From NCBI GenBank assembly GCA_023130975.1, contig JAGMAD010000005.1:22933-86932 (forward strand): DNA of 64,000 nucleotides. The letters are read 5' to 3'. This DNA is from Candidatus Parcubacteria bacterium (GTDB taxonomy: Bacteria; Patescibacteriota; Minisyncoccia; Minisyncoccales; JAGMDC01). Below, one piece after another: positions 1 to 64,000 of the stretch. Position 1 is the stretch's first letter. Every line of letters starts with the position of its first letter. Under the pieces are notes generated by a model. The model was not told the origin of the DNA. It was given only the letters and a program-made list of their open reading frames with translations, and did no database searches. Position numbers and translations under genes: made by a program.

Positions 1-386
1 TTTATCATATCTCGATCGAGGGCAGTCAAGCCGACATTAGCGTCAATAATTAAGAAAACTGCTTTTGGCCTCGCATCGGAAAACTCCACATACCAAAAAA
101 TCCTTTTAATCATTTTGTTGCGCTCCAACATCGAATGCTTCGCATATCCATATCCGGGAAAATCCACAAAATAAAAAGAATTATTAATGCGGAAAAAATT
201 CGCTTGACGTGTTTTCCCAGGTATCTTGCTTGTTTTTACAAGGTCTTTTTTGCCCACTAAAGAGTTAATCATGCTTGATTTTCCAGCATTGGAGCGGCCC
301 AAAAAAGCGATGTGCGGTAAATTGTCTTTCAAACCGTAATCGTCCCCGATAACACCTTTAGCAAATTCTGCTTTTGATATTTTCAT
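1..386 (-). CDS. engB: Ribosome-biogenesis GTPase EngB/YsxC, N-terminal ~128 aa (gene continues beyond window start)
   Basis: Not in the ORF track because it runs off the window edge. Hand translation from the ATG at 386-384 gives MKISKAEFAKGVIGDDYGLKDNLPHIAFLGRSNAGKSSMINSLVGKKDLVKTSKIPGKTRQANFF...VDFPGYGYAK. It carries the P-loop GRSNAGKS and the G3 motif DFPGYG that are typical of EngB. Confidence 0.85.
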   Translation of the reverse strand, partial: MKISKAEFAKGVIGDDYGLKDNLPHIAFLGRSNAGKSSMINSLVGKKDLVKTSKIPGKTRQANFFRINNSFYFVDFPGYGYAKHSMLERNKMIKRIFWYVEFSDARPKAVFLIIDANVGLTALDRDMI

Positions 387-397
387 AATCCTATTTA

Positions 398-406
398 ATT
401 CTACCA
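398..406 (-). promoter_or_regulatory. Extended -10 promoter element TGGTAGAAT upstream of engB
   Basis: The minus strand reads GCGGTTTTTTTGGTAGAATtaaataggattATG. The same TTTTTGGTAGAAT block recurs at 860-868. Confidence 0.45.
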
Positions 407-564
407 AAAAAACCGCTTTTCCGCCAACTGGCAGAGGCGATTTTTATCTGCCCTACCTCGTTGTTCGCTATCTCTGAAAAATAGAGATGACTCTGTTTTC
501 TTGACCTCTATTTTAGTATAATTTTGTCAAATTCAAATAGTTTAAAACCTGACCTTAAACATTT

Positions 565-852
565 TTAAGATTGGTCAATGTTGTTTTGTATTCTTCTTGC
601 TTCTTGTTCCACAACCTGTCCGGCATATTCTCCGCTATGCGCGCTTTCTCTGTCATAACTTGGTTTTTTTTGGTCAAGATGCAGGTTGAGAATATATTTT
701 TCATCTGTTTCGCTTGTATAAATATGGAACCGTGGATAACCGCTTGGAGCCAAAGCTCTTATATAACTGTCATGAAAAGGCATATATCCGCAATCTTTCA
801 TAAAGCTATATAAATTTTCATTAAATTTATTTTTTTCTATGTAAATTTTCAT
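565..852 (-). CDS. Hypothetical protein (95 aa)
   Basis: ORF-track ORF with an ATG start and its own promoter-like element. I recognise no family. The antisense ORF 571..813 is rejected. Confidence 0.6.
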   Translation of the reverse strand: MKIYIEKNKFNENLYSFMKDCGYMPFHDSYIRALAPSGYPRFHIYTSETDEKYILNLHLDQKKPSYDRESAHSGEYAGQVVEQEARRIQNNIDQS

Positions 853-859
853 TATTTCA

Positions 860-868
860 ATTCTACCA
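860..868 (-). promoter_or_regulatory. Extended -10 promoter element TGGTAGAAT, 7 nt from the ATG (leaderless candidate)
   Basis: The minus strand reads GGCGGTTTTTTGGTAGAATtgaaataATG. Confidence 0.45.
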
Positions 869-941
869 AAAAACCGCCTTCTTGGCGATAGATAAAAATG
901 GCCAAGCGCTGGACGGCTTAGTCACCTGACTTAGCATATGG

Positions 942-1015
942 TGGCTGCCGGGCTTGGATTCGAACCAAGATTCAATGCTCCAGGGGCATTTGGCCTACCA
1001 TTAGCCGACCCGGCA
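942..1015 (-). tRNA. tRNA-Gln (anticodon CUG), CCA encoded
   Basis: Hand-folded cloverleaf: acceptor UGCCGGG/CCCGGCA (U1:A72), discriminator G73, D stem GGCU/GGCC, anticodon stem AAUGC/GCAUU, loop CCCUGGA, T arm CUUGG-UUCGAAU-CCAAG. U1:A72 plus G73 are Gln identity features. Position 33 is C, which is unusual. Confidence 0.8.
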
Positions 1016-1034
1016 ATATTTAGCTTTTCAAAAA

Positions 1035-1949
1035 TTACACCTTTAAGTATTTTCTGATGGCGATTGAGCTGGAAATAACTCCTAAGCCAATGCCTACTAA
1101 GAGCTGAATTAAAAGAATCATAAAGAAATTGCTGGCAAAATATTCAAAGAGAATAAATCCTGGAACAATCTCTCCGATTTTAGGACTCAAAAAGAAAATA
1201 CCAAGACCAAAAATTAAAACACTGATGAAAACAGCGAATATTCCAGCGATTATTCCCTGAACTATAAAAGGTCCTCTGATAAACCAATTGGAGGCGCCAA
1301 CCAGACGTTGAATCTCAATTTCTTCTTTGGAATTCAGAATCGCCAAACGGACATGGTTAAAAACAATCAAAAGAGCAATAATAGAAAATATCAAACCTAA
1401 AATAAGACCAGTTATATTGATTTGAGAGCTTATGGAAAATATTTTTTCAATTACTGGTTTCTTCTGAAAATAATCAATCTTAGCTATTTGTCCTTCAAAT
1501 CCATTATTTTCTAAAAAATTGACCACTGAGGCGTATTGAGATGCCTGCCAGGATTTAATATTTAAAGAGGCTAAAAAAGGATTTGTTCCCAACTCATCTA
1601 ATGAGCTCATTAAAACTTCATCATCTTGATGCCTTTGTTGAAAACTTTCCAGCGCTTCTTCTCTGGAAACATATTCTACTCTTTTCACTTCAGAGATAGC
1701 TTCAACTTTTTCTTTAATGACTAAAATGTTTTCTTCTGGACAATCTTCTTTAAAGTAAACGGAAACATCAACTTTCTCTTGAAGGTCAGAAATCACGAAT
1801 TGAGTAGCATCTTTTATGATAAAAAGCGAGCTGGCTAAAGAGATAATAAGCACTAAAACAAAAACCGTGGCTACAGAGAGTCCAATGTTTTGGGAAAAAC
1901 TTTTCCAACCAGTATTAAATATCCGTTTTAAAGAAATTATTATAGGCAT
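1035..1949 (-). CDS. ftsX: Cell-division ABC transporter permease FtsX
   Basis: The 304-aa product has an N-terminal TM segment, a large extracytoplasmic loop and three C-terminal TM segments. It lies immediately downstream of ftsE. Confidence 0.85.
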   Translation of the reverse strand: MPIIISLKRIFNTGWKSFSQNIGLSVATVFVLVLIISLASSLFIIKDATQFVISDLQEKVDVSVYFKEDCPEENILVIKEKVEAISEVKRVEYVSREEALESFQQRHQDDEVLMSSLDELGTNPFLASLNIKSWQASQYASVVNFLENNGFEGQIAKIDYFQKKPVIEKIFSISSQINITGLILGLIFSIIALLIVFNHVRLAILNSKEEIEIQRLVGASNWFIRGPFIVQGIIAGIFAVFISVLIFGLGIFFLSPKIGEIVPGFILFEYFASNFFMILLIQLLVGIGLGVISSSIAIRKYLKV

Positions 1950-1958
1950 TTTCTTTGA

Positions 1959-2639
1959 TTAAAGTATAAAACGGCCCTTTTCTTCGTCTCTGATTATCCG
2001 GCCTTGTTCTAAAGTAACCACTCTTTTTTTTAAACCATTAACTATCTCTTTGTAATGAGTGGCTAAAATAACCGTTGTTCCTAATTCATTGATTTTTTCC
2101 AAAAGTTTTATAATATCCTGGGTGTGATAAGGGTCAAGATTACCAGTCGGTTCATCAGCAATTATCAATTGAGGCCTATGAATCAAAGCCCGGGCAATCG
2201 CTACTCTCTGCTTTTCTCCGCCAGAAAGCTGGACCGGGAAGTTTTCTCTTTTCTCGGTCAAACCCACAATTTCCAGAACCTGGGGCACATCTCTTTTAAT
2301 TTCTTCATTGCTGGCTCCCATAACCTCCATTACATAGGCAACATTTTCGTAAACATTTCGGGAAGAAAGCAGCTTATAATCCTGAAATATTACTCCAACT
2401 CTTCGCCGAAGTTCTGGAAGATGACGGGACTTAATTTTCTGAACATCATTATCCTGGAAAAAAACTTGTCCGGAATTCGGCTTCTCTTCCGCTAAAAGCA
2501 ATTTCAATAAAGTCGTCTTTCCTGCTCCGCATCTGCCAACAATAGAAACAAACTCCTTTTCCTTTATCTCTAAAGAAATATTATCAAGGGCGCAAATATC
2601 AGAATTATAGATTTTGCTTACATTTTGAAATTTAATCAT
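1959..2639 (-). CDS. ftsE: Cell-division ATP-binding protein FtsE
   Basis: Walker A GRCGAGKTT, ABC signature LSGGEKQR and Walker B LIIADEP. Adjacent to ftsX. Confidence 0.9.
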   Translation of the reverse strand: MIKFQNVSKIYNSDICALDNISLEIKEKEFVSIVGRCGAGKTTLLKLLLAEEKPNSGQVFFQDNDVQKIKSRHLPELRRRVGVIFQDYKLLSSRNVYENVAYVMEVMGASNEEIKRDVPQVLEIVGLTEKRENFPVQLSGGEKQRVAIARALIHRPQLIIADEPTGNLDPYHTQDIIKLLEKINELGTTVILATHYKEIVNGLKKRVVTLEQGRIIRDEEKGRFIL

Positions 2640-2642
2640 ATT

Positions 2643-3741
2643 TTAGCTTTTAATTTCTGCTTCAATAAACTTATCCAAATTTCCGTCTAAAACAGCTTCC
2701 ACATTAGAGGTTTCAATGCTGGTCCGCAAGTCCTTGACCATTTTATATGGATGCAGAACATAAGACCTAATTTGATTCCCCCACTCAGCAGAAACTGATT
2801 TTCCTTTCACTTCCTTGATTTCTTTTTGTCTTTCTTTTTCTTTCATTTGATAAAGCTTAGCATACAATAATTTCATTGCTTTTTCTTTATTCAAGCCCTG
2901 GAGGCGCTCACCCTGGCAGCTTACCACAATATTAGTTGGAAGATGAGTAATACGAATGGCTGATTCTCTTCTGTTGACATACTGGCCACCAGGACCAGAA
3001 GCCCGAAAAGCATCAATTCTTAAATCATCTGGACTGATTTTTATTTCTTTTTCGTCTATCCTTGAAATCTCTGGCAAAACTTCAATTAAAGCAAAAGAGG
3101 TATGGCGGAGTTTTTGTGGAGAAAAAGGAGAAATGCGAACCAAACGGTGAACCCCGGTCTCTTTCTTCAAAAATCCAAAAGCGTATTTTCCTTTAATTTC
3201 CAGAGTTGCTGATTTAGTTCCAATCCTTCCTTCTGGTCCTCCTCCTTCTCCAAAGGACTGATGTAAAATTTTTGTCTTAAATTCTTTTCCTGCGCAATAT
3301 CTTTCATACATCCGTAAAAGCATTGTTGCCCAGTCCTGGGCGTCCTGGCCGCCAGCACCAGAATATATGGATAAAACAGTATTTCCTTTATCGTATTTTC
3401 CGGAAAGAAAAGTTTTTTCTTCCTCTTTTTTTATTTCTTTTTCAAATTGAAAAATTCTTTCTTCTATTTCTTTTTCTAATGTTTCATCACTTAATTTAAT
3501 TATTTCTTTTAACTCCTCTAAATTTTCTTTAAGTTTTTCAAATTTCTCTTTTTCTTCTTTTAAATCCGCTAATTCTTGGGAAATCTCAGCTGCCTTTTCC
3601 TGGTTCTGCCAAAAATCCGGTTTCTGAATTTCTTTTTCTAATTCTTGAATTTTTTCTTGCTTTTTAATTAAGTCAAAGACAGTCCGCCAACTGGCGGAGT
3701 TTACCTTCTAAATCTTTGATTGTTTCTTCAAAACTTTTCAT
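2643..3741 (-). CDS. prfB: Peptide chain release factor 2, expressed through a programmed +1 frameshift (22 codons in frame 0, then 343 codons)
   Basis: Frame 0 from the ATG at 3741 reads MKSFEETIKDLEGKLRQLADCL then TGA. Shifting +1 at CTT-TGA-C continues DLIKKQEKIQELEKEIQKPDFWQNQ...SGAGGQDAQDWATMLLRMYERY, which joins ORF-track ORF 2643..3323. The SPF and GGQ motifs are present. Confidence 0.9.
3672..3690 (-). promoter_or_regulatory. RF2 autoregulatory +1 frameshift site (CTT TGA C) with an upstream GGCGGA purine-rich element
   Basis: The minus strand reads TTGGCGGACTGTCTTTGAC. CTT is 3678-3676, TGA is 3675-3673 and GAC is 3674-3672. The heptamer is identical to the E. coli prfB shift site. 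Confidence 0.85.
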
Positions 3742-3749
3742 ATAACCTT

Positions 3750-3758
3750 ATTATAGCA
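3750..3758 (-). promoter_or_regulatory. Extended -10 element TGCTATAAT, 8 nt upstream of the prfB ATG
   Basis: The minus strand reads GGAAATTTTTGCTATAATaaggttatATG. A near-identical block (TTTTTGCTATACT) precedes the gene at 4365. Confidence 0.45.
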
Positions 3759-3871
3759 AAAATTTCCAAAAATAAAAGAGGGTGAATAAAGTCCCCTCAA
3801 ATTTTCTAAACTTTGAAAAATTTGTCAAGAGTTATGAAAATCTGACTGCTGTTTTTTGAAAAAAATTTCTT

Positions 3872-3922
3872 AAAAAAACCGTCACAAAGTAGGACGATCG
3901 GTCTATTTTGTGACGGTTTTTT
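3872..3922. terminator. Bidirectional rho-independent terminator-like hairpin
   Basis: A-run, then CCGTCACAAA (3879-3888), an 18-nt loop, TTTGTGACGG (3907-3916), then a T-run. It lies downstream of the minus-strand gene 4072..4365. Confidence 0.6.
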
Positions 3923-4071
3923 ATTTTTAGAATACTTAAAACAATCCGCAGAGTTTGACGATAAATAAAATATAAATCAGAATATACATTGCTCCTTCCC
4001 AACAATGAATTCTACGAGATATTCCAGAAATCACAAAAAGTAAAGTAGCTACGATTAAAAAAGGAAGGCCT

Positions 4072-4365
4072 TTAGATATGAATGTCGCTTAATTTTTCTA
4101 AGTATCTGATTTTTCTGTCTATATTTGTTTTCTCGGTGCCGGTCTTTGCTATAAATTTTTTATGCCTTAACTCCCGAAGTTTCCGCTTAAACTCTACTTT
4201 ATCAATCATTTGACCATACTTTCTCCCAAACACTTCCTTTTCTAATTTCGCTCGCTCCTGACGACTAAACATTCTGCTGGAACCAGGAATATTCGGTGAG
4301 GATTTTCTTAATCTTTCTCTAAATTGGCTTCTGGTAAGATGTTCTTTTTTATCAAAAAGAGACAT
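4072..4365 (-). CDS. Hypothetical basic protein (97 aa)
   Basis: ORF-track ORF with an ATG start, Lys/Arg-rich, preceded by a TGCTATACT extended -10. No recognisable family. Confidence 0.5.
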   Translation of the reverse strand: MSLFDKKEHLTRSQFRERLRKSSPNIPGSSRMFSRQERAKLEKEVFGRKYGQMIDKVEFKRKLRELRHKKFIAKTGTEKTNIDRKIRYLEKLSDIHI

Positions 4366-4640
4366 AATTCTTAAAATTTTAAAATTAAAAATTTTCGACC
4401 TCTTAAATTAGTATAGCAAAAATTGCCAAAAAGAAAAGACCAAAGGTGCTTTCAGAGAACAGAGCTTTTCTTGCGAAAAGCAGAGGAGAGAGATTTCCCG
4501 TCCTGCAAAAGTGACTCTGGCCTTGTTGGGTTTTTTAAAGATACTATTTTTCCTTTTTCCAATGGGCAAATAAATTGTCCGCTGGAAAAAAGAAAAAAGG
4601 GAAGAAAAAAATAAATTTTTTTTATTTTTTAGAGTGGTTT

Positions 4641-4979
4641 CTATAAAAGAAAACTACTCTTTTGGAGATATATTTCATCGCCTTCCCATAGGGAGAAGCG
4701 AGAGAGAATATCTCCGAGGAGAAAGAGATCACTCTTTTCCTGTTCAACCCACGGTTCTCTTGTCCCATCTTCTCCAACAGGGAGTATGGAACGAACAAAC
4801 ACTCTGGTAAAGTGTTCACCGTAGGCCGGGACGATCCAAAATTCATTATCTGGATCGTTCATTCCAACCCCGTATGGGATTGGAGAATCCTTTACTGCCA
4901 CAAAGCGGTATATTTTGCCATTCACTTTCATCTTTTTTACCTCCTCTTCAATCGACCAATGGTCTGGTAAACTCACCAT
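4641..4979 (-). CDS. Hypothetical protein (112 aa)
   Basis: ORF-track ORF. The overlapping ORF 4622..4846 in another frame is rejected. A TTGACA-N17-TATACA promoter lies about 150 nt upstream. Confidence 0.55.
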   Translation of the reverse strand: MVSLPDHWSIEEEVKKMKVNGKIYRFVAVKDSPIPYGVGMNDPDNEFWIVPAYGEHFTRVFVRSILPVGEDGTREPWVEQEKSDLFLLGDILSRFSLWEGDEIYLQKSSFLL

Positions 4980-5135
4980 AAAATTTGATTAACTGAAGCG
5001 GAGGTAAAAAATTCCTCTCTCAATCACTAAACCACTTAACCACTCAATCACTTATTTTATTTTCTCCTTCCCTTTTTATTTGAGTGCTTTCAATGTGCTG
5101 TTCAAAGATGAAATTTGTCTTTCATCTTTACTTAT

Positions 5136-5164
5136 TGTATAACATACTCTGAAAAATTTGTCAA
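5136..5164 (-). promoter_or_regulatory. Sigma-70-type promoter TTGACA-N17-TATACA
   Basis: The minus strand reads CTCTTGACAaatttttcagagtatgtTATACA. The 18-mer CTCTTGACAAATTTTTCA is repeated exactly at 3814-3831. Confidence 0.5.
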
Positions 5165-5165
5165 G

Positions 5166-5236
5166 AGCCGATGGGCAGAATCGAACTGCCGTCGATGATT
5201 TACGAAACCATTGCTTTACCATTAAGCTACATCGGC
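5166..5236 (-). tRNA. tRNA-Thr (anticodon CGU)
   Basis: Hand fold: GCCGAUG-UA-GCUU-AAUGGUA-AAGC-A-AUGGU-UUCGUAA-AUCAU-CGAC-GGCAG-UUCGAUU-CUGCC-CAUCGGC-U. CCA is not encoded. Confidence 0.9.
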
Positions 5237-5293
5237 AAGTAAAGCGGGCCGCCCCTTCGGAGCGAGCCTCGCTCAATTTGCTTAAGCAAATTG

Positions 5294-5364
5294 AGCGGGA
5301 TACGGGAATTGAACCCGTGTCTTAACCTTGGGAAGGTCATGTTGGGCCACTCAACTAATCCCGC
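5294..5364 (-). tRNA. tRNA-Gly (anticodon CCC)
   Basis: Hand fold: GCGGGAU-UA-GUUG-AGUGGCC-CAAC-A-UGACC-UUCCCAA-GGUUA-AGAC-ACGGG-UUCAAUU-CCCGU-AUCCCGC-U. Confidence 0.9.
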
Positions 5365-5750
5365 TTGAATTTTTCTAAAAATTTATCTAAAAAACTTTTT
5401 TCTTTTTCTTCTTGATTTTCTTTTTCTTCTATTTCTTTTTTAATCACCACTGCCTCCTCGCCTGGTTTTTTATAACCCTGCTCCCTAATTTTTTCCTCCC
5501 AATACTCATCTTGGAAGGACTGGTAAACACCGGCCTCTAATTGTTCTTTCCTTGCTTCTAAAACCTCAATCTCTTCTGTCAATTCTTCTATTTTTAAACG
5601 AAGGTCAGCTCTTTTCTGGCTTATTCTCCAATTAGAAACAACCAAAAAACTAATTACTCCAAAAATAAACACTCCTAAAAGCACAAAATAAAATATTGAA
5701 CGCAAATCTTTCTTTCTGCTCTTTTTATATTTTCCAAATTTTGTTATCAT
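5355..5750 (-). CDS. Septum-formation-initiator-like (FtsB/DivIC-type) bitopic coiled-coil protein
   Basis: The 131-aa product has a basic N-terminus, one TM segment (FYFVLLGVFIFGVISFLVV), then the coiled coil RADLRLKIEELTEEIEVLEARKEQLE. Its last 10 nt overlap the 5' end of tRNA-Gly. Confidence 0.5.
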   Translation of the reverse strand: MITKFGKYKKSRKKDLRSIFYFVLLGVFIFGVISFLVVSNWRISQKRADLRLKIEELTEEIEVLEARKEQLEAGVYQSFQDEYWEEKIREQGYKKPGEEAVVIKKEIEEKENQEEKEKSFLDKFLEKFKRD

Positions 5751-5756
5751 AAAAGA

Positions 5757-5861
5757 ATGGCAAAACTTAAAGGAAAAACAATTCTAAAAGCGATCTGGAT
5801 TATTCTAATATCCTTAGTTGTTTTAGGTATGATTGGTTTTCTATTCGCTCCTCTCTTCTAA
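5757..5861 (+). CDS. Possible 34-aa membrane micro-protein
   Basis: Hand translation: MAKLKGKTILKAIWIILISLVVLGMIGFLFAPLF, with an ATG start and TAA stop. It is below the ORF-track length cutoff. It is one of the few plus-strand ORFs in this stretch, so support is weak. Confidence 0.3.
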   Translation: MAKLKGKTILKAIWIILISLVVLGMIGFLFAPLF

Positions 5862-5876
5862 TTTAATCTTAAAGAA

Positions 5877-7712
5877 TTAACTCAAAACTTTCAAGTAGAC
5901 ATCAGAAGGGATTTTAATTTTGCCTCTTTCCTTGAGTTTTTTCTTTCCCTTTTTCTGTTTTTCTAAGAGTTTTCTTTTTCTGGTATAGTCACCGCCGTAA
6001 AGAGGAGCAATAACGTCCTTGCCTCTTGCTCTAACTGTTTCCCGGGCAATAATTTTTCCATCAACAACAGCTTGAAGAGCAACGCTAAATTGTTGAGGAG
6101 GCAGAACTTCTTTTATTTTCTTTAAAAACTTCCTGGCTTCTGAATATGCCTTATTTCTGGGAACAATTTTAGAAAATACTTCTTCTTTTTTTTCAGCTAT
6201 CAATGTCTCTATTTTCTTTAAATCAGATTTTTGATATCCTAAAATTTCGTAATTCATAGAGGCATAACCCTGAGAAGCTGACATAAGCTTATCGTAAAAG
6301 CCAGTAATAATTTCTCTTAAAGGACAATAATGTATTAAAAGTAATTTATTTGGTCCCAGATATTCAGTCCCAATATATTTTGTTTCAAATTCATCCAACA
6401 CTTTCATTACTTTGCCTAAATAATCCGAGAGGGTAATAATTTCTAATTTAACATAGGGTTCTTGAATCTTTTTGCCTTCACCCTGCTTGCTTTTTGAGCC
6501 AGCGTAAAGGGAACCCGGCCAGTCAGCTGATGAATAAATTAAAGTTTCTTTATTATTTTCATCAATAATTTTATAAACTACTGAAGGCGAAAAAACTATT
6601 AATTCTAAATCAAACTCTCTGCGAAGACGCTCTACAGCAATTTCTAAATGTAAAGAGCCAAGAAACCCGCAGCGAAATCCTTGTCCAAAAATTTCTTTAT
6701 GCTCTGGCTCAAAATATAAAGAAGCATCATTTAGTTTTAATTTACTTAAAGATTCTTTCAATAAACCGTACTTTTTAGAATTTTCCGGATAAATACTTAC
6801 AAAAACAACCGGCTTCGGCTCCTTATAACCCGGCAAGGCCTCAATATCAACAACTTTTAACTTTTCACTTTTAACTTTTAACTTGGTTATGGTGTCTCCA
6901 ACTCGAACTTTGCCTGGTTCTTTAATGCCAGTAGCGATATAACCGATTTCACCAGCAGACAAAACATCTTTTGGTAAAAATTCTGGTTTAAAATAACCCA
7001 GCTCTTTTATTTTTGCTTCGGTTTCAGAAGCCATCAAGTATATTTCTTTATTAGTTTCTATCTGACCATCTACAACCCGAACATAAGCAATAACCCCTTT
7101 ATAGGCATCGTATTTGGAATCAAAAATCAAAGCCCGAAATGGCTTTTCTTTTTTTTCTATAGGCAAAGGCACCTTCTCTATTACTTTCTCTAAAACCTTC
7201 TCAACATTGGTGCCCTTTTTAGCTGAAATAGATAAAATATCCTGTTCTGAAATATCCAGAATTTTCGCTAATTCTTTTTTTGTTTCTTCAATTTTGGCCG
7301 TGGCTGGAAGCAAATCAATTTTGTTAATTACTGGAATAATGACCAAATCTTGTTTTTTAGCCAATTCTAAATTAGCTAAGGTCTGGGCTTGAATTCCCTT
7401 AATAACATCTACCAACAAAATTGCTCCCTCTACAGCTGCTAAAGAACGAGAAACTTCGTAAGAAAAATCCACATGGCCAGGAGTATCAATTAGATTCAGA
7501 ATGAATCCTTTATACTCCATTCGGCAAGGTTGAAGTTTGATGGTAATTCCTTTTTCTCTTTCTAAGTCCATCATATCTAAAAACTGCTCCTTCATTTTTT
7601 CTTCAGGAACAGCATTAGTTAGTTCTAAAAACCTATCAGCTAAAGTAGATTTACCGTGATCTACGTGCGAAATAATTACAAAATTGCGAATCTGTTTTTT
7701 TATTGTTTCCAT
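5877..7712 (-). CDS. lepA: Elongation factor 4 (LepA)
   Basis: METIKKQIRNFVIISHVDHGKSTLADRFLE...DTPGHVDF...NKIDL show the GTPase motifs. The product is 611 aa from the ATG at 7712. The ORF-track start at 7835 would overlap murJ by 136 nt and is rejected. Confidence 0.93.
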   Translation of the reverse strand: METIKKQIRNFVIISHVDHGKSTLADRFLELTNAVPEEKMKEQFLDMMDLEREKGITIKLQPCRMEYKGFILNLIDTPGHVDFSYEVSRSLAAVEGAILLVDVIKGIQAQTLANLELAKKQDLVIIPVINKIDLLPATAKIEETKKELAKILDISEQDILSISAKKGTNVEKVLEKVIEKVPLPIEKKEKPFRALIFDSKYDAYKGVIAYVRVVDGQIETNKEIYLMASETEAKIKELGYFKPEFLPKDVLSAGEIGYIATGIKEPGKVRVGDTITKLKVKSEKLKVVDIEALPGYKEPKPVVFVSIYPENSKKYGLLKESLSKLKLNDASLYFEPEHKEIFGQGFRCGFLGSLHLEIAVERLRREFDLELIVFSPSVVYKIIDENNKETLIYSSADWPGSLYAGSKSKQGEGKKIQEPYVKLEIITLSDYLGKVMKVLDEFETKYIGTEYLGPNKLLLIHYCPLREIITGFYDKLMSASQGYASMNYEILGYQKSDLKKIETLIAEKKEEVFSKIVPRNKAYSEARKFLKKIKEVLPPQQFSVALQAVVDGKIIARETVRARGKDVIAPLYGGDYTRKRKLLEKQKKGKKKLKERGKIKIPSDVYLKVLS

Positions 7713-9091
7713 TTTAACCGAGTTGAAAATATTAAAAGTAAAGCAAGTTGAAATATAGCTGAAAAAGACAGGGCTAAAGGCAAGCCAATGACTTGAATAT
7801 TTTCTAAATTTTGGATATTGAGAAAGCTGGTCCAAAATTGTTGAAAAGAATTATTAAAAGAAAGTAAATGAACGAAATAAAAACAAAGGAAAACATTTAT
7901 CAGGGTTGCTATTACGCTGGCAAAAGCCGGAATTTTAGTGTTTTGAACAGCATAAAATGCTTTAGCAATCAAAAGAACCAGGGACTGGGCGAAAATTCCA
8001 AAGCAAATCATAGCTAAACAAGCAGAAGTCAATTGGGCGTCTAACAAACTAAACTTCCCTACTCTCAGAATAATATTGACTACTTCTTCTTTAAAAATAA
8101 AAAGGAGAATACTTAAAAATAAACTTAAAAAAAGAATTTTATAAAAAACAGAAAAAAAGATATCATTGAATTTTTCTTTCTGCTTTTTGGCAAATGACAA
8201 ACTCAAGCTGGGAAAAGCAGCCGTGGAAAAAGAAATTGCCACTAAGGTTAAAAGAGGACGAGAAAGATTTTCTGCTAAATTAAAAACAGCTATGCTTCCA
8301 GCGCTCAAAGTAGAAGCAATAATGGTTACTACCACTAAATTAATTTGAGTGGCAGCTAATCCTATAGAGCGAGGAATAGTTAGTTTTATTGTTTTTTTAA
8401 AACCGGGTTCAGAAAAATTAAAAATTTTTTCATACTTAAATCCAGTTTTAAATAAAACCGGAATTTGAATCAAAAAGTGCAAAAGAGCTCCAAAAGCTAC
8501 TCCCCAAGCCAAACCTTTAATACCCATATAAGGAACAAAAAATAAAATGCCGAAAATAATACCAAGATTATACATTATCGGAGCCAAGGAAGTAATGAGA
8601 AATCTTCTAAAGACCCGTAGAATTCCAGAGATTATATTACTCATCCCTAAGATAATCGGGCTTAAAAGCATAATCCTGGTTAAAAGTGTTGTCAGGACTT
8701 TTTTTTCAGCCGAAAAGCCAGGGGCAATCAAAGAAATTAATTGGGGAGCAAATATAAACAAGACGAGAGAAGCGATTATTAAAATAAACAAAAATAAATT
8801 TAAAAGATTGGAGAGATATTGCCAGGCCTTGTCTTTGGAACTAATTAAATACTGGCTGAAAAGAGGAATAATGGCTGCGGAAATAGCACCGGTCATTAAG
8901 ACCATTGTTAAGAAATCCGGGATTTCAAAAGCAGCATAATATATGTCTAATTCGTCTCCAGCGCCGAATTTGCCAGCTAAAAGCCGGTCTCTAATAAAAC
9001 CCAAAAGAGCGCTAATTAAAAAAGCCCCGGCCAATATAAAAGCAGCTGAATTAATGTTTTTGGTTTGGAGGTTAAAAATTCTACGAAACAT
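7700..9091 (-). CDS. murJ: Lipid II flippase MurJ (MviN family)
   Basis: The 463-aa polytopic membrane protein has the N-terminus SAAFILAGAFLISALLGFIRDRLLAGKFGAGDELDIYYAAFEIPD, which is typical of MurJ. Confidence 0.85.
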   Translation of the reverse strand: MFRRIFNLQTKNINSAAFILAGAFLISALLGFIRDRLLAGKFGAGDELDIYYAAFEIPDFLTMVLMTGAISAAIIPLFSQYLISSKDKAWQYLSNLLNLFLFILIIASLVLFIFAPQLISLIAPGFSAEKKVLTTLLTRIMLLSPIILGMSNIISGILRVFRRFLITSLAPIMYNLGIIFGILFFVPYMGIKGLAWGVAFGALLHFLIQIPVLFKTGFKYEKIFNFSEPGFKKTIKLTIPRSIGLAATQINLVVVTIIASTLSAGSIAVFNLAENLSRPLLTLVAISFSTAAFPSLSLSFAKKQKEKFNDIFFSVFYKILFLSLFLSILLFIFKEEVVNIILRVGKFSLLDAQLTSACLAMICFGIFAQSLVLLIAKAFYAVQNTKIPAFASVIATLINVFLCFYFVHLLSFNNSFQQFWTSFLNIQNLENIQVIGLPLALSFSAIFQLALLLIFSTRLKWKQ

Positions 9092-9791
9092 AATTATCTG
9101 ATTTTCTCAAAATAATTATTGGTGTCTGTTCATTTGACTGGCCAGCAGGATTATCTTTTAGTATCTGAAGCAATAACTTATTTTTACTCTCTAAGTCATC
9201 GGTTTTTCCTAAAATATTTCCTCCTAAATCATTTATATCTGCTGCGACAAAAGAAAATCCATACTTTTCTTTTAATTTATTACAGAAATTGTCAAGATTC
9301 TTAAATCCTAATATGCCCATTTCAGCATATTGAGGAAATGCCTGGGCGTAAAATCCGTCTATTTGATTTATTTGATGACCAGCTATTCTGTAAAAAACTC
9401 CCTTAATGCCAAAAATCTTAGCAAAACCGCCTAAAAAACTGGCTAATAAAATTCTGGGCAGGCCAGCTAAGTTAATGGCTAATTGCATTTTTAAAGGATT
9501 GCCGACTGAAAAACCATAAGGGGTTTTTTGAACAAACTTAGACAAAAATTTAGCCCAATGGCTTACTTTAATATCTTTTTTATAAACTATCTTGCCTTGT
9601 GTGATGGCAACTATTTTCTGACATAAAACAATAATATCATTTTTTTGAGTAAAAGGAAGAATATATCTTTCAATAATATTTTCTAATCTATCTTTTGTTT
9701 CAATAAAATGTGTCTTTATGGGATAACGAGCCCATTTTTCTTTGTTAATATTTACAATAAGTTTTTTTTGAGGATTAGATAAAGGTTCCAT
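9081..9791 (-). CDS. CofE-like (F420-0:gamma-glutamyl ligase family) protein, tentative
   Basis: 236 aa. The motif DIIVLCQKIVAITQGKIV and the C-terminal NPAGQSNEQTPIIILR resemble the CofE fold family from memory. No search was run. Confidence 0.4.
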   Translation of the reverse strand: MEPLSNPQKKLIVNINKEKWARYPIKTHFIETKDRLENIIERYILPFTQKNDIIVLCQKIVAITQGKIVYKKDIKVSHWAKFLSKFVQKTPYGFSVGNPLKMQLAINLAGLPRILLASFLGGFAKIFGIKGVFYRIAGHQINQIDGFYAQAFPQYAEMGILGFKNLDNFCNKLKEKYGFSFVAADINDLGGNILGKTDDLESKNKLLLQILKDNPAGQSNEQTPIIILRKSDNYVS

Positions 9792-9830
9792 AGTTTAATT
9801 TTAACTTTTTTAAAGCAAATAAAAAAGCCC

Positions 9831-10220
9831 AAGCAGGCAATAAGCCGAATTCTGTCTTGGGCAATCATTTATCTATCGCCGAGCACTCAAAATTTTGAGT
9901 GCTCGGTCAAGCGAACTACTTTTTCACTTCGGCAAATCCGGAGATTGCCGAAATGCTTGTTCTTGCACCCGATAAGGATTTAGCCGTTTCACTTCTTCGA
10001 TTAACTCGAAGAACTCGCCAAGCACTCAGCAAACTGAGTGCTTGGCGCCTTAGCTCTTTCGAGCTTCGGCGTCTCTGTTCGCACCTCTAACCTTGCGGTC
10101 GACGGCTGTTAGCCGCTATCTTTTTAGACCAAGCACATAAATTATGTGCTTAAAATGGGTGTTCGGACTTTCCTCTAAGCACTCAGCGAACTGAATGCTC
10201 AGCGATTGCCTTGCCTACTT
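9831..10220 (-). ncRNA. rnpB: RNase P RNA (bacterial type A)
   Basis: The minus strand contains GAGGAAAGUCCGAACACC (CR-I) and ACAGAAUUCGGCUUA (CR-V). P1 is AAGUAGGCAA/UUGCCUGCUU and P2 is GGCAAUC/GAUUGCC. About 390 nt, followed by CUUGGGCUUUUUU. Confidence 0.9.
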
Positions 10221-10268
10221 AGACTGTTTCTATAGTAACAAAATAAAATCAACCTGTCAATGCTTTTA

Positions 10269-10712
10269 TCAAAATAATTTTCTGACTTTATTTTGGCTGT
10301 CTAATGCCTCGTTGACTAATCTGTCTGCTTCTTTGTTTTGTTCTCTGGGGATTGATTTAAATGTTAGTTTTTTAAAATCAATTTTTAAATTCCAGACCTT
10401 TAAAAACAAGGGCTGGATATTGGGCTCCAAAATCTTATATTCACCGTTCATTTGCTTGACTAATAATTGAGAATCAGAATTAATTTCAATCTCTGAATTA
10501 TAAGCTGTCTTTTTACCGAATAATAATTTAATTTTTTTCAAAGCAAAAATCACGGCCTGATATTCCGCCTCGTTATTGGTTAAATCATCGCCTAAATATT
10601 GGGAATATTCTTTTAATCTATTACCCTTTTCATCAGAAATTACTACTCCTATAGCTGATGGTCCTGGATTTCCCCGGGAACCGCCATCTGTGTAAATGAT
10701 AATTTTCTTCAT
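10269..10712 (-). CDS. rnhA: Ribonuclease HI
   Basis: MKKIIIYTDGGSRGNPGPSAIG...NNEAEYQAVIFALKK...SDSQLLVKQMNGEYK...REQNKEADRLVNEAL shows the DEDD catalytic residue context. Confidence 0.9.
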   Translation of the reverse strand: MKKIIIYTDGGSRGNPGPSAIGVVISDEKGNRLKEYSQYLGDDLTNNEAEYQAVIFALKKIKLLFGKKTAYNSEIEINSDSQLLVKQMNGEYKILEPNIQPLFLKVWNLKIDFKKLTFKSIPREQNKEADRLVNEALDSQNKVRKLF

Positions 10713-10739
10713 AAATTTTAATGTTTAGAGGCCGAACCT

Positions 10740-11978
10740 CTAAACATTTTTAAAGTATTTAATTAAACATTTTTTAAATTTTTCTAAATTCTCGTTTTTC
10801 ACAGTAAAGCCGGCAGCCGGCGCGTGGCCGCCAAAAGTCATTAAAAGCTTTTGACAGCTTTTCATTGCTTTTACAGCATCCATATTAGAAGGCACTCGCA
10901 CTGCGCCCATACTGTTTTCCTTTCTCTTTTTAAAAATAAAAGTGGGCTTTTTATGCTTATTGCAGACCCTCGAAGCTACCGAACCAATTAAGACATTAGG
11001 CCAGCCAATATCCCCTTCAAAAATTACAGAATCAGAGTTATCTAAAATTCTCTCTTCTACCTGTTCTACAATGTCTTTTATCTGAGAACGTCTTGCTTCA
11101 TTTCTGTCCAATAACTTTTCTACTAAATTTTTTGCTTTTCCCTTGTTCTGGCAAGTAAGAAGCAAGTATGCCTCGGTCAAATGGTCTTTAATTTCGCTTA
11201 CATTCAAAGCAGAAACAATTTTTTGAACTTTTTCTTTTTCTTTTAATCCGCCAGCTGGCGAATTTAGAGAGTTAATTTCAAAAAAAACTTTTAATCCTAT
11301 CCGTTGAGTGTCTTTTAGGGACTGAAGCCCTTTTTCAATATATGTTTTGTTATCTTCTTCTCGAACCATCATATCAGCGATAGTAGCTAAAGCCGCTAAT
11401 TCTAAAAAACTATTATCTAATGAATTGCTCATTTTGTCTTTAAGCATAACCTTCGTCAATTCATAAACAAGACCAGCAGCGGCAAATTCTTTAAAGGGAT
11501 AGTTATCGTCTTTTTGTTTTGGGTCAACGATAATTGAGGCATCTGGCAAAGAATCAATTACCTGATGATGGTCAATAATAATTGTTTCCAAACCAAGTTT
11601 TTTGGCTATTTTAACTTCTTCAAAGTTAGTGATACCCAAATCTAAGGCAATAAGCAGAGCTGGCGAGAGATGCTTTAAAAAAGCCAAGGCATTTTTATTG
11701 ATTCCATAACCTTCATTTTCTCGGTCCACAAAATAAACCTCCACACCATAACGAGGACTGACTTCGTCAGTTTTAGTGCCAAAGGCACTATGTCCTCGTT
11801 TGGTGTGGGGGTAAACAGCAGCAATATTCCCTTCCAAATTCTCAATAGCTTCCTCTAAAATAACTACTGAAGCAGTGCCGTCTAAATCAGCATCACCATA
11901 GATAATGATTTTCTCTTTATTTTTGATTGCCTTTAGAATTCTATTAGCTGCTTTTTTTAAATTTTTGATTTCAGGCAT
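10740..11978 (-). CDS. DHH-family phosphoesterase, RecJ-like
   Basis: IIIYGDADLDGTASVVILEE, the DHH motif (IIIDHHQV) and the DHHA1-like C-terminus GGHAPAAG. It contains a 26-codon insertion, listed as a mobile_element at 11738-11811. Confidence 0.8.
   Translation of the reverse strand: MPEIKNLKKAANRILKAIKNKEKIIIYGDADLDGTASVVILEEAIENLEGNIAAVYPHTKRGHSAFGTKTDEVSPRYGVEVYFVDRENEGYGINKNALAFLKHLSPALLIALDLGITNFEEVKIAKKLGLETIIIDHHQVIDSLPDASIIVDPKQKDDNYPFKEFAAAGLVYELTKVMLKDKMSNSLDNSFLELAALATIADMMVREEDNKTYIEKGLQSLKDTQRIGLKVFFEINSLNSPAGGLKEKEKVQKIVSALNVSEIKDHLTEAYLLLTCQNKGKAKNLVEKLLDRNEARRSQIKDIVEQVEERILDNSDSVIFEGDIGWPNVLIGSVASRVCNKHKKPTFIFKKRKENSMGAVRVPSNMDAVKAMKSCQKLLMTFGGHAPAAGFTVKNENLEKFKKCLIKYFKNV
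11738..11811. mobile_element. 74-nt palindromic MITE-like element inserted in frame in the recJ-like gene
   Basis: The terminal inverted repeats are CCTCCACACCATAACGAGGAC and GTCCTCGTTTGGTGTGGGGG. TAAA direct repeats flank it at 11734-11737 and 11812-11815. Element plus duplication is 78 nt. Confidence 0.7.
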
Positions 11979-11990
11979 ATTACCCCTTGA

Positions 11991-12073
11991 CCCCCCACCA
12001 CTTTGTCAAAAGTCAAAATAAATGAGGAAATATTTAGGAAATTTTAGATGGCGTTTTACAAAGTGGTGGGGGG
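11991..12073. mobile_element. 83-nt palindromic MITE-like element, intergenic copy
   Basis: Perfect 16-bp terminal inverted repeats CCCCCCACCACTTTGT (11991-12006) and ACAAAGTGGTGGGGGG (12058-12073). TTGA direct repeats flank it at 11987-11990 and 12074-12077. Confidence 0.7.
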
Positions 12074-12101
12074 TTGATAAGATTTTATGGTTGTGTATAA
12101 T
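12074..12101 (+). promoter_or_regulatory. Candidate plus-strand promoter TTGATA-N16-TATAAT with no downstream ORF
   Basis: TTGATA at 12074-12079 and TATAAT at 12096-12101. The -35 box overlaps the right flanking TTGA of the element. Confidence 0.4.
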
Positions 12102-12330
12102 GAAAATTGCCATGATAGGCACAATAGGAAAGTTTTGAAAACGCGTGAACCGGGACCATAAAAGTTGCCCATTTGGTAACTTTTGGAAAGGTAGCAATAG
12201 GAATGAGATAGGAGCAACTATCAAATGTATTTTTTAGGAGCCGTTTGGCTCAATGCAGATAGCATCCTATCCTTCTCCTATTGTCATATAGCACACTTAC
12301 AATTTCATAGATTTCATTTCTCACGATCAT

Positions 12331-12367
12331 AAGGTATTGCCATATTAGGAATACCTTCCTTTTTTTA
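12331..12367 (+). terminator. Candidate plus-strand intrinsic terminator
   Basis: AAGGTATT (12331-12338), a loop, AATACCTT (12350-12357), then CCTTTTTTT. It is oriented for the plus strand although both neighbouring genes are on the minus strand. Confidence 0.4.
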
Positions 12368-12390
12368 TTATAATGAGCGTCTCCTAAAAA

Positions 12391-13512
12391 TTACTTTCCC
12401 GAGCATATTGCTTCTATTCCTACCAACTTTTCATCAACTAAATAATCAAGCATTGCGCCGCCGCCAGTGGAAACAAAACTAAATTTTTTAATTAAACCAA
12501 CCCTGGTTAAAAACTCAATCGTCTCCCCTCCTCCAACTACTGAAAAAGCTTTACCTTTAACAACAGCTTTGGCAATCTCTCTTGTAGCTTTAGAAAATCT
12601 CTTTTCTTCAGTTTTTCCCAATGGACCATTCCAAAAAATGGTTTTTGCTTTTTTAATTTTTTCAATAAATATTTTTATTGTTTTTTCTCCAATATCACCG
12701 CTATCCACCCAGTCCACAGGAAGAATAATTTTTTCTGGATATTTAAATTTTACATTCTGCCATTCTATTTCTTTAGGTATCAGGCCGCCAATTAAAACAT
12801 AATCAGTTGTTTCAGAAAGTTTGTTAATCAATTTTACTTTTGTTTTTACTTTGGCGCCGCCAATTATTGCTATTAAAGGTTTTTTTGGCTTAAACATTAA
12901 TTGTTTCAATGTCTCTATTTCTTTTTCTACTGAAAAACCAATACCTGAAGGCAAAAACTTTGGCAGACCAGTAATTGAGGCATGGGAACGATGGCAAACA
13001 GCAAAAGCATCATTAATATAAACCCCGCACCTTTTGTCGGCTAACTTTCTTAATTTAGGTGCTGAAGGTACCTTGCTGACAAAAGGTGCGGGGTAAATAT
13101 CGCCTGTTAATTTTGCCAAGTCCTTCGCAAATTTTTCATTATTTTCTTTCTCCCCTTTGTAAAATCTTAAATTCTCCAAAACAACAATATCTCCTGATTC
13201 CATTTTTTCTATTTCCTTTTCAACCTTATCGCCAATACAATCCGAAAAAAACCTAACTTTTTTATTTAATAATTCTCCTAATCTATTGGCAATTGGTCTT
13301 AAGCTAAACTTTTCTTCTCTTTTTTCCGGCCTGCCGAGATGACTAATTATAATAATCTTAGCTTGATTTTTTGCCAAATATTCAATGCTGGGAATAGCTG
13401 CTTTAATCCGAAAATCATCTAAAATATCCCCTTGTTTTGACAAAGGGACATTAAAATCAGTTCTTAATAAAACTCTTTTTCCTTGAAAATCAAAATCTTT
13501 TAATGTCTTCAT
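12391..13512 (-). CDS. pgk: Phosphoglycerate kinase, carrying a 25-codon element-derived insertion
   Basis: KRVLLRTDFNVP, IIISHLGRP, INDAFAVCHRSHAS, GGAKVKTK and STGGGAMLDYL. The ATG overlaps the stop of the upstream ATPase gene (ATGA). Confidence 0.93.
   Translation of the reverse strand: MKTLKDFDFQGKRVLLRTDFNVPLSKQGDILDDFRIKAAIPSIEYLAKNQAKIIIISHLGRPEKREEKFSLRPIANRLGELLNKKVRFFSDCIGDKVEKEIEKMESGDIVVLENLRFYKGEKENNEKFAKDLAKLTGDIYPAPFVSKVPSAPKLRKLADKRCGVYINDAFAVCHRSHASITGLPKFLPSGIGFSVEKEIETLKQLMFKPKKPLIAIIGGAKVKTKVKLINKLSETTDYVLIGGLIPKEIEWQNVKFKYPEKIILPVDWVDSGDIGEKTIKIFIEKIKKAKTIFWNGPLGKTEEKRFSKATREIAKAVVKGKAFSVVGGGETIEFLTRVGLIKKFSFVSTGGGAMLDYLVDEKLVGIEAICSGK
13023..13093. mobile_element. 71-nt palindromic MITE-like element inserted in frame in pgk
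   Basis: Perfect 16-bp terminal inverted repeats CCCCGCACCTTTTGTC (13023-13038) and GACAAAAGGTGCGGGG (13078-13093). TAAA flanks lie at 13019-13022 and 13094-13097. The total of 75 nt equals 25 codons. Confidence 0.75.
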
Positions 13513-15101
13513 TTTTCGTCTTCTTCTTTTTTCAGGGACTCTTCTAAAACTTCTTTTAATTCTTTAGTATTGATTTCTTTTCTTTCGGGCTTTTCTCTTT
13601 TTTCTTGAACTTTTCTATGAGGAGAGAAAAAAATAGGTTCTTTTTCCACTGCTTCATTCAAGGACATACTCGGTTCTTTTTTATCTTCTGTTTTAGTTAT
13701 TTTTTCAAGGCAGGACTTGCAATAAACAGGCCTTACTCCATCCGGCTTAAAAGGAACTTTTATCAACCTACCGCATTCCTGGCATTGAGCATCATAAAGA
13801 ACTGGCAAGGGCCTGACTGGTTCAGCTTCTTTTATTGGTTCTGACCACTGGCTAATTTTTTCTTCAACGATTTTTCTTTCTGTACCGTATTTGGCCCGCG
13901 ATTTTTCAATAATCTCTTCTCTGTTTGAATCTTCTGGCTTTGATGCAGGCAACAGGGTTTCAGCAGAAAATGGCCTGCTGGCTACACCGTCAATCATTAG
14001 CTTTAGATAGATGTTATATTTGGCTAAATTAACTAAATCAGAGGCAAAAAATTCTGGCATAAATTCTCTTTCTAAAAATTGGGCGTCCTCTGCTCCTATT
14101 CGAAAAGAAGCAATAGTGCCTACGTTGCCAAAAACAGCATCTCTGACTGTTTCTTCCATTTGAGCAATATATTGATGAGCCAGAATTAAGGACAAGCGGT
14201 ATTTTCTGGCTTCAGATAAGATATTGACAAAGGACTCGGTGGCAAAGTTTTGAAATTCGTCTACATAAAGGAAAAAATCATTTCTTTTCTCTTCCGGCAT
14301 ATCCACTCTGGACATTGCTGCTAACTGTATTCTGGTAATTAAAAGGGCGCCCAACAAGCGAGAAGCATCCTCCCCTATTCTCCCTTTAGACAAGTTCAAT
14401 ATTAAAATCTTTCCTTTATCCATCACCTCTCTCATATCAATAGATGATTCAACCTGGCCAATAATGTTTCTAATTAAGGGCGCGGAAATAAACTGGCCAA
14501 TTTTGTTTTGAATAGCTGCTGTGGCCTCTATCTCATATCTTTGGGTATACCTGGCAAATTCTTGAACCCAAAATGCTTTTACTACCGGGTCAGTTACTTT
14601 CTCTATCACCTCTTTGCGGTAATCAGTATCAGCCAGCATTCGATTGATGCCCAAAAGAGTGGAACCAGGATATTCTAAAAGAGCTAAAATACAGTTATTT
14701 AAAATATATTCCATTCTGGCTGACCAAACATCAGGCCAAATCTTTTTAAAGACACCCATTAAGCCGCCAGCCACTAAATGCCGTTTTTCAAGAGCTACTT
14801 CTTCCATAATATTAAAAGCAATGGGATAATCTAAGTCAGCGGGATTGAAATAAACAACATCTTTAATTCTATCCTTGGGCACAAAATCAAGAAGATTTTC
14901 TGCTGCCTCGCCATGAGGGTCAACAAAACCTATTCCCTTACCGTCTCTGACGTCTTGGATAGCCATATTCTCCAGCATAGCTGTTTTGCCCATACCAGTT
15001 TTTCCAACTACATAAAGATGCCGACGTCTATCATCGGTCTTGATGCCAAATTTTTTTCTGATATTACGAAAGTTTGTTTCTCCGAAAAAATTAATGTCCA
15101 T
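13509..15101 (-). CDS. VirD4/TraD-like (type IV coupling protein family) P-loop ATPase with a C-terminal CxxC...CxxC zinc ribbon
   Basis: Walker A VVGKTGMGKTAML, Walker B FFLYVDEFQNF, AHQYIAQM, and the C-terminus CQECGRLIKVPFKPDGVRPVYCKSC. I chose the ATG at 15101 because the ORF-track start at 15110 is TTG. Confidence 0.7.
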   Translation of the reverse strand: MDINFFGETNFRNIRKKFGIKTDDRRRHLYVVGKTGMGKTAMLENMAIQDVRDGKGIGFVDPHGEAAENLLDFVPKDRIKDVVYFNPADLDYPIAFNIMEEVALEKRHLVAGGLMGVFKKIWPDVWSARMEYILNNCILALLEYPGSTLLGINRMLADTDYRKEVIEKVTDPVVKAFWVQEFARYTQRYEIEATAAIQNKIGQFISAPLIRNIIGQVESSIDMREVMDKGKILILNLSKGRIGEDASRLLGALLITRIQLAAMSRVDMPEEKRNDFFLYVDEFQNFATESFVNILSEARKYRLSLILAHQYIAQMEETVRDAVFGNVGTIASFRIGAEDAQFLEREFMPEFFASDLVNLAKYNIYLKLMIDGVASRPFSAETLLPASKPEDSNREEIIEKSRAKYGTERKIVEEKISQWSEPIKEAEPVRPLPVLYDAQCQECGRLIKVPFKPDGVRPVYCKSCLEKITKTEDKKEPSMSLNEAVEKEPIFFSPHRKVQEKREKPERKEINTKELKEVLEESLKKEEDEK

Positions 15102-15380
15102 AATTATCAACGAATAACGAATCAGTTACGAATTTACGAATTAATTGAGCGAGGCAAATAATTTTTGGGATATTAAAGCGAGGGGAATAATTTTTGGGAC
15201 AATCCGCAGCGAATTGGCTTGGTCCCCCTCCTTTTCGCGCTTGCGCAAAAGGAGGGGGCAATTCGCGAGTAGCAGTAAATTTCCGCTGGAGAAATTTGCG
15301 TGTACCAAAAGTTACTCCCTGAGCGAAATTCCTAAAAATCACTCTCTAAGCGGTATTCTCAAAAGTTATACTTCCGAGCG
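15102..15380. repeat. 279-nt repeat- and hairpin-rich spacer inside an otherwise tightly packed operon
   Basis: Four ATTCGT hexamers lie next to the ATG. CCCAAAAATTATT occurs twice. A 35-nt GC hairpin CCCCCTCCTTTTCGCGC-TT-GCGCAAAAGGAGGGGG spans 15224-15258. There are three degenerate units of about 27 nt, CGCT(C/T)NG(A/G)(A/G)AGT..TTTT.G. Confidence 0.6.
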
Positions 15381-16670
15381 CTATTCCGTGGGCAATTCGG
15401 GTGGAGCCTCACCTCTCTTGGCCTCAACCCGAGAAATAGAAGGCGCAGCTGTAACTCCTCTACCTGGAAAATGATATAAAGAAGCTAATTCTTCAATGTT
15501 AAGAATAAAATTACCACCTGGCCATGGAAAAAAAGGACTTAATCTTTCAATATAGTTCCTGAACATTTTCCTTTTTCGAACATAAACCCTTCTATTATCT
15601 AAAAACCAAAGCCAAACAGTATGAACCTTAGTGATAGTTCTTTTCATTGGTTTTAATCCATTAAGATCTGCTGTGCCAAAAAGGTCAAAAAAACCCATTG
15701 GGATAGCTTTGTTAGGAGAGAAAAAGACATCTCTTTTCCCTAACTGAAGAAACCTTATACAACATTTAAAAGCGTACTTGCTCGTTTTATCTTCAATGGC
15801 AGACACTACTTTTTTCTCCCCGGGCGTCAGCTCCATTTCCGGAAGAATAGCTCTTTCTTTTTCCTCTGCTTCTTTTGGCACTTCTCCAGTAACTAAGACA
15901 TCTATTGCTTCTTCAATTATTGGTTTTGAAATTGGCGGCTTAGGTCTGTTCACTAATTTATCTACTTCTTTCTTTCCTTTTTCTATAAAATATTTGCTTT
16001 CGTCAAGATGAGAAACCGGCACAGCCGTAATTTGAACCCATAACTGCTCGCCCGGTTTAAATTTTGCCATTCCTTCTAAAAGATTGGACATAGGATCAAT
16101 TCTTTTTTCTTCTTTTGCTACTTCTGGTCTTTCTTCAAAAAATTTAGAATATGTCTTAATGGGATAAACCTCATCTTTTAGCTGATCATAATCACAGCCC
16201 CATATTTCCCAGTCCTTATTAGGAACGTCTTGGGGAACATATTTGGTATAATCATCAACTTCTATAATTTCCAAGTCCGGATACTGGGAATAAAGTACTG
16301 ATTCCACTAAATTACGAGCATTTTCTGGAATTCGAATAAAAAAATGGGGCTCACCCCCAAAACAAGCGATTTCTAAAGAAAAACCTAATTGCGCTTTTCC
16401 TTCAAACCATTTTTCTCTATAATTGGGCGGATCGTAAAAATGCCATAAGCCATTAAAGACAGTTTCCATTGCTTTAATAGGCCTTAAAACCTCTTTGGGC
16501 GGTTTTATTTCCAATACAATGCATCTTATTTTACCAAACCAAACTTGATTTCTCCACCAAAGATAAAGAAATAAAAAGGGCTTAATAAAAATAAAGGGTA
16601 TAATCACCCACCACCAAGTCCTTAAAAAATCCCAAATAGTATTAGAAATTAGAAAAATTTGCTCTTCCAT
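15381..16670 (-). CDS. Membrane-anchored hypothetical protein (429 aa) partnered with the VirD4-like ATPase
   Basis: Trp-rich N-terminal TM region (WDFLRTWWWVIIPFIFIKPFLFLYLWW) followed by a large soluble domain. The C-terminal tail (KRGEAPPELPTE) runs into the GC-rich repeat spacer. Confidence 0.6.
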   Translation of the reverse strand: MEEQIFLISNTIWDFLRTWWWVIIPFIFIKPFLFLYLWWRNQVWFGKIRCIVLEIKPPKEVLRPIKAMETVFNGLWHFYDPPNYREKWFEGKAQLGFSLEIACFGGEPHFFIRIPENARNLVESVLYSQYPDLEIIEVDDYTKYVPQDVPNKDWEIWGCDYDQLKDEVYPIKTYSKFFEERPEVAKEEKRIDPMSNLLEGMAKFKPGEQLWVQITAVPVSHLDESKYFIEKGKKEVDKLVNRPKPPISKPIIEEAIDVLVTGEVPKEAEEKERAILPEMELTPGEKKVVSAIEDKTSKYAFKCCIRFLQLGKRDVFFSPNKAIPMGFFDLFGTADLNGLKPMKRTITKVHTVWLWFLDNRRVYVRKRKMFRNYIERLSPFFPWPGGNFILNIEELASLYHFPGRGVTAAPSISRVEAKRGEAPPELPTE

Positions 16671-16673
16671 TAA

Positions 16674-17759
16674 TTATGCTTCTTTTATGGTGTATTTTCC
16701 TTGAGAATCTCTTAGGAAATATTTTTTGTTCTGCAGATTCAATAGAATGGTATTTTTCTGAACAAAACGTTGGGAGAGAACTTGGTCAGCAATTTCTTTT
16801 GAAGACAGGGGCTTTTCTGATTTTTTTAATACATCAATAATAACATCTTTCACTACTCCTGGCTGATACCCCCAATCGCTCAAGGCATAAAGACCCCGGC
16901 CTACTAAAACAAATCTTGGATCTTTAATTAATTCATTATGAACCGTCTTGACCAGGCAGGGTTTCTCCTCTTGCTCTTGTGCTTCAATAAACTCTGCTAC
17001 TTTAGTAAAGTGTAATGGCTTGTTTTCTCTTTTTATCACTAAAAATGCTTTATCTTTAATTCCTCTCGGATTAATCTCCGGCCAAATAGAAAAGCCGTAT
17101 AATCCTTCTGGCCCTGCTAATATCTGTTTTGAGATTTCAATATAAGAACCTGCCTCTCTCTGCTTGGCAGAACCTTGCTGCCTTTGGTAGTAAGAACCTG
17201 CCTCGCTCTGCTCGACAGAACCTTGATTTTCACGGCTACGCCGTGAAAAATAAGAAGATGAAACACTGATATTTTTTAAAGACAGGGGCTGATTTTTTTT
17301 CTTCAGCTCTTTAATAAAGGAGTCTATAACTTGTTGGGCTGAATTCAAAGCATTTTTATCTATGGTCCAAAAAGGATAAAAATCTTCGGTTTCAGAAAAT
17401 CTTTCAAATTGTTCTCCCAAAGTCAATAAAAATAAAACTTGGGGTTTAAACTTTTTTCCTCCAAGTTTTTCTAAAAGTAAATCTTCTCTCTTTAGTCCAC
17501 CGCAATCCTTTAATTCTTTGGCAAAACCCTGAAAGGCCTCTTGAGATATCTGTTCTGCTTTTCCCTTGACTTTTTTAAGCCCATCTTCTTCTATCTGGCG
17601 CACTCTTTCCCGGGTAATATTATAACTTTTGCCAATTGATTCTAATGTCTCTTTTTTCTCTATTCCAAAACCAAAACGTCGGCTTATAATATCTTTAGTT
17701 CTTTCCTGCGGTAAATCTTTTAGAATATCATTACAAATTTTTTGATAATTAACAAACAT
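16674..17759 (-). CDS. DNA-binding protein: N-terminal sigma-70 region-4-like HTH plus C-terminal HARE-HTH-like domains
   Basis: RRFGFGIEKKETLESIGKSYNITRERVRQIEEDGLKKV matches the region 4.2 pattern. The C-terminal PRFVLVGRGLYALSDWGY pattern is HARE-HTH-like, from memory. Confidence 0.6.
   Translation of the reverse strand: MFVNYQKICNDILKDLPQERTKDIISRRFGFGIEKKETLESIGKSYNITRERVRQIEEDGLKKVKGKAEQISQEAFQGFAKELKDCGGLKREDLLLEKLGGKKFKPQVLFLLTLGEQFERFSETEDFYPFWTIDKNALNSAQQVIDSFIKELKKKNQPLSLKNISVSSSYFSRRSRENQGSVEQSEAGSYYQRQQGSAKQREAGSYIEISKQILAGPEGLYGFSIWPEINPRGIKDKAFLVIKRENKPLHFTKVAEFIEAQEQEEKPCLVKTVHNELIKDPRFVLVGRGLYALSDWGYQPGVVKDVIIDVLKKSEKPLSSKEIADQVLSQRFVQKNTILLNLQNKKYFLRDSQGKYTIKEA
17127..17222. 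repeat. Diverged 48-nt tandem duplication in the linker of the HTH protein
   Basis: It encodes GSVEQSEAGSYYQRQQ / GSAKQREAGSYIEISK. The 36-nt cores CAAGGTTCTG.C.AGCAGAG.GAGGCAGGTTCTTA match at about 30 of 36 positions. Confidence 0.65.
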
Positions 17760-17767
17760 ATTAAGTT

Positions 17768-17814
17768 TTTATATCATATTCCAAAAGAAGTGTCAAATTT
17801 TTTTCTGTGGATAA
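17768..17814 (-). promoter_or_regulatory. Promoter TTGACA-N17-TATAAA with upstream TTATCCACA, 8 nt from the ATG
   Basis: The minus strand reads TTATCCACAgaaaaaaatTTGACActtcttttggaatatgaTATAAAaacttaatATG. Confidence 0.5.
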
Positions 17815-18007
17815 ATATTGTCTAAAATTTACTGTCTAACTTTTATCTAACCATGTTGAATTTTTTTAAAAACCACAGCGAAAAATGGAGATAAAATGAA
17901 TAGCGGAAAAGCAAGAGATAGAGAAATTTTCCAGTGTTTGCACTTGCTTAATTCATCAAAAATTTGGTATAGTGAAATATAGTTAAAAGATAAAATTTTT
18001 TATTATT

Positions 18008-19036
18008 ATGCCATTCAGAGAATCAAAATTTAAAAAATCGCCTGAGATAGAGCTACAAAAAAAAGAGGAAAAAGTAGAACCAGAAATAGAAAAAGTTGAG
18101 AAAGAAGGAATAAAAAAAGAAAAAGAATTTAAAAAAACAGCAAAAGAAGATTTAGAAAAGGCGAGAGGAGAAGCAAATCAAGCGTATGAAAAAGAAGAAA
18201 ATATTTTTGAAAAAGAGCCATTAATATCTGAAAATTTTGAGATTTATTATAATAATGAGATAAAAAATATTTTAGAAGACGGCGATGAGAAAAGATTTGA
18301 TGAAGTAAAAGAATTTGTTGATAAGACATTGGGTTCAAAAAGAGATATGGGGGGCGAGAAATCAAAAATCTATTTATTTTCAGATAAAGAAAAATATTCT
18401 AAATTCTTAGAGGAAAATTTTCCAAATATAAGGCCAGAGCCGGCAACTTTTGATAAAGAAACTAAAAGCGTTTTTAAATATGTATCTGTTACAAGAAAAG
18501 AGGAAATAGAAAAATATAAGGATTTATTACAAGAAAAAGGAATTTCTGAGGAAGAAATCAAAAATACTACCCGCAGCGGTATATTTTCCGGAGTGGGTCA
18601 TGAACTTGGACATTTACATCCGTTTTTTGGCGGAGTTGGCAATGAGAAATCAGAGAGCAAATGGGAGCAAGAAATGGTCTGTATTTTCATTGGAGAAAAA
18701 ATTAGAACAGATTTTGGCAATAAGCGTTTTAGAAAACATCAATTTGAACAATCTCAAAAAGAATTTAGAGAATTAGAAAAGAAGAGTGAAAGTTTTTCAT
18801 GGGAAGAAACAGGGAAAGATTGGCAAGGTGAAATTAAAAATTGGGAGGGATTTGTTTATCCTTGGCTTGAGAAAAAATACGGATTAGAGAAATTACAAGA
18901 ATTTTGGCAAAAAATGTTTAAGGAAGGAAAAACCATAACTAAAGCAGTAGAAGATGTTTATGGCAAAGATATTGATAAATTAGAAGAAGAATTTCAAACG
19001 GATATATTGAAAGCGAAAGACTACTCTTTGAAATAA
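18008..19036 (+). CDS. Hypothetical HExxH protein (putative zinc metallopeptidase) with a Lys/Glu-rich N-terminus
   Basis: 342 aa with the GVGHELGHLH motif. No signal peptide is evident. One of the few plus-strand genes. Confidence 0.5.
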   Translation: MPFRESKFKKSPEIELQKKEEKVEPEIEKVEKEGIKKEKEFKKTAKEDLEKARGEANQAYEKEENIFEKEPLISENFEIYYNNEIKNILEDGDEKRFDEVKEFVDKTLGSKRDMGGEKSKIYLFSDKEKYSKFLEENFPNIRPEPATFDKETKSVFKYVSVTRKEEIEKYKDLLQEKGISEEEIKNTTRSGIFSGVGHELGHLHPFFGGVGNEKSESKWEQEMVCIFIGEKIRTDFGNKRFRKHQFEQSQKEFRELEKKSESFSWEETGKDWQGEIKNWEGFVYPWLEKKYGLEKLQEFWQKMFKEGKTITKAVEDVYGKDIDKLEEEFQTDILKAKDYSLK

Positions 19037-19089
19037 AAATTTGGTTTTTAGAGATAAAAAAAATAAGGGCGAGTGTTAATTAAATTTAA

Positions 19090-19287
19090 CTATCTCGTCC
19101 TAATATTGAGTTCCTCAAGTTCTTTTTCGAGTTTTTTATTGAATTTTTTGAGCCATTCTTCCTGTTCAGTCAGCACTTCTATCATATGATCTAACTGTTT
19201 GTTCGCTTTTCTTACTTCATAAACCGCGCTAATCAAAAAGACAGCGCAAACAATCAAAACAATAATACAATAACCACTTTCGAACAT
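19090..19287 (-). CDS. Small TM plus coiled-coil protein (65 aa)
   Basis: An N-terminal TM segment (CIIVLIVCAVFLISAVY), then a charged helix. It is preceded by AGAGGTGA, one of the rare Shine-Dalgarno-like sequences in the window. Confidence 0.4.
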   Translation of the reverse strand: MFESGYCIIVLIVCAVFLISAVYEVRKANKQLDHMIEVLTEQEEWLKKFNKKLEKELEELNIRTR

Positions 19288-19465
19288 TTTTTCTTTTTTT
19301 CACCTCTATATTTTTTATTGGCCGGTTTTTCTACCTTTGCTATCTTACTGAATTGTAATCTTTGTGGCCGAGAGCTGCTTATCAACTATTACATTGACAA
19401 ACAATTCTTAGCCACAAAGATTTTCTTTTCTTTCTCTATTTTGAGTATTTTAAAAAGCCATTTAT

Positions 19466-19493
19466 AGTATAGCATACTATCCAATTTTGTCAA
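19466..19493 (-). promoter_or_regulatory. Promoter TTGACA-N16-TATACT overlapping the secF stop codon
   Basis: The minus strand reads TTGACAaaattggatagtatgcTATACT. It is followed by a leader of about 170 nt containing a 12-bp inverted repeat, AATCTTTGTGGC (19360-19371) and GCCACAAAGATT (19411-19422). Confidence 0.5.
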
Positions 19494-20380
19494 ATCTTCT
19501 CTCGGCGTTTTAGCCAGTAGACCAGAACAGGGCTGGCTAAGAATAAAGAAGAATAAGTCCCGGCAATAATTCCCATTATCAGGGCTAAAGCAAAGTATTT
19601 TAAGGTTTCTCCGCCAAAAAAGAAAATAGCCGAAAGAACAAATAAAGTAGTTAAAGAAGTATTGATTGAGCGAGTAAGGGTTTGATGCAGGGAAATATTA
19701 ACTATTCCCTTAAAATCCTCTCCTCTCTGAGGATTTAAAATATTTTCTCTTATTCTGTCAAAAACAACTACCGTATTATTAATAGAATAACCAAGAATCG
19801 TAAGTAAAGCGACGATAATAGGAATAGAAATTTCTAAGCCGTAAAACTCTCCCAAAACAGCTAACACTCCCAATGGTATTAAAACATCATGGCCCAAGGC
19901 AATGAGCGCGGCTAATCCGTACTGCCAACTTTTTATTGGTCTTTGGATTTTTCTAAAAGCGAAAGCAATATACAAAACAATAGCTAAAAGAGAAACAGCA
20001 ATAATAGTTCTTGTTTTATCTTTTAACTCCTGGCCAATAACCGGCCCGATGTTTTCATATCTTTGCTGTTCTAATTCTTTACTTTCCTTTAACTTCTTAA
20101 TGACTTGCTGATGGGTTTCTTCAGTTATATCTTTCATTCTAATAATGACTCCTTTGTCTCCGGTTGGCTGAATAACTATTCCACCTAAATCAAAGCCAGA
20201 AAGCTGTTCTTGAATTTCTTGATTTGAAGGTCTTTCTTCGATATATTCTATTTCTAAAATACTTCCACCACTGAATTCAATACTGGGCTTCAAACCGAAA
20301 AGACCAAGACAAAGCAAACTGCCCAGAATCAGAATTCCAGAAAAAATGAAATAGATTTTTGTGTATTTAAGAAAATTCAT
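19490..20380 (-). CDS. secF: Protein translocase subunit SecF
   Basis: MNFLKYTKIYFIFSGILI...six-TM SecF topology. I chose the ATG at 20380. The ORF-track start at 20428 would overlap secD by 44 nt. Confidence 0.9.
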   Translation of the reverse strand: MNFLKYTKIYFIFSGILILGSLLCLGLFGLKPSIEFSGGSILEIEYIEERPSNQEIQEQLSGFDLGGIVIQPTGDKGVIIRMKDITEETHQQVIKKLKESKELEQQRYENIGPVIGQELKDKTRTIIAVSLLAIVLYIAFAFRKIQRPIKSWQYGLAALIALGHDVLIPLGVLAVLGEFYGLEISIPIIVALLTILGYSINNTVVVFDRIRENILNPQRGEDFKGIVNISLHQTLTRSINTSLTTLFVLSAIFFFGGETLKYFALALIMGIIAGTYSSLFLASPVLVYWLKRREKI

Positions 20381-20384
20381 AATA

Positions 20385-21809
20385 TTATCTCCACAAGCGC
20401 TTGAATTTTTCCAATCTTGTTCCTTCAAAGTATTGTAAAAAACTCTTGGTAATAAAAATAGCGGAAAACATACTTAAAAGAATTCCCAAACTCAAAGTCA
20501 AAGCAAAACCCTTGACAAAACTTGTTCCAAAAGAAAATAAAATGACTGCTACAATTAAAGTAGTTAAATTGCCGTCTCTAATAGAGGGCCAAGCTCTATT
20601 AAAGCCCTGCTCCACGCTTTGAGAAAAAGTTTTTCCTTCTTTTAATTCCTCTCTAAAACGGGAAAAAATCAAAATATTAGCATCCACAGCCATTCCAATA
20701 GATAAAATAAATCCGCCGATTCCAGCCAAAGTTAAAGTAACTGGTACTAGCTTAAACAAACTTAAAACCAAGATAACATAAATCAATAAAGCTAAAGAAG
20801 CCAAGATCCCTGGCAAGCGGTAGAAAAGTATTAAAAACAATAAAATAGCCAAAAACCCGAAAATTCCTGCTGTCAGGGATTTTTCTAAAGAAATCTTCCC
20901 TAAAGTGGGTCCTACTGTTTGCTGGGAAATCAAATTTATTGGAACCGGCAAGGCACCTGCTGAAAGATTGCGAGTCAATTCTTTTGCCTCATCTAAAGTA
21001 AACTTGCCAGTGATTTGAGCCCTTCCGCCAGAAATCTTTTCCTGAACAGTAGGGCTGGAAATCATAATTCCATCAATATAAATAGCTAAGGGCTTGCCAA
21101 TATTTTTTTCTGTCAAGTCCTCAAACATCTTTGAACCCTCTTCGTCAAACTGAAGCAAAATTAATGGCTCATAAGCGGTCTGGCCAAAACTCATTTCTGC
21201 TTTTTCAAGATATTTTCCAGTTAAATCAGTGGCTTTAAAAATGTCTTCAAAAGCTAATTCCCAATTTTCAATGGTTTGTATTTCTTCAAAAGTTTTTCCT
21301 GCTTGCATTTCTCTGTTTATCTCTTCTCTTTTAGCCATAATCTCTTCAATATTATCTTTTTGCTCTCTGAACTCTAAAAAAGGTGTTTTGCCAATCATCT
21401 CAATTGCTTTGGCTGGATCTTCTATACCAGCTAATTCTACGATTAAACGATGATGGCCAGGGGTTTTTTGAACTTGAACAACTGGCTCGGTAACTCCAAA
21501 AAGATTAACCCTTCTCTCAATAACATCTCTTAACCCCTGCAAAGAAGAACTATAGTCCTCTTCTTCTAATTGAGACATATCTGCCTCATAAACAAGATGA
21601 GTTCCTCCTTGTAAATCCAGGCCCAAGACAAAATCTTTTTGAGGCATTTGGGGAATATTTGTTAAACGCTCAACATATCTAATCTCATTTTTCTTGGCAT
21701 TAATAACATCAGCTGTGTTATTCCAATACTTCGGTTCAACAAAATTTCCAGCCAAAAAAGCCAGAATAAATATAAGAATAATAATGATGCGATTTCTTTC
21801 TTTGGACAT
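20385..21809 (-). CDS. secD: Protein translocase subunit SecD
   Basis: 474 aa with LGLDLQGGTHLVYEAD, VNLFGVTEPVVQ and the C-terminal six-TM block. Adjacent to secF. Confidence 0.9.
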   Translation of the reverse strand: MSKERNRIIIILIFILAFLAGNFVEPKYWNNTADVINAKKNEIRYVERLTNIPQMPQKDFVLGLDLQGGTHLVYEADMSQLEEEDYSSSLQGLRDVIERRVNLFGVTEPVVQVQKTPGHHRLIVELAGIEDPAKAIEMIGKTPFLEFREQKDNIEEIMAKREEINREMQAGKTFEEIQTIENWELAFEDIFKATDLTGKYLEKAEMSFGQTAYEPLILLQFDEEGSKMFEDLTEKNIGKPLAIYIDGIMISSPTVQEKISGGRAQITGKFTLDEAKELTRNLSAGALPVPINLISQQTVGPTLGKISLEKSLTAGIFGFLAILLFLILFYRLPGILASLALLIYVILVLSLFKLVPVTLTLAGIGGFILSIGMAVDANILIFSRFREELKEGKTFSQSVEQGFNRAWPSIRDGNLTTLIVAVILFSFGTSFVKGFALTLSLGILLSMFSAIFITKSFLQYFEGTRLEKFKRLWR

Positions 21810-21902
21810 ATTTAAATATTATCTTATTGTATCCTTTAAGTCCAAATTGTCAAATAAAAGAAGTCGGACTTTCTATGGAAGTCGGACTTCAAAAATATTG
21901 AT

Positions 21903-22550
21903 TTAAAAAGTTAATAACGACGAGACAATACCCACTAAGAAAATACCGTCAAAGACGCCAGCGCCGCCAATAGAAATAAAGCCCGGACTTAGTTTTTGGG
22001 CTTTTCTGATATTCAAAATATCAGCGCCGATTAAAGCTCCTAAAACGCCAGAGACAAAAGCGCAGGGAGCAGCAAATCCCGGGGCCAAGATTAAAGCAAA
22101 AATAGCTGAAAAAATCGGCGGAACAAAAAAGGGCAGAGTTATTCCTCTGCCCGGAACAATCCGAGCCAGATAATAGCAAATAATTATCATAAAAATAGTG
22201 GCTGCTAAAACCGGCTCAAAAGGAATTTTAGATAAAAAGAAAACACAAAGCAAGAGAGGAATAACCCCTCCGCCTAAATTAATAGCCAGGCCTTGAACCA
22301 TTAAATTTGGTTTGGCAAAAAAACCAAAAAAGCGATACTCTTTAACTTGAACTAATTTCTTTCTGGTCAAAGGGATATTTACTAAAGAGCCAAATAAAAT
22401 TAAAAGAAGCAGCAAAAATGTTGCTTCTGGCGAAATGCCTAATTTCCCAAAACCAATAGTAATAATATGAAAAAACCCCAAAATAAAAAGAAGGGGCAGA
22501 AAGAAAATAGCTAGAATTAAAATTAGGCATCCTGTTGGAAATAAAAACAT
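21903..22550 (-). CDS. DUF1614-like polytopic membrane protein
   Basis: 215 aa, highly hydrophobic, with the C-terminal motif GGAGVFDGIFLVGI. The family assignment is from memory. Confidence 0.5.
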   Translation of the reverse strand: MFLFPTGCLILILAIFFLPLLFILGFFHIITIGFGKLGISPEATFLLLLLILFGSLVNIPLTRKKLVQVKEYRFFGFFAKPNLMVQGLAINLGGGVIPLLLCVFFLSKIPFEPVLAATIFMIIICYYLARIVPGRGITLPFFVPPIFSAIFALILAPGFAAPCAFVSGVLGALIGADILNIRKAQKLSPGFISIGGAGVFDGIFLVGIVSSLLTF

Positions 22551-22674
22551 ATTATTTTATTCTTTTTGTAAATTCGCGGATTATATTTTCATAACCTTGT
22601 TTCCAAATTTGGTCATAGATTCATGAATATTTAAAAATTATTTTTGGATATTTTTCCATATTATTTTATTTTAC

Positions 22675-22710
22675 CAAAAAATCGCGGCTGGTGAAAGACA
22701 ACGCCGCGAT
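22675..22710 (-). terminator. Rho-independent terminator after the ImmA-like gene
   Basis: The minus strand reads ATCGCGGC-gttgtctttcacca-GCCGCGAT followed by TTTTTT, then a TGGTAAAAT extended -10 for the next gene. Confidence 0.7.
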
Positions 22711-22737
22711 GAATAATGTTTTATAAATCGATATCAA

Positions 22738-23358
22738 TTATGTTTTATTATTAATATCACTCAAAGCAATTTCTATAACCTCTTCAGAGACGCCGAATAT
22801 TTTTGATATTGGTATTGCAAGATAAGAATTTAATGTTTTAATGTCTATGTTCTTTAAATTGTATAATTTATTTTCTTTTATAGCCTTATTTCTTTCTTTA
22901 GTTAATTTATTTCTTGGAACAAGTAGATAATTTGCAAATTTATTTGCTTGAGCTTCAAGATAACCATATTGTTGTTGAGGAATTTTTTCAATTAATTTAT
23001 AGAAATCTTCAAGATTTTTTATACAAAAACTATTATAGACATTTTTATGTAAAATAAAATGCCCCAATTCGTGGGCGAATGAAAATCTTAAACGATTTTT
23101 GTAACGCTCATCTAAATACTTATCATAATCAACATATACCGCACTCCAATTTGAAGTAATTAATGCATCTGTGTCGCATAACTTTTGCAATTCCTTTTTA
23201 GGTATAATATCTAATTTCAATTTTAAATCTATAATTTCTTCGGTATCAACTGGGATAGAATTGTCCCAAAACTTTATCCTAAATAAATTGGCATTATCTT
23301 TAATTTTTGAGTTATTTAAAAAAGGAACAACAATACTCTTATAATTTATATTAGGCAT
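22738..23358 (-). CDS. ImmA/IrrE-family (M78) metallopeptidase
   Basis: HExxH in the context FSFAHELGHFILH. It is overlapped by 8 nt by the upstream XRE gene, which is the typical pairing. Confidence 0.75.
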   Translation of the reverse strand: MPNINYKSIVVPFLNNSKIKDNANLFRIKFWDNSIPVDTEEIIDLKLKLDIIPKKELQKLCDTDALITSNWSAVYVDYDKYLDERYKNRLRFSFAHELGHFILHKNVYNSFCIKNLEDFYKLIEKIPQQQYGYLEAQANKFANYLLVPRNKLTKERNKAIKENKLYNLKNIDIKTLNSYLAIPISKIFGVSEEVIEIALSDINNKT

Positions 23359-23725
23359 CTCGTATTAATTCTATCAATCTATCAATTTCTTTTTTGGTCG
23401 GCTTTTTATTGCGGAGGGTCCTAAAGAAGGCAGGTAAATACCCAACTGTATTACTCTGAGACAAAATATCTTGTGGAATGATACCTTGAGCTATAATTGC
23501 CTTGTCAATAAAATCCTGGATATCTTTTTTGTTTTTAATCCCTAAAATCTTTGCCCATTTAAGTAATATTTTCTCATCAGAGGGTGGAGACATTTTTCCT
23601 CTTTCTATTTTACTCCAATTACTCGGATCATAACCAGTTATTCGACATATTTTTCTTAAACTTAATTCTCTTTTAATTCTTAAATTTTTTAAAAATTTAC
23701 CAAATTTTTTAAAATTTTTAGACAT
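23351..23725 (-). CDS. XRE-family helix-turn-helix transcriptional regulator
   Basis: FGKFLKNLRIKRELSLRKICRITGYDPSNWSKIERGK shows the HTH_3 pattern. Confidence 0.75.
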   Translation of the reverse strand: MSKNFKKFGKFLKNLRIKRELSLRKICRITGYDPSNWSKIERGKMSPPSDEKILLKWAKILGIKNKKDIQDFIDKAIIAQGIIPQDILSQSNTVGYLPAFFRTLRNKKPTKKEIDRLIELIRDA

Positions 23726-23760
23726 AAAATTTAAATATTATAACTTATTAACTTTTATTA

Positions 23761-23817
23761 ACTGTGGTTTTAGTTTACCACACCCGCAAATGCTGTCAAT
23801 ACCTCAACTGTGGATAA
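23761..23817 (-). promoter_or_regulatory. Promoter/operator region of the XRE-ImmA pair
   Basis: The minus strand reads TTATCCACAGTTgaggtaTTGACAgcatttgcggGTGTGGTaaactaaaACCACAGTT. It contains the palindrome TGTGGT-N8-ACCACA and CCACAGTT twice. Confidence 0.4.
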
Positions 23818-23846
23818 TTTTTCATATTTCTATTCTAATTAAAAAT

Positions 23847-24557
23847 TTAAAATTGAATTATGTAAAATCCTTTTTTAAGGTCGCTAATTATTTTTAAGAA
23901 TCTATTTTTATCTTTTAAGTTTTCTAAAACAAAATCAGCGCCTGATTTCTCTAAATCTTCTTTTGAATAAATACCAGTTGCTACTCCAATTGTTTTCACT
24001 CTTGCTTCTTTCCCTGCTTTTATATCTCGAGGAGTATCTCCGACAAGAAAAACATTATCACTAAATCTAAAATCAAAATCATCTTCTGCTTTTTTGATTG
24101 CTATTTTTACTAAGTTAGTTCTATTCACATCATCACTACCAAATCCACCGACTTTAAAATAATAATCCACGCTGACTTTTTTAAGTTTGCTTTTGGCTAT
24201 AGGTTCTAAACTGCCGGTAACTAATCCCAATAAAACATTATTCTCTCTTAATTCTTCTAATAATTCTTTGACACCGTCTAATAAAACAATCCTATTCTTG
24301 TCAACGATTTTGTTAAAAGAATCTATCATTGCTTTCGTACAATCTTTTAATTTTAATTTTATCGTATTATCATCAAGTCCGTTCTTCTTTAGAACTTCAA
24401 TTATTATAAGTTGATCTGTTAATCCATCGTAATTAATAACATCAATACTACTATTTATGCCATATACTTTTTTAAGAGCTTCAGAAAATGCCAATATGTG
24501 AGCATTAGAGTGTTTAATTAATGTTTTATCTATGTCAAATAAAACTAATTTTTTCAT
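23847..24557 (-). CDS. HAD-superfamily hydrolase (subfamily IA phosphatase-like)
   Basis: Motif I is LFDIDKTL. Also present are LVTGS and GDTPRDIKAGKEA. Confidence 0.8.
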   Translation of the reverse strand: MKKLVLFDIDKTLIKHSNAHILAFSEALKKVYGINSSIDVINYDGLTDQLIIIEVLKKNGLDDNTIKLKLKDCTKAMIDSFNKIVDKNRIVLLDGVKELLEELRENNVLLGLVTGSLEPIAKSKLKKVSVDYYFKVGGFGSDDVNRTNLVKIAIKKAEDDFDFRFSDNVFLVGDTPRDIKAGKEARVKTIGVATGIYSKEDLEKSGADFVLENLKDKNRFLKIISDLKKGFYIIQF

Positions 24558-24609
24558 AAAATTTTTAGTTTAAGTTTCAAGATTTATCCGTATTTGGGCC
24601 AGCAAGCAG

Positions 24610-24639
24610 CCCGCACCGAAACTTTTGGTTTGGTGCGGG
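24610..24639 (-). terminator. Hairpin downstream of secA (terminator candidate, no clear T-run)
   Basis: The minus strand reads CCCGCACCAAACC-aaaa-GTTTCGGTGCGGG. It starts with the same CCCGCACC core as the palindromic-element termini. Confidence 0.45.
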
Positions 24640-24658
24640 ACTTCGCTTCGCTCGTTTT

Positions 24659-27190
24659 TTATCCATATTTAGGATAACAACATTTTTTATATTTTTTGCC
24701 GCTACCGCAGGGGCAAGGATCGTTCCGGCCTGGTTTGTTTTTACGAGCCCCGTCTTCATAACGAGGCCCGACCTCGTTATGAGATGGCACAGAAGTAGAT
24801 GGCTGGCTGAATGCCGGTGCTGAAACTGTTGCTTTTTCTTCTGGTTTAACCAAACTAACCCGGAAAAGAGTATCAACAATATTGGTCTCAATCATATTAA
24901 GAAGCTGGCGAAACATTTTATGGCCTTCATTTTTGTATTCTACTAATGGATCCTGCTGTCCATAAGCGCGTAAGCGAACAGAATCTCTTAAATACTCCAT
25001 ATTTTCCAAATGGTCCATCCAAAGGAAATCCAAACTCCGCAAACTAATAATTTTTTCCACTTTTCTCATATTCTCTTCGCCTATTTCTTTTTCTTTTTTC
25101 TCATAATCTTGCTCTGTCTTCCCCTGTTTCTTAACCATTTCTATAATTTTGGCTTTTCGCTCCTCGCTTTTCGCTTCTAAGATTTCTCTTCGCTTTTTAT
25201 AGATTACTTCCCTGTGTTTGTTTAAAACATCATCATAGTCCAATAAATGTTTTCTCAAATCAAAATTCATTCCTTCAATTTTCTCCTGCGCTGATTCAAT
25301 CACTCCTGAAACCATTTTAGCTTCAATTGCCTGGTCCTCTGGAATTTTCAGCATTTCCATCATTTTCTGGATTCTTTCACCGCCGAAAATTCTTAATAAA
25401 TCGTCTGCCAAAGAAACAAAGAATTGAGAAGAACCAGGATCGCCCTGCCTGCCAGACCGGCCCCGCAATTGATTGTCAATTCTTCTGGCTTCATGCCTTT
25501 CTGTACCGATAACGGAAAGCCCTTTGCTTTTAACAACTTTTTCTGCTTCTTCTTTATTAGGAGGATTGCCGCCTAAAATTATATCCACTCCCCTGCCAGC
25601 CATATTAGTAGCAATAGTCACTGCCTTATATCTGCCTGCCTGAGCAATAATTTCTCCTTCTTTCTGGTGATGCTTGGCATTTAAAATCTGATGAGGAACT
25701 CCTTCTCGATCTAACAGCTTTCCTAAATATTCATTTTTCTCAATAGAAGTAGTGCCAACCAAAACCGGCTGTCCTTTTTGATGCCTTTCTTTAATCTCTG
25801 CCACCACTGCCTTAAATTTTCCGCTTTCTGTTTTGTAAATTCTATCTGGCAATACCTCGCGAATCATTGGCTTGTTTGTCGGTATTATCACCACCTCTAA
25901 ACCATAAACCTTGTCAAATTCTTCTGCTGAAGTGGCAGCTGTTCCAGTCATCCCAGCTAATTTATCGTAAAGCCGAAAGTAATTCTGAAAAGTAATTGAA
26001 GCTAATGTTTTTGATTCTGGCTGAACTGCTACCCCTTCTTTTGCCTCAATGGCTTGATGAAGACCCCCGGAATAGCGCCTGCCAGGCAAAAGCCGTCCAG
26101 TGAAATCATCAACAATAATAACTTGACCATCCTTTACCACATAGTCCCTATCTTTCTTGAAAAGAGCTTGGGCGCGGAGAGATTGCTCTAAGTGATGTAA
26201 ATATTTTATGCCTTTTTCCTGATAAATATTATCCATACCTAAGATTTTCTCTATTTTTTCAATGCCCGGCTCAGTTAAGGTAACAGCTTTCATCTTTTCA
26301 TCAATTTCATAATCAGATTCCTTTTTTAATTGAGGAATAATTTTGGCAAACTCTCCATACGCTTTCGTTGCTTCCATATCCGGAGCAGAAATAATCAAAG
26401 GGGTTCTGGCCTCGTCAATTAAAATTGAGTCAACTTCATCAACAATCGCAAAATTAAATTCACGCTGAGCTTTATCTTTTAAGTCATAAACCATATTATC
26501 CCTTAAATAATCAAAACCGAATTCATTGTTAGTGCCATAAGTAATATTCGCTTGGTATGCCTCTTTTCTTGAACAAGGCCTTAAATAACTTTCAATAACT
26601 TTAAATCCGCCCAAAGTGTCTCTTTCTTCATCTCTTTCACTATTAGATTCTTGATTCTTGATTCTTGATTCTTGATTTTTTTCTTGAAATTCTGGATCAT
26701 AAATACAGGCTGTATCATGCACTAGACAACCAACTGACAAGCCGAGCAAGTGATAAATCTGTCCCATCCAAACTGTGTCTCTTTTAGCTAAATAATCATT
26801 AACTGTTACTACATGAACACCCTTATCTGTTAAAGCATTTAAATAAATTGGCATAGTAGATGCCAATGTTTTTCCTTCACCGGTTTTCATTTCTCCAATT
26901 CTTCCTTGGTGCAATATAATACCGCCGATTAATTGAACATCAAAATGCCTTTGGTTTAAAGTCCTTTTTGCTGCTTCTCTTGTTAAAGCAAATGCTTTTG
27001 GTAATATATCATCAAGCGTCTTACCCTTTTTTAATTCTTCTTTGAGTTTTTCTGATTCTAAACGAAGCTTTTCATCAGAAAAACCCTCGAACTCTTGTTC
27101 GAGGTTATTTATCTGCTCAACGATTGGCTGAATTTTCTTTAAATACTTCTCGTTAGCATCGCCAAAAAGTTTAGACAAAACCTTCATCAT
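24659..27190 (-). CDS. secA: Preprotein translocase ATPase SecA
   Basis: 843 aa with [44 protein letters not shown] and the C-terminal zinc motif [13 protein letters not shown]. Confidence 0.95.
26646..26680. repeat. Heptanucleotide microsatellite (GATTCTT)4 plus a partial unit, inside secA
   Basis: Four perfect tandem units span 26646-26673. Translated on the minus strand they give [12 protein letters not shown]. Confidence 0.85.
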
Positions 27191-27228
27191 ATCTAATTTG
27201 ATTTTAACAAATTTTTATAAAAAAACAA

Positions 27229-27296
27229 CCCCGCACCTTTTCTAGACAGCTTTGAATTTTTGAAGCCTTTGGCTTCTGTCCAGAAAAGGTGCGGGG
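27229..27296. mobile_element. 68-nt palindromic element copy forming a 23-bp stem with a T-run upstream of secA
   Basis: AACCCCGCACCTTTTCTAGACAG ... CTGTCCAGAAAAGGTGCGGGGTT. The terminal 13 nt CCCCGCACCTTTT are identical to the pgk copy. On the minus strand it is followed by GTTTTTTTTAT. Confidence 0.7.
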
Positions 27297-27312
27297 TTGG
27301 AGAAGAAATTTA

Positions 27313-27339
27313 CTTCTTTTTCTTCTTTTTCTTCTTTTT
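27313..27339. repeat. (CTTCTTTTT)3 perfect 9-nt tandem repeat
   Basis: Three exact copies. On the minus strand the repeat sits inside the ATG-GCA-(AAG/AAA)10-TAA micro-ORF at 27310-27348. Confidence 0.85.
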
Positions 27340-27519
27340 CTTTGCCATTTTATTTAATTATTTCAGAAAGCACATATTTTATGCTTTCAGAAATAACTAT
27401 CTTACATTAAGGCAAATATTCGACTTCTTATTTGCCCGTCCGCCAAAATTTTTTAAAAATTAGGCGGGCAAAAATTTTAAAGAAAATTCATTACTTTATT
27501 TTTTCATTTTAAAAAAGTT

Positions 27520-27534
27520 TGTCAATGTGGATAA
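27520..27534 (-). promoter_or_regulatory. TTATCCACA directly abutting a TTGACA -35 hexamer
   Basis: The minus strand reads agTTATCCACATTGACAaactttttt. The -10 box is unclear (AAAAAT). Confidence 0.35.
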
Positions 27535-27544
27535 CTGTAATTAA

Positions 27545-27620
27545 AAATTTTCAATTATCAATTTTCAATTTTCATTAAATTTTCAATTCTTTAATTTTCA
27601 ATAATTAGAAATTAGAAATT
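27545..27620. repeat. Degenerate TTTTCAA-rich tract downstream of murB
   Basis: ATTTTCAATTATCAATTTTCAATTTTCATTAAATTTTCAATTCTTTAATTTTCAAT. This is the reverse complement of the TTGAAAA heptamer repeated inside murB. Confidence 0.5.
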
Positions 27621-27621
27621 T

Positions 27622-28581
27622 CTATTGTAGATATTTTATCTCTTCTTTCAGTTTAATTCCGAATTTTTCTTTTACTTTTCCTTTTGCTAAATTTATTAAT
27701 TTCAAAACATCTTTTGCCTTGGCATCACCTAAATTGACAATGAAATTAGCATGCTTTTCAGAAATCTGGGCTTTGCCAGCCTTCTTTCCTTTTAGTCCGC
27801 ATTTCTCAATCAGCCAACCAGCAGGATGTTTCTTGGGGTTTTGGAATATTGAGCCAGCTGAAGGAAAATTTAAGGGTTGATTGTCTTTTCGCCATTTTAG
27901 ATTCTCTCTTACTCTTTTTTTGATTTCTTCTTTATCTCCTTTTTTTAATTCAATTTCTGCTGAAAGAATTATCAAGTTCTTGTTGTGTTTAAAAATACTA
28001 TCCCTGTATTTAAACTTACAATCTTTTTTCTTCAAAATTCTGGTTTGGAATTTGGAGTTTGGAATTTGGGATTTGTTTGGGATTTGGGATTTGGGATTTG
28101 GGATTTCCAAAACCGTTACGGTTTTGGTTATATCTTTCATTGACTGTTCAAAAGCGCTAGCATTCCCTCTAATAGCACCACCAACTGTTATTCCCGGAAT
28201 TCCTACTGCCCATTCCATACCAATTAATCCATTTTTTGTCGCTTCTAAAACTAACAAAGATAGAGGTGCCCCTGCTCCAACATTAATTTTTGTAATTTGA
28301 GATTTGGGATTTGATTGAAAATTGAAAATTGAAAATTGAAAATTTATAACTAGTCCCTGGTATCCCTCATCTGCCACAAGAACATTGCTTCCACCACCTA
28401 AAACAAAAAAAGACAGCTTTAATTCATTTGCTGTCTTAATAGCTTTGATTAAATCATCTTTATTTTTTGCTGTATAAAAATATTTTGCCGGGCCGCCAAT
28501 CTTAAAGGTTGTATAATTTTTCAATAAAATGTTTTTCTTAAACTTTTTAAAAATTTTAGATTTTGATTTGTCATTTTGCAT
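27622..28581 (-). CDS. murB: UDP-N-acetylenolpyruvoylglucosamine reductase MurB
   Basis: NYTTFKIGGPAKYF, FVLGGGSNVLV, GIPGTVGGAIRGNA and GSIFQNP. Two heptamer-repeat tracts interrupt it in frame. Confidence 0.88.
   Translation of the reverse strand: MQNDKSKSKIFKKFKKNILLKNYTTFKIGGPAKYFYTAKNKDDLIKAIKTANELKLSFFVLGGGSNVLVADEGYQGLVINFQFSIFNFQSNPKSQITKINVGAGAPLSLLVLEATKNGLIGMEWAVGIPGITVGGAIRGNASAFEQSMKDITKTVTVLEIPNPKSQIPNKSQIPNSKFQTRILKKKDCKFKYRDSIFKHNKNLIILSAEIELKKGDKEEIKKRVRENLKWRKDNQPLNFPSAGSIFQNPKKHPAGWLIEKCGLKGKKAGKAQISEKHANFIVNLGDAKAKDVLKLINLAKGKVKEKFGIKLKEEIKYLQ
28042..28108. repeat. Heptanucleotide array (GATTTGG-type, about 9 units, imperfect) inside murB
   Basis: GGTTTGG AATTTGG AGTTTGG AATTTGG GATTTGT TTGG GATTTGG GATTTGG GATTTGG GATTTCC. 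It encodes EIPNPKSQIPNKSQIPNSKFQT. Confidence 0.85.
28295..28343. repeat. Heptanucleotide array (ATTTGNG x3, then TGAAAAT x4) inside murB
   Basis: ATTTGAG ATTTGGG ATTTGAT TGAAAAT TGAAAAT TGAAAAT TGAAAAT. It encodes NFQFSIFNFQSNPKSQI. Confidence 0.85.
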
Positions 28582-28759
28582 TTTGATTTTTAATTTTTGA
28601 TTTTTTTAAAATGGCCGGGAGAGTTGACTCCAATTCTAAGTCTTTAGTGAGTGCTGCCTCCCGACCTTTTTTATTGTAGCAAATTTTTAAAAAATATGCT
28701 ACCATAAGAACATGGCAAGGCCATAACCTTGATTTCTTGCTTCGCTCGAAATTTAAAAA

Positions 28760-30529
28760 ATGACCATGAACTCAAAGATAAAAATTATTTTTTTCATAGC
28801 TATACTATTCTTTCTTTACCTGCCTTTTTCTGCTTCAGCTGTTTTTTTAGGCGAGAAACAGTCCTTTTTTGTTGATTCTTCTTATGACTCATCTGAAAGA
28901 GAAGAAATATCTGCCCTCCTTCAAAGAATAGGAAAAGAAATCTATTTTTTTATTGACAACGACTACTGGGATTCTTTAAATCTTGAGGAAAAAAATAAAA
29001 CAAGACAATCTCTTCAAGATTTAGATAATGAATTTCACGGCAAAATATATCCAACCTTAACTTCTTTTTACGGCTCTGAATGGAAACCGGGAATTGATAA
29101 AGACAGCCGTCTGACAGTTCTAATTCATCCAATGATTGAAGAAGCCGGAGGATATTTTAGGAGCGCTGACGAATATGAAAAAATACAAGTTCCTAACTCA
29201 AATGAAAAAGAAATGGTTTATCTCAACTCTCTTTATATTAACCAACCAGGGTCTAAAAACTTGCTGGCTCATGAATTCACTCATTTAATCACTTTTTATC
29301 AAAAGAATGTAAAACAAGAAATAGAAGAAGAAATATGGCTCAACGAAGCCAGGGCAGAATATGCTCCTACTTTACTCGGTTATGATGATATCTATGAAAA
29401 CAGTAATCTTGAAAATAGGGTCAAAATCTTCTTAGCCAACCCGACTGACTCCGTTACCGAATGGCAGAACGCTCTTTCTGATTACGGAGTTCTTAATCTT
29501 TTTACCCAATATTTAGTTGAACAATATGGAATAGAAATTTTGACAGATTCAATGAGAACAGAAAAAAAAGGGATTAACAGCTTAAATTATGCTTTAAAGA
29601 AAAACGGGTATGAAGAAAACTTTACTGATGTCTTTACTAATTGGACGATTACTGTTTTAGTTAACGATTGTGATTTAGGAAAAGAATACTGTTATCAAAA
29701 TGAGAATTTAAAAAATTTGAAAATAACTCCTTCTTTTAATTTTCTGCCCCTAATAGGCAAAAGTAGTTTAGGAGTCAGCCAGACAACTAAAAACTGGGCC
29801 GGCAATTGGTATAAATTTATCGGCGGAGAAGGAAATCTGAAAATAAGTTTTTTGGGCGATCCTGAAAGTTTATTTAAAATACCTTGCATTACCAAAAATT
29901 CCTCTGGAAAATACGAGATTGACTTTTTTCAATTAGATGAAAATCAAAGGGGAGAAATTTTTGTTTCAGATTTTGGAAAAGAAATTACTTCTGTTGTTAT
30001 TATTCCCTCTATTCAAAGCAAAATGTCTGGATTTTTAAATCCAGAACCAAGTTTCCCATTTTTCTGGGAGGCCTCTGCTACTGCTGTTGAAGAAAAGGAA
30101 AAAGAAGAAAAGCCAAACTTTTTGGAAAAGCCGATTTCGGAAATGACCAAACAAGAAATTATTTTCAAAATTGAAGAGATTCAGAATATCTTAAATCAGC
30201 TTCAAGCCCAGCTTACTGAATTAAACAAAGAAAATGTTGAAGAGAACCAAGAAAATCTTAGCTGCCAAAGATTTGAAGAAAATCTCTCTTATGGATTATT
30301 AAATGATGAGAGGGTTCGCTGCCTTCAAGAATTTTTGAAATCAGAAGGAAAAGCAATTTATCCAGAAGGACTAGTCACCGGGAATTTTTTTAAATTAACT
30401 AAAGCGGCTGTAATTCACTTCCAAGAAAAATACCAAGAGGAAATTTTAGCACCCTGGGGATTAGAAAAAGGAACTGGTTTTGTCGGTTCTCTAACCAGAA
30501 AAAAAATCAACCAGCTCTTAAACAGCTAA
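28760..30529 (+). CDS. Secreted zinc metallopeptidase-like protein with a C-terminal coiled coil and a peptidoglycan-binding-like domain
   Basis: Signal peptide IIFFIAILFFLYLPFSASA. HExxH motif LLAHEFTHL with a downstream NEARAEY. The C-terminus is homologous to the N-terminal anchor of the 1248-aa protein. Confidence 0.6.
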   Translation: MTMNSKIKIIFFIAILFFLYLPFSASAVFLGEKQSFFVDSSYDSSEREEISALLQRIGKEIYFFIDNDYWDSLNLEEKNKTRQSLQDLDNEFHGKIYPTLTSFYGSEWKPGIDKDSRLTVLIHPMIEEAGGYFRSADEYEKIQVPNSNEKEMVYLNSLYINQPGSKNLLAHEFTHLITFYQKNVKQEIEEEIWLNEARAEYAPTLLGYDDIYENSNLENRVKIFLANPTDSVTEWQNALSDYGVLNLFTQYLVEQYGIEILTDSMRTEKKGINSLNYALKKNGYEENFTDVFTNWTITVLVNDCDLGKEYCYQNENLKNLKITPSFNFLPLIGKSSLGVSQTTKNWAGNWYKFIGGEGNLKISFLGDPESLFKIPCITKNSSGKYEIDFFQLDENQRGEIFVSDFGKEITSVVIIPSIQSKMSGFLNPEPSFPFFWEASATAVEEKEKEEKPNFLEKPISEMTKQEIIFKIEEIQNILNQLQAQLTELNKENVEENQENLSCQRFEENLSYGLLNDERVRCLQEFLKSEGKAIYPEGLVTGNFFKLTKAAVIHFQEKYQEEILAPWGLEKGTGFVGSLTRKKINQLLNS

Positions 30530-30530
30530 T

Positions 30531-31691
30531 ATGTATTTTGTTCATCCCCAAATAAATTTAAACAAAAAAAATTTTCAGAAAATATTCTCTTCTTTTTTCC
30601 GAACTCCTGATTCAAAGGGCTTAAACAAAAAGCTCTCTTCTTTCTTTCCGGAAAAGCAGATTGTTTTTACTGACATGGGCAGGTCGGCTTTTCAAATCAT
30701 AATTGAAAAAATGAATTTAAGAAACAGCCAGATGCTTTTTCCTGCTTACATCTGCGATATCTTCCTGCCCATTTTTAAGAAATATAATATTAAACCGATT
30801 TTCTTAGATGCTGATATTAAGACCTTTAATTTAAAAATTGAAGAAATGGAAAAGAAAACCAGTCCCCAAACCAAATCTATTTTTGTTTCCCATATTTACG
30901 GCCTGCCTAATAACATAAATAAGATATTGTTTATCGCTAAAAAACATAATTTAAAAGTCATTGAGGACTGCGCCCATAGTTTTGGGATAAAAAAGGGAAA
31001 AAGATATTTAGGAAATTTTGGTGAGGCCTCTTTGTTCAGTTTATACAAATTTCTTCCGGTTGCTAGAGGAGGAATGCTGGTCTGTCCCAAGAACTGGAAA
31101 ATAGATTTAGAAGAAACATCTTTCAGTCCCCGTGATTTTATTTCTTTCTTAAACCATTTTCCTTTTTGGGCTTTTCTGTTTAAAAAATTTGGCGGCTTCG
31201 TTTCTCCAAAAATAATAAGAAAAGAAAAGCTGTCTAAGACCGGAGGAATTAACAAGGTCTCTTTGAATCTATTTTCTTCTCTCTTTGAAGAACACCAGAA
31301 AAATTTAAAAAAAAGAATAAATCTTGGCTTGTTTTTTCAAAAAGAACTTAAAAATTTAGGCTTTGAGACCCGGGAAGGAAAAGAGAATGGTTTTTGCTAT
31401 CTTTCTGTTTTAATGCCAAAAAAATTGAGAGAAAAAAGAGATGATTTTATAAAAGGACTGAGAAAAGAAGGTGTCCATTGTACAAGAATGTGGTATAGTC
31501 CTATAGTTCTTAATCCGGAAGCGCAAAAAAAATACAAATTAGACCTAAATGAATTTCCAAATACCATAGAGATAAGCCAAAGAGTTATTAATTTTCCTTT
31601 GCAGGATTTCTTTCAGAAAAAAGACATAAAAGAAATGATTGGAAAAATAAAGAAAGTGCTTAATTCACTTGACCCCGTAGTGAAAATTTGA
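30531..31691 (+). CDS. DegT/DnrJ/EryC1/StrS-family protein (aminotransferase-like)
   Basis: PAYICDIFLPIFKKYNIKPIFLDAD, VSHIYGLP, VIEDCAHSFG and SLYKFLPVARGG. The last codons and the stop lie inside a palindromic element. Confidence 0.6.
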   Translation: MYFVHPQINLNKKNFQKIFSSFFRTPDSKGLNKKLSSFFPEKQIVFTDMGRSAFQIIIEKMNLRNSQMLFPAYICDIFLPIFKKYNIKPIFLDADIKTFNLKIEEMEKKTSPQTKSIFVSHIYGLPNNINKILFIAKKHNLKVIEDCAHSFGIKKGKRYLGNFGEASLFSLYKFLPVARGGMLVCPKNWKIDLEETSFSPRDFISFLNHFPFWAFLFKKFGGFVSPKIIRKEKLSKTGGINKVSLNLFSSLFEEHQKNLKKRINLGLFFQKELKNLGFETREGKENGFCYLSVLMPKKLREKRDDFIKGLRKEGVHCTRMWYSPIVLNPEAQKKYKLDLNEFPNTIEISQRVINFPLQDFFQKKDIKEMIGKIKKVLNSLDPVVKI

Positions 31692-31748
31692 CAAAGTTTT
31701 CTTTTGGAAAACTCATATCGCAAAGCGAGTCAAATTTCTACTACGGGG
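31673..31748. mobile_element. 76-nt palindromic MITE-like element overlapping the 3' end of the DegT-like gene
   Basis: The arms are CCCCGTAGTGAAAATTTGAC and GTCAAATTTCTACTACGGGG. TTGA flanks lie at 31669-31672 and 31749-31752. The stop codon at 31689-31691 lies inside the element. Confidence 0.65.
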
Positions 31749-31834
31749 TTGACACAAGTTCTTGAATTTGCTAACATTAGATTAGTGAGTGTGAGATCCT
31801 ATGAGAAATCAAAGGAACTCCATTCTTTGTCGGC

Positions 31835-31875
31835 AAAAGACCCCGGTTTCCGGGGTCTTTTGCTTTCTCTTTTTT
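31835..31875. terminator. Bidirectional rho-independent terminator between convergent genes
   Basis: AAAAGACCCCG-gtttc-CGGGGTCTTTT followed by GCTTTCTCTTTTTT. Confidence 0.75.
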
Positions 31876-31902
31876 GAAAAAAATCTTTGAACCAAAATTT
31901 GA

Positions 31903-33783
31903 TCAATTAAGCAAAGAATATGTTGGGACAAGTTCTTTTAGAATGCTTTTTATTTCTTTCTGGTCAAATTTTTTGATTGCTTTTTCTAGCCTTCTTAAAC
32001 TTTCGTTTATTTTCTCTTTATCTGCTTCTGAAAGTTTTGCCATAAAAATTTTTTCATTTTGAGTAGCAATAGTTCCTTCTTCAGCGGTTAAAATTTCTTC
32101 AAAAAGTTTTTCTCCTGGTCTAATACCTGTAAAAACAATGGGAATATCTTTATCCGGTTCATGACCGGAAAGACGAATTAATTCTTTTGCTAAGTCCACA
32201 ATCTTTATTGGCTTCCCCATATCTAAAACAAATACCTCTCCACCTCTTCCCATAGCTCCGGCTTGCATTACTAAAAGACAGGCCTCAGAAGTAACCATAA
32301 AATATCTTTTCATCTCGGAGTGGGTAATTTCTATCGGACCTCCTCTTTTTATTTGTTCTCTAAAAATAGGTATTACGCTTCCCCGGCTGTTTAAAACATT
32401 ACCAAATCTCACAGAAATAAATTTTGTAGAATTTTCTTGATTTAGAGACTGACAAAGCATCTCTCCCACTCTTTTTGTTGCACCCATTATTGAACTTGGG
32501 TTCACTGATTTGTCAGTAGAAATAAAAATAAATTTTTCTACATTATGCTTTAGGGCAACATCAGCAATAGTTTTTGTCCCAAAAATATTATTTTTCACTG
32601 CCTCATCCGGTTGACTCTCCATTAAGGGAACGTGCTTATAAGCAGCAGCGTGAAATATTATCTCTGGCTTAAATTTTTCAAAGATCTGTATTATTTTTTG
32701 TTCATCTCTGATGTCAGCGACAATAAAGGAAAAATTTAGTGTTGGAAATTTGTTTTTAATTTCTTCTGAAATATTAAAAATCCCTGTTTCATCTTGATCT
32801 AAGAGCAAAAGAAGATATGGTTCAAATTTAGCTATTTGACGACAAAGTTCAGAACCAATAGAACCAGCAGCACCAGTAATTAAAACACGTCTTCCTTGAA
32901 TAAAACTTGTAATAGCTGCTTTATTCAAAGATACTTGTTTTCTTCCTAATAAATCCTCCATTTGAACATTTCTTAAATCTCTAATAGAAACTTTTCCATT
33001 AATTATTTCTGTAATTGAAGGAATAATCTTAATATTTTTAAGACCTGACATTCTTCCAACTTCTACTGCTTTCTTTATAATACTTGAATCTGCTGAAGGT
33101 AAAGCGATAATTATTCCTTTAATATCTTGCTTTTTCACTATATCCGGAATATCTTTAACCTTTCCTAAAACACGGACACCGTGAATTAAATTTCCCTGTT
33201 TTAATTCATTATCATCAATAAAACCAACGGGCTCATAAGGAGCGTCAAAAGAACTCTGAATGCTTCTTAAAATTTGTTCACCGGCATCACCTGCCCCGAC
33301 AATTAAAGTTTTCTCTTTGCCTCTTGTTTCTTTTTTTTGAAAAAGATAAAAATAGATTCTTTTAGAAAAACGAGCAGCTCCGCAGAATATAAAAATTAAA
33401 AAATAACTAATAAAAAGAACAGAACGGGGAAAACCGCTAAAAACCGTGTAATCCTTTAAAACAAAATAAAAAGCTGTTAAGAGTAAAAAACTCAAGATTG
33501 TAGCCTTGAATAAAGAAATTAACTCTTCCAAACTCACATAAGACCAACTGAAATAATAAAGCTTAAAAAAGTAAAAAATAGGAATAGTAATTATTAAAGC
33601 TAAAATGATAATTCCTCCAATGTTTAAAAAATAACAGTCAGGTATTTGTCCCTCAAACCTAATCAAAAAAGCCAACCAAACTGAAAAAGAAATCAGTATA
33701 ATATCACTAACTAAAAAGAAAATCATTCGCTTTTTCGGCGTCCGCTCCATTAATTTTTTTAGCAAGAATTTAAAATCAGGCAT
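31903..33783 (-). CDS. Membrane-bound NDP-sugar 4,6-dehydratase (CapD/PglF/WbpM family polysaccharide biosynthesis protein)
   Basis: 626 aa with four N-terminal TM segments, two Rossmann motifs (IVGAGDAGEQ and ITGAAGSIGSEL) and a Polysacc_synt_2-like core. Confidence 0.88.
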   Translation of the reverse strand: MPDFKFLLKKLMERTPKKRMIFFLVSDIILISFSVWLAFLIRFEGQIPDCYFLNIGGIIILALIITIPIFYFFKLYYFSWSYVSLEELISLFKATILSFLLLTAFYFVLKDYTVFSGFPRSVLFISYFLIFIFCGAARFSKRIYFYLFQKKETRGKEKTLIVGAGDAGEQILRSIQSSFDAPYEPVGFIDDNELKQGNLIHGVRVLGKVKDIPDIVKKQDIKGIIIALPSADSSIIKKAVEVGRMSGLKNIKIIPSITEIINGKVSIRDLRNVQMEDLLGRKQVSLNKAAITSFIQGRRVLITGAAGSIGSELCRQIAKFEPYLLLLLDQDETGIFNISEEIKNKFPTLNFSFIVADIRDEQKIIQIFEKFKPEIIFHAAAYKHVPLMESQPDEAVKNNIFGTKTIADVALKHNVEKFIFISTDKSVNPSSIMGATKRVGEMLCQSLNQENSTKFISVRFGNVLNSRGSVIPIFREQIKRGGPIEITHSEMKRYFMVTSEACLLVMQAGAMGRGGEVFVLDMGKPIKIVDLAKELIRLSGHEPDKDIPIVFTGIRPGEKLFEEILTAEEGTIATQNEKIFMAKLSEADKEKINESLRRLEKAIKKFDQKEIKSILKELVPTYSLLN

Positions 33784-34903
33784 TTAATATTCGTTTTAAG
33801 GTCTTTACAATATAATTTATTTCTTTTTCTGTTAAATTATTATAGAAAGGCAAAGCAATGGTTCTCTGGCTAATACTTTCAGTAATTGCAAAATCACCGG
33901 GTTTATAGCCAAACTTTTTTCTATAAAATGGCTGTAAATGAATTGACTGAAAATAATCGCTGCATTGAATTCCCTTTCTTGCCATTTTTTCAATAATTTT
34001 ATCTCTGTCTTTTTTTGAGTATTTTTTTTGAAGCTGAACCACATAAACAAACCAACTTATTTTAACATTTGAAGTAATATATGGAATTTTAATTTCAGAA
34101 AAATTTTTTAATTTCTTATTATACATTTTAGCCACCTTATCCCGTTTTTCAAGAATTTTGTTTAGTCGTTCCATTTGAGTAACCCCTATTGTTGCACAAA
34201 TTTCCGGCATTCTATAATTGTAACCTAATCGAATATGCTCTAACCATTTTCCGTCTTTATTTCTACGTCCCTGATTAGCCATACTGCGACATAAATCTGC
34301 AATTTTTTTATTATTCGTCAAAACTACACCTCCTTCACCAGCAGTAGTGATTTGTTTATTTGGATAAAAAGCAAAAACCCCTGCATCCCCAAAAGAACCA
34401 CACTTTTTACCTTTGTACTCCGAACCCAATGCTTCGGCTGAATCCTCAATTAAAAAAAGTTTATGTTTCTTAGCAATTTTTTCTAATTGAGCCCAATTTG
34501 CTGGATGACCAAAAGCATCTATTGCTAAAATTGCTTTAGCTCTTTTAGTAATTTTTTTTTCAATTTTTTCTGGATCTATATTTAAGGTCAGGGGGTCAAT
34601 ATCTACAAAAACCGGCTTTGCTCTTTCAAATAAAATACAATTTGCAGAAGCAATAAAAGAAAAAGGAGTAGTGATTACTTCGTCTCCTTTTTTGATTCCC
34701 AGTGCCCGAATTATTAAATGCAAAGCACTGGTTCCGCTATTTACTCCAACAGCATATTTCACTCCTGTATATTTAGCAATTTTCTTCTCAAATTCCTCTA
34801 ATTTCGGTCCTAAAGATAAAACAGGTGTTTTTAGAACCTCTAAAACCGCCTTTCTTTCTAAATTTGTAATATCCGGCTGTGCCAAAGGAATTTTCCAGTT
34901 CAT
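33776..34903 (-). CDS. DegT-family PLP-dependent sugar aminotransferase
   Basis: VNSGTSALHLII, IEDSAEALG, and FYPNKQITTAGEGG with the PLP lysine present. Confidence 0.88.
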   Translation of the reverse strand: MNWKIPLAQPDITNLERKAVLEVLKTPVLSLGPKLEEFEKKIAKYTGVKYAVGVNSGTSALHLIIRALGIKKGDEVITTPFSFIASANCILFERAKPVFVDIDPLTLNIDPEKIEKKITKRAKAILAIDAFGHPANWAQLEKIAKKHKLFLIEDSAEALGSEYKGKKCGSFGDAGVFAFYPNKQITTAGEGGVVLTNNKKIADLCRSMANQGRRNKDGKWLEHIRLGYNYRMPEICATIGVTQMERLNKILEKRDKVAKMYNKKLKNFSEIKIPYITSNVKISWFVYVVQLQKKYSKKDRDKIIEKMARKGIQCSDYFQSIHLQPFYRKKFGYKPGDFAITESISQRTIALPFYNNLTEKEINYIVKTLKRILNA

Positions 34904-34958
34904 TTATTTATTATAGCAAATTCAAATATCTTATCAAAAAAACAGAGAGCAAAATTTC

Positions 34959-35975
34959 TTACTCTCTTTTTAATTCTTTTAGCCAACCCATTACTCTCTC
35001 GAAACTTTTCTTAGATTCTTCAAGTTTTATGAAATCCTTATCGTCTATTTCCAAAACAATACCTAAGTCCTGTTTCTCTGAAAATTCCAGAAGATAAGCC
35101 AGAATTTTCTTATATACACTCTCTCCAATTCTTCCATCACCAGGAATTACGCCTTCCTCGGCTAAACTAATAAATGGCTGCCATATATTGCCCAAATCAC
35201 TAAGATGAATATGACCAAGCCCTCTGCCTAACTTTTTAATTCGGCTAAGTAGTTGAGAAGAATCGTAGACTTGCGCTAAATGGCAGACATCAATCGTGGC
35301 AAAGATATTATTCTCTGGCTCTACAATTTGTAGAAAGTCCTCCGGGTCAACAAAACAAAGTTCATAAATGATTTCTTGAGGGTCAAGCACTGTGTCTGCG
35401 GTAAGGCAATAAGGCATATTCTCTACGCATATTTTTATTTCTGGGGATGTAGTTTGCCTTAATTTTTGAAGATCTCTTTTTACTCTTTGTATCGATGCTT
35501 TATTAAAACTCTCAAGCTTGTCACTCTGTTCCATCTTTCTCAATTCATCGTAGGAAACAAATAAATGGGCGTGAATATTTATCAAATCTGCTTCTATCTC
35601 CTCGGCGAATTCAACTGTTTTAGCTAGGTTTTTAAAACCCTGCTTAGAGCTGAAAAAATTTCTCTTAGAACTCTCTTTTAGCTCAAATGGTCCATGGAGA
35701 GAAAGAAATATCGGTTCTTGTAGTTTTTCAAGATTTGCCTTAGTTTTTTCGAGAACGAGAGGATTATAAATATCATCCATCTCAATTCTAATTTCCAGCC
35801 CAATAGGATATTCGTCTCCCACCAACTCTCTAAAAACTCCAATCTTTGCCTTAAGTTGTCTTTCATCGCTCACTCGACAAGGACTCATCAACCTTAACGT
35901 TTTATTGCTTTCTTCTTTGCTCTTCTCATTTTTTAAGGTGCCTTTTCTTCTTTTCATACTTCCTGTATATGCCAT
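34959..35975 (-). CDS. Sugar phosphate isomerase/epimerase (xylose-isomerase-like TIM barrel) family protein
   Basis: The pattern LSLHGPF...INIHAHL...ENMPY...HIHLSD matches the AP_endonuc_2 fold family from memory. The true start may be an internal Met. Confidence 0.55.
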   Translation of the reverse strand: MAYTGSMKRRKGTLKNEKSKEESNKTLRLMSPCRVSDERQLKAKIGVFRELVGDEYPIGLEIRIEMDDIYNPLVLEKTKANLEKLQEPIFLSLHGPFELKESSKRNFFSSKQGFKNLAKTVEFAEEIEADLINIHAHLFVSYDELRKMEQSDKLESFNKASIQRVKRDLQKLRQTTSPEIKICVENMPYCLTADTVLDPQEIIYELCFVDPEDFLQIVEPENNIFATIDVCHLAQVYDSSQLLSRIKKLGRGLGHIHLSDLGNIWQPFISLAEEGVIPGDGRIGESVYKKILAYLLEFSEKQDLGIVLEIDDKDFIKLEESKKSFERVMGWLKELKRE

Positions 35976-35988
35976 AACTAAACATCTG

Positions 35989-36924
35989 TCAATAATAGAT
36001 CAATATTCCAATTGCTACTGATATAATTTGAAGAGAAAAACAAATCAAAAGGGTTTTTTTGGTTGAAATTCCTCTTTGCAAAATTCGGTCATAAAAATGC
36101 CTTCTATCTCCTAAAAATATGGATTTTTTACTAAACAAACGCCTTATATTAGTGAATACTCCATCAAAAATAGGTATTCCGACAATGAAAATAGGGCCTA
36201 AAATACTTAAAAAATTATAGGATTTGGAGAAAATCATTGCCAAAACCGCTAAAATAAATCCTAAAAAATAAGCACCGGAATCACCCATAAAAATTTTAGC
36301 TGGGGGAAAATTAAAAATTAAAAAACCAAAAACCGCTCCCAATAAAATAAAAGAAAGAATTAAAGCAAAATCATTGCCTGAAATTAGAGCTAAAACAAAA
36401 AAACCTATTAAAGAAATTGCCACCAAACCGCCAGCCAATCCATCCATTCCATCTTGATAATTGATTCCATTCATAAAGACAAAAATATAAGAAAAAGTCA
36501 AAAAACCGGCTAAGTAAATTCCTGGAAAAAAATTTATTTTTATTCCTGAAGCCAAAAGAATAATGGTAGCGATTAGAGGAAATATAATTAAAAGAGAGAA
36601 CTTCTGATAGGGTTTTATTTGAGAAATATGTTTCCATTTTAAATCATCCCAAAATCCAAGTAAAAAAACAATCAAAGAACCAAGAATAATACCAGCAATT
36701 CTCCAATCAAAAACCTGTCTCTGAAAAACAAAAAACAAAAGTCCAATTATTACAGCAATGAGCATTGCCAGACCACCAAAAACAGATATTGGTTTTTTGT
36801 GAATTTTCAAAACATCACCTTTGGCAATATCATAAAGGTGATATTTTTCAGCAGTTTTTTTAAAAAGAGGAGTTAAGATCAAGGAGGTTAAAAATGGTAT
36901 AAAGAATATAAAAAGGTAAAACAT
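35989..36924 (-). CDS. Polyprenyl-phosphate sugar-1-phosphate transferase (WecA/MraY family)
   Basis: 311-aa polytopic protein with FWDDLK, INYQDGMDGLAGG and the MGDSGAYFLGF motifs. Confidence 0.8.
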   Translation of the reverse strand: MFYLFIFFIPFLTSLILTPLFKKTAEKYHLYDIAKGDVLKIHKKPISVFGGLAMLIAVIIGLLFFVFQRQVFDWRIAGIILGSLIVFLLGFWDDLKWKHISQIKPYQKFSLLIIFPLIATIILLASGIKINFFPGIYLAGFLTFSYIFVFMNGINYQDGMDGLAGGLVAISLIGFFVLALISGNDFALILSFILLGAVFGFLIFNFPPAKIFMGDSGAYFLGFILAVLAMIFSKSYNFLSILGPIFIVGIPIFDGVFTNIRRLFSKKSIFLGDRRHFYDRILQRGISTKKTLLICFSLQIISVAIGILIYY

Positions 36925-36925
36925 A

Positions 36926-37513
36926 TTAGTTTATTGGATAAACATAAACTCGGGAAGCTTGCTTGTTATGGATACTAATTTTTTTAAGGAATTGAAAACC
37001 ATTTTTTTCGTAAAATTTAATAGCAGGTTTAAGTTCTTCTCCAACTATAACCTTAAAAATCCCTACTTTTCTGTTTTTTATCTCTGAAACAAATTTTTCA
37101 AACATTTGCTTAGCTATTCCTTGACCTTGAAATTCTTTTTTAACAGCAATAGTTAAAAGTTCTGCTTTTGGTAAGTTATTTTCTTTTTTGGGGTAAAACA
37201 AACTTTCAAAAATCTTTTTTAATTTTTTGAAATTAAAAATTTGAGGCAAAAGCATTAAAACCGACTGAAAAAAATACTTTTTCAAGAAATAACCATAAAA
37301 TTTATTAATGTCCAATACGCCAGCAATAAAACCCACAACCCGACCATCTTTTTCAGATACGACACAAAAACTAAATTCCGACTCAATAATGGCTGAATAA
37401 AGATTTGTTAAAAAAGGCCCTCTCAAAGAACTTAAAAATCCCTTTTTTATTTCTGTTTTATGAATCTCAGCGATTTGTTCGGCTTCTTTTTTTTCGGCTA
37501 AGCGAATTTTCAT
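36926..37513 (-). CDS. GNAT-family N-acetyltransferase
   Basis: The acetyl-CoA binding pattern KEFQGQGIAKQMFE. The start overlaps the upstream GT stop (ATGA-type coupling). Confidence 0.75.
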   Translation of the reverse strand: MKIRLAEKKEAEQIAEIHKTEIKKGFLSSLRGPFLTNLYSAIIESEFSFCVVSEKDGRVVGFIAGVLDINKFYGYFLKKYFFQSVLMLLPQIFNFKKLKKIFESLFYPKKENNLPKAELLTIAVKKEFQGQGIAKQMFEKFVSEIKNRKVGIFKVIVGEELKPAIKFYEKNGFQFLKKISIHNKQASRVYVYPIN

Positions 37514-38676
37514 AATTTCTCTTTAATTAGCCGTTGGTATTCTGTTTTTATTCTACCAAAGACCAATCTTTCGTCAAATTCTTTTTCTGCTCTTTTTCTC
37601 CCTTCTTCGCCCATCTTTTTTGCTTTTTCTGGATTTCTAAGTAAATAAATTATGGCTTGAGATAAGCTTTCTGGATTTTTCAGAGGAACTAAAATCCCGC
37701 TTTTATCATCATCTACTGCCTCTCGACACCCTCGAATATCAGTAGCTATTACTGGCTTTTTCATCGCTGATGCCTCTAAAATTGAAACACCAAGTCCCTC
37801 CCGCCAAGATGGCAAAACAAATATATCTATTAATGGATATATTTTCTCAACATCTTCTTTTTCTCCTAAAAATAGAACATTTTTTTCTACATCGTAATTT
37901 TTAATAATATCGGGATTTACCGCATCTTTTTTTTCTGGCTCCAATGGCCCTATTATTAAAAGTATTGTTTCTGGAAAAATCCTGAGAACTTTTTTAAGTG
38001 CTTCAAAAAGATCCAAATATCCCTTTTCTTTAACTAATCTGGCTACAATTCCAATAACTTTTTTTTCTGAACCAATACCTAATTCTTTTCTTTTAATTAA
38101 AATAAACTCTTCAGAAAACCTGTTTAAATTAAATCGAGAAAGGTCAATACCGCCACTGAGATATTTAATTAAATCAGAATTACAAATCTTCTCTCGAGCC
38201 ACGGTATCCATGTCTTCTTTATTAACAAAGAAAATAAGATTAGAACATTTTGCTGATATTTTTTCAATAAAAATAAAAAACTTTCTTTTAAAGAAAGAAG
38301 AGTTTTCATCAAAATAAAACCCGTGAATAGTATTTATAATGATTGGAACTCCGGCAAACTTTGCCGCTAATTGTCCTAAAAGCCCTGGTTTTGGAGTATG
38401 AGTATGGATAATATCAAACTTTTCTTTCTTAAAATAAAAAAATAATTTTAAGAGACAAATTAAATCAGCAATCGGACTAATTTTCCTCTTAAAATTAATT
38501 ATTTTTATTTTTATTCCTTGTTTCTCAATATCTTTAATAAATTTGCCATTAGAACAAACAGCAAAAATCTCATATCCTTCATTCTTTAAAAATTTTAATT
38601 GGTTAAGTAATATAAACTTTATTGATTTATCTATATTAGTAACATAACAAATTTTAATTTTTTTTACTTTTTGCAT
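37510..38676 (-). CDS. Glycosyltransferase, GT-B fold (Glycos_transf_1 / GT4 type)
   Basis: The C-terminal motif FVLPSWREGLGVSILEASAMKKPVIATDIRGCREAV. Confidence 0.85.
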   Translation of the reverse strand: MQKVKKIKICYVTNIDKSIKFILLNQLKFLKNEGYEIFAVCSNGKFIKDIEKQGIKIKIINFKRKISPIADLICLLKLFFYFKKEKFDIIHTHTPKPGLLGQLAAKFAGVPIIINTIHGFYFDENSSFFKRKFFIFIEKISAKCSNLIFFVNKEDMDTVAREKICNSDLIKYLSGGIDLSRFNLNRFSEEFILIKRKELGIGSEKKVIGIVARLVKEKGYLDLFEALKKVLRIFPETILLIIGPLEPEKKDAVNPDIIKNYDVEKNVLFLGEKEDVEKIYPLIDIFVLPSWREGLGVSILEASAMKKPVIATDIRGCREAVDDDKSGILVPLKNPESLSQAIIYLLRNPEKAKKMGEEGRKRAEKEFDERLVFGRIKTEYQRLIKEKL

Positions 38677-38772
38677 TATTATTTTAGGTAAAACAAAGTT
38701 TTTGTAATTTACATTCTAATTGGTTTATATTGAGAACCATTATATATATTATTACTATTTTGATAAGCTTTT

Positions 38773-41124
38773 TTATGTTCTTTCCAAAAATAGCTCAAAA
38801 ACATTATCTTTGAACTTTGGTAAATGCTGAAGAAATGCATCAATAGGAATATCATAATTTACTAAAGAATTGTTTAATAGATAAAAACGTTTACGAAAGA
38901 GAAAATCATACAAAGAAATAATTAAATCATCTTCTCTCGTTAATAAACTCAAGCGTTCCTTAAACACTGCTTTGATTGTAAAATCTGCATCACGCAGAGT
39001 ATGTAAAAGTTCATACCCTCCGTTTTCCAAGAGAGGGCAATGAAATTCTATAAACATCTTAAGAGGTTTTTTCTGCGCAAGAATATGCCTCATGCCTTTA
39101 ATGACCTCTTCTTCGTATCCCTCAACATCCATCCGTACAAATTGAGGATATGGCTTATCTTGCAAAAAGGTGTCAAGAGCCATAATTTTAACTTGCTCTG
39201 TTTTACCCGAAAAATCTAAGTTAGCATTAACAAATGAATGTCGATTTGAACCCCGAGACAATTTAATATTACCAAGGCAATTTTTAGAACCAACAGCTCC
39301 TCGATATGATACAATATTATCGTATTGATTCAGCGCTATATTTTTATTTAATAATTTAATGTTATCGTACGATGGCTCTATGGCGAATATTTTTCCATTT
39401 TTTCCCACCAATCGTGCTTCTAATAATGCATAATACCCTATATTTGCCCCTATATCTACACACATGTCTCCCGGATTAAGAAAAGCCCTCAAAAATTCAG
39501 TTGAACGATTTTCTCTGATACCTACATATAAAAGCTCCCAAGAAATGCCCTTATCGGCACTATCTAATATCATAATGCTTTCATTCACTCGTTTTTTAAA
39601 CCATCTTTTGCCTCTATTTCTATTTTGAAAAACAAAAACCCAAACACGAAATTTTATTCTAAGATATAAAACCAAAAAATATAATCCTATACCTGCAAAG
39701 AATTGCTGTATTACATCCTCGTATTTTGAAACTAAAGACCGTCTAGTTGCCTTCCACTTTATTCCTTGTTCTGCTTGAAAATGAAGAGCAATAAAAGGTA
39801 AAAGAGCAAGAAAAGCTGGCATGCGAATTCTGGTCACTATTCCAAAATTACTTAAAAAAAGAGTTAAAACAGCAAGAACTCCAAAACTAAAAATAACTAA
39901 AGGAATGGCAATTCTATATTTTTTAAAAGAGATTAAGATTCCTTTAATTATGAAAAAAAGCAGAAAATACCAAGGAATAGTTTCAAGCAGAGCAAAAAGC
40001 TGCCTTTGATGTTTTATCTGCCAAGGCAAGGGACCTAATAGAACATAGGTAAAAGATTCAAAATAATTTCTTGCAAAGGTCAGGGGATTATCAAATCCTG
40101 TTTCTACTACTATTGAAGAACCCTCTCCAATAGCAGGACCCTGAGCAGAAAGGGGTTGTTCAGCAATAGGATTGTTGTCGGAAATCTGAGCAGAATGAAG
40201 CCGCAAAGACGGAGGAGCGTAAGCAACTTCTCTATAGAAAGTAATGGTCTTTATACTGATATAATGCCTCATCGTAGATATTCCATAATACCCATAACCT
40301 GAAATTTGAGGCAAAAATCCTAAAAGAAGAATAATTATTATTGCGTAAATAAACTTTTTTTTGAAATCTAACTTAGCAAGTATCAACCAGCAGAAAATAA
40401 AAGTGAAAAGTAAAACATAGCCGATATAAAATCTGAAGTGAATCAAACCAGCTAAAATTATATAGAAAACCAAAAAGTTTTTCCATGAAAAATTTTTTAT
40501 TAATCTCAAACAAAATAAAAGCCCTGCCAAAGCCAAGGGAACAACTAAAACATCTTTAAGCAACAAACTCCCGAAAAAAAGATAACTCGGATAAATACTC
40601 GCAATTAATCCTATTAAAAAAGCCCAATTTTTACTTCCTCCAATCTCAAGAACTATTAAATAAACCAAAATAACTGAAAGGGCCGCTAGCCAAACGCCAA
40701 ATAATTGGCCAATCAACATTTCCGGCAAAGTTAAAGCATAAATACAGCCAATGATGACCGGGTAATAATGACCCATACTTAATCCTTGTAAAGAAAAATT
40801 TCCCTGAAGAATTCTTTGGGCTACTTCTTGGGCTTCTTGGTGATAACGCACATAATCTCCTTGACCACCACTAAATGGTTGAAAATGAGCATAGTGAATA
40901 AATAACACTACTCCGAAATGAATTAAAAGAGCAATTAAAAAAAGCAAAAATATTCTTTTACTTTCCATTCCAATTTTAGAAAGAATCAAAAAAGTAATTG
41001 AGCTTAAAAATACCAGTAAAATAATTCCAATTGCTAATGTTTTATCAAAAAAAGCAACGCTTCCAACAACAGATAAAAATAAAATTATTCCAATTAATTT
41101 TTTTTTAGAATCTAAAAAATTCAT
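38773..41124 (-). CDS. Fusion protein: polytopic membrane domain (about 12 or more TM, GT-C/polymerase-like) plus C-terminal FkbM-family methyltransferase
   Basis: The C-terminus has DIGANIGYYALLEARLVGKNGKIFAIEP...VRMDVEGYEEEV, the FkbM pattern. The N-terminal ~480 aa is highly hydrophobic. Confidence 0.65.
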   Translation of the reverse strand: MNFLDSKKKLIGIILFLSVVGSVAFFDKTLAIGIILLVFLSSITFLILSKIGMESKRIFLLFLIALLIHFGVVLFIHYAHFQPFSGGQGDYVRYHQEAQEVAQRILQGNFSLQGLSMGHYYPVIIGCIYALTLPEMLIGQLFGVWLAALSVILVYLIVLEIGGSKNWAFLIGLIASIYPSYLFFGSLLLKDVLVVPLALAGLLFCLRLIKNFSWKNFLVFYIILAGLIHFRFYIGYVLLFTFIFCWLILAKLDFKKKFIYAIIIILLLGFLPQISGYGYYGISTMRHYISIKTITFYREVAYAPPSLRLHSAQISDNNPIAEQPLSAQGPAIGEGSSIVVETGFDNPLTFARNYFESFTYVLLGPLPWQIKHQRQLFALLETIPWYFLLFFIIKGILISFKKYRIAIPLVIFSFGVLAVLTLFLSNFGIVTRIRMPAFLALLPFIALHFQAEQGIKWKATRRSLVSKYEDVIQQFFAGIGLYFLVLYLRIKFRVWVFVFQNRNRGKRWFKKRVNESIMILDSADKGISWELLYVGIRENRSTEFLRAFLNPGDMCVDIGANIGYYALLEARLVGKNGKIFAIEPSYDNIKLLNKNIALNQYDNIVSYRGAVGSKNCLGNIKLSRGSNRHSFVNANLDFSGKTEQVKIMALDTFLQDKPYPQFVRMDVEGYEEEVIKGMRHILAQKKPLKMFIEFHCPLLENGGYELLHTLRDADFTIKAVFKERLSLLTREDDLIISLYDFLFRKRFYLLNNSLVNYDIPIDAFLQHLPKFKDNVFELFLERT

Positions 41125-42110
41125 ACTATCTTTTTAATTAGATTTAGCCATTCTTTTTTAAATTTTTCAAAAGTAAAATTTTTAGCAAAGTCGTAACCAT
41201 TTTCCCCCATCTTTTCTCTTGTCCCGGGATGATCTAATAAATATTCTACTTTTTCTTTTAGACATTTGAAGTCTTGACAAACTATCTGTTTCCCTCCTTC
41301 TAATAATTCTCTCATTCCTCCAAGACCAGAGCCGACTACCGGAGTTTTTAATAACATTGCTTCATGAGCGGTTCTACACCATCCCTCTTTAAATTTAGAC
41401 ATAGCTAATACTAAGGAAGAACTTTTTAACAAACATAAATAATCCTTATATTCTAAATTCAAATTTATGGTTGGAATTTTGACTTGAGGTCTTCCTGAAG
41501 TAACTAAATATACATCCAAATCTTTTAGCGACTGATATGCCTCAACTACACCTTTTATTCTCTGGCAATTTCCAAGATAAACAATTGGTTTTCTTTTAAG
41601 ATGAAATCTTTCTTTTAATTCTACAACTTCTTGCCTTGAAATGTCAAAATTAGATAAATTAAAACCATTATAAATTTTGTAAACATTCCTGTAGCCCTTT
41701 TCTAAAAAATGATTCCTCCAATATTCTGAGACCGTTATAATTGCATCTGCTTTTTTTAAATTATGATAAAAGATTTTTTTGAAGAAGAAAAAAAAGGGAC
41801 GAGAAATTAAAGGAAATCCAGAAAAACTGATTTGATGAATCATAACCAAATTTTTACCTTTAGTTTTATCTAAGGGCAAAGTAATTGTAGAATAAAAATC
41901 TCTTATCCATAAGTCCTTCTTGCCTCTTAATTTTAATAAATAAAAAAATGACTCCGGGATTTTCAAATATCTTATTTTTCTAAAATATCTCGGTTCACAA
42001 ATTATTAAGTCCAAATCAAAATCTTTAGATAAGGTCCCTCTTGCTTGTTCATTATAAACAATACCTCCATATTTTTTTTTACTGATTTCAATCCAAGCAA
42101 TAGTTTTCAT
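41121..42110 (-). CDS. Glycosyltransferase, GT-B fold (GT1/GT4-like)
   Basis: The C-terminal pattern SKFKEGWCRTAHEAMLLKTPVVGSGLGGMREL. Confidence 0.7.
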   Translation of the reverse strand: MKTIAWIEISKKKYGGIVYNEQARGTLSKDFDLDLIICEPRYFRKIRYLKIPESFFYLLKLRGKKDLWIRDFYSTITLPLDKTKGKNLVMIHQISFSGFPLISRPFFFFFKKIFYHNLKKADAIITVSEYWRNHFLEKGYRNVYKIYNGFNLSNFDISRQEVVELKERFHLKRKPIVYLGNCQRIKGVVEAYQSLKDLDVYLVTSGRPQVKIPTINLNLEYKDYLCLLKSSSLVLAMSKFKEGWCRTAHEAMLLKTPVVGSGLGGMRELLEGGKQIVCQDFKCLKEKVEYLLDHPGTREKMGENGYDFAKNFTFEKFKKEWLNLIKKIV

Positions 42111-42964
42111 AACTCTACTCCTTGTTTCTTTAAAACTTCCTTTGTTTTTTTTATCTGTTGTTTAAGTTCTGGATGAAGAAAAAGTTTAAAAATAGTAATA
42201 AGCCGGTGTTTCAAAACTGAAAGCCCCACATAAAACCTAACTGGGAAAAATCTAAGTATGAATACACCGTGTTTTACTGCCCTGGGAGAGAAACGTTGCG
42301 TTACAGACTGATGAAGTTCCATGTGGGAAAGAGAGAGCCGAGAAAGATGCTTATTTTTTTGAACCCGAATAACAAAAAGAATTTTGGGAACAAAATCAAA
42401 ACGATACTTCTCCGCCACTCTTAAATAAAAATCGTGGTCATAGTTGCTTTTGATGGTCTCGTCATAATATCCAACATCTTCAAATACTTTTTTTTTGAAG
42501 AGAATATTTGTGAAAACCTGGTCTTTCAAAATAGCATTAAATAATTTTCCCTTTTTTTGATAATTGGTGAATTTGAGTGTTTGACCATCATTATATACCC
42601 ACCACGACCAAGCATATACACCAGCAAAATCCTTCTCTTTACTGGTTCCCGCCTTTTTCACAAGTTCTTCAAACGCCCACGGCACCATAAGGTCATCATC
42701 ATCTAAAGAAATAATATATTCTCCTTGAGCCGCTCTTATCCCGGTATTTTTCGCAGCCGCATCCCCCATATTCCTTTTATGTTTCAGATAGAAAATTCGC
42801 TTATCTCGAAATTTTCTTACTACATTTTCGGTATCATCCGACGAACAATCATCTACTACAATTAATTCAAAATCTTGAAAACTCTGGCACAATATACTTT
42901 TGATAGCATCCCTCAATATGTTCGCACGATTATATGTAGTAATAATAACAGTTATCTTTGGCAT
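42107..42964 (-). CDS. Glycosyltransferase family 2
   Basis: ITVIITTYNRA...LIVVDDCSSDDT...ISLDDDD (DxD). Confidence 0.85.
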   Translation of the reverse strand: MPKITVIITTYNRANILRDAIKSILCQSFQDFELIVVDDCSSDDTENVVRKFRDKRIFYLKHKRNMGDAAAKNTGIRAAQGEYIISLDDDDLMVPWAFEELVKKAGTSKEKDFAGVYAWSWWVYNDGQTLKFTNYQKKGKLFNAILKDQVFTNILFKKKVFEDVGYYDETIKSNYDHDFYLRVAEKYRFDFVPKILFVIRVQKNKHLSRLSLSHMELHQSVTQRFSPRAVKHGVFILRFFPVRFYVGLSVLKHRLITIFKLFLHPELKQQIKKTKEVLKKQGVEL

Positions 42965-42970
42965 ATTGAA

Positions 42971-43828
42971 TTAATTTCTAAGGGATGTATTTTTAGTGGC
43001 AATAATAAGTAATGTTTTCCGAGAGTTTTTTAAAAAAAACGATAAAAAGTCTATAATTCTATACATTAAACGCTTGGTCAAAAATTTCTCGCTAGGACCA
43101 TATCCGTATGTAAATGTATAGGCATTGTTAATCTTATAGCCAATGTCGTGCATTAACCTTTTTAATCGATTAATATCATAATTAACGATATGCCCATAAA
43201 ATCCTTTTCTATTTTTAGTAGTCTGCGGAGTATCACCCCAATAAGGACCGTCTCCGTTACCAAAAAGAATTCTTATCCTGTTTTTAACATCTACTAAGTT
43301 TGGTGTGGTAATAATCAAAATACCATCTTTTTTTATTTTATTTCTTATTTCAGCAAATAGATTAAGAAGGGTCGAGTGGTCCAAGTGCTCTGCAATCTCA
43401 GTAAATATTACAATATCGTATAAGTCTTCTCCTTCTCCATATGGTCTATCTGTTTTTGAAAAGTCTGAAAATTCTAGCTTTATTTTCAGATCTTTTATGT
43501 ATTTTCTAAACAAATCACGTGTGAGAAATCCGCTATTAGGACTATCAAACGCCACCCAATCTGGCTTGATATTTGTATTGTTTCGCAAAAAACTAACGAT
43601 TGAAAAATCTTGGTGGCCACAACCTAGTCCAGAGGCGTTAAGAATTTTTACGGTTTTCTTGTTATTTTGATATGCATAATTCAATATAGCCCTAATCGTA
43701 TGTGCATGCCTAACCGCATTAGCTCTAGCCCAAAGAGTAGCGTCAATTTCAGAATATCCGGTTATATGTCTATCTACATTGAAGCATGTTTCATATATGC
43801 TATTTGCAATAGATTTCAATGTTTTCAT
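42971..43828 (-). CDS. Class I SAM-dependent methyltransferase
   Basis: Motif I-like ILNASGLGCG and post-I/II YDIVIFTEIAEHLD. Confidence 0.6.
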   Translation of the reverse strand: MKTLKSIANSIYETCFNVDRHITGYSEIDATLWARANAVRHAHTIRAILNYAYQNNKKTVKILNASGLGCGHQDFSIVSFLRNNTNIKPDWVAFDSPNSGFLTRDLFRKYIKDLKIKLEFSDFSKTDRPYGEGEDLYDIVIFTEIAEHLDHSTLLNLFAEIRNKIKKDGILIITTPNLVDVKNRIRILFGNGDGPYWGDTPQTTKNRKGFYGHIVNYDINRLKRLMHDIGYKINNAYTFTYGYGPSEKFLTKRLMYRIIDFLSFFLKNSRKTLLIIATKNTSLRN

Positions 43829-43951
43829 ATTGACTCCTAAGTTGCCACAAACTTCGCTCCAGTGCTGCGACAGTTTAGAATGAATATTTGTTATAAATTA
43901 GTTGTGAGCTTTTAATTAAATGAAGGGGTCACAAACTTTTCCCTCTTTATG

Positions 43952-44809
43952 TTATGTTTTACCTACGAAAGATTTATAACCTGGGTGGCCAAAAATTATT
44001 CTTCTTAATTTCGAAAAAATCGGTTTCAATGCTATTCGAAAAGGTAAAAAAGTATAAATATATTGGGCCCAACCAAGAATATAAGCTTTCCAGAAATTGG
44101 GATAATCATTTCGGTATTTTTTTCTTAGCTTGATATTGAGCCTTGCGTTATGCTGTATATTATAATTAGATTTATTTTGTCGGTCCTGCAAATAACGAAC
44201 AAAATATTGCTGAAAATTATAAAATTTGCCTATTTTCCCAAATCTCAGCCATAAATCCCAATCTTCAGAAAAATCAAGACTTTCATCAAACCCACCTACC
44301 ATTTCCCAAATTTCTTTTTTAAATACCACAGTACTATGAACAAAGGAATTGTTTAGAAGCATCGAATTTTTAAGATCTTTATCATTTTCCGAAAGTAAAT
44401 GCCTTGAGGTTTCTTTTCCAGTCGCATCCACCCTAATTACTCCTCCGCCGACTGCCACATAACTGGGATTGTTCTCAAGAAATTTAACTTGTTTTTCTAA
44501 TTTTCCTTTGTCGCACCAAAAATCATCATCGTCTAATCGAGCAATATATTTACCTTGTGCATTTTTCACTCCCTTATTTAAACTCTTAACAAGCCCGATA
44601 TTCGGCTTATTGGTCATACACTTCACTCTTGCATCTTTTCTTTTAAATTCAGAGATAATCTTAGGAGTTTCATCTGTCGAACCGTCATCAATGATAATAA
44701 GTTCAAACCCCCTATAAGTTTGACTTAGAACACTTTCTATTGCTTTTCTTATATATGTTGCTCTATTATAGGTCGGTAAAATAATAGAAACGAGTAATGG
44801 GTAGCTCAT
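43952..44809 (-). CDS. Glycosyltransferase family 2
   Basis: VSIILPTYNRA...LIIIDDGSTDET...ARLDDDD. The ATG at 44809 gives an ATGA overlap with the upstream gene. The ORF-track start at 44830 is rejected. Confidence 0.85.
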   Translation of the reverse strand: MSYPLLVSIILPTYNRATYIRKAIESVLSQTYRGFELIIIDDGSTDETPKIISEFKRKDARVKCMTNKPNIGLVKSLNKGVKNAQGKYIARLDDDDFWCDKGKLEKQVKFLENNPSYVAVGGGVIRVDATGKETSRHLLSENDKDLKNSMLLNNSFVHSTVVFKKEIWEMVGGFDESLDFSEDWDLWLRFGKIGKFYNFQQYFVRYLQDRQNKSNYNIQHNARLNIKLRKKYRNDYPNFWKAYILGWAQYIYTFLPFRIALKPIFSKLRRIIFGHPGYKSFVGKT

Positions 44810-45621
44810 GATATTTTTGTTGCAACGCAACCATAATTTATTGTCCGATAATCGCCACGAAGATCTGGAAGTTGATATTCAATTTTAAAGCCTATATTCT
44901 CAAGAAAATTCTGAAAGCTTTTTTTATCTTTTGTGATATCCCTGTGTTTTTCATCATGGCCCCAGAGATGATAGAGATCTGTCCAAAGAAGTAGAATGCA
45001 CCCCGGTTTTGCATATCGCGCAATGTTTTGAAGGACCAAATAGGGATTTCCACAATGATCAAGCGTATTGCGACATATAATACAGCCGTCAATACTCTTG
45101 CCGAGTCCATCAATAAATATCTCAGCCGGCTTTTCATACAACACAAGATTAGATGAAAAGAGTTCGTTAGCACCGAACTCCGATGCTAATTTTTCATATT
45201 GTAAAATCAGGGGATCAATGATGATTCTTTTTTTAACCCAATGCCATAGCAGTAAGTATCCTGCGGGCCCGGAACCCACCTCAAGACAGGTCTTGTTATG
45301 AATGGTATCAGCAAAAGTTCGCCACTCACTTTCATTATTATGGAAAAAATCGCTAATTACATTATGCCCGTTAGCATCGTGAGGACCGGACCAAAAATCT
45401 CCTTTTTGTTTAGATAAAAGAAACTCTCCATAAAACCATTTAAGGTTATCATGTGCCCAATTGTATGCACTACGAAATTCGTAGATTTGGGCTTGTTTAT
45501 GATTAAAAACTCGTGGAATCCAAAATATTTTCCTGCATTTACGTAGGATATAAACTGTCCATTTTGGTAACCATGTTCTTGCCCATCTTTTTATTTTCAC
45601 TATAGTTCGATACTTAGTCAT
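44806..45621 (-). CDS. Probable SAM-dependent methyltransferase
   Basis: Motif I-like CLEVGSGPAGYLL. The call is otherwise weak. Confidence 0.45.
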   Translation of the reverse strand: MTKYRTIVKIKRWARTWLPKWTVYILRKCRKIFWIPRVFNHKQAQIYEFRSAYNWAHDNLKWFYGEFLLSKQKGDFWSGPHDANGHNVISDFFHNNESEWRTFADTIHNKTCLEVGSGPAGYLLLWHWVKKRIIIDPLILQYEKLASEFGANELFSSNLVLYEKPAEIFIDGLGKSIDGCIICRNTLDHCGNPYLVLQNIARYAKPGCILLLWTDLYHLWGHDEKHRDITKDKKSFQNFLENIGFKIEYQLPDLRGDYRTINYGCVATKIS

Positions 45622-45622
45622 A

Positions 45623-46372
45623 TTAAGATTTTAACCACAACCAAGGTTCTTTGGTTTGAAATAATCCTAATGAATTTAAATAATTTCCTGCATTAAACCC
45701 TATCTTAAAATGCATCGGGTGTTTGATTTCCTGAATGTTTAAATTTGTTATAATTAATTTCCCATTGTTGTTTAAATGGCAAGCTAAATCTTTCAATAAC
45801 TTCTGAGGATCGCTCACATGTTCAATTACATCAATACATAAAATAGTATCATAACTTTTAGATAAACTTTCCTTAGTTAAATTTATTGCCTCTATTCCGT
45901 ATCCCCTTTTTTTAAATAACCACTTTGCAAATTCAAATGTTTTTCCATAAATATCTGCATATGTTACATTTAACCCCTTTTTTGCAAGTTCAAGACATAG
46001 GTCGCCAATTCCTCCCCCATAATCTAAAATATCTCCTTCACATAGTTTAATTACATTGTTCCTGAGATCTCTTTGCGCTCTCAACATATGCCAATATGCC
46101 AAATCAAATATGTAATAAGGTGTGAGTTCATAAAATTTTTTAATTTCTTCCTCTGTCTTTGGATTTAGGAAGTACCAAAAATCATTATTTAATTTTTTTC
46201 CTGATTTAAGCATCCAAATAATTTTTTTTTGATCCAAAGCAAAATATTCTGCTAAATCTTTTACAATATTTTTATCCAACCTAACCTTTAAACTCCATCT
46301 ATGATACAGCCATGCAAGAACTTTTTGAATTGGTTTTGGGAATTTTTTTCCTATTTTAAGAATTATTCTCAT
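45623..46372 (-). CDS. Class I SAM-dependent methyltransferase
   Basis: ILDYGGGIGDLCLELAKKG...DTILCIDVIEHVSDP. Confidence 0.7.
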   Translation of the reverse strand: MRIILKIGKKFPKPIQKVLAWLYHRWSLKVRLDKNIVKDLAEYFALDQKKIIWMLKSGKKLNNDFWYFLNPKTEEEIKKFYELTPYYIFDLAYWHMLRAQRDLRNNVIKLCEGDILDYGGGIGDLCLELAKKGLNVTYADIYGKTFEFAKWLFKKRGYGIEAINLTKESLSKSYDTILCIDVIEHVSDPQKLLKDLACHLNNNGKLIITNLNIQEIKHPMHFKIGFNAGNYLNSLGLFQTKEPWLWLKS

Positions 46373-46376
46373 GTTT

Positions 46377-47444
46377 TTATCCTATAAAATTAAATATTTC
46401 ATTAAATCTTTTTTCGTAAGTATGATTTCGCAAAGTACGCTCATAACCAGCCTGAGCAATAAGCTCTCTTTCTTTATCGTGTTTTAAATAATATCCTATT
46501 CTCTCAATAAGATCGTTGACATTTTTATAAATAATAATTTCCTTATCATTTTCATAGTAATCACCCAAATTGTCAGCATTGCCAGTTACTAAAAAACCTT
46601 TACACCCTGGAATTTCAAAATTTCTAGTCTTGATTTGTTCTCGTTTCTTTCCTAAAAGCGATTTTGAATTATCAATCCAATAACGAGGATTGCCTATTTG
46701 AATTGATTTATGCTTTTTTCTTTTTAAAAATATCTTAGCAATTGATTTTAAGGTATTGCCGCTAGAACTTTTTGTTAAATTAAGATTAATTTTGCTCTGA
46801 GAGAATATCCTTATCATCTTTTCCTGAGGAACTTTTCCGTTCGGCCATCCTCTGCCCCAACATTCAATTTTTACTCCTGCTTTTTTCATTTTCTCTATAA
46901 TCTTTTTTCTATTACTATGGGGTTGACCAACAAAGCTAACATCGTAAATCTTTGGCAGCTTAAGAGGTTTATACAAAAAATGATTACAGGCCCATTGACT
47001 TTTAATAACATTCTTATAGCCAATTTTATGATATTTTTGAATTGCTTGAGAATCAGTAGTTACTATCCAATTAAAACAGGGAGCCCAATATTTAGAATAA
47101 TTATCAAATCGCCAATGGTCATCATTAAACCAGTTCAATGTTACGGTCCCACTTTTATTAGTAATTTCTCTTATCGTTTCTTTTTTTATCTCATCAGTGA
47201 ACAGAGAAAAGAAACAAATATCCGGCTTTTCTTTAGAAACGGTTTCAATAAGCATTTTGTTCATTTTATCCCTTCCTTTCTCAAGCATTATCTTATCAAA
47301 TGGAAAATGGAGCACCTGATACCGCCTATTATTTATTAAAGAATCATAGAAGTTGCAGTGTTCATAACTAAGACCTCTTTGAGGATCACCGTAATCATAT
47401 TTAAATGCGATATATAAAATTTTCATCTCTTTTTTGGTTAACAC
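46377..47444 (-). CDS. CgeB/YkvP-like glycosyltransferase family protein
   Basis: The C-terminus RNFEIPGCKGFLVT...ELIAQAGYERTLRNHTYEKRF resembles the Glyco_trans_1_2 family from memory. Confidence 0.55.
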   Translation of the reverse strand: MLTKKEMKILYIAFKYDYGDPQRGLSYEHCNFYDSLINNRRYQVLHFPFDKIMLEKGRDKMNKMLIETVSKEKPDICFFSLFTDEIKKETIREITNKSGTVTLNWFNDDHWRFDNYSKYWAPCFNWIVTTDSQAIQKYHKIGYKNVIKSQWACNHFLYKPLKLPKIYDVSFVGQPHSNRKKIIEKMKKAGVKIECWGRGWPNGKVPQEKMIRIFSQSKINLNLTKSSSGNTLKSIAKIFLKRKKHKSIQIGNPRYWIDNSKSLLGKKREQIKTRNFEIPGCKGFLVTGNADNLGDYYENDKEIIIYKNVNDLIERIGYYLKHDKERELIAQAGYERTLRNHTYEKRFNEIFNFIG

Positions 47445-47450
47445 GCCTTT

Positions 47451-48752
47451 TCATAAATTTTTTAAGAATCGTTTCTTGAGTGTGTGTTTTTCTAAAAAAT
47501 CTTGAAGAACCTTAGTGATAAACTTTTGAGCATCTAAATCAATAGCTGGATGGCAACCAATAAAAAATGCTTGGTCCCGTAACCAACGCGACACTGGAAG
47601 ATTTCCTACTACTCGTTTAGGAACCATTCGAAAACCAGGTTGGTCAGGCAAACAGCCGGCAAAAAAGGGTCTGGTCTCAATATTGTTTTTCTCTAAATAC
47701 TTAACTAATTGAAGACGGGAAAAAGGCGCCTCTTTTTTAATTACTATCAGAAACCCATAATATGAGTGAAAATAATCTGGTAATTTTTCTGGTAGTTGAA
47801 TAAAATCTTTATATTTTTTTAAATATTTCACAAAAAAACTTACAATTTTGCGTCTTTTTTGGTTTAGATAATCTAATTTTTTTAATTGCTCTATCCCTAA
47901 AGAAGCAGCAAGATCTGTCATTCTTACATTATATCCAGCTCTTTCAAAAATATATTTTTTATCATAGTTTTTTAAATATTTATCGTAATAAGAAAATCTA
48001 TTAGAGGGAGCAATATCCTCGCTAAATCTACCGAACTCACGAAGTGAACGAACTATTTTTGCATAACGAGGATTATTAGTTAAGACAATTCCCCCTTCAC
48101 CAGTGGTAATATTATGAGCTACATAAAAACTAAATGTTGCTAAACCACCAAAACTTCCGACTTTTCTATTTTTATAGCTCGCTCCATGCGCTTCGCAGCA
48201 ATCCTCAATTATTTTTAATTTGTAATGTTTGGCAATTCTTAAAAGCTCGGATAAGTTGGCCGGATGACCCAAAGAGTGAACTATTATTAAAAGTTTAGTT
48301 TTGGAAGATATGGCTTTTCGCACCTCGTTCGGGTCAAGATTATAAGTCAGAGGATCAACATCAACATAAACTGGTTTCAGCCCAAGTTGAATAATTGGTG
48401 AGGCAACTGAAGAGAAAGTAGCGGCTGGTAATATAACCTCATCACCTCTTTCTAACTCTCCTGCTTCTAATAAAGTGGCTATGGCTAAAATATTGGCTGA
48501 AGTGCCGGAATTTACTGCGATACCATATCGAGTACCAATATATTCAGAAAAAGCCTTTTCAAACTCTTTCGTTACTGGTCCCAATGAGAGTCTACCGCTA
48601 AGTAAAGTAGCAATTAAATGATTGGCTTCATGATAGTCATAAATAGGAGCACTTATCCCAATATAAGTTTTACCTGGTTCAAATTTAGAAGATGGAATTC
48701 GATAAAACTCTTTTACTAATCTATGAATTTTTTTAAGAATAGTTTGCTTCAT
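47451..48752 (-). CDS. DegT-family enzyme with His replacing the PLP lysine: RfbH/ColD-like NDP-4-keto-6-deoxyhexose 3-dehydratase candidate
   Basis: VNSGTSANILA, IEDCCEAHG, and SFYVAHNITTGEGG where aminotransferases have K at the H position. At 433 aa it is of RfbH-like length. Confidence 0.7.
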   Translation of the reverse strand: MKQTILKKIHRLVKEFYRIPSSKFEPGKTYIGISAPIYDYHEANHLIATLLSGRLSLGPVTKEFEKAFSEYIGTRYGIAVNSGTSANILAIATLLEAGELERGDEVILPAATFSSVASPIIQLGLKPVYVDVDPLTYNLDPNEVRKAISSKTKLLIIVHSLGHPANLSELLRIAKHYKLKIIEDCCEAHGASYKNRKVGSFGGLATFSFYVAHNITTGEGGIVLTNNPRYAKIVRSLREFGRFSEDIAPSNRFSYYDKYLKNYDKKYIFERAGYNVRMTDLAASLGIEQLKKLDYLNQKRRKIVSFFVKYLKKYKDFIQLPEKLPDYFHSYYGFLIVIKKEAPFSRLQLVKYLEKNNIETRPFFAGCLPDQPGFRMVPKRVVGNLPVSRWLRDQAFFIGCHPAIDLDAQKFITKVLQDFLEKHTLKKRFLKNL

Positions 48753-48756
48753 AATT

Positions 48757-49752
48757 TTATATTTTAGTTTTAGTGTTGGTTATCATCAGATTAGCTAAAT
48801 CTTTTTTATACCAATCAAAAGTTTTTTTAACACCTTTTTTAATGTCTGTTTTGCATTCATAGCCGGTTAATTTTTTTAAGAGCTTAACATCAGGATATCG
48901 CCTCTTAGTTGAACCTTTTGGAGAATCTTTATAAATAACTTTTTTAGGCCTAAAATCAGCGAGTTTAAAAATCTCTTTGTAAATATCACCTATCTTTGTT
49001 TCTTCACCTCTGCCAATGTTAATAATTTTACTGTCAGTTTTATTGGAAGTAGCAACTTTCCATAGTGCCTCCATTCCATCTTTAATGTAGCAGAAACTTC
49101 TTGTTTCGTTTCTTCCAAAAATTTCAAAGGGGTTTTGCTTTTCAAAAATTCTTTTTATTATTCCGGGAATAACATGCTCATACCCCATCCTTTCTCCGTA
49201 AATATTGTGGAACCTTACGATCGAATACCGAAACCCATATTTTTTAGCTCCATGAATGAAAAGTTGTTCGCCAACAATTTTGCTTCCAGCATAACTCCAT
49301 CTTGGATTAAATACATCTGCTATACTCGTTCGCACCACTTCCGGGGTTGGCAAGGGAAGGTTTTCATTACCACTATAAACTTCTGAGGTTGAAGTAAATA
49401 ATAATTTACCTTTAAAATTTTTAAAGAATTCTATCAAATTAATAGTGGTTTGAAGATTATTTAAAAGTGTATAGTATGGTTTCTCATAAAAAAGACGGGT
49501 TCCACAAACAGCAGCACAATGAAAAATATAATTAAAATTCTTTTCAGAAAGTTTCTTCAACACATCAGGTTTTTTAATATCTTTCTTGAAAAAGAAGACA
49601 TTATTTTTTTTAAGCAATTTAGAAAAATTATTATCTATTTTACCTCTAGATAAATCATCAATAATATAGATTTGTAAATTTTGGTTTTGAGAGAGCAGTT
49701 CTGCTAAATGATAACCTACAAAACCTGCTCCTCCTGTTATTAATGCTTTCAT
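48757..49752 (-). CDS. NAD-dependent NDP-sugar epimerase/dehydratase (extended SDR)
   Basis: MKALITGGAGFVGYHL and YAGSKIVGE (the YxxxK motif). Confidence 0.85.
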   Translation of the reverse strand: MKALITGGAGFVGYHLAELLSQNQNLQIYIIDDLSRGKIDNNFSKLLKKNNVFFFKKDIKKPDVLKKLSEKNFNYIFHCAAVCGTRLFYEKPYYTLLNNLQTTINLIEFFKNFKGKLLFTSTSEVYSGNENLPLPTPEVVRTSIADVFNPRWSYAGSKIVGEQLFIHGAKKYGFRYSIVRFHNIYGERMGYEHVIPGIIKRIFEKQNPFEIFGRNETRSFCYIKDGMEALWKVATSNKTDSKIINIGRGEETKIGDIYKEIFKLADFRPKKVIYKDSPKGSTKRRYPDVKLLKKLTGYECKTDIKKGVKKTFDWYKKDLANLMITNTKTKI

Positions 49753-49756
49753 AATT

Positions 49757-50527
49757 TTAATAAATTGAATCTAAATTAGGATATTTTTTTCTATGTATTT
49801 CATTTGTTTTATTAGTAATAGTAAGAAATAAAAAATGCGGATACTCTTTAAGATAGGCCTGAACATCTTTTGGAAGACAGTGTCCTGCAAAAGCATTTCC
49901 CCATTTTAGATATTTTTGTTTTTTGAAAAAGAAATCTATTACATTTTCCTTTTTAATTCCTTCTTTCTCTAAATTATCACCGAACTCATTAACAAAAGCA
50001 ATTCTCATCGCATTATAGATATTACTTAGATATTTAATATGGCTGGCTTCTTCAGGAGTACAGTAACACAATGGATTAAAATGTTTTTCAAATGGAAATT
50101 TGTCTTCAGTATATCTTCCGACTACAACCATCTCCGGATTTGAAAACTCCTCTACGGCTTTTTTCTCATGTAAAAATTCTACCCAATAGAAATCAAATTT
50201 TAAACCTGCCACTAATCTTGGTAACATTGTGGTTCTTAGAATTATTATCCCTTTGCCCTTTAATCTATTTAACACTTCCGCGATATGTCCAATCTCTTGT
50301 CTGCCATCATCTAAAACCTTATCAGCAATACAGACAATATTAATGCCTGAATCTGGTGATTTTTTGCCAACAACCAACGGAATTTTATCAAAATCCTTCT
50401 CTTGATAAATATTCTCTTTCTGTTGAATGTCATAAGCGATTACATTATAACCTAATCTTTTCAACCCAATACCCGTGGCTTGTCCAACATATCCATAACC
50501 AATGATATTAATCTTTTTAGTATCCAT
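49757..50527 (-). CDS. Short UDP-glucose/GDP-mannose dehydrogenase-family protein (N-terminal and central domains only)
   Basis: INIIGYGYVGQATG Rossmann motif and the catalytic-Cys context AGHCLPKD. At 256 aa it lacks the C-terminal domain. I chose the ATG at 50527. Confidence 0.55.
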   Translation of the reverse strand: MDTKKINIIGYGYVGQATGIGLKRLGYNVIAYDIQQKENIYQEKDFDKIPLVVGKKSPDSGINIVCIADKVLDDGRQEIGHIAEVLNRLKGKGIIILRTTMLPRLVAGLKFDFYWVEFLHEKKAVEEFSNPEMVVVGRYTEDKFPFEKHFNPLCYCTPEEASHIKYLSNIYNAMRIAFVNEFGDNLEKEGIKKENVIDFFFKKQKYLKWGNAFAGHCLPKDVQAYLKEYPHFLFLTITNKTNEIHRKKYPNLDSIY

Positions 50528-52010
50528 AAATTTTTCGCAATAAATTAATTCTAAATAAGAATTTATAAAAAAGGAATAGTGCGGCAAAGTAAACTAATAT
50601 TCCTATAATAATTGTGAGAATAACATTAAGATTATAAACCACAGATTGACTAATAACAACAAACATTATTATGCTGGAGAAAATGCCTATAAGTAGGATT
50701 TTAAATAATCTTGAATCAAAAAGAGAAATAAGCGCAAATCTCTTTGAAAATTCTATTCCTAAGAAGAGTATAACAAGATAAGTTATTACAGCAGCTACCG
50801 CAGCACCATAAAGGCTAAAAATAGGAATTAAAATAAGATTTAAGGCAACATTTGTTATAGCAGCAATTAAATTAATCCAAAGATATTTTTTTTGTTGATT
50901 AAAAACAATTAATATCATTAAATAAGGATTATAAAGAAAATTTATTCCTGCCATTATAATTAAAATTTGAAAGGCAAAAATCGAAGGGGCAAAACTCGAA
51001 CCATAAAGAAAATCAATAATTCTTGGGGCAAGAAACAAACCTCCCACCATTATAGGCATAGCCAAAATAATCATTATTTCCATATAATGATTCCATGCTC
51101 TCTGAAGTTTTTCATTTGATTCTTTAAAAAACTTACTTAAAACAGGAAAAAAACTCATAAAAATCAATGTAGCGGGGATTATAGTAACGCCAACAATTCT
51201 TCGAGCAGCATTATACCAACCGGTTTCAGTAATTTGCCCTAGACAACCCATCATTACCGAAGCCACATTTATGAAAATAGTGCCAAAGACGGCAGCTAAA
51301 CCTAAGGGCCAAGAAAGTTTAAAAAATTTTTGCCAGACAGCTTTGTTCCAGCTTAAATTTAAAGAGTGAATGCGGAAATGAAAAAACAATAGAATAAAAC
51401 TTAAGGCAATTAAATTAGTAAATAAATAGCCGTAACTTAAATTCTCAATCGAAGGAAATTTAAAAAGAATAAAAAGAACTATACTAACTATTATTAGGGA
51501 TTGAAAAATCTTAGCCCCACATTCATATTCCATTCGCTGACGAGCTCGCAAAAAAGCATAAATAATACTAAAAAAATTACTAATTAGAACATAAACTCCT
51601 AAAAGCAAGATGATTTTTTGGATGACAGGATCTGGAGTAATAAAAAATGAACTAATTAGGATTAAAAGCAACGCCCCAATACTTAAAAGAATTTTTAAAG
51701 AAAGGATTGCTGAATATTCTTTTTCGGTTTCTTTATCTCGAGAAAATTCCCGAATAGTAATTTCAGAAAGCCCAAACTCAGAGATAATGGCAAGCATTGA
51801 AACAAAAGATAAGGCAAAAGTAAATTTTCCAAATTCAGTTGCTCCTAAAATCCGAGCGATATAAATAATCAAAATTAACCCTAAAAGGCGAGACACTCCT
51901 TCAGCTGCAGCCAACCAAAAAGTGTTTTTTAAAATCGTTTGCCTAACAGTTTTATTATCAAAGAACAATGATTTCAATGACTTAATATCTGTAAAATTTT
52001 TAATGTCCAT
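50517..52010 (-). CDS. Wzx-type polysaccharide flippase (MOP superfamily)
   Basis: 497 aa with about 14 TM segments. The N-terminus TILKNTFWLAAAEGVSRLLGLILIIYIARILG is typical of Polysacc_synt. Confidence 0.8.
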   Translation of the reverse strand: MDIKNFTDIKSLKSLFFDNKTVRQTILKNTFWLAAAEGVSRLLGLILIIYIARILGATEFGKFTFALSFVSMLAIISEFGLSEITIREFSRDKETEKEYSAILSLKILLSIGALLLILISSFFITPDPVIQKIILLLGVYVLISNFFSIIYAFLRARQRMEYECGAKIFQSLIIVSIVLFILFKFPSIENLSYGYLFTNLIALSFILLFFHFRIHSLNLSWNKAVWQKFFKLSWPLGLAAVFGTIFINVASVMMGCLGQITETGWYNAARRIVGVTIIPATLIFMSFFPVLSKFFKESNEKLQRAWNHYMEIMIILAMPIMVGGLFLAPRIIDFLYGSSFAPSIFAFQILIIMAGINFLYNPYLMILIVFNQQKKYLWINLIAAITNVALNLILIPIFSLYGAAVAAVITYLVILFLGIEFSKRFALISLFDSRLFKILLIGIFSSIIMFVVISQSVVYNLNVILTIIIGILVYFAALFLFYKFLFRINLLRKIYGY

Positions 52011-52016
52011 ATTGTT

Positions 52017-52823
52017 TTAAACTCTCCATTTTCTCAAAGCTCCAGAATACCTCTCCCAGGTTCCGCAGTCTGTCCATCTACCTTGAAATTTCAAAGCGTT
52101 TAATTTTTTTTCTTGGACTAATTTAGGAAAGATATCTGTTTCAATCATAGTGAATTTAGGGACAGTATAACCCGCCTTGACGCGATAGCGAGGCAGGTAA
52201 TTAAAAATTTCCGGAGACAACAAATAAAGCCCTGAATTAATATAGTTCGTAGGCGGATTCCCTGCCCATCCAAATTTTTTCAAAATTTGGGAGGGTGAAG
52301 GTTTTTCCAAAAACTCTTTAACTTTTTCTTTCTCGCAAACTACTACTCCATAATCCTGAGGATGAGGAACCTTTACTAAAGCAATAGTTGCTGGCTCTTG
52401 ATTGCTTTGATGAAAACTTGCCATTTTATTCAAATCTATTTCTTTTAATTCATCACCATTAGTCAAAAAAAATGAACTACTTGAAAGCCAGTCCTTTAAA
52501 AGAAAAACTCCGCCGAAAGTGCCTAATGGTTTTTCTTCCTCAAAAATTTTAATTTTATTTTTAGGATAATATCTTCTTTTCCACCAATCAAAGTCCTCTC
52601 TAAATTCTTTATTGATTAAAACAGCAATTTCCTTGACTCCTTGTTCTCTAAATAAATCAACTAAATAATTGATAATTGGTTTTTTCCTAATAGGAAGTAA
52701 GGGTTTTGGGATTTCCTTTGTTACTGGATATAACCGGGTTCCTTTTCCTCCAGCTAATATTATTGCTTTATAATTTGATAAATTATTTTTTACCATAATA
52801 GACACTGATTTATATTCTACCAC
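52017..52823 (-). CDS. Sugar-phosphate nucleotidyltransferase
   Basis: AIILAGGKGTRLYPVTKEIPKPLLPI signature. The start is ambiguous (52823 or the internal Met at 52796). Confidence 0.8.
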   Translation of the reverse strand: MVEYKSVSIMVKNNLSNYKAIILAGGKGTRLYPVTKEIPKPLLPIRKKPIINYLVDLFREQGVKEIAVLINKEFREDFDWWKRRYYPKNKIKIFEEEKPLGTFGGVFLLKDWLSSSSFFLTNGDELKEIDLNKMASFHQSNQEPATIALVKVPHPQDYGVVVCEKEKVKEFLEKPSPSQILKKFGWAGNPPTNYINSGLYLLSPEIFNYLPRYRVKAGYTVPKFTMIETDIFPKLVQEKKLNALKFQGRWTDCGTWERYSGALRKWRV

Positions 52824-53062
52824 TTTTCAATGGTTCTTACAGCTTTTCTTTTTATTTTTTGATATGCTCTTATAGCTTTGTTCTCTGCTTGAGGCGAAAC
52901 CAATCTTAAAATCTCCTTACCCCAGATCCTATATCTGCCGCCAACTTTATTAGCTTTAAGAATGCCATTTTTTAAATGGCGTTTAATAGTGCTTTCGCTT
53001 ATCTTTAAAAAACTCCGAGCTTCTTCGGTTGTATATATTTCATTGGGATTTATTTCTTTCAT
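52817..53062 (-). CDS. Excisionase/MerR-type helix-turn-helix DNA-binding protein
   Basis: YTTEEARSFLKISESTIKRHLKNGILKANKVGGRYRI shows the HTH_17 pattern. Confidence 0.65.
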   Translation of the reverse strand: MKEINPNEIYTTEEARSFLKISESTIKRHLKNGILKANKVGGRYRIWGKEILRLVSPQAENKAIRAYQKIKRKAVRTIEKW

Positions 53063-53068
53063 TGTCTT

Positions 53069-53097
53069 ATTATATTAAAAGCAAAAGACCCTGTCAA
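53069..53097 (-). promoter_or_regulatory. Canonical promoter TTGACA-N17-TATAAT, 6 nt from the ATG (leaderless)
   Basis: The minus strand reads TTGACAgggtcttttgcttttaaTATAATaagacaATG. Confidence 0.6.
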
Positions 53098-53194
53098 TAG
53101 GGGTCAATAAGGTTCAAATGAATTTGCTCATCTTAGAAATAAGATTTTTCTTAAAATCTTTCAAATTTAAAAATTTTTGCAAGCACTCATTCTA

Positions 53195-53203
53195 TGCTAT
53201 AAT
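53195..53203 (+). promoter_or_regulatory. Extended -10 TGCTATAAT, 6 nt from the yraN ATG (leaderless)
   Basis: The plus strand reads tctaTGCTATAATttcaatATG. Confidence 0.5.
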
Positions 53204-53209
53204 TTCAAT

Positions 53210-53623
53210 ATGATAATCTCTAAGAAACAAACAGGAGAAATTGGAGAAAGAATTGCCGAGAATTTTTTAAAGAAAAAAGGATATAAAATTTTGGACAGGA
53301 ATTTTTTCACTCGTTTGGCTTTGGGCCCTAAAACCGGAGAAATTGATATTATTGCTGAGAAAGAAGAAACAATCTCATTCGTAGAAGTTAAAACAATAGA
53401 AATCTCCCCTCGCGGCTTCGCCGCAAGGGGAGATTTTATCCCACCAGAGCAAAAAGTTAATTTCCAAAAACAAAGAAAAATAATAAAAACTGCTCAAATC
53501 TGGCTTTCCAAAAACAAAATGCCCCTGAATAAAAAATGGCAGATTGATGTAATCTCAATAAAAATAGATTTAGATTTGAAAAAAGCTGAAATTAAACACT
53601 TTCAAAACGCTTTTGGAGAATAA
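53210..53623 (+). CDS. yraN: YraN-family (UPF0102) endonuclease-like protein
   Basis: GEIGERIAENFLKKKGYKILDRNF...GEIDIIAEKEETISFVEVKT. I chose the ATG at 53210 because the ORF-track start at 53177 is TTG. Confidence 0.75.
   Translation: MIISKKQTGEIGERIAENFLKKKGYKILDRNFFTRLALGPKTGEIDIIAEKEETISFVEVKTIEISPRGFAARGDFIPPEQKVNFQKQRKIIKTAQIWLSKNKMPLNKKWQIDVISIKIDLDLKKAEIKHFQNAFGE
53401..53435. repeat. 35-nt GC-rich palindrome in frame inside yraN
   Basis: AATCTCCCCTCGCGGC-ttc-GCCGCAAGGGGAGATT, with 15 of 16 bp paired. It encodes ISPRGFAARGDF. Confidence 0.65.
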
Positions 53624-53627
53624 CTTA

Positions 53628-53646
53628 TTAGCTTAGTTAGCTTGCT
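53628..53646. repeat. 19-bp direct repeat copy 1 (TTAGCTTAGTTAGCTTGCT) at the 3' end of the epimerase gene
   Basis: Identical to 54612-54630. It overlaps the epimerase stop codon region. Confidence 0.8.
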
Positions 53647-54587
53647 AACTTATTCCTGAACCACTCCACTGTCTCTTTCAATCCCCTATCTAAATTATAT
53701 TTCGGCTGACAGCCAAGCTCTTTTTTTGCTTTTTTAAAATCTAAACAGCTTCTTTTCTGCTCACCAGGTTTTTCAGGAATATGAATCTCTTTACAATTTA
53801 AATCAGCCAACTTTCTAATTTTTCTAAAAATAGTATTAATACTGGTTTCATTTGCTGTCCCAATATTAAAAACCCCGATTTTGTTTTTCTTCAAAGCCAA
53901 TATATTCGCTTCAACCACATCATTAATATAAACAAAATCCCGGGTTTGTTTTCCATCACCGTTTATTGTTGTTTCTTTACTATTTAGCATTTTATCGCAG
54001 AAAATGGCAATTACTCCTGCCTCTCCTTTTGAATTTTGTCTGGGTCCATAAACATTTGACAAACGCAAAGATACATAAGACAGACCAAAAACTTTATAAT
54101 AATAATTTAAGTATTTATCAAAAACCAATTTTTCAATCCCATATGGCGAAACAGGCATTTCAGGATATGTTTCTGGAGTAGGAATAATATCAGCGTCGCC
54201 ATAAATGGCACCGCCAGTAGAAGCAAAGATTATTTTAGAAGCGAATCTATGCGAACGATTAGGCGAAAGAACGCGAATAAAATTCTGAATTATATTTAAA
54301 GAACCGAGAATATTAATTTTGGCATCTTCAATTGGATCCTCAACTGATTTTCTTAAATCAATTTGAGCCGCTAAATGAAAAACTGTTTCTGGTTTTTCTT
54401 TTTTAAAAACATCGGAAATTTTAGGACTCCTGATGTCCAATTTATAAAATTTGGCTTTAGGATTCAAGTTTTTTTTAGTTCCGGTAGATAAATTATCAAT
54501 CACCACCACTTTATGATTTTCTTTGATTAATCTATCTACTAAATGACTTCCGATAAAACCAGCTCCCCCAGTGACTAATATCTTCAT
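53637..54587 (-). CDS. NAD-dependent NDP-sugar epimerase (GalE-like extended SDR)
   Basis: MKILVTGGAGFIGSHLVDRL, and SPYGIEK (the YxxxK motif). Confidence 0.88.
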   Translation of the reverse strand: MKILVTGGAGFIGSHLVDRLIKENHKVVVIDNLSTGTKKNLNPKAKFYKLDIRSPKISDVFKKEKPETVFHLAAQIDLRKSVEDPIEDAKINILGSLNIIQNFIRVLSPNRSHRFASKIIFASTGGAIYGDADIIPTPETYPEMPVSPYGIEKLVFDKYLNYYYKVFGLSYVSLRLSNVYGPRQNSKGEAGVIAIFCDKMLNSKETTINGDGKQTRDFVYINDVVEANILALKKNKIGVFNIGTANETSINTIFRKIRKLADLNCKEIHIPEKPGEQKRSCLDFKKAKKELGCQPKYNLDRGLKETVEWFRNKLAS

Positions 54588-54589
54588 AC

Positions 54590-54629
54590 TTAGTTAGCTT
54601 AGTTAGCTTAGTTAGCTTAGTTAGCTTGC
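54590..54629. repeat. (TTAGTTAGC)4 perfect 9-nt tandem repeat plus TTGC, in a divergent promoter region
   Basis: The units are 54590-98, 54599-607, 54608-16 and 54617-25. It starts 3 nt from the epimerase ATG and is followed by TTATAAT and the plus-strand Wzy_C gene. Confidence 0.9.
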
Positions 54630-54662
54630 TTATAATCTTTATTTTTTATATCATAAAACAAT

Positions 54663-57035
54663 ATGGAAAACAATATCGTTGAAAATAAAATAAAATGGGT
54701 TTATCTTCTGGGCTTTTTTTTAATTTTGGCCTTACCGCTTTTGAATCTACCGCCCTGGTTCTCGCCGCCTGACTGGGGGAAAACCATTGTTTTTAGGATT
54801 ATTCTATCTCTAATGATTTTTGTTTTTCTATGGCAAGTCCTTTTCCAGAAATTAAATGATAATTTATCATTGATCATTAAAAATATATTAAATAAGCAAA
54901 GTAAGGTTTTTTTAAGTTTCTGGCTCTTGATTGCTTTCTTAGGAGTTTACTTCTTGGCTACCCTATTTTCTCAAGACCCATATTTCAGCTTTTGGGGATC
55001 TCCTTACCGTGCCGGTGGATTTCTTAATTTCGCTTTCTGTATAATTTTTGCTATTTTAGCTTTTTTAATTCTCCGAAAATCTGACTGGCAAAAAATCTGG
55101 GATTTTAGTATAATTATTGGAATTTTTGTCTCATTTATTGCTATCTTTCAGCAACTCGGTCTTTTTAGTAAGGTAGTTATTCCTTTTTCCGGTAGAGCGC
55201 CTTCTACTATCGGCGGACCAATATTTTTGGCAATTTATCTTTTGCTTTTATTTTTTCCTATCTTATTTTTTGGTATTAGAGAAAAAAATCTTGTTAAGAA
55301 GTTTTTTTATTTTTTTGCTCTTTTATTATTTTTTTATGTTATCTTAAATACTGGAAGCCGAGCCGCTTATTTTGGATTATTAATTGGAATCTTTTATTTT
55401 GTTCTTTTCTACCCTGTTAAATTCCACTTTGCGGCACCCAGCCTTTTACAGAAAGGCGGGGTATTTAACAGGGTGGACCCCCACACCAAAAAGCTTTTTT
55501 TAGTCAAAATCTTTTTTGGAATCCTTTTGGTTTTAGGAATTTTGGGAGTTTATTATTTGAATGCTGATTACCAAGTCCCTCAATCTTTTCAAGAAAACAA
55601 GATTTTTAAAACAGTCAATTCAAGATTATCTATCAGTTTAGCCATAAAAGATCCTCGTTTCTCCAGTTGGGAAATTGCTTTCAGGGCAATGAAAAAAAAA
55701 CCGATTTTGGGTTATGGGCCGGAAAATTTTTCAATTGGTTTTGATAAGCATTATGACCCTTCTTTGCCATACATTGATCCGGATTGGGGCAGTTGGTATG
55801 ACCGTGCCCATAATTTTATTTTTGATATTGGGGTTACTGTAGGAATTTTAGGTCTGATTATTTACCTTTCCCTTTTTGCAGTTTTATTCTCTGGATTACA
55901 AAAACTAAAAAAAATTAAACCAGAAAAAATAATAATATATCATGGAATTCAAGCTGCTTTCTTAGCTTATTTGGCAGCTAATTTCTTTAGTTTTGATACT
56001 TTTTCAACCTACTTAATATCGTTTTTAATAATTGCTTATAGTTTAACTTTAATAAATCAATCAGAAAAAAAGCAAAATGAAATCATTAAACCAAAAATTA
56101 GAAGTGTCCAAAAACTCACGATCGTGAAAATTTGGACACTTTTAAAAAAATATAAAAAAGCAATTATTGTTATTTTATTTTTATTCTTAATCTGGTTTAT
56201 CTGGGCTTGTAATATCAAACCTTTTTGGATTAACAAAGAAATCCGTTCTACTAAAACTCAATCTCAAATTGGGAATTATCAACAAGGCCTGAAACAATTA
56301 GAAAGCGTCTTGGATTCTCACACTTATTTAGACAGTTATTTAAGATTAAATTATGTTGAGCTTATTAGCCAAAACCTAGAAAAAACTCCGCCGGCTTTTC
56401 AGGGAATTTTAGTGGAAAAAGCAATCAATGCTTTAAAGGAAAATACTGAAATCAGACCTTATTATACCAGAAACTGGTTATTGCTGGGAAATTATACCAA
56501 TGTTTTGATTGAGAAAGGAAAAAAAAACCTAAGAGGAGAAGCATATTACTATTTTGAAAAAGCTCTTCAATTAAGCCCTAAGCACTTAGAAATTTTCATT
56601 GGTCTGGCAAAAACCGATTTATTAACCAATGATTATTTAGGAGCAAAAAATAATGCCCAAAAATGCATCAATTTAAATTCAAAAGTTGGAGAATGCTGGT
56701 GGTTAATGGCTATAACTAATATCTATTTGAATAACATTGAAGAAGCCCAGGGAAACATAGAAGCAGCAAGAAAAGCAATATATCCTGTTGGCTCAAAATC
56801 CTCTACTGCTCAACTTATAAATGCCTATAATTACATCAAAAACTATGAAGAAATAGTTAAAATTTATCAAACATTAATTTTGCAAGAACCAAACAATGCT
56901 CAATATCATTTCTCCTTAGCAGTTTATTATAAAGAACTGGGTAATAATGAAAAAGCAAAAAAAGAAGCTCTAAGGGCTTTAGAGCTAATGCCAGAAGCAA
57001 AGAAACAAATAGAAGAGTTTTTAAAAACTCTTTAA
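54663..57035 (+). CDS. O-antigen-ligase-like (Wzy_C domain) polytopic membrane protein fused to C-terminal TPR repeats
   Basis: NTGSRAAYFGLLIG and YDRAHNFIFDIGVTVGILGL show the Wzy_C pattern. The C-terminal ~250 aa has TPR-like repeats (YYFEKALQLSP, AVYYKELGNNEKAKKEALRALEL). Confidence 0.75.
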   Translation: MENNIVENKIKWVYLLGFFLILALPLLNLPPWFSPPDWGKTIVFRIILSLMIFVFLWQVLFQKLNDNLSLIIKNILNKQSKVFLSFWLLIAFLGVYFLATLFSQDPYFSFWGSPYRAGGFLNFAFCIIFAILAFLILRKSDWQKIWDFSIIIGIFVSFIAIFQQLGLFSKVVIPFSGRAPSTIGGPIFLAIYLLLLFFPILFFGIREKNLVKKFFYFFALLLFFYVILNTGSRAAYFGLLIGIFYFVLFYPVKFHFAAPSLLQKGGVFNRVDPHTKKLFLVKIFFGILLVLGILGVYYLNADYQVPQSFQENKIFKTVNSRLSISLAIKDPRFSSWEIAFRAMKKKPILGYGPENFSIGFDKHYDPSLPYIDPDWGSWYDRAHNFIFDIGVTVGILGLIIYLSLFAVLFSGLQKLKKIKPEKIIIYHGIQAAFLAYLAANFFSFDTFSTYLISFLIIAYSLTLINQSEKKQNEIIKPKIRSVQKLTIVKIWTLLKKYKKAIIVILFLFLIWFIWACNIKPFWINKEIRSTKTQSQIGNYQQGLKQLESVLDSHTYLDSYLRLNYVELISQNLEKTPPAFQGILVEKAINALKENTEIRPYYTRNWLLLGNYTNVLIEKGKKNLRGEAYYYFEKALQLSPKHLEIFIGLAKTDLLTNDYLGAKNNAQKCINLNSKVGECWWLMAITNIYLNNIEEAQGNIEAARKAIYPVGSKSSTAQLINAYNYIKNYEEIVKIYQTLILQEPNNAQYHFSLAVYYKELGNNEKAKKEALRALELMPEAKKQIEEFLKTL
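55411..55474. repeat. 64-nt nested palindrome in frame inside the Wzy_C gene
   Basis: The outer 12-bp inverted repeat is ACCCTGTTAAAT and ATTTAACAGGGT. The inner one is GCCTTTT/GAAAGGC. It is followed by CCCCCACACCAAA, which is identical to the recJ element terminus. Confidence 0.6.
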
Positions 57036-58180
57036 AGCTGGCTAATCTGCGACTGGATTAAAATAATTAGCTGATTTAGAAGTTCAATAATCATTTGTTG
57101 AACTTCTTTTATTTTTGCTTTAAGTTCCTGTTCGTTCATTTCGGAAATCGGTTTTTCTTCCTCTTCTTCCTCTTCTTCCTCTTCTTCGTCAATAGGTGGG
57201 TATTCACAAGAACCATCATCTCTTGTTGCTTCAGGATTGTAGTTTAAGGCATTAGAATCTATGCAACCTTCTATCACTAATTCTGGGAAATTAACTTCTA
57301 CGGTAATAGAATCTCCATCTGTTTCAGTATTATTGAGCCAATCAGCTGATTTTGTTTTAAGAATATAATCACCTTCTGTAATATCCTGCCATTGATATTC
57401 CCAGGTTCCATAATTGGAACTAGTTGAATCAACTTCATACCAAACATTATTGATGCCTATCTTTACCCAAGAAGGAGTTGAACCGCCTTGGTCACGAGCT
57501 ACGCCTTTGATAGTATAATTCTCAGTATCAATGATTGAATTATTTTCTGGTTCAGTAATAACTGTTTTTGGAGCAAGATTATCAATAACAAAATCGCGGA
57601 TTGTTTGAGAATAGGAATTAACAATGGCTTCGTCACTGGGACCATTGTTTTTTGATTCCATAAAGATGCCTAAGTCCCCTATATCAAAATCGCCATTGCT
57701 GTTTTCATCGTATAATATTGGTATTCTTAATTGGATAGAGCGATTAGCAGTGGCATGTTTCCATATCTCAACGCTTACAAAAATTCTTAAGCCCTCTAAG
57801 GACACTAGCTCTTCTAAATTATCTAAATACCAGTTATTATTTAAACCATTAAAAGTAAAAGTGCCTAATTCTTTATCTTTTTCTAAACCTTGAAAACCAG
57901 GAGTGTCATCATCTTTCCAAAGTTTAAATCTTTCAATATCATAAAAATCTTTAGCTGTCCCTATATTTTCCAAAGCAATGGCTAAAAGTTTATCTTCTCC
58001 ATTTCTTCCTGAAGGAATTGTCAAATCCATTACCAATTTATCAAACTCTTGAGGATAACAATAACTACTTGGCGCTTGATGATTGGTAAAATCACTGTTT
58101 ATTAATGCCTTAGCAGAACTGGTTCCGAAAAAAGAAAAAATAATAAAACTAACAATTAAAATTTTATAAGAATTTTTCAT
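57032..58180 (-). CDS. Secreted protein with beta-sandwich-like regions, a poly-Glu linker and a C-terminal PISEM coiled coil
   Basis: Signal peptide ILIVSFIIFSFFGTSSAKA. Cys-bracketed motif CIDSNALNYNPEATRDDGSCEY, then EEEEEEEEEEEKPISEMNEQELKAKIKEVQQ. Confidence 0.5.
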   Translation of the reverse strand: MKNSYKILIVSFIIFSFFGTSSAKALINSDFTNHQAPSSYCYPQEFDKLVMDLTIPSGRNGEDKLLAIALENIGTAKDFYDIERFKLWKDDDTPGFQGLEKDKELGTFTFNGLNNNWYLDNLEELVSLEGLRIFVSVEIWKHATANRSIQLRIPILYDENSNGDFDIGDLGIFMESKNNGPSDEAIVNSYSQTIRDFVIDNLAPKTVITEPENNSIIDTENYTIKGVARDQGGSTPSWVKIGINNVWYEVDSTSSNYGTWEYQWQDITEGDYILKTKSADWLNNTETDGDSITVEVNFPELVIEGCIDSNALNYNPEATRDDGSCEYPPIDEEEEEEEEEEEKPISEMNEQELKAKIKEVQQMIIELLNQLIILIQSQISQL

Positions 58181-58191
58181 AGAGATGAAAA

Positions 58192-58866
58192 TTATTTAAG
58201 TTTTTTTAATTCTTCAAGGTCTATTTTAGCACCTTCATTGTTCGGATCCAACTCTAAAACTTTTTCATAATACGGGATAGCCTTTTCTTTTTGGCTAGTA
58301 TCTTTGTAATAAACAGCTAACATTGAATAAAAATCTACCGGCGCTTCTCCAAATACTTTTTTATTGTCTTCTATAGCTTTTAATAAAAATCCTTCAATCT
58401 GGGGATACTTTTCTTTTAGATGAAAACGATATAAAGTTTTCAACTCTCGGTAAGCATTTCTCCAGTTAGGATTAACTTCGATTATCTTTAAATACATCTT
58501 TTCAGCATTTTCATATTCTTTCTGTTGATTATAAATATCTCCTAAATTATTAAGTATTAAAGTATTAGTAGGCTGTATTTCCAAAGCCATTAGATAAACC
58601 TTTTCTGCTCCGTCTAAATCCTGCACTTGATATTTTACCTGGGCAATAGCTATTAAAGCTAAATGGTCATTAGGGTTTGCTTTTAAACTATTTTTTGCAT
58701 CATCAAATTTAATTTGCTGGTTTTCAGTTAAAATTACTCCTTCAGGCAGAGAAAAAATTTCATTTTCTTCTGAAGCTGGCTGGTGCCTTTGATAAAGAAA
58801 AAATCCTGCTACTGCTATAAGCAGAATTAAAACAATAAGAAAAAAGATTTGATATTTTTTTGACAT
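58192..58866 (-). CDS. Membrane-anchored TPR-repeat protein
   Basis: An N-terminal TM segment (IFFLIVLILLIAVAGFFLY), then several 34-aa TPR-like repeats (AEKVYLMALEIQP, AEKMYLKIIEVNP, AIPYYEKVLELDP). Confidence 0.7.
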   Translation of the reverse strand: MSKKYQIFFLIVLILLIAVAGFFLYQRHQPASEENEIFSLPEGVILTENQQIKFDDAKNSLKANPNDHLALIAIAQVKYQVQDLDGAEKVYLMALEIQPTNTLILNNLGDIYNQQKEYENAEKMYLKIIEVNPNWRNAYRELKTLYRFHLKEKYPQIEGFLLKAIEDNKKVFGEAPVDFYSMLAVYYKDTSQKEKAIPYYEKVLELDPNNEGAKIDLEELKKLK

Positions 58867-58939
58867 ATTTTTGTTCTTTATATTTCAATCTTCTATTTTA
58901 TATCAGCATATTTATATTACCATAAGTAAAAAATAAAAC

Positions 58940-58969
58940 AAATCCCGCCCCGAATTCGGGGCGGGATTT
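58940..58969 (-). terminator. Strong rho-independent terminator after the 1248-aa protein gene
   Basis: Perfect 30-nt palindrome AAATCCCGCCCCGAATTCGGGGCGGGATTT. On the minus strand it is followed by GTTTTATTTTTT. Confidence 0.8.
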
Positions 58970-59025
58970 TAACCCATTCAGCTCACAAGGAAGCCAAATG
59001 AGAAATCAAACAGAATTAACAGAAT

Positions 59026-62000
59026 TTAGTAGATCAACGAACCACCGGTAACTGGCAATTTCTTAGTAAGAGTGCTATCAATTTCAACAGCTGCGCTATT
59101 ATTCTCCCATTCTATACCCGAAGTAGTAGCATTATAACTACTACTAGAGTGCGGCCCTAAAGTCAACTGGATACTAAGTGTAGTCAGGGCACCGGTAGTA
59201 TCACCAAAGATTCTGATAGTCTTGGTAGTCCCTTCAGCAATCTGTAGGGTAGTTGAGAAGGCAACTATATCGTTGTGGGCTAAAGCACCACTATTATCAC
59301 CAACTGAGAAGCAATAGGCATTAGCGTCAGTTGGAGTTGGATCAAGTATAGTGTAGGTATTACTAGTGCTTAAAACTGCATCCCAATAGGCATCAAAGCC
59401 GGATTGGGTTATCGTAGCATAGGTTGTACCAAGATCAGAACTCTTAATGGTTAAACTACCTGTACCAGAAACAGTCGCTGTACCAGCTACACAGAACTCC
59501 ATTTCGTTAATAGTAATGTCATCACCAACAGCCTCAAGGTCTAATTCCATTACCTCTTTATTAGCGCCAGCTGTCTGGGCACCAGAAGGTGAACCAGAAG
59601 CAAGACTGGCTACTAAAACACCGTCATAGAGGTATTGAGTGTAGGAGGCAGCAATTGTTCCGGCTGTAGTAGCAGTGCTGTTTATCCAACCAGAAGTTCC
59701 ATCATTAACAATTGTCGTACCAGAAGAAACTCCATTAGCAGTCATATAGTAACGAATAGTGCCAGCAGATGAGGCAGCACCATTTGCTCCCCACTCACTG
59801 TAATCACCATCTGAATCACCCAAACCAACCTCTACTGTATCGGCATCAGTTAGAGAAATCTTATCAACCAAATCAACTTTCATAGTTAAGGTCTTGTAAG
59901 TTGATTTTGGTACGGTCAATGTCCCGGATGTTAGTGAGATAAGTTTTTTCCCGTTGTTTGTTGCGTCTAATGTGTAACCAGCAGAATTACCCAGTATGTC
60001 TCCATCCAAGTATAACTTTACCTTGGCGACATTGGCACCACTCCTGGTTCCTTCAGTAGCAATATAGAAGTTAGTTATTGTGATGTCTTCATTGACGGCG
60101 TACAACCTGTATTCCATCATTGAATTACCAGTTGCGCCAGCAACGAATTGAGCTGCAGCTGGCCTGTCAGCAGAAACAGTTATTTTCAATGTTCCTACAG
60201 AACCAATTGTCTGTTCCTGACCTGTGCCAGTGTAGGTCTCGCCAATTGCAGAGCCGGTTGACCAACCAGTTGAAACAACGTGATCAGTGGTATTAGCAAT
60301 CTTGAAGGTGTGAGTAGTACTAGCTGTATTATTAACCACATCTGCCTTCAAGGCTAACCTCTCAGTTGTTCCTGCAGTAATTCTCAAAGGAGTCCTTAAG
60401 GTGAAAGTAACTATATTGGCATTAGTGGCTGTTGAGTTAGTGGTTTCCAGTTTAGTATCCCCATCAAATAATTCTAGGTTGTTAATTCCTGTATATGTGG
60501 TCGTACCTCCTGTTACTGTATCTGTGGTTTTTATAGTAGTCACTTTTACATCCTCACCTGAAGCACTAGCGTCTAAGTCAAAGTAGGCAAAGACTGCGTC
60601 TTGGGCACTAATTACTATTGTTCCGGCAATCGGAACAGAAGCAGTAACGACTGCTAAAGCAGGTCCTAGAATTGTCATCGTGTTAGCAGTAACTGCGCTA
60701 GTACCCGGAGGCACATCAGTTCCGGAGGAAGTTGTATAAGTTGTCTTTCCAGAAGTAGCTCCTTTGGCAGTAATACTACTAGCTGGCAGATTAACAACAA
60801 CTGTTGTGCTAGTAAGAGTATCAGTACTATAAGAACTGGCAACATTAGCCTTAATATGGACAGTAGTAGTTCCAACCGGAAGCGAGTAGGAATCAGTGAA
60901 AGTTAAGTTTTGATTACCATTTTGGGTAGTTGTAGTACAATCTTGCGGACCAAATAAAGCATTTCCGCTGTCGTCGTAACCAGTTACATTGGTGTAGTAA
61001 ATTGGCCTACCACTACTGGCAGCGGTCAACGTAACCTGAGTTGAGGTCACATTAACTCCTTCACCACCAGCAACAAAGTCAAAAGCGGCTAATTCTTCTT
61101 GACTACCGCCTAAAGCAATGTTTCCAGTAGCTGGAGTTTTGCTTGATTTAGAAACTGTCAAATAACCCTGATTAATGGTTTGGGGCGTACAATAATAAGT
61201 TGTAAGACAGAAATTGTTGCAAGTAGGAGTAATTCCAAAACCATAAGTTATCCCAACCATATCAATTGTATACGCGGATCCATCCCATAAATCAAAGGTT
61301 AAAGTTCTTCCAGATCCTGCAACCAAGGAAGCTAAAATGCTTAATTCAACATAACCACCTTTTGCAACTTCAATATTTAAGTTGCTGAAGACAGCTTTTC
61401 CATCAGCAGGAAGAGTGGCTAAAGTGCCTATAGTTGTACCAGTAGTGTCATTGACTAATTTTAAGTCTTTAACATCAGTGGTAGCGGCAGTACCATTCTT
61501 AATTGCTGTTACTTGGGTAATCTTTAGACCCTCGGCAGAACCAGCCATTATTTTAACCTGAGTAAATCTGATGTCTGCTTCAGACGGATCCACGGTTAAA
61601 TCGCTATCGTTTCTAGTTCCGCTTGATCCATCGTATAAAACGGCTGTGCCAATGGTTATAGTGGAGATGTAAGCCATGCTATTCCCAATAATTGGGAAAG
61701 TTCCGGTAACTGCAGCAGTAGTAGTAATATCAGAAGCTGAGTCAATAGATAACTGGATTATATTTCCATTGTAGGTTGCTGAAGCAGCAATCATAGTTGC
61801 GGCTAAGGTAATGGTTTTAGTAGTACCAGCCGGAACATTAATAGAAATATTACTAAAGGTTGCCTTATGGTTTGAACCTAAGCTCTGGCTTGTTCCAATC
61901 TGAATTGAGCCATCATATAGCTTGACATTAGAAACAGCTGCGTCTAGGCTTAATCCTTTCCTAACAACTTTTAAGCCGGTAATCGTAACGTCACCATCAG

Positions 62001-62772
62001 TTCCGGCAGTAAAGTTTACTTTCGTAAATGGTACATTAGCAGAACCACCAGGAACACTAGTCATAGCTGGAGTGTCATCAGCTAAGCTTACATTTAAACC
62101 AGCACCAACAACACAACTGGCGTCAGCCACACACTGGGTGGTGGCCACTCCGTCACAAGCATCGGTTGCAGCGCCTTCCTCTGGAGTACAGGTTCGGGTT
62201 TGCTGCATTTGGGTGGCAGTACAATCACCGCCTCCGCAAGCAACATTTGCCCAATCAGTACAATCACAACCAGTAGGAGTTACGTCGCCCTCTAAAAGCT
62301 CATTAAGTTTAGTTCTGGTAGTTGAACCAACATAACCGGTTCCAGAAGTTAAACCCCAAGAAGCTAATACTTCATCAGCGTATTTTTCCTGGAATTTAAT
62401 AACTCCTGCTTTGGTCAAAGGACCAAAATAAGAAGTTTCATTTCCTGGAGAACCAGCGCCAGTATCACCTAACTTTGTGTCAGAAGCAGTGTTCAAAACA
62501 ATCTGTAAACATTTAACATCGTCGCCAGTCATTCCTTGACTTAAATTGCGGTCAAAGCTTGTGATTTCACAACCTTCAACGGTTGGAGTTATGTCGCCGC
62601 CAAGATCAGCTAACTGCTCCTGTAATTCAGTCAATTGAGCCAATAAAGCATCAATTTGAACCTGCAATTCTTCAGCAGTTATTGCTTGAGCCGGCATTAC
62701 AACCATACCCATCATCATTGATGCGCAAGCCAAAGTAGTAAAACTAGCAACGATTTTTTTCATTTTAGACAT
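59026..62772 (-). CDS. Giant secreted cell-surface repeat protein (S-layer/surface-array candidate) with an N-terminal coiled coil and a PG-binding-like anchor
   Basis: Signal peptide ending PAQA. Coiled coil AEELQVQIDALLAQLTELQEQL and a PG_binding-like segment. A Cys-rich knot is followed by at least 6 repeats of about 110-130 aa rich in T/A/G/S/V. Composition and GC content differ from all neighbouring genes. Confidence 0.7.
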   Translation of the reverse strand: MSKMKKIVASFTTLACASMMMGMVVMPAQAITAEELQVQIDALLAQLTELQEQLADLGGDITPTVEGCEITSFDRNLSQGMTGDDVKCLQIVLNTASDTKLGDTGAGSPGNETSYFGPLTKAGVIKFQEKYADEVLASWGLTSGTGYVGSTTRTKLNELLEGDVTPTGCDCTDWANVACGGGDCTATQMQQTRTCTPEEGAATDACDGVATTQCVADASCVVGAGLNVSLADDTPAMTSVPGGSANVPFTKVNFTAGTDGDVTITGLKVVRKGLSLDAAVSNVKLYDGSIQIGTSQSLGSNHKATFSNISINVPAGTTKTITLAATMIAASATYNGNIIQLSIDSASDITTTAAVTGTFPIIGNSMAYISTITIGTAVLYDGSSGTRNDSDLTVDPSEADIRFTQVKIMAGSAEGLKITQVTAIKNGTAATTDVKDLKLVNDTTGTTIGTLATLPADGKAVFSNLNIEVAKGGYVELSILASLVAGSGRTLTFDLWDGSAYTIDMVGITYGFGITPTCNNFCLTTYYCTPQTINQGYLTVSKSSKTPATGNIALGGSQEELAAFDFVAGGEGVNVTSTQVTLTAASSGRPIYYTNVTGYDDSGNALFGPQDCTTTTQNGNQNLTFTDSYSLPVGTTTVHIKANVASSYSTDTLTSTTVVVNLPASSITAKGATSGKTTYTTSSGTDVPPGTSAVTANTMTILGPALAVVTASVPIAGTIVISAQDAVFAYFDLDASASGEDVKVTTIKTTDTVTGGTTTYTGINNLELFDGDTKLETTNSTATNANIVTFTLRTPLRITAGTTERLALKADVVNNTASTTHTFKIANTTDHVVSTGWSTGSAIGETYTGTGQEQTIGSVGTLKITVSADRPAAAQFVAGATGNSMMEYRLYAVNEDITITNFYIATEGTRSGANVAKVKLYLDGDILGNSAGYTLDATNNGKKLISLTSGTLTVPKSTYKTLTMKVDLVDKISLTDADTVEVGLGDSDGDYSEWGANGAASSAGTIRYYMTANGVSSGTTIVNDGTSGWINSTATTAGTIAASYTQYLYDGVLVASLASGSPSGAQTAGANKEVMELDLEAVGDDITINEMEFCVAGTATVSGTGSLTIKSSDLGTTYATITQSGFDAYWDAVLSTSNTYTILDPTPTDANAYCFSVGDNSGALAHNDIVAFSTTLQIAEGTTKTIRIFGDTTGALTTLSIQLTLGPHSSSSYNATTSGIEWENNSAAVEIDSTLTKKLPVTGGSLIY

Positions 62773-62796
62773 TTATCTAATTTATCACTAATATTT

Positions 62797-62824
62797 TTAC
62801 TTGTTTCTTTATAGAAACAAGTAA
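62797..62824. promoter_or_regulatory. Perfect 11-bp-arm palindrome about 25 nt upstream of the giant gene ATG
   Basis: TTACTTGTTTC-tttata-GAAACAAGTAA. It could be an operator or a 5'-UTR stem-loop. Confidence 0.4.
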
Positions 62825-63008
62825 TTCTATTAGCGATTTTCAACTTTTTTTCACTGTTATCGACCTTAAACATCTTTTGAATATAAAGAATTCTTTTTTG
62901 CTTTTAGCAAATATTCAGAAAATGTCTTTAATAACAGTTTCTTTTGTTTTTTTTGTCGACCTTTTTCACAACCTTATTAAAATTGGTTGTTTTTAAAATA
63001 ATAAAAAA

Positions 63009-63212
63009 CTATTTTTTAATAGCTAATGCTTCTTCTAATATCTTAACTCGCATTTCTAACTTTTCAAACTCATTTTTATGAACAAGATTTTCTAATCTTG
63101 TTTCAATTCTTTCTAATCTATTATCCACTAAATCAAACCTTTCATCTACTTTATCAAAACCCCTTTTTATCATTCCAGCCAAATCTTCAATTGTAATATT
63201 TTCGTTTGCCAT
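63009..63212 (-). CDS. Small coiled-coil hypothetical protein (67 aa)
   Basis: ORF-track ORF with an ATG start and a heptad-rich sequence. No recognisable family. Confidence 0.4.
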   Translation of the reverse strand: MANENITIEDLAGMIKRGFDKVDERFDLVDNRLERIETRLENLVHKNEFEKLEMRVKILEEALAIKK

Positions 63213-63244
63213 AACAAAAGATTAGAAGTATTCTTCCTATGTTC

Positions 63245-64000
63245 TTAATAACTCAAAAATAGTATTTTGGCAAGCGCCTCCTGGTAATTCTCATCATCAA
63301 AAAGCTCTTTTGCTTCCTTAAGCAATTCTTCCTGTTCAGAATTCAGCGCTCTATCTTCCAATTCTTTAATTTCTCGCTCAACTAAGGTTTTATAATAAGA
63401 ATTTATTGATTCATCGTATTCTTCACTATCAATTTTTGTAGCTAATATCTCTTCTACTGTTTCTTTTTGTTTTTCTATTGCTTCAACTTTTTCTTTAATT
63501 TCTTTGGCTATTTCACCATCATTTTCTACTATTGCCACTTTTTTCAAGCTTTCAGCTGTTTCTCTCATAACTTTTTCTACTTCTTGAACAGCTGAGGCCA
63601 GATTTTTGCCTCTATTTTCTTCAGCTATCTTTGTTAATTCATCTAATTTCTTTTGAGTTAATTCCAATTGGACTTTAGGTTTTTCTGTTTCTGAAGCTAA
63701 ACTGACTTTTGCTTGCTCGCTAATTTTCTTTACTGAATAAAGTAAGTCGCCAGGCAAAGCATTTTGAGCAAAACTGAAAACACCTATTAAAAAACAAAAA
63801 CAAACCGCTGTGGCTAAAGCCGGCTTTAAAAAAGGCCTAAACCTAAAAATTGAAAATGCTTCTAAGAACCGTTCTCCAATTGTAACAGAGGCCTGTTTTT
63901 CGCTTATTAATGGTTCTGACAAAATCTTTGCTTTTGTCAAAATAACCCAGTCCTTTCTGGGTTTAATTTGCTGGAGTTCTTTAATTTTTCTAATAACTTC
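63245..64000 (-). CDS. DUF5667-like membrane-anchored protein, 5'-partial (the frame stays open to the window end)
   Basis: The ORF-track start at 63940 is TTG. The same frame reads EVIRKIKELQQIKPRKDWVI from 64000 without a stop. A TM segment is followed by the PGDLLYSVKKISEQAKVSLA motif, typical of DUF5667 from memory. Confidence 0.5.
   Translation of the reverse strand, partial: EVIRKIKELQQIKPRKDWVILTKAKILSEPLISEKQASVTIGERFLEAFSIFRFRPFLKPALATAVCFCFLIGVFSFAQNALPGDLLYSVKKISEQAKVSLASETEKPKVQLELTQKKLDELTKIAEENRGKNLASAVQEVEKVMRETAESLKKVAIVENDGEIAKEIKEKVEAIEKQKETVEEILATKIDSEEYDESINSYYKTLVEREIKELEDRALNSEQEELLKEAKELFDDENYQEALAKILFLSY

Follow-up and report, generated by a model that had tools for sequence, protein, structure and literature searches.

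A tandem repeat probably born of slippage, and a probable repeat-mediated epimerase loss, at a surface-glycan locus of a Parcubacterium

The epimerase locus and its neighbouring genes

The locus lies within a window of 64 kb, the whole stretch of Candidatus Parcubacteria DNA that was analysed and whose coordinates are used throughout. An NAD-dependent epimerase/dehydratase of the extended SDR type, 316 aa in length (PF01370, E = 7e-60), is encoded on the minus strand at 53637..54587. Diverging from it on the plus strand, at 54663..57035, is the gene for a membrane protein of Wzy_C type (O-antigen ligase/polymerase-like) that carries TPR repeats at its C-terminus, while at the other end yraN (UPF0102; plus strand, 53210..53623) is convergent with the epimerase, their stop codons separated by 13 nt. 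This layout of a minus-strand epimerase and a divergent, plus-strand Wzy_C-TPR gene is as described in an earlier account made from the DNA letters without database searches (the sequence-only reading). The same account called the epimerase GalE-like, which holds for its membership of the SDR epimerase family (PF01370) but not for GalE identity, as the protein scores 171.6 bits against TIGR01179 galE, where the cut-off is 262.3, and an approximately equal 173.4 bits against the model for dTDP-glucose 4,6-dehydratase, where the cut-off is 365.1. Because its scores fall below every NCBIfam equivalog cut-off, we do not apply the GalE label; judged by these models, the protein would be nameable only as an extended-SDR epimerase/dehydratase, with a substrate that is not assignable.

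Orthologs at 80-87% identity adjoin Wzy-TPR divergently in five lineages (L039, L040, L041, L042 and L043), and more distant orthologs also stand divergently beside Wzy-TPR in L052, L055 and L056. Adjacency of epimerase and Wzy is found in nine other lineages, and this sharing of position argues that the divergent Wzy_C-TPR/epimerase arrangement is ancestral. A further relative, L037, encodes a 303-aa epimerase of its own, which we considered as a source of the window gene and rejected because the two are only 44% identical; an 80% DNA match between them is confined to the conserved Rossmann N-terminus.

Anatomy of the repeats

The 75-nt spacer between the divergent genes contains a 9-nt tandem array at 54590..54625, whose plus-strand sequence is (TTAGTTAGC)x4 and which, in the sense of the epimerase, reads (GCTAACTAA)x4. 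TRF confirmed this array, which the sequence-only reading had described, as a period-9 repeat of 4.3 copies that is 100% perfect over the whole periodic stretch of 54589-54627. Written in the epimerase sense, the spacer is AGCAA(GCTAACTAA)x4 GT ATG, so that the gap between array and start codon, earlier given as 3 nt, is in fact two bases (AC on the plus strand). The stop codons that had been noted in several frames of the array are also there, with TAG in two of the three plus-strand frames and TAA in two of the three minus-strand frames. Within the window, TTAGTTAGC is found at five places, all of them at the epimerase/Wzy locus.

Overlapping one end of the array is a longer repeat. The 19-mer TTAGCTTAGTTAGCTTGCT is present in exact copies at 53628-53646 and 54612-54630, both of the sites previously claimed for it, and in two more partial registers inside the array, each matching at 17/19 positions; none of 100 dinucleotide-preserving shuffles reached as many (four) matches. 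The exact copies are 984 bp apart, and the 966-bp segment of the earlier account corresponds to the distance to the first imperfect register. The 5′ copy (54612..54630) consists of the last 1.5 array units followed by TTGCT, where these final 5 nt open the predicted -35 box of Wzy. The 3′ copy (53628..53646) is made up of the epimerase's A and S codons, its stop codon and nine of the 13 nt that precede the convergent yraN stop, overlapping in all the stop and the last 2.3 codons of the gene, and it contains the palindrome AGTTAGC-AA-GCTAACT. The orthologs end in ...EWF(K/E)NKLAY* or ...NKLVS*, and the window protein in ...EWFRNKLAS*. Because these C-termini match the codons and stop within the 3′ copy, that copy is the native end of the epimerase and no target-site duplication. 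In L039 and L040, where the 5′ array is absent, the homologous gene-end sequence is AAGTTAGCTTACTAA, with a 9-bp hairpin, AATAAGTTAG-CTTA-CTAACTTAT, at the position of the 3′ copy.

Tandem repeats are not confined to this spacer. Perfect arrays of period 5-12 and at least 3.5 copies number five in the window, against none in 50 Markov resamples, and the other four all lie within coding sequence; the genome is generally rich in short tandem repeats and repeat-prone.

The array in related lineages

The same spacer differs among relatives in both the number and the sequence of its units. In the epimerase sense, L042 reads AGCAA(GCTAACCAA)x2.6 ATG, while the 85-nt spacer of L043 reads (TAAGTAAAT)x3.4 ... 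ATG, with a unit unlike that of the window. The spacer of L041 holds two degenerate units, GCTGACTAA ACTAACTAA, and those of L039 and L040 hold none. Observed array copies by lineage are therefore 0, approximately 2, 2.6, 3.4 (of the different unit) and 4.3, and among 80-odd epimerase loci, perfect period-9 arrays upstream of the gene were otherwise found only in L042 and L043. Units that are identical within a lineage and different between lineages are what continuing slippage and turnover would produce, which suggests that the array is a slippage-born repeat that is still being turned over between lineages; over evolutionary time its copy number does change. The 19-mer copies likewise differ in how well they match one another, with 19/19 identical positions in the window genome vs 15/19 in L041. 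This difference implies recent homogenisation of the two copies, a feature that slippage and deletion, as proposed below, leave unaccounted for.

Predicted promoters and epimerase leader

A motif of the form TTGnTn-N17-TATCAT-N8-ATG precedes the Wzy start in seven of eight lineages (the window, L037 and L039-L043). In the window it places a predicted Wzy promoter at 54626..54654 on the plus strand, where a -35 box TTGCTT (54626-54631) is followed by a 17-nt spacer and a -10 box TATCAT (54649-54654), leaving 8 nt to the ATG. The sequence-only reading had instead taken the TATAAT at 54631-54636 for the -10 box, which we rejected: that hexamer is specific to this genome, and relatives read TAATAG there while conserving TATCAT at 54649-54654. 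The 8-nt gap to the start codon suggests that the Wzy mRNA is leaderless or nearly so, which fits a genome where a Shine-Dalgarno-like motif is present ahead of only 6/49 ORFs and where several ORFs have a TATAAT-like box 6-8 nt ahead of the ATG.

For the epimerase, the motif TTGTTT-N17-TATAAA is kept in all six of six epimerase-bearing lineages and predicts a promoter at 54645..54673 on the minus strand (-35 TTGTTT at 54673-54668, 17-nt spacer, -10 TATAAA at 54650-54645). Here, the -35 box sits within Wzy codons 2-4 (AAC AAT on the plus strand), and the -10 boxes of the two genes share 2 nt. In L037, where the epimerase is absent, this -35 box reads TTATTT owing to a synonymous AAC-to-AAT change. 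Both promoters are placed by conservation alone. Because TTGTTT-N17-TATAAA lies upstream of the array, the array would be transcribed as part of the epimerase 5′ leader, of which it probably makes up ~36 of ~51 nt; the implied leader lengths across lineages are 23, 33, 51 and 61 nt. In folding, the leader shows no advantage over shuffled sequence (z = +0.8), and an Rfam search of 52500-55500 returned only a sub-threshold RybB match inside the epimerase ORF. There is also a -10-like TAAGCT inside the array, 8 nt before the epimerase ATG, with counterparts in L041 and L043 and none in the spacers of L042 or L039/L040; it may mark a candidate epimerase promoter within the array.

These positions bear on how a change in unit number could act. 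The sequence-only reading proposed that unit number sets the promoter spacing of both genes. This is the arrangement in hifA/hifB of Haemophilus influenzae, where (TA)n lies between the -10 and -35 boxes of overlapping divergent promoters and its unit number sets their spacing. Like that system, the present locus has a repeat in the spacer common to two divergent surface-structure genes. Unlike it, the array is outside the -35/-10 spacer of both predicted promoters, lying wholly upstream of the conserved Wzy promoter, so that a change in unit number would alter the length of the epimerase leader and not -35/-10 spacing.

Probable loss of the epimerase in L037

The relative L037 (ENA ERZ4220366) has yraN directly followed by Wzy-TPR across a 54-nt spacer, with no epimerase between them. 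It is the nearest relative of the window, with 82% identity over the Wzy N-terminus (130 residues) vs 56-70% for the others. The unit absent from L037 corresponds to 53647..54630, and yraN forms its outer flank. When these 984 bp (965 bp plus one 19-mer) are removed from the window, the remaining 55-nt spacer aligns almost base-for-base with that of L037. In the epimerase orientation, L037 reads ...GGACTATT AGCAAGCTGGTAAGCTAA TAAGTTATTCTCC..., where a single hybrid copy of the repeat, AGCAAGCTGGTAAGCTAA, is kept between the left and right outer flanks; a deletion junction would read GAATAACTTATTAGCTTAGTTAGCTTGCTTATAATCTTT. The left flank matches the flank of the L041 5′ copy at 29/30 positions and the right flank matches that of the L041 3′ copy at 29/30, while the crossed comparisons give only 5/30 and 10/30. 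One hybrid copy bounded by both outer flanks is the structure expected from deletion between direct repeats, and this deletion product supports loss of the epimerase in the L037 lineage by deletion between the 19-bp repeats.

Because the epimerase adjoins Wzy in nine other lineages and L037 is the nearest relative of the window, one deletion in the L037 lineage would be the most parsimonious history, with the intact allele ancestral; this direction rests on parsimony, with no resolved tree, and on a matrix of similarities that covers just 130 residues. Deletion between short direct repeats occurs by slipped misalignment or by RecA-independent short-homology recombination, as in the lacI deletions of E. 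coli. As in those deletions, identical short repeats flank the lost segment and the product is one copy with its outer flanks. We see no essential difference between the two cases, save that the event here is deduced by comparing lineages. The locus thus presents flanking repeats (19/19, 984 bp apart), a hybrid remnant and an intact allele that parsimony makes ancestral. The sequence-only reading had proposed that recombination between the 19-bp repeats could delete the epimerase or insert it as a cassette. The first half of that proposal is borne out by the hybrid copy in L037, whereas the second is contradicted by a 3′ copy that is native, a gene position that appears ancestral and the absence of a recombinase or attachment site at the locus.

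A model for the locus

We consider it probable that the array is a slippage-born, dynamic repeat in the epimerase leader and that the 19 bp it shares with the native 3′ end of the gene brought about the gene's loss in a sister lineage. In this model, replication slippage would create and resize the array between two divergent surface-glycan genes. Since the array would lie upstream of the Wzy -35 box and within an unstructured epimerase leader that has no Shine-Dalgarno site, gain or loss of units would change the length of that leader and leave -35/-10 spacing unaffected. The array head is identical in sequence to the 3′ end of the epimerase (its last codons, stop and trailing bases), which would give rise to the pair of 19-bp repeats, and the two copies would then serve as a substrate for rare deletion through short homology or slipped misalignment. 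In the L037 lineage, such a deletion would have taken out the epimerase and brought yraN next to the Wzy promoter, with one hybrid copy remaining. The sequences themselves show how the repeats are built, how they differ from lineage to lineage and what the deletion left. The promoter positions, the place of the array in the leader and any effect of its length on expression or on the glycan are parts of this model that we infer.

Phase variation and other explanations

One alternative is that the locus is a phase-variable contingency locus, in which frequent, reversible gain and loss of 9-nt units within a population switches or tunes expression of the epimerase, Wzy-TPR or both. A perfect tandem repeat in the divergent spacer between surface-glycan genes, within a repeat-prone genome, is in keeping with this idea, as is the variation of copy number and unit sequence by lineage while the units stay perfect, which indicates that slippage was recently active. 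Variation was sought in assemblies of the same population, made independently from several samples that belong to a single study (ENA SAMN18200500-503 and 505; Logan SRR13892597-599). Every array-spanning contig has exactly four units, in seven distinct contigs from four ENA assemblies and one Logan run (L001-L004, L006-L009), although this is a near-clonal consensus of little power, since nearly every contig matches the window at 100% identity over as much as 14 kb. In all contigs extending to the 3′ junction, yraN is followed by the epimerase, and look-ups of the identical YraN protein found no deletion allele in the same population, as all contigs run into the epimerase. Unit number differs between lineages and is constant at four in the population assemblies, and the epimerase is absent in L037 and present in all population assemblies; the constancy within the population, being that of a near-clonal consensus, is a weak test of the variation in unit number and gene presence that the sequence-only reading had proposed to look for.

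Two apparent exceptions were considered. A contig break within the array in SRR13892597 (L005/L010) might be taken as heterogeneity. We rejected this because the 39-nt periodic stretch begins and ends with the same 30-mer, which creates a loop in a de Bruijn graph of k = 31. The contig L004, which is 98.2% identical to the window, was likewise rejected as a diverged four-unit strain. Its 39 differences all fall within 53232-53464 in yraN and the rest is identical, which points to a recombinant or chimeric contig end.

The best analogue for a possible action of the array on the epimerase is the (ATCTTTC)n repeat of hmw1A/hmw2A in H. influenzae, a 5′ UTR repeat where expression falls as its length rises (PMC12721329, PMC8262952). 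Tunable 5′ UTR repeats of this kind, as at hmw1A, lend phase variation some plausibility (PMC12721329, PMC8262952), and the two loci have in common a tandem repeat with a unit of more than 6 nt between the promoter (here a predicted one) and the start codon of a surface-related gene. However, natural hmw repeats carry at least 11 units (PMC12721329), commonly 13-28, and RNase III cleaves the long hairpin, with its G-rich arm, into which the hmw 5′ UTR folds, with variation measured within populations (PMC12721329, PMC8262952). The present array is a short tract of 4 units (36 nt), the leader has no comparable hairpin and is no more structured than shuffled sequence, and no variation is seen among the population assemblies. 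The tract is near a surface-related gene, as in contingency loci, but falls short of a hypermutable length, and the conserved -35/-10 spacer of Wzy does not include it. A second comparison is with a locus of Gracilibacteria, also CPR bacteria, where large, hypervariable 9-mer repeats in a coding region (PTD repeats) were ascribed to slipped-strand mispairing, with within-population variation so extreme that it broke the assembly (PMC6851277). The present locus shares with it a CPR host, 9-nt units and slippage, but its array is 36 nt long, intergenic and invariant in the available assemblies. No description of repeat-based phase variation in Patescibacteria emerged from a literature search. 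Rapid on/off switching is not observed in the consensus assemblies, and we regard phase variation at this locus as unsupported and unlikely.

A related possibility is that selection maintains the 9-nt repeat leader in this Parcubacteria clade, where an unstructured, non-Shine-Dalgarno leader would act as a length dial, adjustable by slippage, for a glycan-modifying epimerase. That three lineages keep perfect arrays of differing units at the same site could be due to selection for having a repeat there and not to neutral slippage. We consider this dial a speculative and distinctly unlikely addition to the slippage and deletion model.

The repeats might also be regulatory, with the GCTAA-containing units forming iterated binding sites for a regulator, such as the 81-aa HTH_17 protein, and the 3′ copy providing a second operator. 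A near-palindrome, TTAGC-NN-GCTAA, is indeed present in both the array head and the 3′ copy, in every relative the glycan cluster begins with the HTH_17 gene, and L037 carries AACTAAGCTAAGTAG in another spacer of its cluster. The palindrome is nevertheless not enriched in the window, with 3 matches vs 3.0 expected, and the frequency of the 9-mer motifs across 445 kb of related loci, leaving this one aside, is that expected by chance. Moreover, the unit varies by lineage (GCTAACTAA, GCTAACCAA, GTAAATTAA) while HTH_17 is 79-83% conserved among the closer relatives L037, L039 and L040, and L039/L040 are without any units. A two-unit scan of 185,579 species genomes gave 26 matches in scattered taxa, approximately the estimated chance number, and the only match in Patescibacteria (L035) is in an unrelated context. 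A metagenome scan with the clade-specific spacer pattern gave 0 matches in a collection that is without such short contigs, where even the source of L042 is unmatched. Given the near-chance genome matches and the lack of motif enrichment, the array is not a dispersed element, nor is it an operator that recurs, and a role as regulator sites is highly improbable.

Scarcely credible is a mobile or horizontally inserted cassette, with the 19-bp repeats as a target-site duplication or attL/attR and L037 as the empty site. The direct repeats around a single promoterless ORF, reminiscent of integron gene cassettes, the one-copy site in L037 and a nearby gene for an excisionase-family HTH_17 DNA-binding protein would suit such an origin. 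It is largely refuted, in our view, by a 3′ copy that encodes the conserved C-terminus and stop and is present in array-less orthologs (L039/L040: AAGTTAGCTTACTAA), by the same divergent Wzy-adjacent position in the nine other lineages, by retention of the HTH_17 gene in relatives with or without the epimerase, and by the need for loss followed by regain at an identical site. No integrase, transposase, recombinase, attC-like site or terminal inverted repeat was found at the locus, nor, unlike in integrons, a cassette array, and the repeat is native coding sequence. The repeats thus do not look made by insertion, recombination functions are lacking, and the gene does not vary in genomic position.

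Significance

The slippage and deletion model that we prefer draws on processes of well-known kinds, namely the loss of DNA between short direct repeats and the presence of intergenic repeats close to surface-structure genes, and on present evidence the locus is ordinary repeat biology in an unusual organism. CPR/Patescibacteria are thought to live attached to host cells. If it were true, a length-dial leader combined with repeat-mediated gene loss would give these bacteria their first described case of contingency-type control over surface glycans, and if unit number proved heterogeneous in reads, repeat-based phase variation would extend to Patescibacteria. The value of the locus lies in a clean comparative example and a compact divergent-promoter architecture. 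It documents, by conservation, a back-to-back promoter pair with overlapping -10 boxes, and it offers a base-resolved natural example of gene-content change in the surface-glycan clusters of uncultivated CPR bacteria, in which a single gene appears to have been lost between 19-bp repeats with the downstream promoter left intact.

Repeats at the ends of the epimerase gene

The 9-nt array, a perfect fourfold tandem repeat at 54590..54625, lies in the spacer between the epimerase gene (53637..54587, minus strand) and the divergent Wzy-TPR gene (54663..57035, plus strand). Short tandem duplications containing TAA are also found at the 3′ ends of the epimerase genes of two relatives in which the epimerase ortholog adjoins Wzy, reading GCCATTAA GCCATTAA in L043 (JGI24422J19971_10059742) and TCATTAAA TCATTGA in L042. 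Judged from these sequences, both ends of the epimerase gene seem prone to slippage.

The putative promoters of the divergent pair are closely interlocked. Their predicted −10 boxes, TATCAT for Wzy and TATAAA on the minus strand for the epimerase, occupy 54645-54654 and overlap by 2 nt, while the predicted epimerase −35 box falls within Wzy codons 2-4. This predicted −35 box is destroyed by a synonymous change in L037, the closest relative by Wzy N-terminus and the only lineage that lacks the epimerase.

Tandem arrays elsewhere in the window

Perfect or near-perfect heptanucleotide tandem arrays are present within the coding sequence of two housekeeping genes of the window, both on the minus strand. 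The murB gene (27622-28581) contains two, which in the coding sense are (AATTTTC)x4.4 at 28314-28344 and (AATCCCA)x~9 at 28044-28106, the latter encoding a 16-residue insertion relative to the solved MurB structure 4pyt. The secA gene (24659-27190) contains one, (GATTCTT)x4.6 in the plus-strand reading, at 26646-26677. Because seven is not a multiple of three, gaining or losing a single unit would put an essential gene out of frame, and these arrays are more classical candidates for frameshift-type variation than the 9-nt array. Further imperfect heptamer arrays, of AATTTTC and AATTAGA types, cluster in the spacer downstream of murB (27546-27620).

Arrays with a 9-nt unit also recur. A perfect coding array, (TTCTTCCTC)x3.7, lies at 57155-57187 in a minus-strand ORF of 382 aa (57032-58180) that adjoins the Wzy-TPR gene, the two being convergent and overlapping by 4 nt (57032-57035); its product matches Big_7 (bacterial Ig) weakly. 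A tiny minus-strand ORF at about 27309-27345, which reads MAKKKKKKKKKK followed by a stop, consists of a 9-nt repeat (plus-strand sequence TTTTCTTCT x3.8) and lies just upstream of the secA start and of a hairpin rich in GC.

A GC-rich hairpin in yraN

Within yraN (53210-53623), an otherwise AT-rich ORF, a GC-rich hairpin at 53400-53436 (17-bp stem, −29.5 kcal/mol) encodes ISPRGFAARGDF. In L037 this position is taken by an equally long, AT-rich segment of unrelated sequence, and L004, a contig from the window's own population (SAMN18200500 scaffold_95261), retains the outer stem and not the inner one. All 39 differences between L004 and the window fall inside 233 nt (equivalent to 53232-53464) in the 5′ half of yraN, a divergence of ~17%, and the 1.9 kb that follow are identical. 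Two readings fit this pattern: recombination with its breakpoint immediately past the hairpin, or chimerism at the end of the contig.

Translation signals

Across the whole window, a Shine-Dalgarno-like motif precedes only 6 of 49 ORFs, which suggests widespread translation without Shine-Dalgarno sites in this Parcubacteria genome. A TATAAT-like box lies 6-8 nt 5′ of the ATG in several ORFs (yraN, starting at 53210, and 33776-34903 are examples), and many of the mRNAs of this genome are possibly leaderless.

What the first reader, a model, noticed from the sequence alone, without database searches (positions are those of the whole stretch)
59026..62772. Giant compositionally atypical surface-repeat protein with N-terminal PG anchor and Cys-rich knot
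In hand-counted samples the gene is much more GC-rich than its surroundings: about 42 percent GC in 59041-59100 against about 25 percent in 46381-46440. The product is dominated by T, A, G, S and V and nearly lacks the K, E, I and N bias of all neighbouring proteins.

Its architecture, in order:
- a Sec signal peptide (...MPAQA);
- a coiled coil;
- a PG-binding-like domain;
- a Cys-rich segment (CDCTDWANVACGGGDCTATQMQQTRTCTPEEGAATDACDGVATTQCVADASC);
- at least six repeats of about 110-130 aa, each ending in a pattern like F..L.I.VPAGTTKT..L.A.

The gene has its own strong terminator and an upstream perfect palindrome. These features fit an abundant S-layer-type protein. Horizontal origin is an alternative explanation for the composition.
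Basis: partly seen in the sequence, partly recalled or inferred. Interest (0 to 1): 0.6.

Follow-up and report, generated by a model that had tools for sequence, protein, structure and literature searches.

The report
Predicted S-layer protein of a Patescibacterium
This gene encodes a 1248-residue wall-anchored surface protein of an ultra-small (CPR/Patescibacteria) bacterium, an orthologue of a family already predicted to form the cell's S-layer; its odd GC content comes from its amino-acid make-up, not from foreign origin.

Summary
ORF 59026-62772 (-) encodes a 1248-aa protein with:
- a signal peptide;
- a three-heptad coiled coil;
- a PG_binding_1 domain;
- an 8-Cys linker;
- six homologous beta-sandwich modules of about 155-195 aa each, not 110-130.

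A strong terminator and an upstream palindrome are also present.

The excess GC (0.422 against about 0.33) is explained by amino-acid content. The GC expected from the protein sequence with the window's own codon usage is 0.416, and GC3 is 0.30. Horizontal transfer is not needed.

The protein is 36% identical, end to end (E=1e-133), to UniProt A0A1G2EN61. That protein is the founder of the "six Ig-like domain" Patescibacteria S-layer protein family predicted in bioRxiv 10.1101/2024.05.28.596244. Homologues are among the most expressed secreted genes in Paceibacteria (PMC10936435).

- The Cys-rich segment is one of many interchangeable linker cassettes.
- The N-terminal anchor is swapped for SLH or another domain in relatives.
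- The gene sits in a conserved cassette: ECF sigma, DUF5667, S-layer gene, TPR protein, secreted 382-aa protein.
- A GGTCGA box lies in a structured, covarying element upstream of the gene in 26 of 27 loci. It matches no Rfam family.

The parts
59026..62772 (-). Coding sequence of the 1248-aa surface protein (stop codon included)
   Evidence: ORF list. An identical protein, P0001, is in the public collection, and 579 homologues were found.
62683..62772 (-). Signal peptide, aa 1-30 (…VMPAQA|I)
   Evidence: Read from the sequence. The same N-terminus is kept in relatives. No signal-peptide predictor was run.
62599..62682 (-). Short coiled coil, aa 31-58, three heptads (L36 I40 L43 L47 L50 L54 L57)
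   Evidence: Read from the sequence. It is conserved in the family consensus as TxxELQxQIxxLxAxLxxLQxQLA.
62287..62577 (-). Peptidoglycan-binding domain (PG_binding_1), aa about 66-162; Pfam core aa 82-131
   Evidence: PF01471 scores 23.2 bits on the whole protein and 32.2 bits on the N-terminal fragment, against a cut-off of 23. The region is helical with pLDDT 88-97 in the AF2 model.
62107..62286 (-). Cys-rich linker, aa 163-222, with 8 Cys. One variant of a hypervariable linker between anchor and body.
   Evidence: Cys positions. pLDDT is below 50 here. Relatives carry poly-E, PT repeats, CGNGxCE modules or nothing at this place; the same CxCxxW…TRTCTP module is seen in P0003, P0004 and P0111. 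No Pfam match.
61645..62106 (-). Beta-sandwich module 1, aa 223-376
   Evidence: hhalign among modules. The single-module AF2 model has pLDDT 94.1, pTM 0.88 and 12 strands. Foldseek finds only generic beta-sandwich matches.
61165..61644 (-). Beta-sandwich module 2, aa 377-536
   Evidence: hhalign. All-beta in the AF2 model.
60658..61164 (-). Beta-sandwich module 3, aa 537-705
   Evidence: hhalign. AF2 model.
60190..60657 (-). Beta-sandwich module 4, aa 706-861
   Evidence: hhalign. AF2 model.
59617..60189 (-). Beta-sandwich module 5, aa 862-1052 (with an insertion)
   Evidence: hhalign. AF2 model.
59029..59616 (-). Beta-sandwich module 6, aa 1053-1248 (C-terminal, with an insertion)
   Evidence: hhalign. 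AF2 model. [quoted passage not shown]
58930..58969 (-). Intrinsic terminator: 13-bp stem with 9 G-C pairs, 4-nt loop, then a T-run
62784..62837 (-). Hairpin just upstream of the start codon. Its core is the perfect 12-bp palindrome at 62797-62824.
   Evidence: The palindrome is kept in L012, with a G-C to A-T double change, and in L004.
62853..62938 (-). Large conserved hairpin (ACTGTTAT…ATAACAGT). It carries the proximal AAGGTCGA box at 62860-62867.
   Evidence: Nearly invariant in four genomes whose proteins are 47-64% identical. RNA fold of 62770-63000 has z = -7.9. One compensatory pair.
62956..62963 (-). Distal AAGGTCGA box
   Evidence: AAGGTCGA has only two matches in the 64-kb window, and both lie upstream of this gene.
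63245..63940 (-). Upstream neighbour: DUF5667 membrane protein, part of the conserved cassette. In relatives it follows an ECF sigma gene, which here would lie beyond the window end.
   Evidence: PF18915, E=5.5e-9. Synteny.
63009..63212 (-). Small 67-aa coiled-coil ORF between the DUF5667 gene and the surface-protein gene
   Evidence: ORF list. Conserved in L001/L005 (65% identity) and L004 (38%).
58192..58866 (-). Downstream neighbour: 224-aa TPR protein with an N-terminal hydrophobic segment
   Evidence: TPR families. Found downstream of the gene in 14 of 17 loci.
57032..58180 (-). Downstream neighbour: secreted 382-aa protein (weak Big_7 match, poly-Glu tract, C-terminal helix)
   Evidence: Found downstream of the gene in 15 of 17 loci.
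54663..57035 (+). Convergent Wzy_C (O-antigen-ligase-like) plus TPR membrane protein, at the edge of a glycan-synthesis cluster
   Evidence: PF04932, E=7.9e-19. Kept in the closer relatives L001/L005, L004, L006 and L012.

Best explanation
The gene encodes the cell-wall-anchored surface-layer (S-layer) protein of a Patescibacteria (CPR) bacterium close to 'Ca. Nealsonbacteria'/Minisyncoccales.

Proposed mechanism:
1. The precursor is exported by Sec and cleaved after AQA (aa 30). This step is inferred.
2. A three-heptad coiled coil and a PG_binding_1 domain hold the N-terminus non-covalently on the cell's own peptidoglycan. The domain is shown; the binding is inferred.
3. A variable linker, here an 8-Cys segment, acts as a spacer (inferred).
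4. Six homologous beta-sandwich modules of about 160 aa form the body (shown). In orthologues this body has been predicted by AlphaFold-multimer to assemble into a p6 lattice of hexagonal spiral pyramids, with the C-terminal module at the six-fold apex. That point is taken from the literature and was not tested here.

The Thr/Ala/Gly/Ser/Val-rich, Lys/Glu-poor composition belongs to these beta-sandwich modules, and it alone raises the GC content. The strong terminator and the long, structured, conserved upstream region fit a separately transcribed, highly expressed gene (inferred).
For: **Homology to the predicted S-layer family**
- BLASTP against A0A1G2EN61 (P0214) gives E=1e-133 and 36% identity over 1154 columns.
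- That protein and four others of 1173-1274 aa are listed as Patescibacteria S-layer proteins with six Ig-like domains.
- The family is large and confined to Patescibacteria-labelled sources: 579 and 830 hits of about 1100-1600 aa.

**Architecture**
- PG_binding_1 domain.
- Six homologous modules.
- AF2 model of aa 61-1248: mean pLDDT 88.1, a helical anchor followed by an all-beta body.
- Single-module model: pLDDT 94.1.

**Anchor exchange**
- Relatives with the same six-module body carry an SLH domain instead of PG_binding_1. P0181 scores 32.9 bits for PF00395, and P0182 and P0187 are annotated likewise.
- Others carry an unrelated N-terminal domain of about 170 aa.
- This is the modular pattern the preprint describes for S-layer proteins.

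**Expression and microscopy in relatives**
- PGBD proteins are among the five most expressed secreted genes of Paceibacteria, and the preprint calls them homologues.
- An apparent S-layer was seen on Nealsonbacteria cells by cryo-EM.

**Native, not foreign**
- GC3 is 0.30. Expected GC is 0.416 against 0.422 observed.
- The cassette is conserved.

**Own terminator**.
Against: - No experiment links any member of this six-module family to a lattice. The family's S-layer role rests on AlphaFold-multimer models in a preprint.
- The only measured Patescibacteria lattice constant, 13 nm, fits the shorter three-domain protein (13.5 nm) better than the six-domain one (18.5 nm), as the preprint itself says.
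- Lattice formation could not be tested here, because no multimer prediction was available.
- Expression in this organism is unknown.
- The window holds no ribosomal-protein genes, so codon adaptation could not be scored.
- The single module has no close solved relative. The best Foldseek match has E=7e-5 and TM 0.3-0.6, so the fold alone does not distinguish an S-layer protein from an adhesin.
Confidence: 0.7

Rival explanations
1. It is a wall-anchored adhesin that attaches the epibiont to its host cell, as Kuroda et al. read the homologous PGBD proteins. It would be a string of Ig-like modules projecting from the wall, not a closed lattice.
For: - PMC10936435 interprets the highly expressed PGBD/Ig-like proteins as host-attachment factors.
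- The whole-model Foldseek hits include adhesin-type multi-Ig proteins: PrgB Ig-like domains, CFA/I pilins and RrgB.
- The single-module hits include carbohydrate-binding and cohesin-like sandwiches.
Against: - The same Foldseek list equally includes an archaeal S-layer protein (8c8o), and all TM-scores are below 0.2.
- The fixed number of six modules and the near-constant length across the family fit a lattice unit better than an adhesin, in which repeat number usually varies (an inference).
- Orthologues were predicted to form p6 lattices.
- The two roles are not exclusive: an S-layer is also the contact surface.
Confidence: 0.2
2. The gene was recently acquired from a GC-richer donor, and that explains its composition.
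For: Gene GC is 0.42 against about 0.33 for the window.
Against: - GC2 is 0.51 against about 0.30 in the neighbours, but GC3 is 0.30, inside the neighbours' range.
- The GC expected from the protein sequence with native codon usage is 0.416, against 0.422 observed.
- Flanking genes and the upstream DNA are conserved in the same order in related genomes.
- Homologues show the same composition throughout the phylum (consensus).
Confidence: 0.03
3. It is a secreted peptidoglycan-acting enzyme, since PG_binding_1 often accompanies cell-wall hydrolases.
For: PG_binding_1 is typically found on wall hydrolases. One JGI record is named 'peptidoglycan hydrolase-like protein' (P0087).
Against: - No catalytic family matches in Pfam, NCBIfam or PDB sequences.
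- Everything after the linker is beta-sandwich repeats.
Confidence: 0.03

Closest known systems
Predicted six-domain S-layer protein of Patescibacteria (founder UniProt A0A1G2EN61, Ca. Nealsonbacteria; bioRxiv 10.1101/2024.05.28.596244, Table S2)
   Same: - Homologous end to end: E=1e-133, 36% identity.
- Same order of parts: signal peptide, coiled coil, PG-binding domain, linker, six beta-sandwich modules.
- Similar length, 1131 against 1248 aa.
- Same phylum.
   Different: - The linker differs. The founder has a CGNGVCETGE…CPADC module where this protein has an 8-Cys CxCxxW…TRTCTP module.
- This protein has longer modules 5 and 6.
- Lattice formation was predicted for the founder and was not tested for this protein.
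Haloferax volcanii S-layer glycoprotein csg (six Ig-like domains, hexagonal spiral pyramid)
   Same: According to the preprint, it has the same overall plan of six tandem Ig-like assembly domains in a left-handed spiral forming p6 pyramids.
   Different: - No detectable sequence relationship: the PDB sequence search found nothing relevant.
- The orientation is opposite. In the Patescibacteria model the C-terminal domain is at the apex.
- The anchor is an N-terminal peptidoglycan-binding domain rather than a C-terminal membrane or lipid anchor (the archaeal anchor is from general knowledge).
SLH-anchored S-layer proteins of monoderm bacteria (e.g. Bacillus/Geobacillus Sap, EA1, SbsB)
   Same: - An N-terminal non-covalent cell-wall anchor is followed by beta-rich assembly domains.
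- Some members of the present family actually carry SLH in place of PG_binding_1.
   Different: - This protein has no SLH domain.
- It binds through PG_binding_1, presumably to peptidoglycan itself rather than to a secondary cell-wall polymer (inferred).
- The assembly modules are unrelated in sequence.
Bacterial Ig-like repeat adhesins (Big_1/invasin-intimin, PrgB)
   Same: Tandem beta-sandwich modules on the cell surface. PrgB Ig-like domains rank third in the whole-model Foldseek search.
   Different: - No Big-family HMM reaches its threshold.
- The module number is fixed at six.
- There is no beta-barrel or LPXTG anchor.

Membership tests
Patescibacteria six-domain S-layer protein family (A0A1G2EN61 type) | Significant full-length sequence homology to the founder protein | tested here: met
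   BLASTP against P0214 (= UniRef100_A0A1G2EN61) gives E=1e-133 and 36% identity over 1154 columns.
Patescibacteria six-domain S-layer protein family (A0A1G2EN61 type) | Six tandem Ig-like/beta-sandwich assembly domains | tested here: met
   All 15 pairwise profile comparisons of the six segments give 94.6-99.3% probability. The AF2 model shows an all-beta body, mean pLDDT 88.1.
Patescibacteria six-domain S-layer protein family (A0A1G2EN61 type) | Signal peptide and a cell-anchoring segment | tested here: met
   The signal peptide is read from the sequence. PG_binding_1 scores 32.2 bits against a cut-off of 23.
Patescibacteria six-domain S-layer protein family (A0A1G2EN61 type) | Self-assembly into a two-dimensional p6 lattice | not testable with these tools
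   Only monomer prediction was available. The lattice is predicted for orthologues in the preprint.
Patescibacteria six-domain S-layer protein family (A0A1G2EN61 type) | Very high expression or abundance | not testable with these tools
   There are no expression data for this organism. Homologues are reported among the top five secreted transcripts. Codon adaptation was not computable because the window has no ribosomal-protein genes.
PG_binding_1 (PF01471) domain proteins | HMM score above Pfam's gathering threshold | tested here: met
   23.2 bits on the whole protein and 32.2 bits on the N-terminal fragment, against a cut-off of 23.
SLH-domain S-layer proteins | SLH domain (PF00395) present | tested here: not met
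   No SLH hit in this protein at E<=1. SLH is present in the relatives P0181, P0182 and P0187.
Archaeal Ig-like S-layer glycoproteins (H. volcanii csg, N. maritimus SLP) | Detectable sequence homology or specific structural homology | tested here: not met
   The PDB sequence search gave no relevant hit. In the Foldseek search, 8c8o ranks 19 with TM 0.15, no better than integrins or alpha-2-macroglobulins.
Big-type bacterial Ig-like adhesins | Big_x/invasin HMM match above threshold | tested here: not met
   Scanning each module alone at E<=10 gave only fn3_5 (13.7 bits) and Big_7 (12.6 bits), both far below their cut-offs.
Recently transferred genomic island | Synonymous-site composition unlike the host genome, and a patchy, non-syntenic distribution | tested here: not met
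   GC3 is 0.301 against 0.275 expected. Gene GC is 0.422 against 0.416 expected. The cassette is conserved in 14-16 of 17 loci.

The most novel reading that the evidence does not exclude
The S-layer gene of Paceibacteria-type Patescibacteria carries a previously undescribed structured 5' leader.

Its form in most relatives is an outer stem, a single-stranded AAGGUCGA box, and an inner GC hairpin. In this window it is a rearranged version with two AAGGTCGA boxes inside a very stable fold.

This leader could control the stability or translation of the cell's most abundant secreted mRNA. Control might run through a factor encoded in the conserved flanking cassette (ECF sigma, DUF5667, TPR protein, 382-aa secreted protein). 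That would make S-layer output responsive to envelope state or host contact.
Probability: 0.35. Interest if true: 0.55.

Novelty: new member of a known kind. Interest (0 to 1): 0.38.

Why it matters
Patescibacteria make up a large share of bacterial diversity and live as ultra-small epibionts, so their outermost layer is the interface with the host. A firm assignment of the gene for that layer lets metaproteomic, cryo-ET and antibody work target it.

This window adds one more orthologue and shows that the striking GC anomaly of such genes is an amino-acid effect. That is useful for anyone who screens CPR genomes for 'foreign' DNA.

The conserved neighbours and the upstream GGTCGA/hairpin element are cheap, testable handles on how the gene is expressed.

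Tried and rejected
- Self-BLASTP of the protein found no internal repeats. Only profile comparison shows them.
- NCBIfam and the PDB sequence search found nothing useful.
- Foldseek of the 1188-residue model returned only generic multi-Ig proteins with TM below 0.2.
- The first cluster look-up gave no useful accessions. The second gave UniRef100_A0A1G2EN61.
- The genome scan with the 43-sequence alignment failed because no stretch was conserved enough. It worked with 15 closer sequences.
- I tested whether the GGTCGA box is the promoter of the neighbouring ECF sigma factor, and rejected it.
  - The sigma genes have their own classic GTAAC-N15-18-CGTC promoter.
  - That pattern is absent upstream of the surface-protein gene and absent from the window.
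  - No fixed -35 partner accompanies GGTCGA.
- I tested whether the downstream 382-aa protein shares a module with the surface protein. Only a non-significant 23-residue helix match was found, at 2% probability.
- Rfam has no family for the upstream element, either in the window or in four relatives.
- The covariance model of the leader, built from relatives, does not hit the window's own variant at E<=1.
- Codon adaptation against ribosomal-protein genes was not possible. None of the ten ORFs scanned for this purpose is a ribosomal protein.
- Literature searches for DUF5667 and for an experimental Patescibacteria S-layer structure found nothing.


Full report
**What is there**

The window carries one long ORF at 59026..62772 on the minus strand, 1248 aa with an ATG start. 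The four 1-kb bins across it have GC 0.39-0.425. The rest of the window ranges from 0.25 to 0.39, mostly about 0.33. Thr, Ala, Gly, Ser and Val make up 52.6% of the product, against 19-33% in the other 50 ORFs. Lys, Glu, Ile and Asn make up 17.6%, against 20-45%.

**Why the composition differs**

The GC excess sits at codon position 2 (0.512 against about 0.30 in the neighbours). It does not sit at position 3 (0.301, against 0.18-0.43 in the neighbours). I recoded the protein sequence with the synonymous codon frequencies of the other 49 ORFs. This predicts a gene GC of 0.416 against 0.422 observed, and a GC3 of 0.275 against 0.301 observed. The anomaly is therefore an amino-acid effect, and horizontal transfer is not needed to explain it.

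The small residual is a shift towards T- and C-ending codons: GGT 0.50 against 0.27, GAC 0.36 against 0.23, AAC 0.30 against 0.21. This would fit translational selection. It could not be scored, because none of the ten ORFs I scanned for a reference set encodes a ribosomal protein.

**Anatomy of the protein**

- **Signal peptide.** Residues 1-30 have the n-region, h-region and AQA|I layout of a Sec signal peptide (read from the sequence).
- **Coiled coil.** Residues 31-58 carry Leu/Ile at 36, 40, 43, 47, 50, 54 and 57, a clean 4-3 heptad pattern. It is conserved in the family consensus.
- **Anchor.** PG_binding_1 (PF01471) matches aa 82-131 at 23.2 bits on the whole protein and 32.2 bits on the N-terminal fragment, against a cut-off of 23.
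- **Linker.** Eight cysteines lie between aa 169 and 220.
- **Repeats.**
  - Self-BLASTP does not see the repeats.
  - Profiles of the six segments cut from a 43-sequence family alignment match each other in all 15 pairs, at 94.6-99.3% probability and E from 1e-8 to 4e-19, over 129-159 columns.
- **Whole-protein model.** An AlphaFold2 model of aa 61-1248 built on 100 homologues has mean pLDDT 88.1. It shows a helical anchor domain, an unmodelled Cys-rich linker (aa 163-222, pLDDT below 50) and an all-beta body.
- **Single-module model.** Module 1 alone (aa 222-376) models at pLDDT 94.1 and pTM 0.88, with 12 strands.
  - Its best matches among solved structures are weak: E=7e-5 at best, TM 0.3-0.6.
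  - They are generic beta-sandwich accessory domains of GH123 and GH33 enzymes, cohesins, Calx-beta domains and CBMs.
- **Whole-model fold search.** It matches only multi-Ig proteins in general, such as PrgB, integrins, alpha-2-macroglobulins and an archaeal S-layer protein, all with TM below 0.2.
- **No enzyme.** No catalytic family is detectable.

**The family**

The protein has 579 significant relatives among the scored candidates. Nearly all are 1100-1600 aa. Where they are named, the names are hypothetical or 'peptidoglycan-binding' proteins of Falkowbacteria, Parcubacteria, Pacebacteria, Vogelbacteria and other Patescibacteria. A second search from a distant member found 830. The nearest species-representative genomes are a 'Ca. 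Nealsonbacteria' MAG (61%) and a Minisyncoccales MAG (58%).

**Link to the literature**

The preprint bioRxiv 10.1101/2024.05.28.596244 predicted S-layer lattices across prokaryotes. Its main points for this case are:
- By scanning a Nealsonbacteria genome, the authors found a putative S-layer protein with six Ig-like assembly domains.
- The domains follow a left-handed spiral.
- Homologues are numerous across Patescibacteria.
- Table S2 lists A0A1G2EN61 (1131 aa) and four others of 1173-1274 aa.

In the protein collection, P0214 is OGZ27177.1 = UniRef100_A0A1G2EN61. BLASTP of the window protein against it gives E=1e-133 and 36% identity over 1154 columns, starting at the signal peptide. The window protein is therefore an orthologue of that predicted S-layer protein.

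Supporting evidence for the family is indirect:
- In Paceibacteria enrichment cultures, PGBD-containing proteins of similar predicted structure are among the five most expressed secreted genes (PMC10936435). The preprint identifies two of them as homologues.
- Cryo-EM of Nealsonbacteria cells showed an apparent S-layer (bioRxiv 10.1101/2022.04.20.488981).

One caveat comes from the preprint itself. The one measured lattice constant, 13 nm, fits a shorter three-domain protein (13.5 nm) better than the six-domain one (18.5 nm).

- **The Cys-rich segment is not a family feature.** At the same place relatives have nothing, poly-Glu, (DDTG)n, Pro-Thr repeats, CGNGxCExGE…CPxDC modules or other Cys modules. 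The CxCxxW…TRTCTP module of this protein recurs in P0003, P0004 and the distant P0111. It has no Pfam match. It behaves as an exchangeable spacer.
- **The anchor is exchangeable.** Some relatives with the same six-module body start with an SLH domain (P0181 scores 32.9 bits; P0182 and P0187 likewise). Many Falkowbacteria-type members start with an unrelated domain of about 170 aa that has no Pfam match. A constant body with swapped wall anchors is what is described for modular S-layer proteins.

**Context**

I examined 17 loci from relatives, representing 14 distinct contigs.
- Upstream, the gene is preceded by an ECF sigma-factor gene in 16 of 17 loci; the exception has no upstream flank. Between the two lies a DUF5667 membrane protein, and often a small ORF of about 70 aa.
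- Downstream, a TPR protein of about 220 aa follows in 14 of 17 loci, and a homologue of the window's 382-aa secreted protein in 15 of 17.
- A convergent Wzy_C+TPR gene and sugar-nucleotide genes follow in the closer relatives.

The window shows the same order: DUF5667 at 63245-63940, the small ORF at 63009-63212, the TPR protein at 58192-58866, the 382-aa protein at 57032-58180 and Wzy_C+TPR at 54663-57035. The sigma gene would lie beyond the window end.

**Flanking signals**

The terminator at 58969..58940 has a 13-bp stem with 9 G-C pairs and a T-run.

It forms the core of a longer hairpin at 62784-62837 that ends 14 nt before the AUG. It is kept in L012, with a G-C to A-T double change, and in L004.

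The whole 231-nt upstream region folds at -53.7 kcal/mol, z = -7.9 against shuffles. About 100 nt of it are nearly invariant among four genomes whose proteins are only 47-64% identical.

**The GGTCGA box**

- AAGGTCGA occurs only twice in the 64-kb window, and both copies lie in the upstream region.
- GGTCG lies within 130 nt of the start codon in 26 of 27 non-redundant loci, against a background chance of about 0.05 per locus.
- In most relatives the box sits single-stranded between an outer stem and an inner GC hairpin, and the stem sequences differ from locus to locus.
- A covariance model of this element hits exactly once per locus in 18 loci, always just upstream of the gene. It hits nowhere else in 440 kb.
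- On its alignment, 82% of cells pair, against 66.5% in shuffles (0 of 500 reach the observed value). Nine of 12 pairs show double-sided changes. The covariation score is 0.59, against 0.10-0.30 for slid partners. That alignment is fitted to the model, which favours the structure.
- Rfam has no matching family.
- The window's own version is rearranged and is not hit by the model.
- It is not the promoter of the neighbouring ECF sigma. Those genes have a classic GTAAC-N15-18-CGTC promoter of their own. That pattern is absent upstream of the surface-protein gene and absent from the window.

My reading is a structured 5' leader of a highly expressed mRNA. This is an inference, because the transcription start is unknown.

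**Verdict**

The S-layer interpretation is supported through homology to an already described, computationally predicted S-layer family. The horizontal-transfer alternative is rejected.

This is a new member of a known kind. I put the probability that the family really forms the S-layer at about 0.7, and the main rival is a host-adhesion role.

The conserved cassette and the upstream GGTCGA/hairpin element are, as far as the searched literature and Rfam show, undescribed. They are the part worth following up.

Noticed in passing
window 62773-63008 (- strand); L002 9868-9922, L007 5140-5201, L008 5123-5183, L013 5277-5335 and 14 further loci: A conserved element lies upstream of the surface-protein gene.
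- The invariant GGTCG(A) box is present in 26 of 27 loci.
- In most relatives it sits between an outer stem and an inner GC hairpin with covarying stems.
- A covariance model hits once per locus and nowhere else.
- No Rfam family matches.
- The window has a rearranged version with two AAGGTCGA boxes (62860-62867 and 62956-62963).
   Followed up: partly
window 57032-63940; L001-L017: The gene order ECF sigma, DUF5667, (about 70-aa ORF), surface protein, about 220-aa TPR protein, about 380-aa secreted protein is conserved across relatives with 32-64% protein identity. What links these genes functionally is unknown.
   Followed up: partly
L002 7967-7990, L007 3004-3028, L010 3112-3136, L016 3373-3397 and others: A classic ECF-type promoter, (T)GTAAC-N15-18-CGTC, lies directly upstream of the ECF sigma gene in at least 18 loci. 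In L004, L006 and L019 it lies between the sigma gene and the DUF5667 gene. This suggests autoregulation of the sigma/DUF5667 pair. It is not found upstream of the surface-protein gene.
   Followed up: partly
window 62107-62286 (aa 163-222) and the same alignment region in relatives: The linker between anchor and body is hypervariable. Variants include poly-Glu, (DDTG)n, Pro-Thr repeats, CGNGxCExGE…CPxDC modules and the 8-Cys CxCxxW…TRTCTP module of this protein. That module also occurs in the distant relative P0111. Its W…C…C…Q.QTRTC pattern recalls thrombospondin type-1 repeats; this is from memory and was not confirmed by Pfam.
   Followed up: partly
P0181, P0182, P0187; P0014-P0047 (N-termini): Relatives with the same six-module body carry different N-terminal anchors. 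Some have an SLH domain. Others have a domain of about 170 aa (GDLIK…YYY…KRYVFP…SWY) that has no Pfam match.
   Followed up: partly
window 41000-57035: A large glycan-synthesis cluster lies next to the Thr/Ser-rich surface protein. It includes a Wzy_C+TPR protein, an epimerase, a nucleotidyl transferase, a Polysacc_synt flippase and a UDP-glucose dehydrogenase. S-layer glycosylation gene clusters next to S-layer genes are known in Geobacillus (from memory), so the protein may be O-glycosylated. This was not tested.
   Followed up: no
window 57032-58180: The 382-aa secreted neighbour has a run of 13 Glu. It ends in an amphipathic helix (…KEVQQMIIELLNQLIILIQSQISQL) that faintly resembles the N-terminal coiled coil of the surface protein (hhalign 2% probability, not significant).
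   Followed up: partly
window 2643-3323: The release-factor ORF (RF-1 and PCRF domains) is only 226 aa, and its PCRF match starts at profile position 121. The N-terminal part appears to be in another frame, as in the known programmed +1 frameshift of prfB. This was not checked.
   Followed up: no
window 13509-15110 and 10269-10712: Two unrelated genes were noted. One is a TrwB/TraG-type type IV coupling protein with a treble-clef zinc finger. The other is an RNase H/RVT_3 protein.
   Followed up: no
L006, L007, L009, L013; P0105, P0139, P0212: Several contigs and proteins carrying this Patescibacteria cassette are labelled Saccharibacteria, Gammaproteobacteria, Syntrophales, Aminicenantales or Ilumatobacteraceae in their records. 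These are probably mis-binned or mislabelled MAG contigs.
   Followed up: no
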